Notes: generated by a model not told the origin, from the letters alone. Counted from the stretch's first letter, positions 1 to 64,000 are shown. The stretch is DNA of 64,000 nucleotides from Macrostomum lignano (GCA_002269645.1 NIVC01003107.1:1-64000), one strand, 5' to 3'. Made by a program: numbers and translations.

Positions 1-133
1 TTCGAAAAAGAGAACCCGACAATTTCTGAGTCGCAGACCATTGAAGTTTTCTATCGTGCGTTTGACGATGCTATTAGAGCTGCTGGACTTTCATACCGCG
101 AAGTGTCTCCCATCTCCGCCCTCGTTGTTGTCA

Positions 134-3100
134 ATGTCCGAGCTTTCAGAATGGATTACTAACCTTGTTAGCGTAAGTTTCAATGAGTTCATTTTTTGTA
201 CTGAAATTTCTTCACTTTATACTGCAATTTTATGACATTTTTGTCATTATTCTAATACAGTGCGTGGCCAGTCAATCAACAGTTGTAAATACTGGCGAGC
301 GCTGCGAAGCTTGGAGCAGACTATCGCCGAGAAAGAGGGTCCCTAACTGAGATGATGGAGCGCCTTGAGATAGCCAACAAGCGAGCGATTACCACAGGCT
401 CCGCCAGTTGGATTCCAGCCGTCCTGCCACCTCGGTGCCAGCCGTCAAGTGAATGCGACCTTACTCAGCCGCTTATTGATGAGCTGGAGGCGACGCTGGC
501 TAAACGCGACGGCCAAAATTGCCGCTATGGAGCGGGACAGTCGCGAACTCAACCGGAAGCTGGAGTCCCATCTGCAAACCATGCGTCGAATGGAAGCTCG
601 ACTCCAGGCTTCGAGTCGAATGCTGCGCACTAGACTGGTTGATAGCGCCGAGGCTGAGCAACTGCGGTTGAGGTTGGTGCAGTGCTTTTGTAGGGGTTTG
701 TAAAAACGGTGCTCACCTAACACTAGAAAAATTTTCGAAAAGCTTGGAAAAACTGCTATAGCAGCATTCCAACGAAGCTCTCTACGTTTGTACATTTTAA
801 AAGAGGATGTCAACTTTTGCGGCGAAGTAAAGCTCTGGACCCAACCAACTACATTTTTTATAACTTTTCGGATCAATTAACAACTTGTAGAGAACGCCAA
901 GGCATCTCATCTGGTTCGCTCCTTTGTGCTCCCGGTTGTTGTCCAGAGCTTTACTTTCGACTCCATCGGGTGCTCAAGTTGACATCCACTATCTGTTTAT
1001 TGACGTTTGTAATTGATACGTCGTAGAAACGTCACAAATCTATTAATTGGGGGATTTAGCTTAGTGGTTAGAGCGTCGGACTCACGACTTAAAGGTCGGG
1101 GGTTCGATTCCCAATCTCACTGGAACAATTTGTGCTCTTGAGCAAGACGCTTAACTCTGCATCGCTTCAGTTCACCCAGCTGTAAAATGGGTGCTAGCAT
1201 TAGCTGGGGTAATTGAGGCTGTGTGGCGACCCCCCCCCCCAGTCCTTGGGCTGAACAGCCGTACGCAGCCTTCAGATGCGCCGCACAATAGCTGCGCTGA
1301 GCTGTCGGTTGCACATCTTCCCAATCGGGTAGGTGTAATCAGTTATTATTATTATTATTATTATTATTATCATCATTATTATCATTATCATCATCGTCAT
1401 GATTATCATTATCATTAATAAATGATAGAACCGCTTACTGCTTACTGTTTTACGATATGAAAGATCCAGTTTGTTAAATTTCTAATTAATGAAGTTAAGC
1501 AGTGCTTTTACATTCTGAAAGTTCTAGTTTCTGAAGCGATCTCACCCCAATGCCATCCAGCTGTCTTTAGCTCTTTCTTAACCTTATTATACACAATAAA
1601 TCATATTGAAAAGGCCTCTTCAATCAATTCCAGGTGGAGTCTTTGTTCGCGCAGCTCGACGCAGCCGAAGAAGAGGTTGGCCAGCTGCGCTTGACCTGCG
1701 GGACCGGGACAATGAGCTGCTCCGGCTAGCCGACCAGCTGCGCGTCGAATCCGAGGCCAAGCGGCTCGACCTGTCAACTATGCGCGAGCAGTCCCGTCTG
1801 TACGAGGCGGAGGTGCGTCGCCTACGCTTTGAATTAGACGCCAAAGAGGAGATGCTGACGCTGACTCGCGAGGCCGCCACCCCCGCAGCCGCCGCGTCCA
1901 CTTCGTCGGGTTGCGGCGGAGAGGACACGGCGGGGGATGGGGAGCTGGACAATAGTGCCGCATTTTATAAGCGCCGTACGGACGAACTCACTGTTGAACT
2001 CAACAATGCCTAGAAATTCTATTCAGCGGCTGACTGGCGAGTTAAAGGAAAATTCTATTGCGGCTGAAGCTGCCGTTGAAAAACTGCGCGCCGAGCTGTC
2101 GGTCACCGTTGAAAGCAAAGAGTTACTAAACAGGGAATTGATTGAAGCCAAAACTGCTTGCGACAGTTTGACTGTTGAAATAGCCGAAGCAAAGAAGATG
2201 GAAGCATTATAGAAAAGCTTAACTCAGAATTGGCAACGGCCTCAGATGACAAAGAGTTGTTGAACAAAGAGCTGTTTGAAGCTAAAGCTACAATTGACAA
2301 TCTGACGGCTGAATTAGCTAAAACAAAGACTGAAATCGAGCTTGTGGGTGATTCTAATTCAAAACTGACCAATGCCATCAGAGACAAAGAGTTACTAAGC
2401 GAAGAATTGAGTAAAGCTAAAGCTACAATTGACAATTTGACCGCTGAATTGGCTAAAACAAAGACTGAAACTCGAGCTTGTGGGTGATTCTAATTCAAAA
2501 CTGACCAATGCCATCAGAGACAAAGAGTTACTAAGCGAAGAATTGAGTAAAGCTAAAGCTACAATTGACAATTTGACTGCTGAATTGGCTAAAACAAAGA
2601 CCAAAGTGGACGGCGATGCTAGTGAAGCGCTGGGCAATTTAAACTCTGAATGACGGTCGCTTTAGAAGAAAAAGAAAAAGAACTAAGCGAGACAAAAGTT
2701 CTAATAGACAATTTGACGGCCGAATTGACCAAAGCCAAAGAAGACATGGTTATTGAATCTACAGAAACTAGAAGCATCATTGAACAACTTGCAAAGGACA
2801 AGGAAAATTTAAATCAACAACTAACTGCGGCTAACAATGGAATTGACAGTTTAAACATCGAATTTGTCAGGACTAAGGAGGATTTGAATAATAGACTGGC
2901 TGAAGCTGAATGCACGATCGATAATCTGCGCTCTGAGCTGGCCAGTGCGGCTACCGCTAATGATAATTTATGCAACGAATTGGCAGAAGCTAAAATATTA
3001 ATCGATGAGCTGAGAAATGAGCAAAAAGAAGTTGAAAAACCTACTTTGGCTACTGTAAGTTGCGCCAGCCAGACTGAAGCGGTCCCGGAAGCTGCAGGTC

Positions 3101-4776
3101 TCGAACAGCAGCGACTGTATGGCGCTGGTCAGGACACCGCCGGCGAAAGCGAAGCCAGTCTGCGCAGTCGTTTGGCTGAGAAAGAGCGCCTGGAGCAGCG
3201 CTACGCCGCTCTGGTAAAGAAGCTCCGACAGCAGCGACAGGAGACACTGCAGCACCGTAGTCAGCTGGCTGAAGTTCAGTCAGCAGCCGCTGCTGAGGTG
3301 GACGAGCTGCGTCGACGATTGGAAGCCAGCGAAGCTGAGCTCGATTCGGCACGGATGTCCCTGGCTTTAGCACCGCCACCGCCGCCACCTCCGCCGCCTC
3401 CGCCTCAGCAGCAGGCAGCCGAATCGGAGCTGCAGTCTCTGCGTGCTGTGCACTCGCGATGCCAAGGACAGCTGGACCAGGTTCGAGCGAGCGCAATCGA
3501 ATTCAACAGGAGTTCGACAGGCTGCGGCGGCGGCTAGAAGAGAGGCCTTTGTCGTCAACTCCGCCACCACCGCCTTCGCAGCCGATCGAGCGCTTACAGC
3601 AGTCTTCATCTCCGACGCCGTCACCGCCGCCCCTGCATGCTCCAACAGCTGAAGCATCGGCGGTTTGATGCCGCTGCGGCTGCAGCAGCCGAGGATGAAG
3701 TTCTAACACTGCGCTCGAGAACGAAGGCTTGCGCTTTAAAGTGAGCGTGCTAGAGACCAAAGCCAAGAAGATGGAGTTCCGACTTAGGGCTGAACGCGAC
3801 AAGATTGACAAGCTGCAGCTGCGGCTCGACGAGAAAGACGTGGAACTGGACCAGCTGGTTGACAAGCTTCGCGCCAGCCGGGGCCAGCTCGAATCTGAGC
3901 GCAGTCGACACCTCAACGAAGCCAAACGGCTCAGCGCAGCGCTTGAGGCTGAAGAGGCTCGGCCGGCAAGCTCGAGCGTCGACTACGCGACGGCAGCTCC
4001 GAGTCGGCGACGGCCGCCCTCGCCGAGGAGGCGGCTGCGGCTCGCGAAGCAAAACGCCAATCGGAGCAGCGCCTGCTAGCGGAGGCGGCCGATCTGCGCG
4101 GCCAGCTGGACGAACTGGCGGCTGACAATCGCGATTTGCGCAGCCGACTTGAAGCGGCCGCCCCGTCTGGCTCTGGCGCCTCCGCCGGGGTCAGCGCGAG
4201 CGACTGTGCCGAGTGTAGGCGTCTGCGCGAGGCTGTCCGAGTGCTGGAGCTTCAACAGGCCTCGAGACGTAGCAGGCAGCCAACTTGCGAGACCAAGTCT
4301 GTTGGCACCGAGGCGGTGTCAGTTGATGAGGCTGCCTGTCAGACATTGGAACCTGACGAAGAGAATGATGCAATGCAGCGGCGATTAAACGAGCTGGAGT
4401 TGGCGGCTGTGGAGTGCGAGTCGCTTCGGGCTCTGGTGAAGCAGATGGAGGAGTCTGCGGCGCCTTGTGCTCCAACGCCGACACCGCAGCCGCTGCGACC
4501 GTCGCCGTCGCCGCCACCTCCAGACTCGGAGGACACTTTGTCGGCGTCTCAATCAGCTTTGGACGAGTCATCAGTGCTGATTCCAATGCTGATGACGAGC
4601 AGCAGGCCCTCGCGGGCTTACAATCGACAACAACACCAACGATGGCGTTGGTTCGACGACTTCGTCGATGCCTTCAACCGTGGCGATCGTTGAGGCTTCG
4701 GCCGAGCGCGCGCAACGCCGTCATCGCATATTTGTTTGGCCTGCACTGCCTGTTGCTGTACTGGTTGCTGCTCTGA
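134..4776 (+). CDS. Long coiled-coil, C-terminally tail-anchored golgin (giantin/CASP/golgin-84 type); frame broken by about 12 single-base indels; 5' end uncertain
   Basis: Overlapping heptad-rich ORFs (352-633, 449-703, 1606-2013, 1937-2212, 2230-2487, 2650-3537, 3729-4079, 4136-4693, 4414-4776) join into one coiled coil by 1-nt shifts. The C-terminus RPSARNAVIAYLFGLHCLLLYWLLL has the Y...H transmembrane signature of CASP, golgin-84 and giantin. Candidate introns: 173-260 (GTAAGT...TACAG) and about 680-1633. Confidence 0.65.
1051..1335 (+). mobile_element. tRNA-derived CORE-type SINE (family 1), copy A, inside the golgin intron
   Basis: A box TAGCTTAGTGG and B box GGTTCGATTCC, then CTTGAGCAAGACGCTTAACTCTGCATCGCTTCAGTTCACCCAGCTGTAAAATGGG, which resembles the MIR/CORE domain. 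A (TAT)n/(CAT)n tail follows to about 1415. A close second copy is at 53701. Confidence 0.8.
2248..2600 (+). repeat. 135-bp (45-aa) coding tandem repeat in the golgin, about 2.6 copies plus degenerate flanking copies
   Basis: GACAAAGAG recurs at 2248, 2383 and 2519 (periods 135 and 136). Unit DKELLSEELSKAKATIDNLTAELAKTKTEIELVGDSNSKLTNAIR. Confidence 0.9.
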
Positions 4777-5789
4777 TTTGTACTTGTTAGCTTGAATATT
4801 CTTTCAGCGTACTAATAGTAGCGTAATATATGCCGAACAATTTGGCTCACTACCCTACCCTGGCTACTCGTGGCACGCAAAATTCAAGATTTTAGGCCGT
4901 CAGCATTCAGTAACATCGAAAAATTCTATTAGAACTGAAGGATTTTACGTGCCTGCGAGACTCTCCTGTCGTGTGGGCGAGAGGAATTGTAAGACTTTAA
5001 TTATGAATTCGTACTAGGTAAGGCAATCATTTTCTATGGTTACGCGGCTGTTAATTAAAGCTGTTTTTGAGGTTTAGGAATTTGATCTTTAGTATATTGA
5101 ATTTCGCTGGCTAATAGGTACTAGCTTAATTATATATGCTTTTGACAAGTATGCATTGTCCAATTTTATCTGTGGTTGTTGTTCTGCTCAAATTGTTGAT
5201 TGTTGATAATCATATTTTCAGTCTTATACGCTCAATATATCTTCCTTATTGTTGCTATTCATATGCAATACATGTATAAGATATCGTTGGCACAGTTCAG
5301 TTTATAAATAACTTGAGTGCTAGCTGTGAGCTCAAGACATTTCATTGCTCATTCAGACTAATCCATGTACCACTCTCGAACTCCCAATAGGCCAACTTGA
5401 TTTTTGTTTGGTGTTTCTCTTGAATGTAATAATTGGTAGAAAACTACTCACTTCATAATCATATCGTTACAAAAATTCATTGAGCCTCCAATAAATAAAA
5501 ATGTAATTTGCGCTCTATATACTATGCATTATCTGAAATTGATACTTGTTTTGAATTCCTTTCACTAGTTGAATTGTTTAATGGTGACACTTGTACAAAA
5601 ATATATTCTTTTAAATTAGTGCGTAGTTTATCACTGTTCGCCTTTATCGGTTGTTTTGTGTATCGTTGTTTGGCAACTGTAAAATAAAACTGTTTTGAAT
5701 TTGGCCTATTCTTTTTTCAACTCAAAAAGTAGGTATATTAAAAGTACTAACTTCACCTATTGTGCTTGGAAACCGAGGGCCGAATCCTG

Positions 5790-6105
5790 TAACCTGTAAT
5801 AGCCTGGAACAGCGCCGCCCTCTGGCGGTCAGGTAGGGTCTTGGACTGCAGGACTGCCACTGTTTGGTTTATAAGGAGGCTTTTGGGTGCTGCCGCAAAT
5901 CAAGGCGACAGCCATCCTTCAGCCCTACGCGCACTACGCACACGAGGATGCCGATACTTGCTTTCTTATCGTCAAGCATGCATAATGCTGTGAACTGAGA
6001 GTTGTCACACATGGTTCAAGCGGATTCGAACCCCAATCTAATGTAGCCAAAGACTTTGAATCGAACTCAAAGGCTTTGGTCGCTACTCAGCCCATGCACC
6101 ACCGG
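5790..6105 (-). mobile_element. Possible Pol III/tRNA-derived SINE-like element (family 3)
   Basis: On the minus strand: A-box-like TGGGCTGAGTAG (about 6082-6094) and B box GGTTCGAATCC (6022-6032), with a hairpin between them. Only one copy in the window; the 3' extent is a guess. Confidence 0.35.
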
Positions 6106-6334
6106 TTATTTCCCGATTTTACGCTTTTACCATAGACGGCTATATTTACTGCCTAGAACGAGCTTAAAAAGTACTATCATATAGCAAGTGAATTTATAAT
6201 TGTGTTCAGTTTAATAAAATAGTAATTAAAAGAATTTTACTTGAGTCTCAAGGCAAAGAATTTGAATTCCGACAGACAGTGAAATCTGTGTAACTACCAT
6301 TTTTTATCGCCAGCTGACTAAACTTGAGTAAAAC

Positions 6335-9300
6335 ATGCACCATCTAGCTCACTGCGACCACAGTGCATCGCAGGCTAGCCGACCTATGTCGCCGAGCACG
6401 CAGTTGAAGTTTCTGCTGGCCTGGGGCCAGGGACGCAACTCCCAAGAAAGCCCGTCCCCGCTCAGCAGTGGTCATAGGCTCCGCTCGAAGCTGTCAAACA
6501 ACGCTCAGCTGGACGGATCGGCTTCTTCAAATCCTAGGCCGAGTGGTCGACGAAGGCGGTCACTGACCTATGTTCCGGTGTCCGCCTGGGTCAAAGACTT
6601 CAAGGATGAAGACGAGATCGACGGGTGCAGCATGAGGACGGCAGGAAGCCGCAGATCACCGAGTACCGGAAGATTTTCAGCCGCGTCAAGGAGCGCCTCC
6701 ATTGGTGACCGGATAACATCAGTTTCGTCCAGGCAGTCGGTTGCCATGCCGCATGAGCCGACGGAGTCGCCGGCGCCTCCGCTTCCGCCGCCTCGAGCGT
6801 CACGCGCGTCGCGGCCGGCTGAACGGAGTCCGCCACCGCCGCTTCCGCCCCGACGGGCACCCCGGCCGGCTCCTCGGAAAACTCTACCACCGCTGCCGCC
6901 TCGGAAAAAGCTGCCACCGCCGCCGCCACCGGAGCAGTTGCTTTCGCCCCCGATGCCGTCTCAGACTCCGCCACCGACCCACCTCCAAAGACTCTGACAC
7001 CGCCACCGCCGGCGCGCGTTGCGTCTTCTTCTGCTAAAGCCTCTGTTGCAGCTGTTGCTGTCACCAGCCAACGCCACCGCACGAATCGCCATTCTTCAAC
7101 ACTATCTCAGGCTGAGCTACGGGAGGTTCTGGCTCGCAGTGCAAGTCGCGCTGAAGCCTATCAGTCCATCGCAGATGCAGCTCCATCTGCCGGTGCCTCG
7201 ATAGCAGAGTGCTCTAGAAAACGCCGCGAGCTTCGGCGGCCGTCAGACGTAGCAACTCTACTACACGAGATACTCGCTGGTAGAGCAAGCCGCTTAGGTG
7301 CCGGGGAAACTTTAGAAGTCGCCTCGCGCCAGCCGCGGGCGCGGCTAGCGCTAAAACAAATAAATCAACTCACGGCTCTGGGGCTGGTCGAGCTCTTAAA
7401 AATGAGGACGATTTAAACAAGCAACGAAAAAGTGGTACAAGAAGTCGACAAAGTCGCGCAGCTACTCCTCTGAATCGAACATAGTGGACACGCTGGCGGA
7501 GATCATTGCTGAGAAGATCAGTCGCGCCGATAGGCGCAGGCAGAAGTATGACAGCAAAGGTGACGAACGCCTTAAGTTTGCAGCATCTTCGTCCAATCAT
7601 CACAAAGACAAGCCAGATTGCGTTCCTGGACCGAAAGAAAAGTTGTTAAAGTTAAACGGCATAGTAAGCGAACCAGCACTGCCACAGATAGTTCGCTTAG
7701 TAGGCAGCAGCAAAACTGCAACAACTGCTATGAAAAGCCACCAAGAAGAAAAACAAGGCAGTTCTGTCACACTCACGTTGTGAATATTCAGTCAGCTAAT
7801 GGTGTTCACAGTCGAAGTGGCGATGGTTGGAATTTTGCGTCCAAATATGGAAGCCAAGAACTTTTCCGTAAATGTGGGCTTTCAAATAGATCGAATGCAG
7901 GAAACTACAGACCATGTGATCAGCTCTTCTTTGATGGCAGTTTTGAGCAAGCGCAGATTCGTGCAACTGCAACGCCAGTATCTGAGCGCAGCCTGTCTGA
8001 GCGATTCAGCGTTGAACGAATTCAAGGCGAGTTAGTCTATCAAAATGTCGATAATATCGGCACTAGCACTTGTTCAACAGATGAGGAAATTAGCAGCGAA
8101 CAACGTCCAACCAATGTGTCTCAGCTGAGCACGCAAGCGTTGTATCATCACCGGTTCAGCGGTGCTGAAATCTCTTCGTTCTCGCGTTCAAGCGATTCAT
8201 CGCAACGGTCAATGTCAGAAGCTCAAGCGAACTCGCACTTAGCTCCAACTGGTTGCCAGCATTCTAAGGCTGTCACAGAGCGGTTGTCCCGGCGTGAAAA
8301 CTCGGATTTCGAATCTCAAGCTGCTGCAGCCGCGGCGGCTGCGGCGGCCTATGCGGAAGATTTATTCAGCGGCGTGGTTAACGGACGCGATGAGTCCAAT
8401 CTTCTGCTTCCGTTGGATGAGGCACCTCACGAGTTAAGGCTAAATTGGGTGTTGGCAGACACTGGGGACGAGTTGGGAGGAGGCGACTGTGTTGACATAG
8501 AAGCAACGATTCACATCCTTGAGCCGGAGACTGCATTGCCAAGGACCAATAGACGTGAACGGAGCCCGGTGTTTTGCGCCAGTCAGACTTGCAATTGGAG
8601 TTCCGATCTGCCGAACAACTGTCGAAGTGACGTTGCTGCTGATACATTGCAGCATTCTCAAACGCGCAGCTCAATATCGTCCGATGCGTTGCAGGAAAAA
8701 TTTCGCTTACCGTCAACATTGCATGGTCAGCAGCAAAATGTCTCAGACTGGCTAACCACTGGTTGCGAAGGTTTCAATCGAGTAGCGAAAAGCGTTAATA
8801 AAAAGCGGACTACACTGCATCGACGTAGTCGAGTTCAAATTGTGGAGCCTCTTGCTGACGCTGTGCAACAAAAGATTGAGCTTCCCAGTTGTATTTTTGA
8901 GAAAATTTTCTGTTCTTGGAGACCATTAAAACATGCGCAACTGTTTAGACAAAGCTTGGAATTCGTCAGTCTAGAGAAAATGCTGCCCGACTCAGCAAGT
9001 GAATCTGCAAGTCTCTTGACTCATTTTGGCGGATTGCTGATCAGGGCAGACAATCGAATCCCAGCCGAGCCAGAGAGAAAAATCAGCACTAATAGAGCTA
9101 TCGCATTTCGATTTGCCAGATGCATCAGCTCCCGCATTGTCAAGAGATTAATAGTAAGCTGCTGCCTACTGGGTTCGACTCTTGAACTGGCAGGTGGACA
9201 TCTGAATCTATCTATGCTGAATACCACGCAGCACCCAGAAGCAGCAATCGTCAGGTCAAGCCTCTGTTTGCATCAGCGATGCGGCAACAGACAGAAATTG

Positions 9301-10185
9301 TTTAATTCGGGCGTCGAGCAGACCTGGCCGCCCTGTTGCTTCTACAGGACCGAGTCCTGTCGAGGCTCAACAGCCCGTCGAGGCCGAAGCAATGAGCTTC
9401 TTGAGAAGCTGCAAGTAGCTTCCAATCTGGCTATACAAAGCCGGCGACAGAGCGATCGATTCAGCAATGACTTAGATGAACAAGCAATAGAATTCAATAA
9501 CTGTGACGTCACTCCTCTGACATCTATCGGTGCAACTGATTGTGCAAAGTGTCTAAAACCAATCGAAGCATCGCTGACCGAGAAATGTAAACGATTATCC
9601 TCAAAGTACTGCAGCTTACAATGCGTCATCACACACTGTCCAGAGCTGGTCACCAATCTAAACTTGCACCTGGCCTCCGATACCGAAGCCTCGAAGAAAG
9701 ATTCGAAAACGCTGCAGCGTGAGCCACCGCAACAGCCGTACTTCTCAAATCAGGAAACGGCATCGAGTGAGAGCAGCAGCACCGATACCAGCTTGCGCAC
9801 CCTCGGCAACCAGTTCAATCAGGTGAGCGATACGTGTAGAAAGCTGCTACTGTCCCAGGCGGCTGGCGACAAGCTGGCATCATCTAGCGCGGATCAGCTG
9901 CTTTCTCTCCAGTCCATCCAGACTGCAGACTCGGATCCGCGGGTCGAACAGGCTAACGAAGGCGTAAGAAGCTCGCCGCTCGATGCCCGATCCTGCAGCT
10001 CTCGAAGTTGCCCGTCTAGCAGCAATGCACGGTGCTTCGGCTCGCCTTATCTGTCGGAACTTGAGCAGGAAGTGCCTCCTCTGGTCAGCATCACTTGCCA
10101 GCTCAGCTTAGTGGAGCAAACGACTAGCGATGCTGATACCAGTGACAGTTTTGAACATTCTTTACCGGCTGGCGACTGCGCATAG
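6335..10185 (+). CDS. Large Pro/Ser-rich hypothetical protein with an FCS/TRASH-like zinc finger; 5' part frameshifted
   Basis: ORF 6335-6997 (poly-Pro), joined by apparent 1-nt shifts (about 6978, 7360-7430, 7615) to the open 855-aa ORF 7618-10185. Motif CAKC-x16-YCSLQC near 9540-9630. Acceptor-like TTTTTATCGCCAG at 6301-6313. Confidence 0.55.
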
Positions 10186-12060
10186 GACGCGATGGTGCTG
10201 ACAGAACTTTGCTGGACCGATTGGGCCTGCGTTCTATCAGTTACTTAGTGCATTTTTTCCGCTGCTCATTTTATCTTATACTAGCAAGAATACAATTTAA
10301 ATGAAATCTCATTCTTTTTTTCAATTATACTCGCGCGTTATACGCCGCCATCTAATTTGTTCTTCAAACTTGCATTTGAGGGGCAACTCGATCCATCGCC
10401 AGTTAATAAAGTTGAGACAGCATCTTGTTTTAATTTTCGATATAATTTTTGTTCCATGAGAACAGAGGAACTTTTTGCTTGAACGTAGTAAAGAACTTTA
10501 TTTAATTATTTTGTTGTACTAAGTCAAGTTTTTAAATATATATGTTCCATTTTCAAGGAGAGCATACAACAATAAGGTATGTGTAATCGACTGATAGACA
10601 TATTTTAAATGTTTCAAATCAAATTAAAAGCTGGGCATAGGTTTTGAACATTGTAGCAGATATTTTTGTTGGCTATCCCTTTATTATATCTTCTCTCTAC
10701 AACAGCAATAAAGGATATGGAACACGAAAACCAGTTTCAATGCATGGTCTACATTTTTTCATAGCCTCAAGCCTACGGCCAAGCTCCGGCCCGTAGTGGA
10801 AAGATAGGTGGAGTCTCGTGTCCGAGTATATTTAACTTTGCGGGGAAAGTTCTTAAGCTCTCTATAGCTCCTCCATTTTACTGTCATCGCCTTCTAGGCA
10901 CACGTCACGGGCTACAGGGGGTGGCAGTGGCGCGGTTCGATCACACGTACCAAAGCTGCCACGCGCAGCGGGCCCGTGCCGCACTTTACCGCGCGGCCTA
11001 CACAGTCATTTGTGCCGATATATACATGTACATAAAATTTCTTCACTAATTCGACACCATCGAATATTTATTCTTGCTCAGTTACGAAATGCGTAAGTAT
11101 CTAATTTCAGATTAGCACAGATCCGTACATAAAAGATATACTGAGTTGTTAAAAAATTAACTGGGCTTTTTGAAGATGAGGGAAACGTCGGCCAATTCAC
11201 GCGTTTGTAAAAAAACAAATTTTCGTAATTCAATTTTCTTCAAGCCTTTAAAATATTATAAAAATAAATAAAAACTTAGCATTTTAATAAAGCCCGAGTC
11301 TTGTTACATAGGTAGATAAATATACTGTCGTTTTTTGAATTTAAAATTTTTGTCTTCTGTGCTCACGATTTGAGATCAACATTACGACGAAGTTTAACTA
11401 TCAAGTCTTAAATGGCGTAATGATTAGCTAGTAAAAATTCCTAAACTTGGTAAGCCTACCAACAAGCGCCTCAACTGATAACCGAATTCATAAATCATAC
11501 ATCAAATGAAATCACATCAAATGCTGCCCTAGTGCCCTTGATTGGCTTGAAAGTAAAATTGAATGTTGTGCGACAAAGGTACCCAATAGGCCATAGTCAT
11601 TTAACCAAGGGCGGACCTGGAACTATTTTGAGGAGGGGGGGGGGGGCAAAGCTTTCCCAAACAGCCAAGCTTTCTAAGCAACAAACAACAACCCAACCCA
11701 ATGCCATATTAGAAGTAGAAATAGGGCCTACACAGCCCACAGCACAGGCATGACACAGCACTTATAATAATTATAAGTGAAAATACTGTTATTGGTTAAT
11801 GATATTTTTAGGCCTAGTTAAGTGATCATCACATATTAGTAATAATCACAATTATGTGTTTTTAGACCTATTCATAGGGCTTAATCATGAATATATATTT
11901 AGACCTTTACTAGCATAGGCCCCCTAGGTCCTAGGTGCTATCAAATTTGTCAACATCTAATTCTTCAACTCTATTGTCATTGACAAATTCAGTGTATTTT
12001 ACCATGCATTATTATTGTTAACAAATTTGGTTACCTGATGATATACTAACTAGGCCAAGG

Positions 12061-12445
12061 GGGCCATAGCCCAGCAGTAGGCCTAGCACAGCTGCTCTGG
12101 TGTGCTAGCAACTCAGGCTCAATTCCAAGTGTAGTCATAATAATTTGGGGCTAAATTGGAATCTCGGCTTGGCTCTGCTTGTGCAATTAAGCCTAACAGC
12201 CTTGAGGGAGGGCCAACCCGCCAAGGTATAGTGAAATGTACATGCCTAATGATAATATAAAGTTAGGGCTGCTATATACTCCTGTGTGAGTGTGTGCCTG
12301 CGTACATATCCGCGCGCTTATATGCCTGCTCAGGGGAGTCAGTGGAATAGGCAGTAATGCTTCTCACTGCTTGTGTGCCTATGTCTCTTAAAGTATGCGA
12401 GGGTACACATAACCCCCTGCCTCTAATAAAAAAATAAAAAAATAC
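12061..12445 (+). mobile_element. SINE family 2, about 385 bp, A-rich tail, CpG-decayed copy
   Basis: Collinear along its length with the minus-strand copy at 54971-55335 (for example CTAAATTG[G/A]AATCTCGGCTTGGCTCTGCT[T/C]GTGCAATTAA and TGCCTCT[A/G]ATAAAAAAATA). Degenerate B box GGCTCAATTCC. Confidence 0.8.
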
Positions 12446-12481
12446 TACTAGGCCTCATGATGATATACCCAATATTGTTAT

Positions 12482-13287
12482 GGCAGTTGTTATTTGTCTG
12501 GTGACCAGACGAATAGCCTTTTTGCTATTTGTCCGGTTAAATTGCTAACACAAGTATCTTATTTGTTTCGTGATGAATAGACCTATTCTTGTATACTGAT
12601 TAATATTTTCTTGTATATTAGAGTGTTAAGCAAAGCAGTATATTATTCAATTCGGCATAATTTGACGTATTAAACATTCACCGACACTTATTCAGACACT
12701 TCTATAGACACTTTAGTTTCTGTCGTATGAATTGTAGGAACAAGCATTAAATTTGTTTATTCCTAACAAACTATCAGTAAACTGCTTTATTTTAAGCTTT
12801 TTTGCTTTATTTTATTAAATATGAATTAGGAAGTGTCCTGGACAAATTTAACATTCTTCTTCACATGAAAAGAATCTATGCAGAATAACAAATTTCATGA
12901 TTCATATTTAATAAAATAAAGCAAAAAATGGCTTACAATAAAGCAGTTTACTGATAGTTTGTTAGGAATAAACAAATTTAATGCTTGTTCCTATGATTCA
13001 TACAACAGAAACTAAAGTGTCTATAGAAGTGTCTGAATAAGTGTCGGCGAATGTTTCATACATCATAATTTGGTGTATAAAACACACACTAGTATAACAA
13101 TATAATAGTTAAGATACAAGTAAGAAGTCTTTAAAGTCTAAGAATATTTACCCTTGTGGTTTTTATGAACTAGATATTTTAGCATTATCAATTTAACTGG
13201 ATGAATAGAAAAGCATGGTCAGGATCCAGTAACCGGACAAATAACCATATCGCTATTCGTCTGGTCACCGGACAAATAACAACTGCC
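12482..13287. mobile_element. Non-autonomous Mutator-like (MULE) element, 806 bp
   Basis: Terminal inverted repeats (TIRs) of about 58 bp starting GGCAGTTGTTATTTGTC[T/C]GGTGACCAGACGAATAGC. Exact 9-bp flanking duplication TATTGTTAT at 12473-12481 and 13288-13296. Confidence 0.85.
12664..13064. mobile_element. Foldback/MITE nested inside the MULE element
   Basis: Inverted arms of about 165 bp (12664-12828 against 12903-13064) around a spacer of about 75 bp. Flanked by the direct repeat (C)ATAATTT, 7-8 bp. Confidence 0.8.
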
Positions 13288-14709
13288 TATTGTTATCATT
13301 GAGTAGCTAGTATATTTATTATACATATATTTATTATACACTTAAAATTTAAAGACAAAGACTATTATAAATTGGCTTCTTAATAATAATAGGCCCTAGT
13401 ACTAAAAAGATACATATAAGATAAGGCCTAATAAAGGCAAATAGTTTTCATTTGATATTTATTTTTTACAATCTATTGAAACCTAGCTATCATTGTATAG
13501 ATTTTTAACCTATAGATTTTAAACCCCCTGAATTCCAATAAATTTGCCAGAACTATTTTTGCATGAATTTTGAAATCTAAAGTCAAACTCCAACAAAACT
13601 ATATTATTGGTTAAGGAAAAAAACTTAGAATTCTATAACATTTTAGCTTTCATATTATAACCTTTTATTTTCCCTTTAGCTTTGCTTCTATTTGCTCTAG
13701 TACCATACTTTGGAGCATGTATTGACCTTGTATACCAACAAAAGTAGGCGTGCACAGTTGGTATGTTTAGGTTGACTTGACGATAAATGATGCCATGGAA
13801 GCCACTATGTGAGGCTCTAAGTTAAAGATCAGATGATTCTAAGCAAAGAAATTAGCTAGTCGCAATTAGTGTATTAGGGTCTACTCCATGGAGCACTAGT
13901 AAAGTTAAGCAAAATTTGAAAAAAATAGTAGAAGAAAGCAGGAAAAAGAAAAAGAGCTTTTCAGAATTGGGCCAAATGAGGCCAAATAAATATAAAAAGG
14001 GGGAGCAGTTAGGCAAAGTGGTTCAGAAAATGGGGATAGGGCATAGACACTGGGTCCAGAACTTGTCAAGCAAAAGTTTCTATAGAAAATACCGAGAGAA
14101 AAGAATAGAAACAGAAAAAGGGACATGCAAGGCCAAAAAAGGGCAGGTAGGCCAGAATGGGGACTGAAAAATATATCATAGAACTGTGCCACAGGGTAGG
14201 CAGATAGGGCTGCAAATGGGGCAATAGCAAAATGAGAAAGTCCACTGTTAGTCCATAATATGTGATTAGAAAATTTAAAATAATAAAACTTCAGTGGGAG
14301 TTTGCACTACCACAAGGGTTTATTTAAAGCATAAACTTTAATAAAATATTTAATCTTTGCATGTATCAATTTTCCACTATCAATATTATCATCAAAAAAG
14401 GTCATTTATTGCCACAGTATAAAAATGTCATTAATTGTTGCAATACTGGCATAGTTTTAAAAATTGGCATACACTCAATTTTTTTCAGTCTGAATTTGTA
14501 ATTATTCAATTTTTGTTTGGGTGTATACCTAGCATGATACAGACTATGGCTCTGGTACTAATTATCTTAGAAGTTCAAAGCATTGAATTGTCTTAGTATT
14601 GAAATGTTTGGCACTTGAGCATCTTGCCATCTGGCTACCATGTATACAATCAGAATTTTTTCTAGATTATATATATGTACATAAAAGTAATATAATTTTT
14701 TATTGAAAG

Positions 14710-14880
14710 TGGATTACTGCATTTGATAAGCCAAATGATTATTGCACTTGATAAACAAAGGATTAGTGTGCTTGATAAATTAAAGATTATTGCACTTAAT
14801 AAACCAAGGAGTACTGCATTTAATAAACTAGGATAACTATGCTTGATAAACGAATGATTATTGAGCTTGTTAAACCTTAT
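14710..14880. repeat. Old degenerate tandem repeat, about 25-bp unit (GATTATTGCACTTGATAAAC-like)
   Basis: About 7 diverged copies read directly from the sequence. Confidence 0.6.
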
Positions 14881-17800
14881 AAAAACTTGTAATAATTGAG
14901 ACTAATAGTAGACTGACTGAATCCAATGCTACTGACTTCAAGAAGCTTGCACTTGCAATGTTTTGTACATTTGCATTGGTTATAAGATTAGATTTTCCTA
15001 TTATAAAAAGCTACCTTAACCATTTTATAAGCAGTTTTACAGAGAAAAGAGAGAAAGATCTTTACAGGAGACTGCTCTCTTATCTCCCTAATTTGGGACT
15101 CTAAAGCATTTAAAAAAGTTGCTTTGTATAAATTTCAAGTAGAAAATTTTACTATATATTTATTCTCCACCATTCTGATCTTTTTGTTAGTTAGATTACT
15201 TTAAATGTACATGTTTGTATGCATGATCAACTTGGTAATTGCAGGTTGCATTGTTTTACTTTAAGTGCATGTAGTAAGATTTAATTTTATTTGTTCTATT
15301 AGTTTCCACCAAATGACTGCACCTTTCTATATTAATTCAAATGAAAAAGCTAGTAGTGGTAATAGTAATAGTAGCCTAACTATGGCTCAATGGCTGGGCC
15401 AAGGCCACTTAAAAACTGAAACTAAATTAAATTATTTAATAGTGATTACATTGTAGATTCAATACCTTGCTGCATTTTTTGCAAAATTGTTTTGTTTCAT
15501 TTGATGAGTAAATGATTATTGCTCTTGATGAGTAGACTCCTAAGATAATGCATACTCTGTTTAGCAAAGTTCAAAGCAGTGATTTTTTTAAATCAAGGTC
15601 CAATTAGGTCCGATTTATTTTTTTTAAATTTGTTGTTAACATTTAATAGTAAAGATGTCATTAGTAAAGTAAAGTAGATATTAGTAGTAATGTTTGTAAA
15701 ATAGTTAGTTAGTAATCTTTTTGCCGCCATTGTCTCGTTGCTATTATTGCTGTTGCTTTTGCTGTTGTTCCTGCTATTTCTGCTGCTGTTGCTGCTGATA
15801 TGCCACATATTGTTTGAGTGCATTGCACTGTGTTGCTTTACAGCTTTATGCTTCTGATCCCTGCAGAAGTAGCACGCTATAGCTATAAAATTAAGCAAAG
15901 ATAGTTAAATTGTTAATTTTAAAATTCTACAGAAGCATATTTGATTAGTATGTAAGCCTGGAATTAAAATGATATTTTGATTCCTTAGAATAACATATGT
16001 ACAATTGGTTTTTGTTTCTAAGAGTTGAGAAAAAAGAAAAAATTCTAGGGGGATTAAATGATAAAATAGTAACCAACAATGTATTAAAATGCCTAGACTA
16101 AAATAATAAAGTAACAAGCCCCAAATAAAAGAGAGATTCTGGTTCCGAAGAATACCATTGCCTAAGAATATATGCTTGGTTTGTTAACTTCTTAGAGTCA
16201 AGAAGTCAAGAAGAAACAGAAAACAAATTTTAGGAGGGTATTAAATGATAAAGTAGTAACTAACAATGTATATCATACTTACATTTCTAGGGATGGCGCC
16301 GGTGGCACTGATTGCCATGGCAATACTGGACAATTGTGAATTTCATTTAGAACTTGAGTGGATTTGATTTAGTTATATCGATTTGCAAGCTATCAAACAG
16401 TCAAACTGATCAAACAGTGCAAGTTATAAGAAAATCCATTGAGCCATTTTTTAAATTGATCATACACATATGCACACAGATATAAACCATTTTTAATATA
16501 TTGATTTGCAAGCATTTTTTTTAATCTAGTTAATAATAGAAATGTGGTAGTTTAATATCTTAAGTTGGCATAGAGTAAGAATCTACAATATATAGCAAAA
16601 TTTTCTAGGGTAGGTTGGTGCTAGCCTAACCCTATTGGCCCTGTCATATAATGGACAGGTAGGGATTAGCCATACAGGCTGAGGTGGACAAATGGAGCTA
16701 AGCAAGAGAAAATGACAGCAGTGGCTGGATGGTTGGGGCTAAGCCATGTAAGGCTAAGGGGTTATGCTTATGCTAATAGACTTAGAGAGAAAGGGCAAGA
16801 GCATTATGTTAGGTAGGTAGATTAAATCAAGCTAGCCCTAGGGAGGTTGAATCAAAACCAGTTGTGGTTGATTACAAGTAAGAATTAGGAGGTATAGTAG
16901 AATGTGCAACTGAGAAGATTGGTGAGATTATAGAGCCAATCAGAAGGTAGGTACAGAGAGAAAAAAAGAATAATAAGACTAAACTAGATAGAGAAGAAGA
17001 GAAAAAAAGTAAACAATAACAAGTCCAGATAAACTAGATAAATCCATATACTAAATAACTAACTAAATCACTAATTGTTTAAGTGTGAAAAACAATAAGT
17101 CACAGATAACCTTGAGAGGGGTTGGCCCTGGCAGTTCAACTAGCCTTGCAAGATCATACCATTGTAAAGTCCAGACCCTACCCACCCTAGCCAATTTAGG
17201 CTAGAAATAAAGAGATTGCAGACAGGGAGAGGGGGCATTTGCATTCTTAGCAAAAAAAAGAGATTCTTAGCAAACACCTTTGTCTATAACAATTTTACTT
17301 AAATAAGGTGATTTGTAAAACTGAAGAAGGAATTGGTTCTTACAAAAATGTGCTTTATAATGGAATTGCATCAATAATTTTTGCTCATTGCTTATTGCAC
17401 ATCCCAAAGGGAGGCATTAGATTGCTAATCTCTACATATAAAAATATACACATATATATATATATATATATAATTGTTTTTGATGAGAAAATGTGATTTA
17501 GATTGGTTCTAGAAATATAGCCAGCCAGCTGCCTGGCCTATTTAAAAACAAAAGTAAAACTTTTATTTTAATCTTTCAACTTGTATTTGAAAGGCAACTG
17601 TGTTGCTAGTTAAGCTTAGAGCTCAAGGAGTTAAAGGGGGCCTAAAAATAAAGTTTAAATGACAGTATCCTATTTTAATATTATATAATTCTCATTATAT
17701 ATATAGAATATATCATATAAATACATTATATAAATATTTACACTGTATTAAATGATTTTTAGGTTAAAGGTTTTCAATTTATTAGACCTACAAGCTGTTG

Positions 17801-18029
17801 AAACCCGCGGATTTTGAACCCGGGGAATTCTAATCTCCGGAACTACTTTTGCATGTATTCTGAAATCTAAGGCCATACACAAACAAATTAATAGTAGGGT
17901 AGAGGTAGACGTAAAATGGAGCACATTCGTGTAAAATTAGGGTTTGAGGCAAACGTTGATATTGTTGGCTGGGGTACTGCACAGAATGTCAGGCAATGTC
18001 TGTCTGACTCTAAAACATATATTGCTAAA

Positions 18030-18800
18030 CTCTGGTCTCTCCCTGACTCTCCCTATGTCCCTTGGATCCTTTAAAATTTCTATTGTCTCTTTGTTTCCTT
18101 TCTTCTCTCTCATCCCTCGTCTCTCCTCTCTCTTCTCTCCTCTCTCCTCTCTCCTCTCTTCTCTTGTATCTTCCCTCATCTCTCTTCCCTATTCTTTTCT
18201 CTCTCCTCTCCTCTCTCCTTTCTACTTTTCGTTTTCTCTCTGCTCTTCTCTCTCCTCTCTACTCTTTCGTTTTCTCCCTCCTCTCCTCTCTCCTCTCTCC
18301 CCCTGTTCTCTCGTCTCTTCCCTCACATCTTTCCTCTCTCTCTTTCCACTCATCTCTTTTCTTGTTTTATATCTTCTCTCTCATACATGTGCAACAGTCG
18401 GCCGAGTCGGCCAATCTGGCCGACCAATTTGGCGGCCAACCAAGGAAGTCGCAAAAATGCCCACCCAAAAAACGCCAAAGTAGTAGTACTAAATAGCTGA
18501 CGAGGCATTTCGGCTTAAAAAGTCAGTCATAGTTACTCCTGCCGTTTACCCTGTAGTACATTAATTTTGCTTTAGGGTTTTTTTACATGTAAGTTGCATT
18601 TTTGGCCAAAAACTATGTCGCATTTTTGTTAAAACTAAGTCGCATGGCCGACCAAATTTTGGAGGTTGAGCATGTATGTTCTCTCTCCCCTCGTCGCCCG
18701 TCTCTTCCCTCACCTCTCTTCTCTCTCATCTGCTCTTTCATCTCTCCTTTCTCTTCTTTTATCTTTTCTCTCTTATCTCTTCTCGTTTCTATCTGCTCTG

Positions 18801-18873
<73 letters not shown>

Positions 18874-19835
18874 TTCATTCTCCTATTTCCTCTTCTCTCT
18901 CCCTGTCTCTCCTCTCTCCTCTAGTCTCTGTAATCTCTTCTCTCCCATCTTTCTTCTCCTCTCTACTCTCTCCCCTCCATTCTCCTCTTTTCTCTCCTCT
19001 CGCCTCACTCACTTCTCTCTCCCTTTGTCTCTCCTCTCGTCTCTGTAATCTCTTCTCTCTTCTCTCTCTTCTGTTCTCTCTATTCTCCCATCTCTCGTCT
19101 GTTCATTTTCGTCTCTGCTCTCAGCTCATCCCCCCTCTTTCATCTGTCATCTTTACTGTCTTAATGTTCTCTCATTTTGTCCTCTGTACTCTTTTCTTTC
19201 ACCTCTTTTGTCTCCTCACTTTCCTTTCTCCTTTCTTCTCTTCTCTTCTCTTCCCTCTTCTATATACTCTCTCCATCTCTTGTCTCGTCTCTTCTCTCTC
19301 CACTCTCCTCCTTTATCTCTCATCTCTCATTTCTCATCTCTCCTTACACCTCTCTCATCTGTACAACTTTATCTCTTCTCTCTTCCATTCTCTCTCTTAT
19401 CTCTCCTTTCTCCTCTTTACTAACTCCTCTCTACTCGCTCCTCTCCACTCGCTACTCTACTGTCTACTCTCTCCTATCTACTCTACTGTCTACTCTCTCC
19501 TATCTACTTGCTCCTCTACTCGCTCCTCTACTCTCTCCTCTCTACTCGCTCCTCTCTACTCTTTCCTCTCCACTCGCTACTCTACTCTTTCCTCTCCACT
19601 CGCTACTCTACTCTCTACTCTCTCCTCTCTACTCGCTCCTCTCTACTCTTTCCTCTCTACTCGCTCCTCTACTCTCTCCTCTCTACTCGCTCCTCTACTC
19701 TCTCCTCTCTACTCTCTCCTCTCATCGTCCTCGCTCCCTCATCTCTTCTATTATCTTTTATCTTTTCTCTTATTCCCTCTCTCACCTCTCCTCTCTTTTC
19801 GAATAGTCTATTCCTTCTTCTCCCCACTCTCAACT
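18030..19835. repeat. Polypyrimidine (TC-rich) low-complexity tract including a pure (CT)n run at about 18805-18870
   Basis: Almost entirely C/T on the + strand. It explains the spurious Leu/Ser ORFs in the track. Confidence 0.95.
18382..18678. mobile_element. hAT-like MITE, 297 bp, inserted in the TC tract
   Basis: TIRs CATACATGTGCAAC and GTTGAGCATGTATG (14 bp, 2 mismatches). 8-bp TSD TTCTCTCT at 18374-18381 and 18679-18686. Subterminal GGCCGACCA motifs. Confidence 0.75.
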
Positions 19836-20344
19836 GCCCTCAGCCATAAGCTGGATTCTTTTCTAGACTTAGAGGTAAAAGTCTGCCCATTCCTGCTTGG
19901 AAAGCCAGTTTGTGGGACGTAGTACTCTCATGGCTGTTCTCATGCTTTGATCATGTCATCTTTCTTGCCAATTTGCAAGCCCTGAAAAGAATTTTTGTAT
20001 CTTCAGCTCCACTGCAGTCTGCATCAGTCTAACAACCAAGGAAATACGCATTTCTTAGGAGGCCATTTAAAATTTACACAGTACCTTTAAAAGAAACCTA
20101 AAATTTCCATGGTGTGCCTAATTTAGTAGGGTTATATTGCATTGCATCGCATCGCCTTTTCATAAATCTTTCGCTTTTACAAACCATGCTGGATTCCCTC
20201 GATTTGCCAATTGCCATCCAGTGTTAAACTGCTGCAGAGTTTGCCAATACAGAGGGGAGGGCAGTGGTTAGAATTTCTCACTAAACTGTTATGGCTAAAC
20301 GTAGCCTCTCCACTCTCGGGGTGCAGAGAAGGTTATAAATAAAG

Positions 20345-21068
20345 CTATTCCAAAACACTGTACATTCGCTATGTACATTGAGCCCTATCGCCTCACCCTT
20401 CGTCTGGACTGCGGGAATGAGTGAGTTGAGCGCCACAAACAACAGAAAAAGCAGACAAACTTCACATGCTTACAGTTTCTTTTTCGGTTGAGTTACAGAG
20501 TTGAAACTTTACATTTAGACAGAGAATGAGTCAATAAAGAATTGTGTCAAGTTTGAAGTCAATCGCTTTACGTGGAGCAAACTTATGGCAGCTGAAAGTT
20601 AGTCAATTTTGAAACCCTTTTACACATCAGGGCCCAGATCGGGAAAGAGAGGCAGGTGGGCAGAGGTTGGGGTGGTTGCTACGCTGAAAAAACAGCCTAA
20701 CTTTAAAAGTGCACAGCACCGCTCAGGATTAACTTTGAGACTCGAAATTTTACATGATTGTGCCAAAATAGTTAAAGATTATCTGTGTCAAATTTGAAGA
20801 GGATCGGTAGAAGTGGAGCGGCGCTATGGAGGATTTAGTGAAAAAATCGTGCATTTTGAGCAGTTTTTTGTACTTTTAGGTAGGAAGACTCAAACTTAGG
20901 AAATTTAAAGGTAGCCTAAGACATTCTCCGTAGTGAGTTTAGGGTGGGTGTAAAATTTGGTGTCATTTGGTTGAGCGGTTTGGGAGTCCATAGCGATCAA
21001 AATTGTCCACACACAGACAGACAGACACACACACACACACACAGAGTTTTGATTTTTATATGTAGAGA
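20345..21068 (-). mobile_element. Non-autonomous Helitron-like element
   Basis: The minus strand begins TCTCTACATATAAAAATC, then a GACA/CA microsatellite and AAATTTG...GATCGG/GAGCGGTTT blocks typical of invertebrate non-autonomous Helitrons. Hairpin TGTACAT-TCGCT-ATGTACA (20359-20377) near the other end. The CTRR terminus is degenerate. Confidence 0.5.
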
Positions 21069-23363
21069 TTGATCCAAAATTGTCAAAAATAATAAAAAAG
21101 CTATAAATTTTATATTTGGACTATTATTACTATTAACATTGTTATTAGCTTGACTAACTGGGTTGGTTATTTATTAAATATGTATAAACAAGTATATTGG
21201 TATATTGTATAGCCTTATATAATAAATATAACTTAAAGCTTTTTTGTAATATGATATTTATAATGCTACTATATAGTAGTAGCTAGTAGGCCTAGTATTG
21301 GTAATGGTAATAAAAGAATTGGCTTTTGCAAAATATTCTTACTTGTTTGGCCAATTTGGAATGATATATTTATATTTATTTATAAATAAACATTAAAATG
21401 CAATGAGTTTTTCAAAATATTATTTGAAAGTATAATTGAAACATTTATAGTATATAGGTTATAATGACTATCAACAAAATATTCTTAGGGCTTGTGGTAA
21501 TGTTCCACTAAAAAGGGGTCTTATCTTATTCTTCTTATCTTAGAATAAGATATTAGGATTAGATTCTTATATTATTCTAAATCTAAGGCCTTGTTTCAAA
21601 ATTCAACTAAATAATCTATATATTACTAATAGCTAATAAATAAAATACTTTAGTTGAGCATTATCAAAAATAAATTTTTATTGTGCTATATTATAAGGTT
21701 AAAATGAACTAGGTATATATGAAATAGGTCAAGCTTTTATCTAGACATTTGCTAGATATACTTACAAATGCATAACCTTTAAATTTATATTAATTATGTC
21801 CAATTAATAAATGAACTAATCCTTAGTATAACTTTCTTGTTTCTTTCACAACTTTTTTTTCTATTTTATTATCTTAGATTCCATTTACTATTTTATATTA
21901 CTTTTTTCTTTTTGTTTCTTTGCTAGCTTGCCTCTTTCAATTTTGGCTATCAGTTTTGACCTACATAACTTGGTCTCCCACAATTCTACAATTTTGTCAA
22001 GATTGGCTAGGTTGATTAGCAGCTACACATAAATTTTGCTACTTTATTATATCTAACATATCTTTTATTATACTTGTATGTTTCTAAACTTTATTTAACC
22101 AAAACAAAATTCACTTATAATGATTAAATATAGTAAAAATTGATTTATAATTTGGCTTTTCATAAACATGCTCGTAGCTAGCTTTGTTTTTAATTTAGCA
22201 TTGACTTTTAGCAAAAATGTCTTTACCTTTTTTAAAAAGCTCATAGTTCCCAAATGTTTTAGATATTATCTATCTATCTATCAAAGAAACCATACTTTAG
22301 AATTTTTAAATTTTTCAATTTTAAGCCACCCTTTATCTTAATTTTCATAGAATAGCAATCAATAGGAAAATTTTAGTAATATAAAAACTGTTGGGTCTGG
22401 TATGCAAGAATGATGGGTATATGCTTTTGTTCCACATAGTATTTTTGTGATTTTAACTTCATGTATATGCTCTGTGCATATCTTTGCTCTATCTTCATTT
22501 ATTAAATTATAGGAGTAGACAAAAGATTGAAAGTGAAGCAAATAAAGGAGGAAGAAATCATATAAAAATATAAGAAAAGGGAAAACATTTTAATAAATGA
22601 TAGAAAAAAATAAAAAGAAAGAACATTAAATAATTAAAGCCACAGAAATAAAGGATTTGGATTGCATTTTGAGCAAAGCTTATGTTGCAAAAGGCTACAG
22701 ATACAAGTATATCGCACTTTTATGGAAAACTGTTCACCTTGGCTTGGTGAAGATCTAGAGGTTGTGCATATGATCCTAATAATGTTTTGTTTCTTTTTAA
22801 TTGTTGGAGTATTTATTATCTATAAATTGTTAACTTTTTTTGTAGGATTAAGTCTTTATGAGTTGCATATCATATTTTTATATTGGTCTGTTTAAGCAAA
22901 AAATACTCCATTTGTTGATTCTATTTGGCATTTTTATAGCAAATATATAGAACTTCGACAAGGAATCACTCTTATTGTTACATTCCTGCAGGGTTTTTAT
23001 CACAAAAATAATGTTATTCCTCAGCTTCTATTTAGGGTAAAGAATTCCAATGCCAATCATAAAAAGAAATATCTAACTTTCTAAATGATAATTCTAAATA
23101 AATATTTTAGTTAATATTTAAATGAACTAAAAAGCGTTGTGCTATTGTTGTTTTAGAATCTAATTATTGTAGACTAGGTTTCCAGACTATGACTTGCACT
23201 TCTACAGTTTGGTGTCAAAATGGTGTTTGTGTGCAAAGAAAAGTGAAGTAGATTAATGCATCAAATTAATATAAAATCCCCTTAAAACTGTTTTACAGGT
23301 AAAATTGGATCAGCTATTGAACCCGTCAAACAGTTTATTAAATAATTCTATTCCGCACCAACA

Positions 23364-24014
23364 ATGTCCTCGGCCGCTGTAGCTGCGTCGCCATCTGCGC
23401 ATCGTCAGCAGCGTCGCGCGCCTAAGCGCGAGTATCTGCGCGCGCACGAGAAAACCGGCCCAGATTTGGAGGCCGACGATCGTCCGGTGCCGCCGTTCCG
23501 GCGTACGGCGCCGCTTGACCGCGTGTCGGTGCCGCGCGCCTCGTCAGCCAGCGATCTTCGACTAATCCGACGCAGCGTCAACTACGTCAGAGCGAATGCC
23601 AACGCAGCGGCTGCTGCGGGTTCGCGGCGACCTCTTGGTCGATCGGGTACGGCTACGGCGATGTCGAAGTCGGCCAACGATCTTAGCGGCTATCGACGCG
23701 GCGAGCTGCCGGCTTATCTAGTTCGACGACGTCGCGAGTTCGAAGCGGCCCACGCCGCGGAGGTGGCGGCCCGGCCGGATCCCGACCAGCCGCCGGGGCA
23801 TCGCCGATTGAGCGACTTGGAGCGTCGGAAAACCCTGGCACTGCTGACTGAGAATCACCAGCTATTGCTGGCCGAACTCAATCGCCTGCCTGTCCGGTCG
23901 GACACTGTCCGGCTAGTTCGTATCAAAAGCGATATCGAACGAAAATTGGCCGAATTAGAAGAGGCGATAAAAATATTTTCTAGGCCGAAAGTTTTTGTTA
24001 AAGTTGACGCTTAA
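23364..24014 (+). CDS. ENKD1: Enkurin domain-containing protein 1
   Basis: 216-aa ORF. RRGELPAYL...PDPDQPPGHRRL and the C-terminal ERKLAELEEAIKIFSRPKVFVKVD match the ENKD1 enkurin domain. Confidence 0.9.
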   Translation: MSSAAVAASPSAHRQQRRAPKREYLRAHEKTGPDLEADDRPVPPFRRTAPLDRVSVPRASSASDLRLIRRSVNYVRANANAAAAAGSRRPLGRSGTATAMSKSANDLSGYRRGELPAYLVRRRREFEAAHAAEVAARPDPDQPPGHRRLSDLERRKTLALLTENHQLLLAELNRLPVRSDTVRLVRIKSDIERKLAELEEAIKIFSRPKVFVKVDA

Positions 24015-24607
24015 TTTGACTTACTAGTACTGTAAGTTAAGCAGAGTCGGTCGCGGTTAGTACGCAGTTGAATTAGCTTGCTTGCATAATGCCCTTGAGT
24101 ATGAGAAGCTTTGAGTTTGATAATGCTTGTAATAATTCTTGACACACTGTCATTACTTCTGAATTGACACGCACAAGGAATGTACCCCTTTTTGTTGTGA
24201 ATGTTTTTTATATTGGTGTCTGCGATATGTAAAATAAGGCTGTGCCGAGTATTACAGAGATCGTAATGATTTGACATAATTTCCACATTCCTAGATTCAA
24301 TTAAGCAAAGACTTTTGTTGTACTTTTGTTGTGCCGTCCCTGACTGCTTTGCACTAGCACCGTCCATTGTGAGTTTTTTTAGTTAAAAACCCCTCAAGGC
24401 TATCAATAATTATTTTTTCAGTTATGATTTTTTGTAATAGCAAATTGTTGCTAAAAATTTTTGAAATTTTTGTAGATATTGCTTTAGTTGAGACTTTATT
24501 GAGACTTCAATTATACATACTTCATTCTGCTTACGACTGTTTCGGCTTTTGAAGTTTTTACATTAGGGTAATCATTTCCGTTAGTAGCCTGTGAGATAGA
24601 TTTAAAA

Positions 24608-25620
24608 AATCCATTCTGTAAGTAGTTCATGGGATAGATTAGCAATCCATTCTGTAAGTAGTTCATGGGATAGATTAGCAATCCATTCTGTAAGTAGTTC
24701 ATGGGATAGATTAGCAATCCATTCTGTAAGTAGTTCATGCGACAGATTAGCAATCCATTCTGTTAGTAGTTCATGCGGTAGATTAGCAATCCATTCTGTT
24801 AGTAGTTCATGGGATAGATTAGCAATCCATTCTGTAAGTAGTTCATGGGATAGATTAGCAATCCATTCTGTTAGTAGTTCATGGAATAGATTAGCAATCC
24901 ATTCTGTTAGTAGTTCATGGGATAGATTAGCAATCCATTCTGTTAGTAGTTCATGCGATAGATTAGCAATCCATTCTGTTAGTAGTTCATGTGATAGATT
25001 AGCAATCCATTCTGTTAGTCATTTATCGGATAGATTAGCAATCCATTCTGTTAGTAGTTCATGGGATAGATTAGCAATCCATTCTGTTAGTAGTTCATGG
25101 GATAGATTAGCAATCCATTCTGTTAGTAGTTCATGCGATAGATTAGCAATCCATTCTGTTAGTAGTTCATGTGATAGATTAGCAATCCATTCTGTTAGTC
25201 ATTTATCGGATAGATTAGCAATCCATTCTGTTAGTAGTTCATGGGATAGATTAGCAATCCATTCTGTTAGTAGTTCATGGGATAGATTAGCAATCCATTC
25301 TGTCAGTAGTTCATGCGATAGATTAGCAATCCATTCTGTTAGTAGTTCATGGGATAGATTAGCAATCCATTCTGTTAGTAGTTCATGTGATGGATTAGCA
25401 ATCCATTCTGTTAGTAGTTCATGCGACAGATTAGCAATCCATTCTGTTAGTAGTTCATGCGATAGATTAGCAATCCATTCTGTTAGTAGTTCATGGAATA
25501 GATTAGCAATCCATTCTGTTAGTAGTTCATGCGACAGATTAGCAATCCATTCTGTTAGTAGTTCATGCGATAGATTAGCAATCCATTCTGTTAGTAGTCC
25601 CTGATATAGATTACCAATCC
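24608..25620. repeat. 36-bp minisatellite, about 28 copies
   Basis: Unit GATAGATTAGCAATCCATTCTGTTAGTAGTTCATGG. It ends about 80-120 bp before the cytohesin start. Confidence 0.95.
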
Positions 25621-25699
25621 AATTTCATTTATTTACTGTCAAATTACACACTGCAACTACAATATATTTCTCATACTACTAAGTGAACCAAAGAGTAGC

Positions 25700-27938
<2,239 letters not shown>

Positions 27939-28527
27939 TAACTCTATTAAATTATGTAACTTGTCCAGTTTAAATATGCCTTTTGCAGCTATTTGATCCT
28001 AGCTAACAATTTCTGTCCGTTCGGCTGTGATGCTAATTACGAGTACATTGACACTGAAAAATGTTTATTTGTAAACATAATGCCTAATCTAGCAGAGATT
28101 TGATTTTCACACCAGTATTCAGTTTTATAATTATCCATATAAATGGTTAAAACAGTGTTCGCTCGTGTAAACTACTCTCTACTAGCCCAGTAGCCTGTTA
28201 CATTTGTTACTCGCACTAATAAAAATTTATAAATGCATAGACTTGATTTATTTTCAAATTGTTGATAGAATTTGTGTAGGAACTCTTACCGGTATCCCTG
28301 TATATGCTTTATGATTTCATGCATGATATTCGATTCCATTCTTATATATATCTGCAGGTGTATTTATTCAATTTATTCCGTTTTCGTAACTGCATATTAA
28401 ATCAAACTGTTTGCGCACATAATATGCTTTACAATTTATAATGCATGAGAGCGCTCGCGCTTTGCAGACTTGCTCATGCTTCAGATGCTTATTATAGGAT
28501 TATTTAGCAGCTGATATCTCTCGGCAT

Positions 28528-29174
28528 TACACCCCGTTCCAGATCATAAGGATGGGCTTACACCCCGTTTCAGATCATAAGGATGGGCTTACACCCCGTT
28601 TCAGATCATAAGGATGGGCTTACATCCCGTTTCAGATCATAAAGATGGGCTTACACCCCGTTTCAGATCATAAGGATGGGCTTACACCCCGTTTCAGATC
28701 ATAAGGATGGGCTTACACCCCGTTTCAGATCATAAGGATGGGCTTACACCCCGTTTCAGATCATAAGGATGGGCTTACACCCCGTTTCAGATCATAAGGA
28801 TGGGCTTACACCACTGTTTCAGATCATAAGGATGGGCTTACACCACTGTTTCAGATCATAAGGATGGGCTTACACCACTGTTTCAGATCATAAGGATGGG
28901 CTTACACCACTGTTTCAGATCATAAGGATGGGCTTACACCACTGTTTCAGATCATAAGGATGGGCTTACACCACTGTTTCAGATCATAAGGATGGGCTTA
29001 CACCACTGTTTCAGATCATAAGGATGGGCTTACACCACTGTTTCAGATCATAAGGATGGGCTTACACCACTGTTTCAGATCATAAGGATGGGCTTACACC
29101 ACTGTTTCAGATCATAAGGATGGGCTTACACCACTGTTTCAGATCATAAGGATGGGCTTACACCACTGTTTCAA
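28528..29174. repeat. 31/32-bp minisatellite, about 20 copies
   Basis: ACACCCCGTTTCAGATCATAAGGATGGGCTT (31 bp) switches at about 28808 to ACACCACTGTTTCAG... (32 bp). Confidence 0.95.
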
Positions 29175-30044
29175 ACTCTATTAGGCATACGAGTATGTCA
29201 TGCGAGTATGTTAAAATAATCTCATTAAATTTCGCTTCATAAGTTTGCTGCAATAAGTTTTGTTTTATATCTGTTTTTCGCAAACATTAGAACAAAATCT
29301 ACTCTAGCATATGCCTGTTTCCAAATCGAATTTCGAACTGTATTCAGCTTACTGTAAATTGCCCAGCAAGGTGTACAAATTATACGCATACGATTGTATA
29401 TTTGCTAGCTAACTGCCTTCGTTACAGGCGCAACCCCACTGTCGTCATCAGTGGTCTTTCTTTATATCCAGCAAGTTTTGTAATGTGCGTATAGCTTTTT
29501 TACTAATTATTGTATACAATACATATCAACATTATATCTTATCTAGTAAGGTAAGCGTCTTAACCACGATATATTTGTCTGTGTACATTTCAACTGTCAT
29601 TTTGTCAATAAATGCAGCATTATACAGCAATTTTTTATTAATTTCTATTCTTACTAGTTTGTGTTTTCTATTTTTATCTGAATAGTTATAGTGTAGGCAG
29701 TTTGGCACTATATTTTGCCTACTAATAAGTATAAACGGCGCGTTTTACCGGGGCTTTATGAGCAAACCTATGTACATAATACAAAGTGCATTTAAGCCCT
29801 AAATAGCGCGCCTATATTGTATTTGAACAAAATTTTGTCATTTGCTGTGCTGTCAGAAATCACAGTTTTTCTCTGTGTTTTTATCTTGACAGCAAGGACA
29901 TGTTTTGCTCACAGAAATTCAATTATCCGTGAATAGTAATAGATAAGATTTAGTATATTTAGACTAGACAAATAAAAATTGAATTCTCTATTTAAAATAT
30001 GCGTTTTGTCTTTTTTGTGTCTTTACCACAGCTCCTAACGTAGC

Positions 30045-30470
30045 TAGATGGGCCACTCAGGCACATATACTTAGTAAAACAGCTTTCTACTTTCAGTTCA
30101 GTAGAAAAAATGAATACATACGCTATTATATAAAAAAGCCAGCTTAAATGGCTAATAAGTTTAGAAGCCCACAAGCTTGCAGGCGTAAACAACTTGCCAA
30201 TAGGTCCAGCAATAATTTACATTATCCAGTCCACTGAAATGTACATTGCAGATTTAGGCTTGGAATTCCGAGAATGGCAATAAAAATTGGGGCGGGGCGG
30301 GGGGTAGTGTGGAAAGGCGCGGTTCGAGGGTTTAAAGCTAATAAGTCAAGTGAGTAAGAGCCAATACGAGCGTAAATGAGCCTTTGGTTTAAAATACATT
30401 AAAATGCTTCTGTTTAACTTACTACTGAACTGAAAGTAGCTTACACGCATTGTTCTGAGTGGCCCATCTA
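30045..30470. mobile_element. MITE-like element upstream of USP copy 1
   Basis: Perfect 16-bp inverted repeat TAGATGGGCCACTCAG (30045-30060) / CTGAGTGGCCCATCTA (30455-30470), and a perfect 18-bp inner inverted repeat (30087-30104 / 30422-30439). Possible TA TSD. Confidence 0.6.
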
Positions 30471-30622
30471 AGTTACTAATTAAAGGACAGCAATTATTCA
30501 TCTTTTACTACTATAAGTAGCGTAGTTAATAAAAAGATCATTATTATAGCCGAGATACGCTTACTGTTCGTCAAGTTAAACCGTTCATTTTAATTAATTT
30601 GCTTTCCCAATTGCTGCTAGCC

Positions 30623-31132
30623 ATGGGCCGTACAGTTCTAGTCGCACTCGACGGCAGTTCCCACAGTCTCCGCGCCCTGCGCTGGTACATTGAGAATAAC
30701 CAAGTAGCTGGCGATTCCTTGCTGTTGTTGTTCATCTCCGAGCCGCCGTCGATGATGATGTCCGCTGGCGCGGCCACGCCGGAAATCTACATGCGCTGCA
30801 AAGAGGAGGCTGTAGCTAAAGCGAAACAGTTGGCTGCCGAAGCTGATAGTCGCTGCGCCGAATGGGGCATTAGAGCTGATGTTAGCAAACGATTCTTAGA
30901 GCGCTTGCACTCCGGACCCGGGCCAACTATAGTTAGCGTTGCCAACGAAGAATCCGTTGATTTAATCGTCATGGGCAGTCGCGGCCTTGGCACGCTGCGG
31001 CGCACTTTTCTTGGCAGCGTTAGCGACTACGTGCTGCATCACGCGCACAAGCCCTGCGCTATTATACCGCCGCCTGCTGCTGCTGTTGCTGCTTCTAGCG
31101 CTGAGGCTACCGCTGCTACTGTGCCTAAATAA
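30623..31132 (+). CDS. Universal stress protein (USP/UspA domain), intronless, copy 1
   Basis: MGRTVLVALDGSSHSLRALRW...VDLIVMGSRGLGTLRRTFLGSVSDYVLHHAHKPCAII, the ATP-binding USP motif G-x2-G-x9-GS. Confidence 0.92.
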   Translation: MGRTVLVALDGSSHSLRALRWYIENNQVAGDSLLLLFISEPPSMMMSAGAATPEIYMRCKEEAVAKAKQLAAEADSRCAEWGIRADVSKRFLERLHSGPGPTIVSVANEESVDLIVMGSRGLGTLRRTFLGSVSDYVLHHAHKPCAIIPPPAAAVAASSAEATAATVPK

Positions 31133-31778
31133 TATATGTTGCTGGGTATATATTCACAGTTACAATAAAAAATATCTTCACGAAATTCGTGGACGTTTAA
31201 GTAAGTTGCAAATAATATATTCAGTTTTTTTTTCGATTTATAACTAAATTATGTCACTCGCAAAGAATGCGTTCATCTATTATTTTTTCATTAGCAAACT
31301 ACATGTAGGTTTTGACCTTGTACGGTCAGTATTGTTAATTTTTTAAAGAAAAAGAATGTTTAAATAAAAAAATAATCCGCATTGAAAGCCTGCCATCTAG
31401 CCTAGGATATCAGATCCACTATGAGCTTTGGCATCGAAGCCTCTGACCAGCCCCCCCCCCATCTAAGCAATTCGTCTATGAGTCTTGACATCTCAGCACC
31501 CCCCCCCCTCCCAAAGCCACCTAATATATTGCGGCTATTCCCCCCATGAGTCTTTATGATAGTCAAATAAAAAATAATAAATCGTTTTTTCAAAATTTAA
31601 CTATCGCCTCTGGCTTTCTACAAGCAGAGCATCTTCACCATGCTTAAAGCTGCTCCAAAATACAGTCCAGCTCGTGTTCAAAATAGTTAGCCTTTCCTCT
31701 TGCCCGCTTGTGTCTGGCTTTGACCTCTCTCCTTACTGTTCCCTCATTGGCTGAACTAGATTGGGTCTGTGTCCTAGA

Positions 31779-32390
31779 CTCAGTTTCGTCCGTCTGACTT
31801 GGCCGTCACTCCTGTCCTTACTGCTCTCTCATTGGCTGAGCCAGATTGGGCCTGTCCCTTGACTGAGTTTCGTCCGTCTGACTTTGCCCTCACTCCTGTC
31901 CTTACTGCTCTCTCATTGGCTGAGCCAGATTGGGCCTGTCCCTTGACTGAGTTTCGTCCGTCTGACTTTGCCCTCACTCCTGTCCTTACTGCTCTCTCAT
32001 TGGCTGAGCCAGATTGGGCCTGTCCCTTGACTGAGTTTCGTCCGTCTGACTTTGCCCTCACTCCTGTCCTTACTGCTCTCTCATTGGCTGAGCCAGATTG
32101 GGCCTGTCCCTTGACTGAGTTTCGTCCGTCTGACTTTGCCCTCACTCCTGTCCTTACTGCTCTCTCATTGGCTGAGCCAGATTGGGCCTGTCCCTTGACT
32201 GAGTTTCGTCCGTCTGACTTTGCCCTCACTCCTGTCCTTACTGCTCTCTCATTGGCTGAGCCAGATTGGGCCTGTCCCTTGACTGAGTTTCGTCCGTCTG
32301 ACTTTGCCCTCACTCCTGTCCTTACTGCTCTCTCATTGGCTGAGCCAGATTGGGCCTGTCCCTCTATTCTGAGTTTTGTCCGTCTTCCGT
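31779..32390. repeat. 84-bp near-perfect tandem repeat, about 7 copies
   Basis: Translates as an identical 28-aa repeat on both strands; no coding support. Confidence 0.95.
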
Positions 32391-33625
32391 TCACTTTTGT
32401 ACTTTAAGTACACAAGAAATGCTTGTTGTTCATTCTTAACCACATGGACTCCTGACTCCTGGGGCCGTAATACCCGAGGAAGGAAAACGAAATTTAGCTG
32501 CCACATTCAATTTGTGACATTGCACAGACAAACTCCTGAAAAAGAGTAGATGCTTTGCTTTTTACAACTACTATTTTGAGTGGTATATCTAGCAATTCAG
32601 TAATTACATCTAATTAATAATTAAACAATCGTTAATTTTACAGACTCATATTTCAGACAATTATTACAATCATAAATTGGAAAGAATATTTTAAATTTTT
32701 TGCCAAATAGTATTGTTATTATGCATGGCATTCATTTTTTTCTAAACCATCGGTTTTTGCCTTTTATGCTGAACACTTCACCGCTTGCACCTGCTGCAGC
32801 ACTAAATATGAAATTGAATCAATGTGCCTCATTGTTGCTTTGGTATCTGTTCAATGTTTACCAGGAACAATTGTCAATATGTTTAAAACAAGTTTTTTTC
32901 TGAGAAATGAAGCAAAGCAAAAATAGCAATTAATTCGCGCCTGAACTACTTATTACCCGCTCTATATAGTAAACAAGTAGTATGCATAGATTGTAGCAAT
33001 CGTAATTACAAGCGTAATGCTTTTAAAATTGATTATTGAAAACCGCCTTTCTGCGCTTTTTGGAATCGTCATGTTTCTATGATTCTCTTTTTCCTTTGTT
33101 TTTTTCCTTGCCTTCCTTAATTGCTAATTATTTTAAATAATTAGGTATAGTTTTCGTTTCAGTAAAATTATGTAAATTCTAACCTGTCCTCGCTTATCAA
33201 TGTTATTTTATTTAGTAATTATTAATGATTAAATAAGTATAATTTTGGTAATTTGTTTATACAGTACTAATGCGGCCATGGTCACAGGCAATCTGTTTTG
33301 TGGACTGTAATCAAATTTAACTTGGCTTTTGGTTTCTTTTAAATTGAATCCTTTTACAGCTGTTGTTAAATAATGGTTTTACATTAGGCAATGGTTTTAC
33401 CTGTAATAATTTTTCTGTAATTTCGAGAGTCGCGAATTTGAAAATATCATTGCTTTAGCTTGGTTTCAACAAATTCATTAATAAAACTGTTTTTCCCGAG
33501 CATTGCGCGCTTGCTTCTGAGCTGAAAAAGTATCACTTATTTGTGTTGATTATATTTTCTTCTACTTTCAGTAGTGTTTCCATAGCAACCTTCATCCTCT
33601 TGTGTTTGTGACTAATCTAGAACCA

Positions 33626-35045
33626 TCAGTGATCCATGGACACCTGATGCCAAAATCCTCAGAATCCTCAGTGATCCCATGGACACCCAATGCCAAAATC
33701 CTCAGAATCCTCAGTGATCCCATGGACACCCAATGCCAGAATCCTCAGTGATCCCATGGACACCCAATGCCAGATCATCAGAATCCTCAGTGATCCGATG
33801 GACACCCAATGCCAGATCATCAGAATCCTCAGTGATCCCATGGACACCCAATGCCAGATCATCAGAATCCTCAGTGATCCGATGGACACCCAATGCCAGA
33901 TCATCAGAATCCTCAGTGATCCCATGGACACCCAATGCCAGATCATCAGAATCCTCAGTGATCCGATGGACACCCAATGCCAGATCATCAGAATCCTCAG
34001 GGATCCCATGGACACCCAATGCCAGAATCCTCAGGGATCCCATGGACACCCAATGCCAGAATCCTCAGTGATCCCATGGACACCCAATGCCAGAATCCGC
34101 AGTGATCCCATGGACACCCAATGCCAGAATCCTCAGTGATCCCATGGACACCCAATGCCAGATCATCAGAATCCTCAGTGATCCCATGGACACCCAATGC
34201 CAGATCATCAGAATCCTCAGTGATCCCATGGACACCCAATGCCAGATCATCAGAATCCTCAGTGATCCCATGGACACCCAATGCCAGATCATCAGAATCC
34301 TCAGTGATCCCATGGACACCCAATGCCAGATCATCAGAATCCTCAGTGATCCCATGGACACCCAATGCCAGATCATCAGAATCCTCAGTGATCCGATGGA
34401 CACCCAATGCCAGATCATCAGAATCCTCAGGGATCCCATGGACACCCAATGCCAGAATCCTCAGTGATCCCATGGACACCCAATGCCAGTTTCCTCAGTG
34501 ATCCCATGGACACCCAAATGCCAGAATCCTCAGTGATCCCATGGACACCCAATGCCAGTTTCCTCAGTGATCCCATGGACACCCAAATGCCAGAATCCTC
34601 AGTGATCCCATGGACACCCAATGCCAGAATCCTCAGTGATCCCATGGACACCCAATGCCAGAATTCTCAGTGATCCCATGGACACCCAATGCCAGAATCC
34701 GCAGTGATCCCATGGACACCCAAATGCCAGAATCCTCAGTGATCCCATGGACACCCAATGCCAGAATCCTCAGTGATCCCATGGACACCCAATGCCAGAA
34801 TTCTCAGTGATCCCATGGACACCCAATGCCAGAATCCGCAGTGATCCCATGGACACCCAATGCCAGAATCCTCAGTGATCCCATGGACAGCCAATGCTAG
34901 ATCATCAGAATCCTCAGTGATCCCATGGACAGCCAATGCTAGATCATCAGAATCCTCAGTGATCCCATGGACACCCAATGCCAGAATTCTCAGTGATCCC
35001 ATGGACACCCAATGCCAGAATCCTCAGTGATCCCATGGACAGCCA
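33626..35045. repeat. 34/42-bp minisatellite upstream of USP copy 2
   Basis: Unit CAGAATCCTCAGTGATCCCATGGACACCCAATGC with or without CAGATCAT. Confidence 0.95.
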
Positions 35046-35149
35046 AATCCTAATTAAAACACCTTTACGAATCTCTGCACTACCAAGCTAAGTTACTATT
35101 ACAAATGCACTTATATTCCAGTTCTTACAGCAGCAATAAAAGCAACAAT

Positions 35150-35623
35150 ATGGTCCGCAAAATCCTCATCCCAATGGACGCCAGCGAGCACAGCTATCGA
35201 GCGCTGCGCTGGTACGCCGACAAAATGAACAACCCAGCCGATTCGCTCATTTTCGCTTACATAGCCGAGCCGCCAGCCATTACATACGGCGGCGCAGGAG
35301 TCGGCTCCTCCGAACTATTCGCCGAAGGTGTCAATCAAGCCGTTGCTAGGGGAAAACTAATGGCAGCTGAAGTGCGCCAGCATTGCACAGAGATGGGAGT
35401 GAAGCCACAGCCGCGTTTCCTGGAACGCCTGACCCACGGCGCCGGCCCGGCCCTCGTGGAGATCGCCGAGGAGCAGGCAGTTGACGTCATCGTCATTGGC
35501 AGTCGAGGCTTAAGCGCGCTTAGACGCGCCTTCTTAGGCAGCGTAGTTGATTACGTGCTGCAGCACGCCAATACCACTACTATTGTTGTGCCTCCGCCGC
35601 TGCCTGCTTCGTCTAAGGAGTGA
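35150..35623 (+). CDS. Universal stress protein (USP/UspA domain), intronless, copy 2
   Basis: MVRKILIPMDASEHSYRALRW...VDVIVIGSRGLSALRRAFLGSVVDYVLQHA. Acceptor-like TTCTTACAG(CAG) at 35122-35133. Confidence 0.92.
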   Translation: MVRKILIPMDASEHSYRALRWYADKMNNPADSLIFAYIAEPPAITYGGAGVGSSELFAEGVNQAVARGKLMAAEVRQHCTEMGVKPQPRFLERLTHGAGPALVEIAEEQAVDVIVIGSRGLSALRRAFLGSVVDYVLQHANTTTIVVPPPLPASSKE

Positions 35624-36856
35624 ATCGCGTTCCGTGCGCGCTTCCATTTAATATTGCTGAGCGCGCAACGATAAACAATACCATTTTTAGCTTCATAGCT
35701 AGTTGCGCTGGCTTTTGATTTAGCACGTTTTTAATCCTAGTATTATAGCTGATTGCTTTTATTGCGATATAACATGTACTTCTTCAATGAGGTGGTTGAT
35801 TTTTATTTTTGTTCTGATTTCAGATGTGTGTTTAAAAAGACAGAACATCCAGCTATAGATATATTTATATAGCTTAATAGATATTAGAATTCTACCCTGT
35901 TAGATTTATAACTTGATAGATTGATATCTTGATGAATTGATAGCTTAATAGACTGTTGGATTAATAGCCTGGTAGCTTGATAGACTGATAGATTAATAGC
36001 CTGATAGCTTGATGATGAATTGATAGCTTGATACGTTGATAGCTTGATACTTTGATTTATTAATGTATTGATAGAGATCAGATATAATGGCTAGATAAGT
36101 ACGAGTAGATATCAACGCGGGTACATTGATGGATTGATTAATCAAATATTTGATTGGAGTTTGCAATATCATAAAAGTTTCCACACTGACATACTAATTA
36201 GAGATCAAGCTGATTTGATTTTTAAAGTTTAATTTACGTTCAATTTCCTTTTCGTTCAAGAAATTGTGATTAAATTTGTTTTATGAGTATATTAAAAATG
36301 GTGTGCCATATTTTTTCCTCCTACTTCACAGCAGTAGTATTTACACTTAATCCATAAGAGAAATTTGTTGAACGGTGCTTTGAATTTATTATTCATCTTG
36401 TTTTCCATATTTACAATCGTATTTTTTCTGCTATTTTATAATGAGCTGATTTTTAATCTCACAAAACAATCCTTGCATGTTCTCTCAGATTTTCAGCGCA
36501 GCTGTTAGTAGTATGTAAGGCGAATTTTCAACTTTAGTATTGCGAAGTCTAGCGAATGCAAATATATTAGTCTTCATTTGATTTTTTGTAGCGACCTTTT
36601 TTATTGTTCTGTAGTTCCATTTTAATCTCATTTGATGTTTGAATTCCGCACTCTTCGATCAGTATTAGTTGATGCTTTTTTGCTTTTTTTTTTACAAAAA
36701 TACACAATTTTCCCGTAGAATGCCATCTTTGTGCTACTCAGTTCTTGTTTAGATTCTTGCTTCTTTTTGTGGCTTTTCGTGGCTCTTAGTTTGTTGTAGG
36801 TGCGTTAATTTGTCTCTAGCAGTCCGGCTTACGTTTTATTTGTTTCATACCGTTTC

Positions 36857-36868
36857 TCTGTCTGTCTG

Positions 36869-36903
<35 letters not shown>

Positions 36904-36935
36904 GTCTTGTCTGTCTGTCTGTCTGTCTGTCTGTG

Positions 36936-36985
<50 letters not shown>

Positions 36986-37450
36986 GTCTTGTCTGTCTGT
37001 GTCTTGTCTGTCTGTCTGTCGGTCTGTCTGTCTGCCTGTGTCTTCTTTGTCTGTCTGTCTGTCTGTCAGTCTGTCTGTTTCTTGTCTATCTGTCTGTCTG
37101 TCTGTGTCTTGTTTGTCTGTCTGTCTGTCAGTCTGTGTCTTGTCTGTCTGACTGTCTGTGTCTTGTCTGTTTGTCTGACTGTGTCTTGTCTGTCTATCTG
37201 TGTCTTGTCTATCTGTCTGTGTCTTGTCTGTTTGTCTGACTGTGTCTTGTCTGTCTATCTGTGTCTTGTCTATCTGTCTGTGTCTTGTCTGTTTGTCTGA
37301 CTGTGTCTTGTCTGTCTATCTGTGTCTTGTCTATCTGTCTGTGTCTTGTCTGTTTGTCTGACTGTGTCTTGTCTGTCTATCTGTGTCTTGTCTATCTGTC
37401 TGTGTCTTGTCTGTTTGTCTATCTGTGTCTTGTCTGTTTGTCTCTCTGTG

Positions 37451-37486
<36 letters not shown>

Positions 37487-37487
37487 T
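36857..37487. repeat. (TCTG)n/TGTCT compound microsatellite
   Basis: Read directly from the sequence. Confidence 0.95.
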
Positions 37488-37765
37488 TCTTTGTGTACAG
37501 TACAGAAATGCGTTCCTCTGTACAGAGTCCGTCAGCTGACAGTTATGTATGAAAAATTAATAAGTCAATTAAATATTCAACTGCTATTCTAATGCTTGAT
37601 GATTCTCTCATACTACAATTTCGTGTTTAAAACTCATGCATGCTGTAGTCGACATCCGCAGGCTGCAGTCTGAGTTCTAACTTGACTCTCACTCAATTGT
37701 TGCTATAATTATATATTGTGATTGAACTTGATTTAATTGAATAATTAATTAATCAAGCGTTTTCC

Positions 37766-40700
37766 ATGCCACACGGTGAAGCAACGGTGCTGACTGAGCT
37801 GCCCACTGCGGGCGACGGTGCCGACCTGCAGAGCGAAACCGTCCAGCCGCCGGATGACGGCTACACAGACGTGCTGGGCAATCAGCGCCTGTGGAAGAAA
37901 ACCCTTGTCGAAGGGCGGGGGCGCGACTCGAGACCGCAGTCTGGAGATCAGGTGACTGACTGGCGTATATCATGGCTGTCTGACCGGTTTATTCATGACT
38001 GTCTGACGGATTCATTCATGACTGTCTGACGGATTCATTCATGACTGTCTGACGGATTCATTCATGACTGTCTGACGGATTCATTCATGACTGTCTGACG
38101 GATTCATTCATGACTGTCTGACGGATTCATTCATGACTGTCTGACGGATTCATTCATGACTGTCTGACCGGTTTATTCATGACTGTCTGACGGATTTATT
38201 CATGACTGTCTGACGGATTCATTCATTACTGTCTGACGGATTCATTCATGACTGTCTGACGGATTCATTCATGACTGTCTGACGGATTTATTCATGACTG
38301 TCTGACGGATTCATTCATGACTGTCTGACCGGTTTATTCATGACTGTCTGACGGATTCATTCATGACTGTCTGACGGATTCATTCATTACTGTCTGACGG
38401 ATTTATTCATGACTGTCTGACGGATTCATTTATGACTGTCTGACCGGTTTATTCATGACTGTCTGACGGATTCATTCATTACTGTCTGACGGATTCATTC
38501 ATGACTGTCTGACGGATTCATTCATGACTGTCTGACGGATTCATTCATGACTGTCTGACGGATTCATTCATGCCTGTCTGACGGATTCATTCATGACTGT
38601 CTGACGGATTCATTCATGACTGTCTGACGGATTCATTCATGCCTGTCTGACGGATTCATTCATGACTGTCTGACGGATTCATTCATTACTGTCTGACGGA
38701 TTCATTCATGACTGTCTGACGGATTTATTCATGACTGTCTGACGGATTCATTTATGTCTGTCTGACCGGTTTATTCATGACTGTCTGACGGATTCATTCA
38801 TGACTGTCTGACGGATTCATTCATTACTGTCTGACGGATTCATTCATGACTGTCTGACGGATTCATTCATTACTGTCTGACGGATTCATTCATGACTGTC
38901 TGACGGATTCATTCATGACTGTCTGACGGATTCATTCATGACTGTCTGACGGATTCATTCATGACTGTCTGACTTGCGCATCCATTGTTGCCTGACTAAT
39001 TGATTCATAAGAGTGTCTGACTGACTCAAAGTATTTAAATTGGCGTTACTTACCAAGGCTATAAGACTATACAATTGTGACAGTGTCTGCAGCCTTCATT
39101 AATACGCCTATATTGTGCTCACTTTAAAGCACAGAACCCATTATTACAGGTAGTAAATGCTTAATATTTTAGTCTGTCTGCCTGTGTTCTATGCTTTTTG
39201 GTGGACATTTTCACTAATATTGGGACATTCAGGTGACCTGCAAGACCTTTCTATATCGGCCGTCGGGTCCTTTGAAACTTCACAATAGCAATTCAATCGC
39301 AATTCTGAAGGCTTAAGGTTTGTGTCTCTTCTCTCTTCTTTCCCGTCCTCTCCCATCTTCTCTTTTTTCTCTCTTCTCTTTCTTCTCTCTCCTCCTTTTT
39401 CCTCTTCTCTCCACTCTTCTCCCTTCTCTTTTTCTCTCTTTTTTCCTTCCTCTCTTCTCTCTCATCTGGCCCGAAACCATGAGCTAGTTTACGAACGTAT
39501 TTATCTGAATTTTTGTATTAAAAACATTTGCCAACCTCTTCTACAATCGTATCTGCTCATGCTTCTCAAATGAGTCTGTAGCTACTATTGTATCTCCAAC
39601 TGGAAACCCGGCAGGTGACGCTGAAACTGGAAGCCAGCTTGCCAGACGGCACACCTGTCGAGTCCGAATCGGGCCTGATAATATCCATTGGCGAATACGA
39701 TCACATCCAAGCACTGGACATTGCTGTGCTACTAATGGAACTAGACGAACAATGCAGCTTAGTCACTTCGGCTCGATACGCCTACGGCTACTCTGCCGAG
39801 GTGAAGACAAGCACTGGTGTAGTTATACCGCCTGGCTCTGTGCTGCACTGCACAGTAACTCTGGTGTCAGTTGACGACCCAATTGACTACGCCTCTCTAG
39901 GCCCAGTCGAGTCGCTTCGCATTGCCGATAAAAAACGCGAACGGGGCAACGAACTGTTTAATAGGGAAGACTTTGCCGGAGCTGTGAATTGTTACGGCAG
40001 AGCGGCTAAGATTCTAGAGGAGCATTGTCAGGTGAGAGAGGATCTGGGTACCTTAGCAGACAATTCCTTCATTCACAGTCTTCTTAATATCGATTTTTAT
40101 GGACTTCATTTAGAGAATTATTCAAATTTTCCCCTACTGTAGTTTAAAAAATTCCCTCTGTAGTTTCAGGAATTTCCCTACTATAGTTTTAGGAATTCCC
40201 CTATTGTAGTTTTTAAGAGTTTCCCTTGTTTTAAAAATTCCCCTACTGTAGTTTTAAGAATTCCCATATTGTAGTTTTAAGAATTCCCATATTGTAGTTT
40301 TAAGAATTCCAATATTGTAGTTTTAAGAATTCCCCTATTGTAGTTTCAGGAATTCCCCTACTGTAGTTTTAAAAATCTCCCTGTTGTAGTTTCAGGAATT
40401 CCCCTACTGTAGTTTTAAGAATTCCCCTACTGTAGTTTTAATAATTCCCCTATTGTAGTTTCAGTAATTCCCTACTGTAGTTTTAGGAATTCCCCCGGCT
40501 TTCATCTCGGCGGACTTTCGAGAATTACCTCTAGATCTATGAAGAAATACTATTGCTGAGAGCACTAGCTGCATGTAGATTGTACATTATGGCGTGACTT
40601 ACCGAGGCTTCAAGACGACTTGCCCGTGTCTGCAGTCTTAAATAGCATGCCAATATTATTTCCTATGTACTAAAAATAGCAATTTTTAAAAGTGGACCTA

Positions 40701-41963
40701 GGTGTTAAACAATCAATTCACCTGTCTGCTTATGCTACTTTAGTGGACATTTATATAATTTTAAAAACGTACCTCACCTATAAATCTTACAAAAGCAGCC
40801 ACTCGTTTGCTCTTAAAACCGCTCTTTAAAACGATTTTGCAATAATCTTCCTTTGGCGGCTTTTGGAAATTTCTTTACTTAAAGCCACGCCAAAACCAGT
40901 GCCTATAGCAATATCAAGAATCGGCCCTAGCAACACCGAAATTGTCCTTATCATCACAGCAGCTTTCAAAAACTTATCCTTAACGACAATCGCGCACAGC
41001 AACACCTATTGCAGCTGGTCATAGAACACCAACAATGTGTCTCTAGCAACACCAATAATCGCCCCTAGCAACACGATTGATCGGCCCAAAGAAAACCAAG
41101 AAATTCGGCCCTTGGCCCTGGCAACACGTGAATGGACCCTAGCAACAATAAAAATCGGCCTTAGCAACACTTGAAATTTCCCTTAGCAACACTGAAAAAT
41201 GACCCTAACAACTCCAGAAACGTGACCCTAGTAACAATGATCGCACCCAACAACACTGATAATCGCCCCTAGCAAAGCAGAAAATCGCCTCTAGAAACAC
41301 AGAAAATTGCCGCTAGCGACACCGATTATCGACCCTAGCAACACATAGAATCGACCCTAGCAACACAGAGAATCGACCCTAACAACACAGAGAATCGACC
41401 CTAGCAACACTTGAAATCGCACCTAAAAACACTAACCATGTAACTTATACGGCTCGTAAATAAAAACTCCAATAATTCGATTCAATCAGGACGAACCAGG
41501 CGTGTCAGAAGCTCGAGTCCGGGTCTACAATAATTTAGCCGCAACCCAGGTGAAAATCTCAGCCTACGACGCCGCCATCGCTTCCTGCGACAGCGTGCTA
41601 GGCCTGCAGCCGGACAATATTAAAGCTCATTTTCGCAAAGGCAAATCGTTAGTTAGCAAAGGCGATCTAATCAACGGCTTGCGTTCGCTGCGCTCTGCTT
41701 TGGAACGCGACCCAGATTCGCGTCTAGTACAGAACGAGGTTGCCAAGGCAACACTGGAGCTGAAGCGGCAACAGGCTGCTAATACGGCTATGTATAAGAA
41801 AATGCTAGGCCTGCGCGACGGGCCCGACAACGGTGGCAGGGGCCGGCAGCAGCAGCAGCAGCAGGTTTCCTGGATTCGCCGGCACGCTTGGCTATTGGGG
41901 GCTGCCGCTAGCGTTCTGCTATCCGTCACTTTGGCTGGCGCTGCCTATCGGTTTAACAGTTGA
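37766..41963 (+). CDS. FKBP8: FKBP8/FKBP38 (FKBP domain, TPR, C-terminal transmembrane helix); exons 37766-37951, 39615-40031, 41490-41963
   Basis: YTDVLGNQRLWKKTL...GDQ|VTLKL...IQALD...KKRERGNELF...|...VYNNLAATQVK...NIKAHFRKGK, with tail WLLGAAASVLLSVTLAGAAY. Both introns are phase 0. Confidence 0.92.
37975..38972. repeat. 23-bp minisatellite, about 43 copies, in FKBP8 intron 1
   Basis: Unit GACTGTCTGACGGATTCATTCAT, starting about 25 nt after the 5' splice site. Confidence 0.95.
40134..41430. repeat. Two short-unit repeats in FKBP8 intron 2
   Basis: CTACTGTAGTTTTAAGAATTCCC-like units (40134-40495) and degenerate CCCTAGCAACAC...AATCG units (41040-41430). Confidence 0.8.
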
Positions 41964-42058
41964 CAGTTTTGTCATTTATAACGTACTAGATGATTTTTGC
42001 ATGCTTTGGGAGAGTTTTGTGTGTGCATATTTAACACACTGGAATCGTTTTAAAACTA

Positions 42059-42573
42059 GAAGCTCCGTTGCTTCCCCCAAATCGCTCATTAGAAGCTCCG
42101 TTGCTTCCCCCAAATCGCTCATTAGAAGCTCCGTTGCTTCCCCCAAATCCCTCATTAGGAGCTCCGATGCTTCCCCAAATCCCCCATTAGGAGCTCCGCT
42201 GCTTCCCCAAATCCCCCATTAGGAGCTCCGTTGCTTCCCCCAAATCGCTCATTAGAAGCTCCGTTGCTTCCCCCAAATCGCTCATTAGAAGCTCCGCTGC
42301 TTCCCCCAAATCCCCCATTAGAAGCTCCGCTGCTTCCCCCAAATCCCTCATTAGGAGCTCCGATGCTTCCCCCAAATCGCTCATTAGAAGCTCCGCTGCT
42401 TCCCCCAAATCCCCCATTAGAAGCTCCGCTGCTTCCCCCAAATCCCTCATTAGGAGCTCCGATGCTTCCCCAAATCCCCTATTAGAAGCTCCGCTGCTTC
42501 CCCAAATCCCCCATTAGGAGCTCCGCTGCTTCCCCAAATCCCTCATTAGAAGCTCCGCTGCTTGCCCAAATCC
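42059..42573. repeat. 33-bp minisatellite downstream of the FKBP8 stop
   Basis: Unit AGAAGCTCCG[T/C]TGCTTCCCCCAAATCGCTCATT. Confidence 0.95.
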
Positions 42574-43541
42574 CTTTAGTGAGCGGGTCTCTTAGGTACC
42601 TTAAATCAGACAGAAGTTGTTTGCCAATACTCGTACTAACTTAAATAGAGTCTAATTAGCGTCTGAGCGGTTTATTAATTAATTTTTTTATGCAGGAATA
42701 TGCTGCTCTAGTAACATGCGAATGATTATTTCCTAATGATTAATTGCTTGGCGTATTTCCGTGAAAAATTAAATAACTGAATAGCAACATAACTAACTAA
42801 TGTATTGTACCTGTCGCCGGTGGACTGTCTCTGATTTTTTTCCGTTCAATAAGTTTATAAACTACTCATTTGCAACTTATGCGAAATTAAAAACTAATTT
42901 GATTTTTTTAAAAACTGAACTAGACCCTCTCTGCTACGCTTTCCCCACGAACTCTATGATGTATGGTTTGCATTTTTATTTGAATTACTAAAATTATTCA
43001 TTTATTTATATTAATGTGCACCAATTAGTCGAAAATGTTGATTGATTTTTTTCCCTAGCGTGTCTGAAAATTAATCGATTTTTTGGATACTTCTTAAAAT
43101 CTATTAACAGTTACAGTACATTTTGTTAAAATATTATTGAAATTTAATAGCTTGAACTGCATTGTATCCTATGCAAGGTAGAATTATGTGTTTTTGGATA
43201 GAAGAGCAAATATATAATATATAAATTTTGTTGCATCCGCTCTTTTGCTAACACGCTTCTTTAGTTTCTAGACTTTTTATTTCTGTTAATTTTACCTTAG
43301 TTAATGAAATTGGATTCTTGGATATTGTGCGGCTATAGTTTGTAGTTAAATGATCTTTAATAATTTCTAAGCTACTTATAGTAAGTAGTAGTAATGAAAC
43401 TGTGAAACAGAAATAATGAAACAGTAATGAGACAGTCTACTGTATTTTGAAGTCAATTAATTTCACTCAATGCATGTAGCACCACCGCAGTGCAACTCAA
43501 AACAAAAGAAGCCGACCTGCTCAACAATTGAAATATTCATC

Positions 43542-46286
43542 ATGGCGGATCCGCCCGTACTGCTATTAGACTATGTCGACGATATGGCCGTGGATTCGGC
43601 CGCAAGCGCTGAGGCTGGAAAATCAGCAGCTACTACAAGTAGTAAACCGCAGCAGCAGGTACCCGGCTTAACCGACGAGGAGCTGCAAGACTGTCGCGAG
43701 ATGCTCAACCTGATTAATCAACGCCAACAACGGCAGCAGCGGCTGTACGAACCTCCCGCGGCTCGGCGTCGACAGCCTTCAACTACTGGCGCCGGCGACG
43801 GCCAAGCTCGTTCTTCGTCGCCGCGTCCGCCGCCTCCGCCGAGGCGTCCGCCGCCGCCTCGTCCAACTAAAACTGTGATAGGCCGGCTAACCAAATGCGA
43901 AGATGCCGAAGAATTGAAACTGGCCGCCTACTCAGCTCTAGGCATCTCTCAGAGCGACTTAACCGATCCTTTCGAGCGCCGATTGCGCCTAAATGCCATC
44001 CACTTGCGCGGCGTTAACCGCATGAATACTGAAGAGATTTTTCGCTACTTCGGCGACATCGCGCCAGAATCAATGGAATGGATAGACGATTATTCCTGCA
44101 ATGTGGTATTCGCCGACCATGATACCGCTATGCAGGCAATCCTTCGCGTTGCCGCCGAAATTGATGAAGCTACTGGGCCTGCAGTTGTCAACGATGAACC
44201 TATGGAAGGCGACTCTAATAATAAAGAGGACAACGAAGGTGACAAAAATCAGCCAGTCGCTGGGAGTAGCAGCGATACTAAACCTCCGGAGCGTCGGCAG
44301 CGTCGACGTCGGCATTCTTCTTCGTCGTTATCTGGCCAGGAGGAGGCCAAGGTGGCCTCGGATCAGCCGACTGACTCAGATGAGGATAACCAGATTAAGC
44401 AGTTGCCGCCAGGGCACTGGCTCGAGGCCAGGCCGCACAATCGATGCAAAAACCTTCGGATTCGATTCGCATTCAAATCTGACCGGAAAGTGAAGGGCGC
44501 CAATAAGAATTCGAAGTATTATAAGAAGTACGGCAATCCGAACTACGACAATCTGTCCGGGCACATCTCCAAATCCTACAGGAAGCGGGTCAACGCCGAA
44601 CGGCGTCTGCGCGAGACGCAGGCCAACGTCGACACGCGCGACGCTGTTCGTTCAAAGCGACGTCGCATGGCCAACGGCGCCGAAGATGTCTCCGACAGCG
44701 GCGGCGACACCGACGATGACGGCGGTCGCCGGGAGGACGCGGCCAGGCGCCGGCCGTTGACTTCATTGAAGATGGTCTCCGACCAGCTGGCCGACGGCGA
44801 GCAAGTCGATCACAGCGGCGGCGCCTCGCTTACCAGCGGAGACGCCAGAAATCGCCTACTGGAGCGTCGGAAAGCCCATCGCGGCACCAAGTGGAGCAAA
44901 TCAGCTGCTTCGGCCGCCGCAGCCGCCGCTATCGCCGCTGTCACGGCCGGTATCGACGTCGACGTAGTTAGTGACGATGGCGACAAAGTTGATAAAGAGG
45001 ACGGCGACGACCTGCGTGGTGACATTCAACGGAGCCGACTGGCAGCGCGTCAGTATCAGCCAGATACAGTGGATATTATGGCCGACGTTGATGATGACGA
45101 CGAGCTGCTTAGCGAGGCTCCACCACCGGAGCCGACAAAGTCAACGACCGGTGCCGCTGCCGCCGATGACAGGGACGTCGAAGGTCCTGACGGCCGATGG
45201 CAGTGCGACAAGTTTATGGAGTTGGAGCACGAATTTATGCACGACAGGCGTCGGGGAGGTCGTCATGTCCAAGCAGGAGGCGGCGGCGGGGGCGACGATC
45301 TGCGACGCCAACTTCGCGACCGACGTCGACGTCGAAGCGGCGATAATAATAATAATAGCAATGGCAACAGTCCGAGAGATCGTTCCGGGTCGCCTACGCG
45401 TAGAGTTGTTAGCGGCGGCGAGCTGGGCTCGGCCGTTGTCGTGCCGTCCAAAGTTACCGCCGTTGCCGTTAAGCTCGAAGACGATGCTAGCCGCCGGCAA
45501 AGACGAACCGATCGCCGCGACGACCAGGTCGAAAATGATCGGCGCAAACAGCGCGACCAGCTTGAGTCGCTTCGGGATCGGGACAGGAATCGAGATCGGG
45601 AGCGTCGCCGCGATCGGGACTTTACTGAGCCGGGCCGCGATCGGGAACGATTTCGTGATAGAGATCGGGATCGGAATCGGGACCGGGACCGGGATCGCGA
45701 ACCCGGTCGAGAGCGGGTTTCAGAGCGGGATCGGAACCGGGATCGGGATCATAACCGGGATCGGGATCATAACCCTGACCGGGATGTCGTTGCTGCGGCC
45801 TCCGGGGCGGCGGACAATCGCTATCGGATCAAGCGCGACTACATCAAGCGGCAGCAGCAGGAGAGGCGACGGGACAAGCGACGATCGCCGACGCGAGGCA
45901 CAACAGCGTCACCGTCTAGAGAGCTATCGGCTAGAGACAAATTCGTGCCGCGGCTTGACGCCAGCAGCAGCTCTTCTTCGGGCTCCTCGTCTTCATCCTC
46001 ATCTTCGTCTTCTTCGTCGTCTTCGTCTTCGTCATCGTCGGAGGCTGAAGACAACGAGGACGACAAGGCGATGCCGCCGCTGCCTTCTGTTGGGCCAGTG
46101 GAAGCCGGCGTCAGCAGCGGTCAGCAATACGATCCCCATATGGCTGGCAGGCGGCGCACGTCTTCTATTTCGTCTAGCGGCTCTTCGTCGTCCAGCGGCT
46201 CTTCTTCATCAGGATCGTCGTCGGCCAACTCGTCGCCGCGGAAAATGGCCGACGCTAGCGTCGGAGGCGAGCCGACCCGAGTCTGA
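43542..46286 (+). CDS. NCBP3: Nuclear cap-binding protein subunit 3, intronless, with long RD/RE-rich and poly-Ser tail (ORF open from 43470)
   Basis: RLNAIHLRGVNRMNTEEIFRYF...EWIDDYSCNVVF and LRIRFAFKSDRK...SKYYKKYGNPNY match the NCBP3 RRM and its conserved downstream block. Confidence 0.9.
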   Translation: MADPPVLLLDYVDDMAVDSAASAEAGKSAATTSSKPQQQVPGLTDEELQDCREMLNLINQRQQRQQRLYEPPAARRRQPSTTGAGDGQARSSSPRPPPPPRRPPPPRPTKTVIGRLTKCEDAEELKLAAYSALGISQSDLTDPFERRLRLNAIHLRGVNRMNTEEIFRYFGDIAPESMEWIDDYSCNVVFADHDTAMQAILRVAAEIDEATGPAVVNDEPMEGDSNNKEDNEGDKNQPVAGSSSDTKPPERRQRRRRHSSSSLSGQEEAKVASDQPTDSDEDNQIKQLPPGHWLEARPHNRCKNLRIRFAFKSDRKVKGANKNSKYYKKYGNPNYDNLSGHISKSYRKRVNAERRLRETQANVDTRDAVRSKRRRMANGAEDVSDSGGDTDDDGGRREDAARRRPLTSLKMVSDQLADGEQVDHSGGASLTSGDARNRLLERRKAHRGTKWSKSAASAAAAAAIAAVTAGIDVDVVSDDGDKVDKEDGDDLRGDIQRSRLAARQYQPDTVDIMADVDDDDELLSEAPPPEPTKSTTGAAAADDRDVEGPDGRWQCDKFMELEHEFMHDRRRGGRHVQAGGGGGGDDLRRQLRDRRRRRSGDNNNNSNGNSPRDRSGSPTRRVVSGGELGSAVVVPSKVTAVAVKLEDDASRRQRRTDRRDDQVENDRRKQRDQLESLRDRDRNRDRERRRDRDFTEPGRDRERFRDRDRDRNRDRDRDREPGRERVSERDRNRDRDHNRDRDHNPDRDVVAAASGAADNRYRIKRDYIKRQQQERRRDKRRSPTRGTTASPSRELSARDKFVPRLDASSSSSSGSSSSSSSSSSSSSSSSSSSEAEDNEDDKAMPPLPSVGPVEAGVSSGQQYDPHMAGRRRTSSISSSGSSSSSGSSSSGSSSANSSPRKMADASVGGEPTRV

Positions 46287-47197
46287 TCTGGTTGGCAGTG
46301 GGCCTTGAGAACTTTGATTTGTGCTGCAATATTTTTTTTCTTGTGGAGCGAAGCCGCATTTGACTGAGACTTTGTATGTAGTTTTTCTTTGTTCGGGCAC
46401 ACTGAGAACCTGTCAATTATCATGTTGCGATTCTTACGGAGGCTGTTAGACTAGTTTTACCTAAGCTAATTCCCGACCAGACGGGTACTTATTTTGAAAT
46501 GCATAAAAATAGTATGCTCTATGGCAGAAAGGGTTTACATTGTAAATGTTTCATTGTGAATTTTCACGGCAGTGCATTGTCATCCCGGTTCTGTTTGTGT
46601 GCGCTTATTTGCCCTGCATGTTTCTGCACATTATTTGGTACTGTTCCCCACTGTATGTTGTGCATCGAGTTGCTTTAATCAAGTATGCTGCATACCTGCA
46701 TCAATCATGGGTTAGTCTGTCTATGCTGTTATGTTGGAAACTAATGGAGTAAAAAAACTAAATTAAATAAAAAATATTTCAGTCCCCTCTTAGCAGCAAT
46801 TACATGTGAACTGTCAAGTTGTTAGATTGAATGTACAAATCTCGTAACTATATGATATGCTAGTGCTTATTTTAATACGTATTTTCTCATTTTCCTTTGT
46901 TCTTTTTTGAAAAAAAAATACTTTGAAAAACATTCGTTGCCCTGCAAGAAATGCCCCGTCTTAATAAGTTGTTCATGTTTCCTTTAAAGAAGACCGAACT
47001 GGCCCTTATCAAATCAAGGTCGTCTTATTCGCTTAAACCCATCACGGTGTCCATTTTGCTGCTTTGTCGTTTCAATGCCGACTGCTGTTATCCTTCTGTA
47101 CTAACTGCAGCGCAATGACAATTATTAATTTAGGATTTTTTGATAAAAAGTGCTGTTTTTGACTTTTTTTCAATCTTTAAATTAGTAAAATGCTTAC

Positions 47198-48880
47198 CCA
47201 TGATCATCATCTTTAGTCACCCATGACCATCATCTTTAGTCACCCATGACCATCATCTCTAGTCACCCATGACCATCATCTCTAGTCACACATGACCATC
47301 ATCTCTAGTCACCCATGACCATCATCTCTAGGGTCAACCATGACCATCATCTCTAGGGTCACCCATGACCATAATCTCTAGTCATCCATGACCATCATCT
47401 CTAGTCACCCATGACCATCATCTCTAGTCACCCATGACCATCATCTCTAGTCACCCATGACCATCATCTCTAGTCACCCATGACCATCATCTCTAGTCAC
47501 CCATGACCATCATCTCTAGGGTCACCCATGACCATCATCTCTAGGGTCAACCATGACCATCATCTCTAGTCATCCATGACCATCATCTCTAGTCATCCAT
47601 GACCATCATCTCTAGTCACCCATGACCATCATCTCTAGTCATCCATGACCATCATCTCTAGTCACCCATGACCATCATCTCTAGGGTCACCCATGACCAT
47701 AATCTCTAGTCATCCATGACCATCATCTCTAGTCACCCATGACCATCATCTCTAGTCATCCATGACCATCATCTCTAGTCATCCATGACCATCATCTCTA
47801 GTCACCCATGACCATCATCTCTAGTCATCCATGACCATCATCTCTAGTCATCCATGACCATCATCTCTAGTCACCCATGACCATCATCTCTAGTCATCCA
47901 TGACCATAATCTCTAGTCATCCATGACCATCATCTCTAGTCACCCATGACCATCATCTCTAGTCATCCATGACCATCATCTCTAGTCACCCATGACCATC
48001 ATCTCTAGGGTCACCCATGACCATCATCTCTAGTCATCCATGACCATCATCTCTAGTCACCCATGACCATCATCTCTAGGGTCACCCATGACCATCATCT
48101 CTAGTCACCCATGACCATCATCTCTAGTCACCCATGACCATCATCTCTAGGGTCACATATGACCATATCTCTAGTCACCCATGACCATCATCTCTAGTCA
48201 CCCATAACCATCATCTCTAGTCATCCATGACCATCATCTCTAGTCATCCATGACCATCATCTCTAGGGTCACCCATGACCATAATCTCTAGTCATCCATG
48301 ACCATCATCTCTAGTCACCCATGACCATCATCTCTAGTCATCCATGACCATCATCTCTAGTCACCCATGACCATCATCTCTAGTCATCCATGACCATCAT
48401 CTCTAGGGTCACCCATGACCATAATCTCTAGTCATCCATGACCATCATCTCTAGTCACCCATGACCATCATCTCTAGTCATCCATGACCATCATCTCTAG
48501 GGTCACCCATGACCATAATCTCTAGTCATCCATAACCATCATCTCTAGTCACCCATGACCATCATCTCTAGTCATCCATGACCATCATCTCTAGTCACCC
48601 ATGACCATCATCTCTAGTCACCCATGACCATCATCTCTAGGGTCACCCATGACCATCATCTCTAGGGTCATCCATGACCATCATCTCTAGTCACCCATGA
48701 CCATCATCTCTAGGGTCACCCATGACCATCATCTCTAGTCACCCATGACCATCATCTTTAGGGTCACCCATGACCATCATCTCTAGTCACCCATGACCAT
48801 CATCTCTAGTCACCCATGACCATCATCTCTAGTCACCCATGACCATAATCTCTAAGGTCACCCATGACCATCATCTCTAG
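47198..48880. repeat. 23/25-bp minisatellite, about 70 copies
   Basis: Unit ATGACCATCATCTCTAG(GG)TCA[C/T]CC. It ends about 100 bp before the RRM-gene acceptor. Confidence 0.95.
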
Positions 48881-48982
48881 AACGTTCATCCCTTATCAAT
48901 CAATGCTTAAGCCATGAAATTAACCTCTAAACCTTGCATACACATCCTATATCAGTATGCATAAATTAATTAAATGTTTCAG

Positions 48983-50462
48983 ATGATTGGCACAATCCCA
49001 CCAAGCTGGAAGCAGCAGCAGCATCAGCAGCAGCATGCGGCCATTCAACAGCCGTGCTATCAGCAGGGTAATCAACAATCTCAGCTTCAACAGTGCTACT
49101 ATCTAGCGCCGCCGCTACCGCCTGCGTTTCATTTGCCACCGCCGCCTCACCCGCCACCCCCGCCACCGCCGCCGGCCCCGCCGCCCCCTCAGCCGTGTAG
49201 CGAGCTATTTATTGGCAATCTGCCGCCAACGGCCACCAAATCCGATCTAACTCGTGAATTAAGCCGATTCGGCCCGCTGGAACACGTCAGCCTAGCCTAC
49301 GGGCCTGGCGGCGGATTTCGCGGCTTTGCATTCGCTAAATTTGCTCGCATCCAATCGGCTATTGGCCTGGTTGATGGCCGGGGCCACGGTTTAATGTTGG
49401 ACGGTCGGCTGTTGCGTATTGAATGGCGTCGGAAAGGCGTCGGAAGTGGCAGCGGCGGCGGCGTCGGTAGCGGGGTTGGCGATGCTCCGCCTACCAGTGT
49501 ATCCACATTTTCGGCTGGACCGGTAATGGTCAGCGCTACTGCCGTAAGTCTGTTAAGATGAGTTAACTAATCCGCACCTACATGTATCCGTATCGATGAC
49601 CTTAATCCACACCTTAAGCATCCGTCTCTAATTCATACGTAATCCACCCTAAGCAGTCCCCAATCTATCCCTAATCCGTGCCTAAGCATCGGTCTCTAAT
49701 CCCGATCTCTAATCCATCCCTAATCCATCCCTAATCCGTCCCTAAGCATCGGTCTCTAATCCATCACTAATCCGTCCCTAAGCGTCGGTCCCTAATCCAT
49801 CCCTAATCCGTCCCTATGCATCGGTCCCTTATCTCCCTAATCCGTCCCTAAGCATCAGTCCCTAATCCATCCCTAATCCGTCCCTAAGCATCGGTCCCTA
49901 ATCCATCCCTAATCCGTCCCTAAGCATCGGTCCCTAATCCATCCCTAATCCGTCCCTAAGCATCGGTCCCTTATCTCTCTAATCCAGTGTGCTTGTAAAA
50001 GTACATTCTACAAAGCATTAATCGCGCTCCCTTAATCCACAGACTCATCAGCGCCCAGCAGAATTTGGTGAATATTCTTTCGCATCAACTAATCCTACTG
50101 CAGCCAGTAGTAACGCAGCAACCAAAGCGCAACCGGTCGCTCGTTGCCAGCATCAGCAGCGTCATCATCTGCAGCAGCAGCATACTGAGCAGCCGGATTG
50201 CCAGCTACCAGCTTGGCTGCACACCCGCCTAGTAGAGGACACCGAACGCCTGGTAGACTGTCTACTAGCCGAACTGCGCCTGTGCAATCGGCTCGCTGCA
50301 ACGACTTCCAATCCAAATGAGGCTGCTCAATTGCGTCAACAGGCTCGAGAATTAGAGAGCCGAATGCAAACTCGATCTGCTGAGCTGGCCAATCTGAATG
50401 GGGCTGGCTGTTTGGCCTGTCGCTCGAGTCGGAATGGCGGCGTACCGAATACCAAGTGCTAA
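48983..50462 (+). CDS. Single-RRM RNA-binding protein with Gln/Pro-rich N-terminus; exons 48983-49543, 50043-50462
   Basis: RNP2 LFIGNL and RNP1 RGFAFAKF. Phase-0 intron GTAAGT...TAATCCACAG; exon 2 reads open to TAA at 50460-50462. The ATG directly follows TTTCAG. Confidence 0.8.
49690..49985. repeat. 36-bp CCCTAA-rich repeat in the RRM-gene intron
   Basis: Unit CCCTAATCCATCCCTAATCCGTCCCTAAGCATCGGT. Confidence 0.85.
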
Positions 50463-50557
50463 GTGCTACCGTATTGACTTGTCGAATTCTTTTACAGTAA
50501 TCAACCTCTTCTAAATTTGCTAACTATGAGTACTGTATCCACCACTAGTTGATAAAA

Positions 50558-51235
50558 TCGCCCCTAAACTACCCGTGAGAGTCGCCCCTAAACTACCCGT
50601 GAGAGTCGCCCCTAAACTACCTGTGAGAATCGCCCCTAAACTACCTGTGAGAATCGCCCCTGAACTACCCGTGAGAGTCGCCCCTAAACTACCCGTGAGA
50701 ATCGCCCCTAAACTACCCGTGAGAATCGCCCCTAAACTACCCGTGAGAATCGTCCCTAAACTACCCGTGAGAATCGTCCCTAAACTACCCGTGAGAATCG
50801 TCCCTAAACTACCCGTGAGAGTCGCCCCTAAACTACCCGTGAGAGTCGCCCCTAAACTACCCGTGAGAGTCGCCCCTAAACTGCCCATGAGAATCGCCCC
50901 TAAACTACCCGTGAGAATCGCCCCTAAACTGCCCATGAGAATCGCCACTAAAATACCCGTGAGAGTCGCTCCTTAACTACCTGTGAGAATCGCCCCTAAA
51001 CTACCCGTGAGAGTCGCCCCTAAACTACCCGTGAGAATCGTCCCTAAACTACCCGTGAGAATCACCCCTAAACTGCCCATGAGAATCGCCACTAAAATAC
51101 CCGTGAGAGTCGCTCCTTAACTACCTGTGAGAGTCGCCCCTAAACTACCCGTGAGAGTCGCCCCTAAACTACCCATGAGAATCGCCCCTAAACTACCTGT
51201 GAGAGTCGCCCCTAAACTACCCATGAAAATCGCCT
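50558..51235. repeat. 24-bp minisatellite
   Basis: Unit CGCCCCTAAACTACCCGTGAGA[G/A]T. Confidence 0.95.
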
Positions 51236-51991
51236 CTGCACTACCTGAAAAATTTAGGGGTAGCTCCTGAACCACACAGCAGCTTTAGAATCAAAGTTAT
51301 TTTTGTATTTTCCTCATAAATTGCATAGTAAAGTACGCATTGACCCAATTCAGCCAAAATTGTTAATCGGTAAATTAAATCCTGCATACGGTTGCCTACG
51401 GTTTTTAATTACTTACGTTTTGCCTTTCAATTTCGCTTCTTTAAGTAATAAAAATCGCGCATGAACTTGCTAATTTAATATATTTTTTTGCTAACTTGTC
51501 CCACTTAAAAGCATTTCCCATGTGTTTATTAACATGCACTATTTTATGTGACTATTTTTTGTTTGCCTATCGGTGCTATCTGCATTGCTTGTTTTTTTGT
51601 TCGATTCTTCTTTGTCTCACTTTGCCTTCCTTGTGCGTACATATCCGCCAGTCTTTGTTGTGCTGCTTTACAAACACGCTTTATTTATTTATTTATTAAA
51701 TATTAGTACCATATATGCGCCATGTAAGGCAGCCTATTTTTTTAACTTGCCTTTTGTGACTTGTTATTTTTTCTCTTAAGCTATCCTTGGACGGCGTGCG
51801 TTTAAACTAGTTGACTCTTCTTTTGTCTTTTTTTAACTTTGTTTAATTTTGTTAAACCTTGTCTCGCAATTTTGTAATATCTATGGCAATCAATAAATAT
51901 TGTGCAAATCAATTTTTGCGTTGCTTTACCAACCTGTTGCATTTGACTTTGGCATTGTTTTAGTCTTTTATCTAAGCTTAGTATGCCAATC

Positions 51992-52881
51992 TCACAGCTA
52001 AGCACCCCGATCTCAGCTAAGCATCCCAATCTCATAGCTAAGCATCCCAATCTCATAGCTAAGCACCCCAATCTCATAGCTAAGCATCCCAATCTCATAG
52101 CTAAGCATCCCAATCTCATAGCTAAGCATCCCAATCTCATAGCTAAGCATCCCAATCTCACAGCTAAGCATCCCAATCTCATAGCTAAGCACCCCAATCT
52201 CATAGCTAAGCATCCCAATCTCATAGCTAAGCATCCCAATCTCACAGCTAAGCATCCCAATCTCACAGCTAAGCATCCCAATCTCACAGCTAAGCATCAC
52301 AATCTCATAGCTAAGCATCCCAATCTCACAGCTAAGCATCCCAATCTCATAGCTAAGCACCCCAATCTCATAGCTAAGCATCCTAATCTCATAGCTAAGC
52401 ACCCCAATCTCATAGCTAAGCATCCCAATCTCATAGCTAAGCATCCCAATCTCATAGCTAAGCATCCCAATGTCACAGCTAAGCATCCCAATCTCACAGC
52501 TAAGCATCCCAATCTCATAGCTAAGCACCCCAATCTCACAGCTAAGCATCTCAATCTCATAGCTAAGCACCCCAATCTCATAGCTAAGCATCCCAATCTC
52601 ACAGCTAAGCATCCCAATCTCATAGCTAAGCACCCCAATCTCATAGCTAAGCATCCTAATCTCATAGCTAAGCATCCCAATCTCATAGCTAAGCATCCCA
52701 ATCTCATAGCTAAGCATCCCAATCTCATAGCTAAGCACCCCAATCTCACAGCTAAGCATCCCAATCTCATAGCTAAGCACCCCAATCTCATAGCTAAGCA
52801 TCCCAATCTCATAGCTAAGCATCCCAATCTCATAGCTAAGCATCTCAATCTCATAGCTAAGCACAGCTAAGCATCTCACAG
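51992..52881. repeat. 21-bp minisatellite, about 42 copies, ending about 35 nt before C19orf12
   Basis: Unit CTAAGCATCCCAATCTCA[T/C]AG. Confidence 0.95.
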
Positions 52882-52915
52882 GTAGCCACCCTCTCCGCGC
52901 CAACAGCCGGCAGCA

Positions 52916-53335
52916 ATGCTAGATCCGGTAAAAGTCTTCGACCTGCTAGTGAAGCTATCCGAGGAGGAAGGCATTCGAGTCACCGTCAAGCAGTCCGCTA
53001 AAGGTGCTGCAATCGCCGGAGGCAGCGCCTTTGTCGGCGGACTTCTCGGTGGCCCAGTCGGTGTAGCCGTCGGCGGCGCCGTTGGTGGCCTGGCGGGCGC
53101 CTGGGCCACGTCGGGCCAATTCGAACCGCTGGCTACGGTGCTGCTTCGATTGCCGCAAGAAAAACGCAACGATTTGGTGGACTCTACAATGGATTTATTG
53201 CGCGGTTTTGACATTACTGATGCGGTTATGCTGGCTACTATGCTGGCTGGCAATATGGATCTGCGAACTCAGATGCTTGCCCAGCTGAGTGCTTTTGCCA
53301 CTGAACAGCTTGGTCTCATGCTGAAGCCGTCTTGA
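52916..53335 (+). CDS. C19orf12: C19orf12 family membrane protein (glycine zipper), intronless
   Basis: VKQSAKGAAIAGGSAFVGGLLGGPVGVAVGGAVGGLAGAWATSGQFEP matches the C19orf12 core; 139 aa. Confidence 0.92.
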   Translation: MLDPVKVFDLLVKLSEEEGIRVTVKQSAKGAAIAGGSAFVGGLLGGPVGVAVGGAVGGLAGAWATSGQFEPLATVLLRLPQEKRNDLVDSTMDLLRGFDITDAVMLATMLAGNMDLRTQMLAQLSAFATEQLGLMLKPS

Positions 53336-53700
53336 GTAGACTGCTCATGATTCAACTATTTCATATTCCAATGTCTGACATGTCATGTGCCGATTCTAAC
53401 AAGTTTATTCTATTCAGAAATTTGCCAGCTTTTATCTGTGTTTTACTGTGTTTTACGATTGATATCATTGATTTCTAATTATTTTCTGTGATAATTGGTT
53501 TTTTATATTAATAAAATGGTCTCGTGCTACATTAGGTCGAATGATAGATTGACATCGATGTAATAATTATTATTAAGCTTTAGTAAATTTTAATACAGAT
53601 TTTTTATTAATTAAAACTAACCCTAACCCTGGTCTCTTTTAGAGCTAAGACTATCCCCGTTAATTCCTCAAAACGAAGACTTCTAATTCCTTAAAACAAA

Positions 53701-53950
53701 GGAGGCTGTAGCCTAGTGGTTAAAGCGTTGCACTCACGACTTAAAGGTCGGGGGTTCGATTCCCGATTCCAGTCGGAACAATTTGTGTCCTTGAGCAAGA
53801 CACTTAACTCTGCATTGCTTCAGTTCACCCAGCTGTAAAATGGGTGCCAGCATTAGCTGGGGTAATTGAGGGTGTGTGTGGCGACCCCCCAGTTCTTGGA
53901 CTGAACAGCCGTACGCAGCCTTCAGTCGGTTGCACATCTGGCCTAATTGG
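53701..53950 (+). mobile_element. tRNA-derived CORE-type SINE (family 1), copy B
   Basis: A box TAGCCTAGTGG, B box GGTTCGATTCC, CORE-like TCCTTGAGCAAGACACTTAACTC...CTGTAAAATGGG. Collinear with copy A apart from an internal indel. Confidence 0.82.
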
Positions 53951-54120
53951 GCTCTAAAACAGAATCCAAAACTAAGACTTCTAAACCTCCAAAACAAAGA
54001 CTTCTAAATCCTCTTAAAATCTGTAAGAACTAAACTTAGACTCAGATATAAGGCATCAAGAACAAAGACTTCTCTTTTGATCCTTGTTTTGAAATTTTCA
54101 CTTTCTAATCCCGCCCGCAG

Positions 54121-56277
54121 GCATCCACCGTTGACGTTAGCGACGCCCTAGCAGCGGCTGGCGAGTTTCTGAGGGCCAAGCGCCTCTGCGATAATCATGA
54201 TAATAATAATAAACATGCATATTCTCTTGTGTCTCTACTGCTGCCCCGACTGCGCAGCGCGGCCGATTGTGACGCTTTTGCTAGCGTCGACGGCGTCGCT
54301 TACAAATTAGCCGGCCATCTGGGCGGTCGGCAGGCCAACGAAGCCCTGTCCGCTGCCTACCTGCTGCTCCGGCTGACTGCCCGCTGCAGTCCCGGGGCGT
54401 CTGGCACCGCTGAATTGATTCGCCAGACTAGGCCCTACTGCATTGGCCACGTTGTCGGCGCCGGTTCCGGCTTGATGCGCCGGCTAAGCCTAGCGGCTCT
54501 GGTTAACTGCTGCCGCGCCAGCGTGTCTCTCGGCGCCAGATTGGTCCGTCTGGGCTTGCTTGACGCCTGCCTGCTGCAGTTGAAGTCTGCGGATGCTGCC
54601 GACGAGGACGATCAACAACAAGATTTGATGGCTTGGCGAGTGCTGGCGCTTGCCCGGCTGGCCAGGCTCTGCTGCCTGCCGCAGAGTCGGGCGCTGCGCG
54701 ATTTGATGACCCATCGGCTGCCGGCTGCGGTCGAGCTGCTGCGGAACCTGTGCCAGAGAGCCGCTGACCGGCTGGCTGCTGGTGGGTGCACCGGATCACC
54801 CCGATGGCTATGACTGAGAATTTTTGTTCTCTGTGTCGCTTCGGCTGTCGGCCATCTTCTCTCTCTCTCTCTCTCATGTCTCCATCTCTCCTCTTCCTCT
54901 CCCTTTATCCTTCTTTTCTTCTCCTTCTCCCTCTGTACTTCTATCTCCTCTCTCCTTCCTCTCCTCCTTCTATTTTTTTATCAGAGGCAAATGACGCTGG
55001 CTCTGGCGCACTTCAAGGGACATTGTCACACAACCGGCGAGAGGCATTACTGCTCATTCCGCCCCGACTCCCCTAAGCAGGCACACAAGCGCGCGGATAC
55101 GTATGCAGTCACACGCACAGGCACACGCTCACACAGGAGTGTACAGCGGCCCTAACTTTATCGTTAGACATGTACACTTCACTGTGTCTTGGGGGGTTGT
55201 CAATCAAGGGCGTTAATTGCACGAGCAGAGCCAAGCCGAGATTTCAATTTAGTCCCAATTAATTTGGCTGCACTTGGAATCGAGCCTGGGCCGCTGGCAC
55301 ATCAAAGCGCCACGCCGGACCACTACGGCACCCTGTCCATTTCTACTATTTCCTCTCCTCCCTCCCTCCCGACGCCGCCCGCAGGCCACGTCGACCCGGC
55401 ACTTTGCCAGCCATTCTTCGCCGCCTGCTGTCTGCACCGCGCCTTCCTGACTCCGACTACTGCCGCATCGTCGTCCTCGAAGGACGTCGCCGCCGACATA
55501 GCTGATCAACCTCATGAACAGCACCTGGCGAATCTGCTGACTCCACAGCATCCGCTATTGCTAGCGGAATTAGCTTCATCAATAGATCAACGGCAGCAGA
55601 AAACCGACAGATTATCAGGAGAACAGAGCTCATTAGCTGGCCAATTGGCTCGGGGACTTCGCTGCTGCTCGGCCAGATCGGCCTATCTGTTGTCCACGAA
55701 TTTGCCAGATTTCATTGGATTAGAAGCCACCTGTAGATTGATTGGCCAACTAGCCGAATTAACTAATCGGCATCGAGCTTCGTCAGAGGTTGGCGATCTT
55801 CTAGCCGCTATTGCCAGTTTGACTGCCGCTTTGATCCGATTTGAATCGGCTCCGGTGGCGCTCTCTGAGCTTTCCGGTCCGGCGCTGCTTCGATTAGGCG
55901 CCTGCGCGCCCAATTGGCTCTGCGCCAATAGTAGCAACAATAGCTGGTCAGAGTTGGCGCTCAATTTAGCCGCCGATCAGTTGCGTAGAAATTCTGGCCA
56001 GCTTAGCGATTTGGAATTAGCCGAGTTGCCAAGCTTAGTGACAGCTTGTCAGGCTTGTCTGGGTAATTCGGCCTGCTCTAGCCAAGCTGGCCTCGGACAC
56101 CGACTGTTATTGCCTACTCTGCAAGTCTTGTCGCTTATCAAACGTCACGTCGGATTTGAGTCTTGGAATCGACTTGTAGGCGATAATCGCTTGCTGAATC
56201 AACTGCTGGTGGACTGCAGCGGCTTGGCCGCCTCGGCTGCTGAGCAGACCGCCTATCTCATTGGTGGCGGCGAGTGA
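54121..56277 (+). CDS. Leu/Ala-rich alpha-solenoid (ARM/HEAT-like) protein, about 517 aa, no genomic initiator ATG; exons 54121-54781, 55385-56277
   Basis: The frame is open from acceptor CCGCCCGCAG (54120). Phase-1 intron G|GTGGGT...CCCGCAG|GC. 661+893=1554 nt, a multiple of 3, ending in TGA. Upstream in-frame TAA at 54106; first in-frame ATG at 54475. The fold call comes from helical Leu/Ala periodicity only. Confidence 0.7.
54971..55335 (-). mobile_element. SINE family 2, CpG-intact copy, in the intron of the ARM-like gene
   Basis: On the minus strand: A box GCCGTAGTGG, B-box-like GGCTCGATTCC and an A-rich tail. Collinear with 12061-12445. Confidence 0.8.
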
Positions 56278-56295
56278 TGCTTGGAATGGACCGCA

Positions 56296-56855
56296 GGGTG
56301 ACGGGGGGAGCTGAATTGGATTGGGGGTGACGGGGGAGCTGAAGGAGTGGAGGGTGACGGGGGAGCTGAAGGAGTGGAGGGTGACGGGGGGAGGACCTGA
56401 AGGAGTGGAGGGTGACAGGGGAGCTGAAGGACTGGAGGGTGACGGGAGGACCTGAAGGAGTGGAGGTTGACGGGGGAGCTGAAGGAGTGGAGGTTGACGG
56501 GGGAGCTGAAGGAGTGGAGGTTGACGGGGGAGCTGAAGGAGTGGAGGTTGACGGGGGAGCTGAAGGAGTGGAGGTTGACGGGGGAGCTGAAGGAGTGGAG
56601 GTTGACGGGGGAGCTGAAGGAGTGGAGGGTGACGGGAGGAGCTGAAGGAGTGGAGGGTGACGGGGGAGCTGAAGGAGTGGAGGGTGACGGGGGAGCTGAA
56701 GGAGTGGAGGGTGACGGGAGGAGCTGAAGGAGTGGAGGGTGACGGGGGAGCTGAAGGAGTGGAGGGTGACGGGGGAGCTGAAGGAGTGGAGGGTGACGGG
56801 GGAGCTGAAGGAGTGGAGGGTGACGGGGGAGCTGAAGGAGTGGAGGGTGACGGGT
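56296..56855. repeat. G-rich 27/28-bp minisatellite just after the stop of the ARM-like gene
   Basis: Unit GAAGGAGTGGAGGGTGACGGGGGAGCT. Confidence 0.95.
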
Positions 56856-57400
56856 GGGTGTGATAGCACATACTTATTGAAGAATAGCAATCATGTCAAG
56901 TACTTCGTATTTAGTGTGATCTGGTTAAAAGTCTATTAATAGAATCGTGTTTATTTTCATAATGCTTTGCACTAGACTGACTAACCATACAGTATAACTG
57001 TTAGTTCTTTAGAGAAGCATTTCTATTATGATTTTGTATTTTCCCTGTGCCCTAGAAAGCATATTTTTTGATAATCTGTTTAGAGTTTCTCATTGCAGTG
57101 TCTTTCGGTAGTTCAACGCATTGTATCTGTGTAATTTCTCTTAAATTAAAGCGAGGAAGCCTTGAAGATCTTTTTGTGCATTCGCAGTGAAATACATATT
57201 GGCGCAAAAAAACAAAAATCCTTTGTTTTTTGCCAATGGTGTTTTGGAATCTCTGCTGTGTTTTTTTATTTAGCGATTTTATGAAATTCACAAGGGCCGG
57301 TGCGCATTGTAAAAATTCTACAATGACTTTACTCTTACCTTGTTTAATCCCGCTGCGTCTTAGCGACTAAAACTTAACATATTACTAATAGCAATAAAGG

Positions 57401-58872
57401 ATGGGCGGCGGACACGAGCCTGAACCGACACGGGAGTCGCTCTACACCCCAGTGACTAGCAAGGCATTCACTGACACTTGGCTATTCAAAGCATTTGACT
57501 TGCCAACTACCTGGTTCAAGGAGAATGTGATTGACAAGTACAGGAAGAAATATCCCTATTATCATCGCCGATATCCTAGGGTGCCTACTATCGACCAGTG
57601 CTTTGTTGATGACGAACTTTGCAATCTGGAGGCCGACGAGCAGTACAAAAGGGATCGGTGAGTTTTTACTGTTAAATTAAAAAATAAGTTACATTTTCTT
57701 ACTAACCTACTAACTAGTAAAATGTCAAATAATTATCACTATTTTTGTGATATCGATGTGAAAATCTATACAATAGAACCATTTTCCCGATATGTAGCGT
57801 TGATATTTTCGAGACTGAGAATAGCAACTTTTTAATTACAAGTAAATTTTTACCTGTCCCCAACTAACTTAGCCTGGTTGACCAGGAGATTGTCAACATA
57901 CTTCGTCGTCGACGGGAACAGTGCTTCCAGTGGTACGGCAGGCAGCGCGACCTTATTGAGAAACACTGCGGCCAGATTCAAAAGGATTATGATGAAGGTA
58001 ATATTTGCGATCGGAAGAAAATCTACGACGAGAGTGACCAGGTTAAAGGAACAGTGACAAGGGTTAGAATTAGACTAGCTAGGCTCAGCGATCGAAAGAG
58101 TGACAAGGATAACTATAGTGTGAATAGGAGAGTGTGACAAGTAGTCATCTAGGAGAGTGACAAGGATAGCTATAGTGTGAATAGGAGAGTGTGACAAGTA
58201 GCCATCTAGGAGAGTGACAAGTAGTCATCTAGGAGAGTGACAAGTAGTCATCTAGGAGAGTGACAAGTAGTCATCTAGGAGAGTGACAAGTAGTCATCTA
58301 GGAGAGTGACAAGTAGCCATCTAGGAGAGTGACAAGTAGTCAACTAGGAGAGTGACAAGTAGCCATCTAGGAGAGTGACAAGTAGTCATCTAGGAGAGTG
58401 ACAAGTGGCCATCTAGGAGAGTGACAAGTAGCCATCTAGGAGAGGGACAAGTGGCCATCTAGGAGAGTGACAAGTAGCCATCTAGGAGAGGGACAACTGG
58501 CCATCTAGGAGAGTGACAAGTAGCCATCTAGGAGAGGGACAACTGGCCATCTAGGAGAGTGAAAAGTGGCAATCTATGGGAGTGACAAGTAGTTGAAACT
58601 CCCCTCCCACCCACGCAGCCTCCACCAACTACTTCATCAAGCACGGCGACATGGGCTACGCGCACAACGTTAAGAACGCCCTGATGAAGCAGAAGCACCG
58701 GATGCTGTGGGAAAGAAAATACGGCGAAGTTGGCAGCCGAGGCGATCCACACAAATATCCGAATGTGATTGATATGGAGCCTGGCACTCTAGAGCACGAG
58801 GACACTTTGATTGGCAACATGCGCAAATTCGGCAACAATCACGATCGAAATCCGAAAGAGATGGCGCCCTAA
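57401..58872 (+). CDS. NDUFB10: NADH dehydrogenase (ubiquinone) 1 beta subcomplex subunit 10; exons 57401-57657, 57873-57997, 58619-58872
   Basis: YPYYHRRYPRVPTIDQC...EADEQYKRDR|LVDQEIVNILRRRREQC...|...KHGDMG...LMKQKHRMLWER. The phase-2 and phase-1 introns keep the frame. Confidence 0.92.
58128..58592. repeat. 23-bp minisatellite in NDUFB10 intron 2
   Basis: Unit GGAGAGTGACAAGTAG[T/C]CATCTA. Confidence 0.95.
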
Positions 58873-59274
58873 GTTTGCCCCCCGGTTCTGGGCGGCCTGT
58901 AAAACTATAACTATTTGGGAAACTGATACTACTACTCGACTAAGACTGCAAGTAGTGTGTTCGTTTAGCTTTATATACAGCATCTAGAACTGTAGTTTAT
59001 GAAATAGCCAATTTTAATAATAGAGGTTCAATGGCTCTGTTATACTGATACAAAAATGTCGACCCAGCTAAATATTCACTCACTTTCAGTCCTAGCTTAT
59101 ATCTTCACTAAATAGGCCCCGTATAGAAAATTTAGAATTTCAACCATTAATAAATCAATTATTACATACAATCCAATTTATGCAGTAAATTAACATTACT
59201 GCATTGTCTTAGTAGACACTTGCTACTTTATTTGTGATTTCTTTGTTAAATTTGTAGCTTGTTTCATAGCAGTA

Positions 59275-59710
59275 GGACTGGGACTGGGACTTGGAGTGGG
59301 ACTGGGGTTGGGACTAGGACTGGGACTTACGAGTATACTGAAACTGGGACCGGAATAGGACTGGGACTTGGACTGGAAGTGGGACTGGGAGTCGGATTGG
59401 GACTTGGAGTGGGGCTGGGACTTGGACTGGGACCTGAAGTGGGACTCGGTTAGGACCTGGAGTGGGACTCGGTTGGGACCTGGAGTGGGACTCGGTTGGG
59501 ACCTGGAGTGGGACTCGGTTGGGACCTGAAGTGGGACTCGGTTGGGACCTGGAGTGGGACTCGGTTGGGACCTGGAGTGGGACTCGGTTGGGACCTGAAG
59601 TGGGACTCGGTTGGGACCTGGAGTGGGACTCGGTTGGGACCTGGAGTGGGACTCGGTTGGGACCTGGAGTGGGACTCGGTTGGGACCTGGAGTGGGACTC
59701 GGTGTGGGAC
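59275..59710. repeat. G-rich 6-bp-derived and 23-bp repeats between NDUFB10 and the Rab gene
   Basis: GGGACT-based run, then unit GGACCTGGAGTGGGACTCGGTTG. Confidence 0.92.
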
Positions 59711-59874
59711 TTTAAGTATGGCAGTGACTATACTTAATTATAACTTTCGTGTTGAATTTTTTATTATTAACAACGAACAATTGCTTGATTCTATTTATTA
59801 TTTTCTATCTAATACATATTTGTACATTATAAAGCATACCTCCGCATTGTTACTACTTTCAGTAAATTTTCCCG

Positions 59875-60097
59875 ATGGAGCAACTAATGAAAATATTAGT
59901 AATTGGCGATCCAACAGTTGGTAAAACTTCGTTCGTTCATCGATATGTGAATAACATGTTTCAGACTGACTATAAGCAGACCATCGGGGTGGACTTTGCG
60001 CTTAAAGTTATTCGCTGGTCTGACACTCAAACTATTAAACTGCAGATGTGGGACATTGCCGGGCAGGAGAGGTGAGCACTGGCTGACTGACTGACTG

Positions 60098-60129
<32 letters not shown>

Positions 60130-61479
60130 ACTGACTGACTGACTGACTGACTGACTGACTGACTGACTGACTGACTGACTGACTGACTGACTGACTGACT
60201 GACTGACTGACTGACTGACCCACTGACTGACTGACTGACTGACTGACTGACTGACTGACTGACTGACTGACTGACTGACTGACTGACTGAACCACTGACT
60301 GACTGACCCACTGACTGACTGAACCACTGACTGACTGACTGACTGACTGACTGACTGACTGACCCACTGACTGACCCACTGACTGACCCACTGACTGACT
60401 GAACCACTGACTGACTGACTGACTGACTGACCCGCTGACTGACTGAACCACTGACTGACTGACTGACTGACTGACCCACTGACTGACTGACTGACTGACT
60501 GAACCACTGACTGACTGACTGACCCACTGACTGACTGACTGACTGACTGACTGACTGACTGACCCACTGACTGACTGAACCACTGACTGACTGACTGACT
60601 GACTGACTGACTGACTGACTGACCCACTGACTGACTGACTGACTGACTGACTGACTGACTGACTGACTGACTGACTGACTGACTGACTGACTGACTGACT
60701 GACTGACTGACTGACTGACTGACTGACTGACTGACTGACTGACCCACTGACTGACTGAACCACTGACTGACTGACTGACTGACTGACCCACTGACTGACT
60801 GAACCACTGACTGACTGACTGACTGGCCCACTTACCCACTGACTGACTGACCCACTGACTGACTGACTTGAGTGAGTGGGTGACTGACTGACTGACTGAC
60901 TGACTGACTGACTGACTGACCCACTGACTGACCCACTGACTGACTGACTGAGACACAGAGAAAGACACAGGCAGTCAGCCAACCCCCCACCCCTGCAGGT
61001 TCACCTCCATGACGCGAGTGTACTACAGAGACGCCCACGCAGCCGTAATCGTATTTGACTTAACCAAACGCTCAACATTTGACGGTGCGCTGAAATGGAA
61101 ACGCGATTTGGACAGCAAATGCGCCCTGCCCGATGGCAGCCCGCTGCCGGCCATCCTGCTGGCTAATAAATGCGACTTGTTGAGCGGCGAGCGGCAGCTG
61201 CAACTGTCCGAGATTGAGACATTCTGCAGAGAGAACGGCTTCATTGGTTGGACAGAGGTCAGCGCCAAGGAGGGCGTCATGATTGAGGAGGCGATGCGAT
61301 TTCTAATTGAATCGGTGCTAGCCAAGACTGCCAACTCTGAGTCGGCGGCTCAGACAGTCTCACTGACCGACGATCCGGCCATTGTCCGGCTGGGGGCGGT
61401 TAGCGGCGCGAAGAACAAGCCGCGGCGTGGTAACGCAGATGAGGACGATGAAATCGGCGGCGGCAGATGTGCGTGCTAG
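59875..61479 (+). CDS. RAB29: Rab GTPase of the Rab29(Rab7L1)/Rab32/38 subfamily, closest to Rab29; exons 59875-60071, 60999-61479
   Basis: WDIAGQER|FTSMTRVYYRDA, KVIRWSD and ENGFIGWTE are Rab29-like (Rab32/38 has FGNMTR and GWFE). C-terminal CAC prenylation motif; phase-2 intron. Confidence 0.85.
60083..60952. repeat. (GACT)n microsatellite with GACCCACT/GAACCACT interruptions, filling the Rab intron
   Basis: Read directly from the sequence. Confidence 0.97.
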
Positions 61480-61589
61480 GTTTGATTCTTAGAATTATTT
61501 TTTAAGGATTTGACCATTCTTTTTTCCTAGACAGGAAAACTGTTAATTGTTTAAAAAAAACTGACCCCCAAAATCTTTAAAATTGGTTT

Positions 61590-63380
61590 AGAATGTCTTG
61601 GAAAACTATCACTCAGACTCTTTGAAATCGCCCTGGAATTTCTTGGAAAACTGTCCCTTAGATTCTTTGAAATCGGTTTTTATTCTTAAAAAAACTATCC
61701 CTCAGATTCTTTGAAATCGGTTTCAAACTCCTTAGAAAACTGTCCCTCAGATCCTTTGAAATCGATTTCAAACTCCTTAGAAAACTGTCCCTCAGATCCT
61801 TTGAAATCGATTTCAAACTCCTTAGAAAACTGTCCCTCAGATTCTTTGAAATCGATTTCAAACTCCTTAGAAAACTGTCCCTCAGATTCTTTGAAATCGA
61901 TTTCAAACTCCTTAGAAAACTGTCCCTTAGATTCTTTGAAATCGGTTTCAAACTCCTTAGAAAACTGTCCCTCAGATTCTTTGAAATCGATTTCAAACTC
62001 CTTAGAAAACTGTCCCTCAGATCCTTTGAAATCGATTTCAAACTCCTTAGAAAACTGTCCCTCAGATCCTTTGAAATCGATTTCAAACTCCTTAGAAAAC
62101 TGTCCCTTAGATTCTTTGAAATCGGTTTCAAACTCCTTAGAAAACTGTCCCTCAGATTCTTTGAAATCGATTTCAAACTCCTTAGAAAACTGTCCCTTAG
62201 ATTCTTTGAAATCGGTTTCAAACTCCTTAGAAAACTGTCCCTCAGATCCTTTGAAATCGGTTTCAAACTCCTTAGAAAACTGTCCCTCAGATTCTTTGAA
62301 ATCGATTTCAAACTCCTTAGAAAACTGTCCCTCAGATTCTTTGAAATCGATTTCAAACTCCTTAGAAAACTGTCCCTCAGATCCTTTGAAATCGATTTCA
62401 AACTCCTTAGAAAACTGTCCCTCAGATCCTTTGAAATCGATTTCAAACTCCTTAGAAAACTGTCCCTCAGATTCTTTGAAATCGATTTCAAACTCCTTAG
62501 AAAACTGTCCCTCAGATTCTTTGAAATCGATTTCAAACTCCTTAGAAAACTGTCCCTCAGATCCTTTGAAATCGATTTCAAACTCCTTAGAAAACTGTCC
62601 CTCAGATCCTTTGAAATCGATTTCAAACTCCTTAGAAAACTGTCCCTCAGATTCTTTGAAATCGATTTCAAACTCCTTAGAAAACTGTCCCTCAGATTCT
62701 TTGTAATCGATTTCAAACTCCTTAGAAAACTGTCCCTTAGATTCTTTGAAATCGGTTTCAAACTCCTTAGAAAACTGTCCCTCAGATCCTTTGAAATCGG
62801 TTTCAAACTCCTTAGAAAACTGTCCCTCAGATCCTTTGAAATCGGTTTCAAACTCCTTAGAAAACTGTCCCTCAGATTCTTTGAAATCGGTTTTTAATTT
62901 CTTAGAAAACTGAATCTCCGAATATTTGAAATCGGCTTTTTAATTTCTTAGAAAACTGAATCTCCGAATATTTGAAATCGGTTTTTAATTTCTTAGAAAA
63001 CTGAATCTCCGAATATTTGAAATCGGTTTTTAATTTCTTAGAAAACTGACTCTCCGAATATTTGAAATCGGTTTTTAATTTCTTAGAAAACTGACTCTCC
63101 GAATATTTGAAATCGGTTTTTAATTTATTAAAAAACTGACTCCGAATATTTGAAATCGGTTTTTAATTTCTTAGAAAACTGAATCTCCGAATATTTGAAA
63201 TCGGTTTTTAATTTCTTAGAAAAATGACTCTCCGAATATTTGAAATCGTTTTTTTTTGTTCTTAGAAAACTGACTCCGAATATTTGAAATCGATTTTTTT
63301 ATTTTCTTAGAAAACTGACTCCGAATATTTGAAATCGGTTTTTAATTACTTCGAAAACTGTCTCTCAAACTCTTTGAAAT
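61590..63380. repeat. 45-bp satellite: about 27 homogeneous copies with an 18-bp palindrome, then about 10 diverged copies
   Basis: Unit CTGTCCCTCAGATTCTTTGAAATCGATTTCAAACTCCTTAGAAAA. After about 62890 the unit becomes CTGAATCTCCGAATATTTGAAATCGGTTTTTAATTTCTTAGAAAA. Confidence 0.95.
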
Positions 63381-64000
63381 CGCTTGTTATTTAAATTTGT
63401 TCAGTTTTTTTATCTTTTAAAGCTTAAGAGATCACAGAACAACACAAAATTATCAGATAAGGTCACAGAACCCCACCAGATGTAATGCGATGTTTAAAAC
63501 ATTCTTGTGTGTAATATTAAATTCCTTATTTTCAATAGATCCCATGCAGTTATATTCAAGATATTACTAAAACCTGCTATCTATTGTGTTAACTGTAAAA
63601 CAGCTTGTAATTATCAATCATATATCAGCTGTTATTTGTCGTACGCGTGCAATATGTTAAAATAAAACCAGATTTTCTTGTTATTCAGCTTGGCCAATTA
63701 TGAATATTTGTCTTACTCTTAAGAATAATATCTTATTTTGGCGGCTACTGGTGCTGTGAATCTCTTCCAAAATTTAATGGTGAATGTTTCTTATTCCATC
63801 ATTAATTATTTGATATCACATTTAATTGGTGCTCTAAGACTGTCTTCCATAGTTTTAGTAAATATTCAATTTTTTAGATTGCACTGCTGCCATCTTTTTG
63901 GCAGGTTTTTGACTGAATTTTTTATTATTATACTGTCTCGATTTAGAGGTCTTTTGGACACCTAATTTTTTATATTGTAATTTTCCACTCCTGGATCATC

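What the first reader, a model, noticed from the sequence alone, without database searches (positions are those of the whole stretch)
54100..54480. Gene with no start codon of its own: initiator Met probably donated by the spliced leader's terminal AUG
Seen: a branch-point-like TCTAAT (containing an in-frame TAA at 54106) and acceptor CCGCCCGCAG|54121 are followed in phase 0 by 118 open codons (ASTVDVSDALAAAGEFLRAKR...) before the first in-frame ATG at 54475. I found no phase-compatible ATG exon between the C19orf12 stop (53335) and this site. Established: flatworm SL exons end in AUG, and in Schistosoma that AUG can act as initiator. Inference: trans-splicing creates M-ASTVDVS..., making translation of this protein dependent on SL addition.
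Basis: partly seen in the sequence, partly recalled or inferred. Interest (0 to 1): 0.8.

Follow-up and report, generated by a model that had tools for sequence, protein, structure and literature searches.

The report
Flatworm gene borrowing spliced-leader start codon
This is a Macrostomum lignano (flatworm) gene of unknown function whose reading frame opens right at a splice acceptor with no start codon of its own, so its first methionine most likely comes from the AUG that ends the trans-spliced leader; that mechanism was already described for flatworms in 2006, so this is a clean example rather than a new phenomenon.

Summary
There is an in-frame TAA at 54106-54108 and a CAG acceptor ending at 54120. 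The frame is open from 54121, and the first in-frame ATG is at 54475, 118 codons in.

The window is Macrostomum lignano contig NIVC01003107.1. The published M. lignano spliced leader (SL) ends in ...TTGCATG. GenBank's RNA-seq-based annotation calls this gene (BOX15_Mlig007275g3) and two paralogues "partial". Each has a CDS without a start codon, beginning 3, 24 or 27 nt after this acceptor, and none has an upstream exon.

The 118 pre-ATG codons look coding:
- frame 0 has no stops, against 5 and 12 in the other frames;
- the codon-usage score is positive only in frame 0;
- the three paralogues show no indels here, while the flanking non-coding DNA has many.

The four nominal upstream ATG-exon candidates are destroyed in the paralogues. 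Two out-of-frame ATGs lie before 54475.

The SL-donated AUG giving M-ASTVDVS... (518 aa) is therefore the best explanation, with confidence about 0.75. No SL-junction read or protein evidence could be reached.

The mechanism is known (Cheng et al. 2006, Schistosoma), so this is a new member of a known kind. The protein is a lineage-restricted orphan, weakly predicted to be all-helical, lying about 600 bp downstream of C19orf12 in an operon-like same-strand gene row.

The parts
52907..53335 (+). Upstream neighbour, a single-exon C19orf12-like gene. Its annotated CDS starts directly after the acceptor CAACAG| (52901-52906) as PAAMLDP..., and its native ATG is at 52916.
   Evidence: Pfam PF20721, E = 4e-33. 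The paralogues are named 'partial' in GenBank. An SL AUG would be in frame here too.
53511..53516 (+). AATAAA poly(A) signal of C19orf12. It places the end of the upstream mRNA about 585 nt before the acceptor.
   Evidence: Read from the sequence. Conserved in the paralogues.
53701..53960 (+). tRNA-derived SINE-like insertion, flanked by ~23-nt repeat units, inside the outron/intercistronic spacer.
   Evidence: Sequence, flanking direct repeats, and a second related copy at window 1132. ARAGORN and Rfam call nothing here.
54096..54120 (+). Proposed trans-splice acceptor region: pyrimidine-rich tract, branch-point-like TCTAAT (54103-54108, containing the in-frame stop TAA 54106-08) and CAG| ending at 54120.
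   Evidence: Of all AG sites in 53540-54480 it has the highest pyrimidine content (77%) together with CAG. It is the only site directly after the last in-frame stop, and it gives 517 open codons. The sequence from 54098 through the acceptor is identical in all three paralogous loci; the nearest differences are at 54072 and 54097.
54121..54474 (+). The 118 codons of exon 1 that precede any in-frame ATG (ASTVDVSDALAAAGEFLRAKR...GAGSGL).
   Evidence: No stops in frame 0, against 5 and 12 in the other frames. Codon-usage log-likelihood is +28 bits in frame 0 (+24 when trained on other genes only), and near zero or negative in the five other frames and in non-coding controls. No indel columns among three paralogues, against 55 in 585 bp of intergenic DNA and 165 in 603 bp of intron.
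54197..54217 (+). Two out-of-frame ATGs (54197, 54215; frame +1; short ORFs of 37 and 31 codons). A ribosome would meet them before ATG 54475.
54475..54477 (+). First in-frame ATG (MRRLSLAAL...). This is the start used by the older automatic model UniProt A0A1I8FBY1.
54121..54781 (+). Exon 1 of the gene (BOX15_Mlig007275g3). It ends in phase 1 at the donor G|GTGGGT.
   Evidence: Splicing 54781|55385 reproduces the GenBank protein PAA53274.1 exactly (...RLAAGHVDP...).
54782..55384 (+). Intron (GT...CAG) carrying a tRNA-like SINE remnant on the minus strand (~55200-55330).
   Evidence: Sequence. High substitution and indel load among the paralogues.
55385..56277 (+). Exon 2 through the stop codon TGA (56275-56277). 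It is followed at once by a 27-nt minisatellite (56295-56854).

Best explanation
The gene at 54121-56277 (GenBank BOX15_Mlig007275g3, two exons, 517 codons) has no initiation codon in the genome. Its pre-mRNA is either read through from the C19orf12 gene about 600 bp upstream or started within that spacer. It is trans-spliced at the CAG acceptor ending at 54120 to the 35-nt M. lignano spliced leader CGGTCTCTTACTGCGAAGACTCAATTTATTGCATG. The leader's last three bases, AUG, then sit in frame with GCA TCC ACC..., with a favourable G at +4. This produces a 518-aa protein, M-ASTVDVSDALAAAG.... Shown here: the organism, the leader's published terminal ATG, the anatomy of the acceptor, the frame relationship, the coding character of the 118 pre-ATG codons, the lack of any conserved upstream ATG exon, and a start-less RNA-based public gene model at this position. 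Inferred: that trans-splicing happens at exactly 54120|54121, and that ribosomes initiate at the leader's AUG. Leaky scanning or re-initiation at 54475 could also give a minor 399-aa form.
For: 1. Organism. The window is identical to M. lignano NIVC01003107.1.

2. Leader. The SL ends in ATG, and 30-39% of genes are trans-spliced (PMC8629364; PMC5730564). All reported flatworm SLs end in AUG, and that AUG can initiate translation (Cheng et al. 2006, as cited in PMC9851317 and PMC12582326).

3. Annotation. The public annotation trims SLs, cuts transcripts at SL-read peaks and runs TransDecoder. It gives 5'-partial CDSs for this gene and paralogues g4 and g1, starting 3, 24 and 27 nt after the acceptor. 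None has an upstream exon. If the transcript reached further upstream, the CDS would have been extended to 54109, just after the TAA.

4. Control. The neighbouring C19orf12 CDS is also 'partial' and starts exactly after its own acceptor.

5. Coding signature of 54121-54474. Frame 0 has 0 stops in 118 codons against 5 and 12 in the other frames. Chance of staying open is 0.03. Codon-usage score is +28 bits in frame 0 only. GC jumps from 40% upstream to about 60%. No indels among three paralogues, while the intergenic DNA and the intron have many.

6. Selection. Across the whole gene, 11 variable codons are nonsynonymous and 13 synonymous, P = 0.002 against a neutral expectation of 75% nonsynonymous.

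7. Upstream exons. All phase-compatible upstream ATG exons are broken in the paralogues, by a TAA, by loss of the ATG, or by deletion of the donor. The sequence from 54098 through the acceptor and on to 54166 is identical in all three copies.

8. Acceptor. 54121 is the best acceptor in the region and the only one placed directly after the last in-frame stop.

9. Upstream AUGs. Two out-of-frame AUGs precede 54475.
Against: The annotated CDS starts at 54124, not 54121, and the paralogues start 24 and 27 nt in. The annotated 5' ends are therefore ragged and do not pinpoint the junction. The acceptor CCGCAG departs at one position from the published trans-splice motif [T/C]TNCAG. The -3 position of the SL AUG is U, a weak context. 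Nonsynonymous to synonymous changes in the pre-ATG segment alone are 4:3, which is not distinguishable from neutral. No orthologue outside M. lignano exists to test conservation of the N-terminus. The structure model is too poor (pLDDT 47) to show that the N-terminus belongs to the fold.
Confidence: 0.75

Rival explanations
1. Translation starts at the internal ATG 54475, giving a 399-aa protein. In this reading 54121-54474 is a long 5' leader that is open by chance, whether or not the mRNA is trans-spliced.
For: The older automatic model UniProt A0A1I8FBY1 starts at MRRLSLAAL. The SL AUG has a weak -3 U. Nonsynonymous to synonymous changes in the pre-ATG segment are 4:3, not significantly constrained. 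All five variable codons in 54475-54781 are synonymous, so constraint looks stronger after the ATG.
Against: If the mRNA is trans-spliced at 54121, the SL AUG comes first and is in frame with no stop, so any initiation there yields the long protein. Two out-of-frame AUGs (54197, 54215) stand before 54475. The pre-ATG frame has a coding codon-usage score, no stops and no indels across paralogues. A0A1I8FBY1 is a chimeric, frameshifted model that runs into NDUFB10 and Rab.
Confidence: 0.12
2. An unannotated cis-spliced 5' exon supplies the ATG and is joined to 54121. It would lie in the spacer, or further upstream beyond C19orf12.
For: Four nominal phase-0 ATG...GT candidates exist in 53347-53518 of this copy. 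The annotated 5' ends are ragged, so short first exons could have been missed.
Against: All four candidates lie in the C19orf12 3' UTR or poly(A) signal and have weak donors (GTTTTA, GTCTCG). All are destroyed in paralogues that keep the ORF intact. Three independent RNA-based gene models show no upstream exon. The spacer is mostly SINE and minisatellite.
Confidence: 0.06
3. The locus is not a normally translated gene. It could be a decaying or non-coding transcript, or one that uses a non-AUG start. In that case the missing ATG would simply reflect loss of function or an annotation artefact.
For: It is an orphan: no homologue was found in 5.8 billion clustered or 1.84 billion representative proteins, and there is no Pfam or PDB match. 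More than half of the variable codons in exon 2 are nonsynonymous.
Against: The 517-codon ORF is preserved across a phase-1 intron in three paralogues with no frameshift or stop. The whole gene shows an excess of synonymous change (P = 0.002). Codon usage matches other genes.
Confidence: 0.05

Closest known systems
Flatworm mRNAs that use the spliced leader's 3'-terminal AUG as initiator methionine (Cheng, Cohen, Ndegwa & Davis 2006, J Biol Chem 281:733; called 'slORFs' in PMC9851317)
   Same: The SL exon ends in AUG. The AUG falls in frame with the body ORF at the trans-splice junction. The body has no usable AUG of its own near the 5' end. According to PMC9851317, in Schistosoma mansoni the SL AUG is in frame in 28% of trans-spliced mRNAs and more than 40 cDNAs need it.
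   Different: The species is a free-living macrostomorph, not a parasite. In the papers I could read, SL-AUG use in M. lignano is not analysed. The distance to the next in-frame AUG is large (118 codons). The protein is a lineage-restricted orphan. Neither the junction nor initiation is experimentally shown here.
[quoted passage not shown] 2017, PMC5730564; Ustyantsev & Berezikov 2021, PMC8629364)
   Same: Same genome and annotation. The neighbour is on the same strand, about 585 nt upstream (less after subtracting repeats). That is under the published 1-kb operon threshold. Repeats inflate the spacer, as those authors describe.
   Different: I could not see this gene's trans-splicing flag or the SL-read track. 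The acceptor CCGCAG is one base off the enriched motif [T/C]TNCAG.
Nematode, ascidian and euglenozoan slORFs that start at near-cognate codons in the SL (PMC9851317)
   Same: The concept is the same: SL addition creates or extends an ORF.
   Different: Those leaders lack a terminal AUG and rely on UUG, CUG and similar codons. Here a canonical AUG sits exactly at the junction.

Membership tests
SL-AUG-initiated flatworm mRNA (Cheng et al. 2006 type) | The organism has an SL RNA whose exon ends in AUG | tested here: met
   The window is M. lignano. The published SL is CGGTCTCTTACTGCGAAGACTCAATTTATTGCATG (PMC8629364). The SL gene itself is not in the window.
SL-AUG-initiated flatworm mRNA (Cheng et al. 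2006 type) | The mRNA is trans-spliced to the SL at the acceptor in question | tested here: inconclusive
   The evidence is indirect only. The SL-aware annotation starts the 5'-partial CDS 3 nt after the acceptor. This is the best acceptor in the region. The control gene C19orf12 starts exactly at its own acceptor. No junction reads were reachable.
SL-AUG-initiated flatworm mRNA (Cheng et al. 2006 type) | The SL AUG is in frame with the main ORF, with no intervening stop | tested here: met
   ATG|GCA TCC ACC... gives 517 open codons to TGA 56275-77 across the phase-1 intron.
SL-AUG-initiated flatworm mRNA (Cheng et al. 2006 type) | No genomic AUG can start the full ORF, and the sequence upstream of the first internal AUG is coding | tested here: met
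   The first in-frame ATG is 118 codons in. The coding signature is confined to frame 0 and there are no indels among paralogues. The upstream ATG exon candidates are not conserved.
SL-AUG-initiated flatworm mRNA (Cheng et al. 2006 type) | Ribosomes actually initiate at the SL AUG (protein or footprint evidence) | not testable with these tools
   No Ribo-seq or proteomics data were accessible.
M. lignano operon (criterion of PMC8629364) | Adjacent same-strand genes, repeat-adjusted spacer under 1 kb, downstream gene SL trans-spliced | tested here: inconclusive
   Same strand and a spacer of about 585 nt, including about 260 nt of SINE plus repeat units, so the distance criterion is met. The trans-splicing status of the downstream gene is inferred, not seen.

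The most novel reading that the evidence does not exclude
This could be a Macrostomum-restricted orphan gene that owns neither a promoter (it may ride the C19orf12 transcription unit) nor a 5' UTR nor a start codon, taking all three from operon read-through and the spliced leader. That would make it a concrete case for SL trans-splicing with a terminal AUG lowering the barrier to gene birth: any long open frame that acquires an acceptor becomes translatable.
Probability: 0.15. Interest if true: 0.55.

Novelty: new member of a known kind. Interest (0 to 1): 0.3.

Why it matters
First, it corrects an annotation. BOX15_Mlig007275g3 and its paralogues g1 and g4 are labelled 'partial' in GenBank, and UniProt carries a truncated or chimeric version. 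The likely complete product is 518 aa beginning MASTVDVS. The same logic probably applies to many 'partial' M. lignano models whose CDS begins at a trans-splice site; the neighbouring C19orf12 is a second example in this window.

Second, M. lignano is transgenic-tractable. A gene with 118 codons between the SL AUG and the next in-frame AUG would therefore be a convenient in vivo reporter for testing how efficiently the flatworm SL AUG initiates.

It does not change the understanding of the mechanism, which has been known since 2006.

Tried and rejected
- **Homology.** I searched for homologues to test whether the first 118 residues are conserved. The word-indexed search and the exhaustive HMMER search found only M. 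lignano copies. The one other hit, P0008, is a translated tandem repeat and is spurious.
- **Domain and structure databases.** Pfam at E <= 10 and PDB sequences at E <= 10 gave nothing. UniRef's names 'Separase' and 'RAP domain-containing protein' for fragments or chimeras of this gene have no support in these searches.
- **Structure prediction.** The AlphaFold2 single-sequence model has mean pLDDT 47. It is all-helical but too uncertain for a fold search, so none was run.
- **RNA evidence.** I looked for RNA-derived contigs carrying the SL junction. MPAAMLDP... and the native C19orf12 protein are not on record. The cluster holding this gene contains only GenBank and UniProt genome-derived entries.
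- **SL gene.** The SL sequence is not in the window.
- **RNA families.** Rfam and ARAGORN found nothing in or around the spacer.
- **Literature.** No paper mentions Mlig007275. No supplements are held for the trans-splicing paper. Cheng et al. 2006 itself is not in the library and is cited second-hand.
- **Assembly error.** An indel that would put ATG 54197 in frame is rejected, because three separately assembled copies agree without indels.
- **Alternative acceptor.** The AG at 54139-40 is rejected, because the SL AUG would then be out of frame (frame 2 relative to 54121), and a transcript starting there would give a CDS beginning DALAAAG, which matches none of the three annotated starts (read directly from the sequence).

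Full report
**What is in the sequence**

- TCTAAT lies at 54103-54108, and its TAA (54106-08) is in frame with what follows.
- A pyrimidine-rich tract ends in CCCGCCCGCAG at 54120.
- From 54121 the frame reads ASTVDVSDALAAAGEFLRAKRLCDNHDNNNKHAYS... without a stop.
- The first in-frame ATG is at 54475, 118 codons in. The ATGs at 54197 and 54215 are in frame +1 and open short ORFs of 37 and 31 codons.
- Frame 0 has no stops in 118 codons, while the other two frames have 5 and 12. Only 3% of composition-matched shuffles stay open that long.
- The upstream gene is a single-exon C19orf12 homologue ending at 53335 (Pfam PF20721, E = 4e-33).

**Identity of the locus**

A protein search with the conceptual product found only Macrostomum lignano entries. 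The window is base-for-base identical to GenBank NIVC01003107.1 of assembly Mlig_3_7 (GCA_002269645.1), and window coordinates equal record coordinates.

The gene is BOX15_Mlig007275g3 (PAA53274.1, 516 aa, 'partial'). Its model has three parts: exon 1 at 54121-54781 with donor G|GTGGGT in phase 1, an intron at 54782-55384, and exon 2 at 55385-56277 ending in TGA. This model reproduces the GenBank protein exactly, except that GenBank starts at Ser (54124).

Two paralogous loci carry 98%-identical copies, in keeping with the duplicated genome of this species. They are g4 on NIVC01000043.1 (locus L001) and g1 on NIVC01002430.1 (locus L002). Both are also 'partial', and they begin 24 and 27 nt after the same acceptor. 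None of the three models has an upstream exon. An older automatic model (UniProt A0A1I8FBY1) starts at ATG 54475. It is frameshifted and runs on into the NDUFB10 and Rab genes downstream, so it carries little weight.

**Why 'partial' is informative**

The Mlig_3_7 annotation was built from RNA-seq. Reads carrying the leader were trimmed of it and mapped, the TBONE pipeline cut transcripts at those peaks, and TransDecoder called ORFs (PMC5730564). Trimming removes the leader's ATG. An ORF that really starts there therefore appears open to the 5' end of the transcript and is reported as 5'-partial.

The neighbouring C19orf12 gene shows the same behaviour. Its CDS is annotated from 52907, the first base after the acceptor CAACAG|, as PAAMLDP.... 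Its paralogues are labelled 'partial', although a native ATG lies three codons in.

For the gene in question, a transcript reaching further upstream would have allowed the ORF to extend to 54109, just after the TAA. The annotated start at 54124 therefore places the transcript's 5' end within 1-3 nt of the acceptor. The offsets of 3, 24 and 27 nt show that the annotated 5' ends are ragged. The RRM gene further upstream likewise starts 15 nt after its TTTCAG|ATG acceptor. This evidence is consistent with trans-splicing at 54120|54121 but does not pinpoint it.

**The leader**

The published M. lignano SL is CGGTCTCTTACTGCGAAGACTCAATTTATTGCATG. Between 30% and 39% of genes receive it, and the enriched acceptor motif is [T/C]TNCAG (PMC8629364; PMC5730564). 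Joined to 54121 it gives ...UUGC AUG GCA UCC ACC..., that is M-A-S-T-V-D-V-S, with G at +4 and U at -3. The acceptor here (CCGCAG) differs from the motif at one position. Among all AG sites from 53540 to 54480 it has the highest upstream pyrimidine content (77%) combined with CAG. It is also the only one placed directly after the last in-frame stop.

**Is the stretch before ATG 54475 coding?**

- *Codon usage.* Scored against mononucleotide background, 54121-54474 gets +28 bits in frame 0, or +24 when the model is trained only on other genes of the window. The other five frames score near zero or negative, as do the intergenic and intron controls.
- *Composition.* GC rises from 40% in the spacer to about 60% at 54121.
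- *Indels.* Across the three paralogues the segment has no indel columns in 354 bp. The intergenic spacer has 55 in 585 bp, the C19orf12 3' UTR has 12 in 200 bp, and the intron has 165 in 603 bp.
- *Substitutions.* The rate here is 2.3 per 100 bp. That lies between the coding values (1.3-1.6) and the non-coding values (3.0-5.0).
- *Selection.* Variable codons are 4 nonsynonymous to 3 synonymous in this segment, which alone is not significant. The whole gene has 11 to 13, P = 0.002 against a neutral 75% nonsynonymous.
- *Amino-acid composition.* It is Ala/Leu/Arg/Ser-rich and matches the rest of the protein.
- *Structure.* A single-sequence AlphaFold2 model is all-helical from residue 5 onward. 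At pLDDT 47 it carries no weight.

**Alternatives tested**

*A cis-spliced ATG exon.* Exhaustive enumeration between 53336 and 54100 gives four phase-0 candidates: ATG 53347, 53371 and 53380 to donor 53440 (GTTTTA), and ATG 53516|GTCTCG. All lie in the C19orf12 3' UTR or on its AATAAA. In paralogue g4 the codon after ATG 53380 is TAA. In g1 that ATG is lost and a 10-bp deletion removes the donor. In both, ATG 53516 is ATT. By contrast, the sequence from 54098 through the acceptor and on to 54166 is identical in all three copies.

*An assembly indel.* This is excluded by the agreement of three independently assembled copies.

*Initiation at 54475.* This would require ribosomes to ignore an in-frame SL AUG and two out-of-frame AUGs. 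A minor short isoform produced by leaky scanning or re-initiation remains possible.

**What the protein is**

No function can be assigned. No homologue exists outside M. lignano in either large protein search (the single extra hit is a translated tandem repeat). There is no Pfam or PDB match even at E = 10. It is a 518-aa, Ala/Leu-rich protein, weakly predicted to be all-helical and lineage-restricted. The database names 'Separase' and 'RAP domain-containing' attached to fragments of it are unsupported here.

**Context**

Five genes lie on the + strand in a row: RRM protein, C19orf12, this gene, NDUFB10 and a Rab GTPase. The spacer between the C19orf12 poly(A) signal (53511-53516) and the acceptor is about 585 nt. 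About 260 nt of it is a tRNA-derived SINE, and much of the rest is ~23-nt repeat units. This falls under the published repeat-adjusted 1-kb operon threshold (PMC8629364). The gene may therefore be the downstream member of an operon, in which case trans-splicing would be obligatory. That is inference.

**Comparison with what is known**

Use of the flatworm SL's terminal AUG as initiator methionine was established by Cheng et al. 2006 in Schistosoma mansoni. I could not read that paper. It is summarised in PMC9851317, which reports the AUG in frame in 28% of trans-spliced mRNAs and more than 40 cDNAs needing it. It is also summarised in PMC12582326 and PMC5832876. The present gene meets the sequence-level criteria of that class. 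The two experimental criteria, junction and initiation, could not be tested. The M. lignano papers I could read do not discuss SL-AUG initiation. The case is therefore a new member of a known kind in a species where it has not been spelled out.

**Verdict**

Novelty is modest. Interest is 0.3: a specialist would not be surprised, but the locus is a clean test case and flags a systematic reason for 'partial' CDSs in the M. lignano annotation.

Noticed in passing
window 52901-52918: The neighbouring C19orf12 gene shows the same anatomy in mild form. Its acceptor CAACAG| ends at 52906, and the annotated 'partial' CDS starts at 52907 (PAAMLDP...). An SL AUG would be in frame three codons before the native ATG at 52916. 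The protein may therefore start as M-PAA-MLDP or at the native Met.
   Followed up: partly
window 48977-49000: In the RRM-protein gene, the acceptor TTTCAG| is followed at once by ATG ATT GGC... (48983), in frame with the annotated CDS, which starts only at 48998. An SL AUG here would give Met-Met. The annotated 5' end is 15 nt short of the acceptor, which shows that 5' ends in this annotation are ragged.
   Followed up: partly
window 48000-48880, 49620-49985, 50556-51245, 51975-52863, 56295-56854, 58097-58592, 59275-59710, 60078-60951, 61597-63382: Nearly every intergenic spacer and several introns in this gene row are filled with long arrays. Most are minisatellites of 21-27 nt units; there is also an (ACTG)n array of ~870 bp and a 45-nt array of ~1.8 kb. 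Two arrays end just upstream of putative trans-splice acceptors (48880 before 48982; 52863 before 52906). This fits the published remark that repeats inflate operon spacers in M. lignano.
   Followed up: partly
window 53701-53960 (+), ~55200-55330 (-), 1132-1155 (+): There are tRNA-derived SINE-like elements. One sits in the spacer upstream of the acceptor, carries a conserved 'GTCCTTGAGCAAGACACTTAAC' core, and has a related copy near window 1132. A different tRNA-like remnant lies inside the gene's intron. ARAGORN and Rfam call none of them. The paralogue L001 carries a ~30-bp insertion inside the first element.
   Followed up: no
window 54110-54122 and 55374-55386: The proposed trans-splice acceptor and the cis acceptor of the gene's only intron are nearly the same 13-mer (CCCGCCCGCAG|GC and GCCGCCCGCAG|GC). 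This may be chance or a local duplication.
   Followed up: no
window 18001-20000: A 2-kb block has extreme strand asymmetry (GC skew -0.64, AT skew -0.55). It is presumably a C/T-rich simple repeat. I did not examine it.
   Followed up: no
UniProt A0A1I8FBY1, A0A1I8IWG6, A0A1I8HAJ8 and A0A1I8IU93 (P0002, P0005-P0007): The database names 'RAP domain-containing protein' and 'Separase' are attached to truncated or chimeric models of this gene. Neither name is supported by Pfam, PDB or homology searches here. A0A1I8FBY1 fuses this gene with NDUFB10 and Rab fragments.
   Followed up: yes
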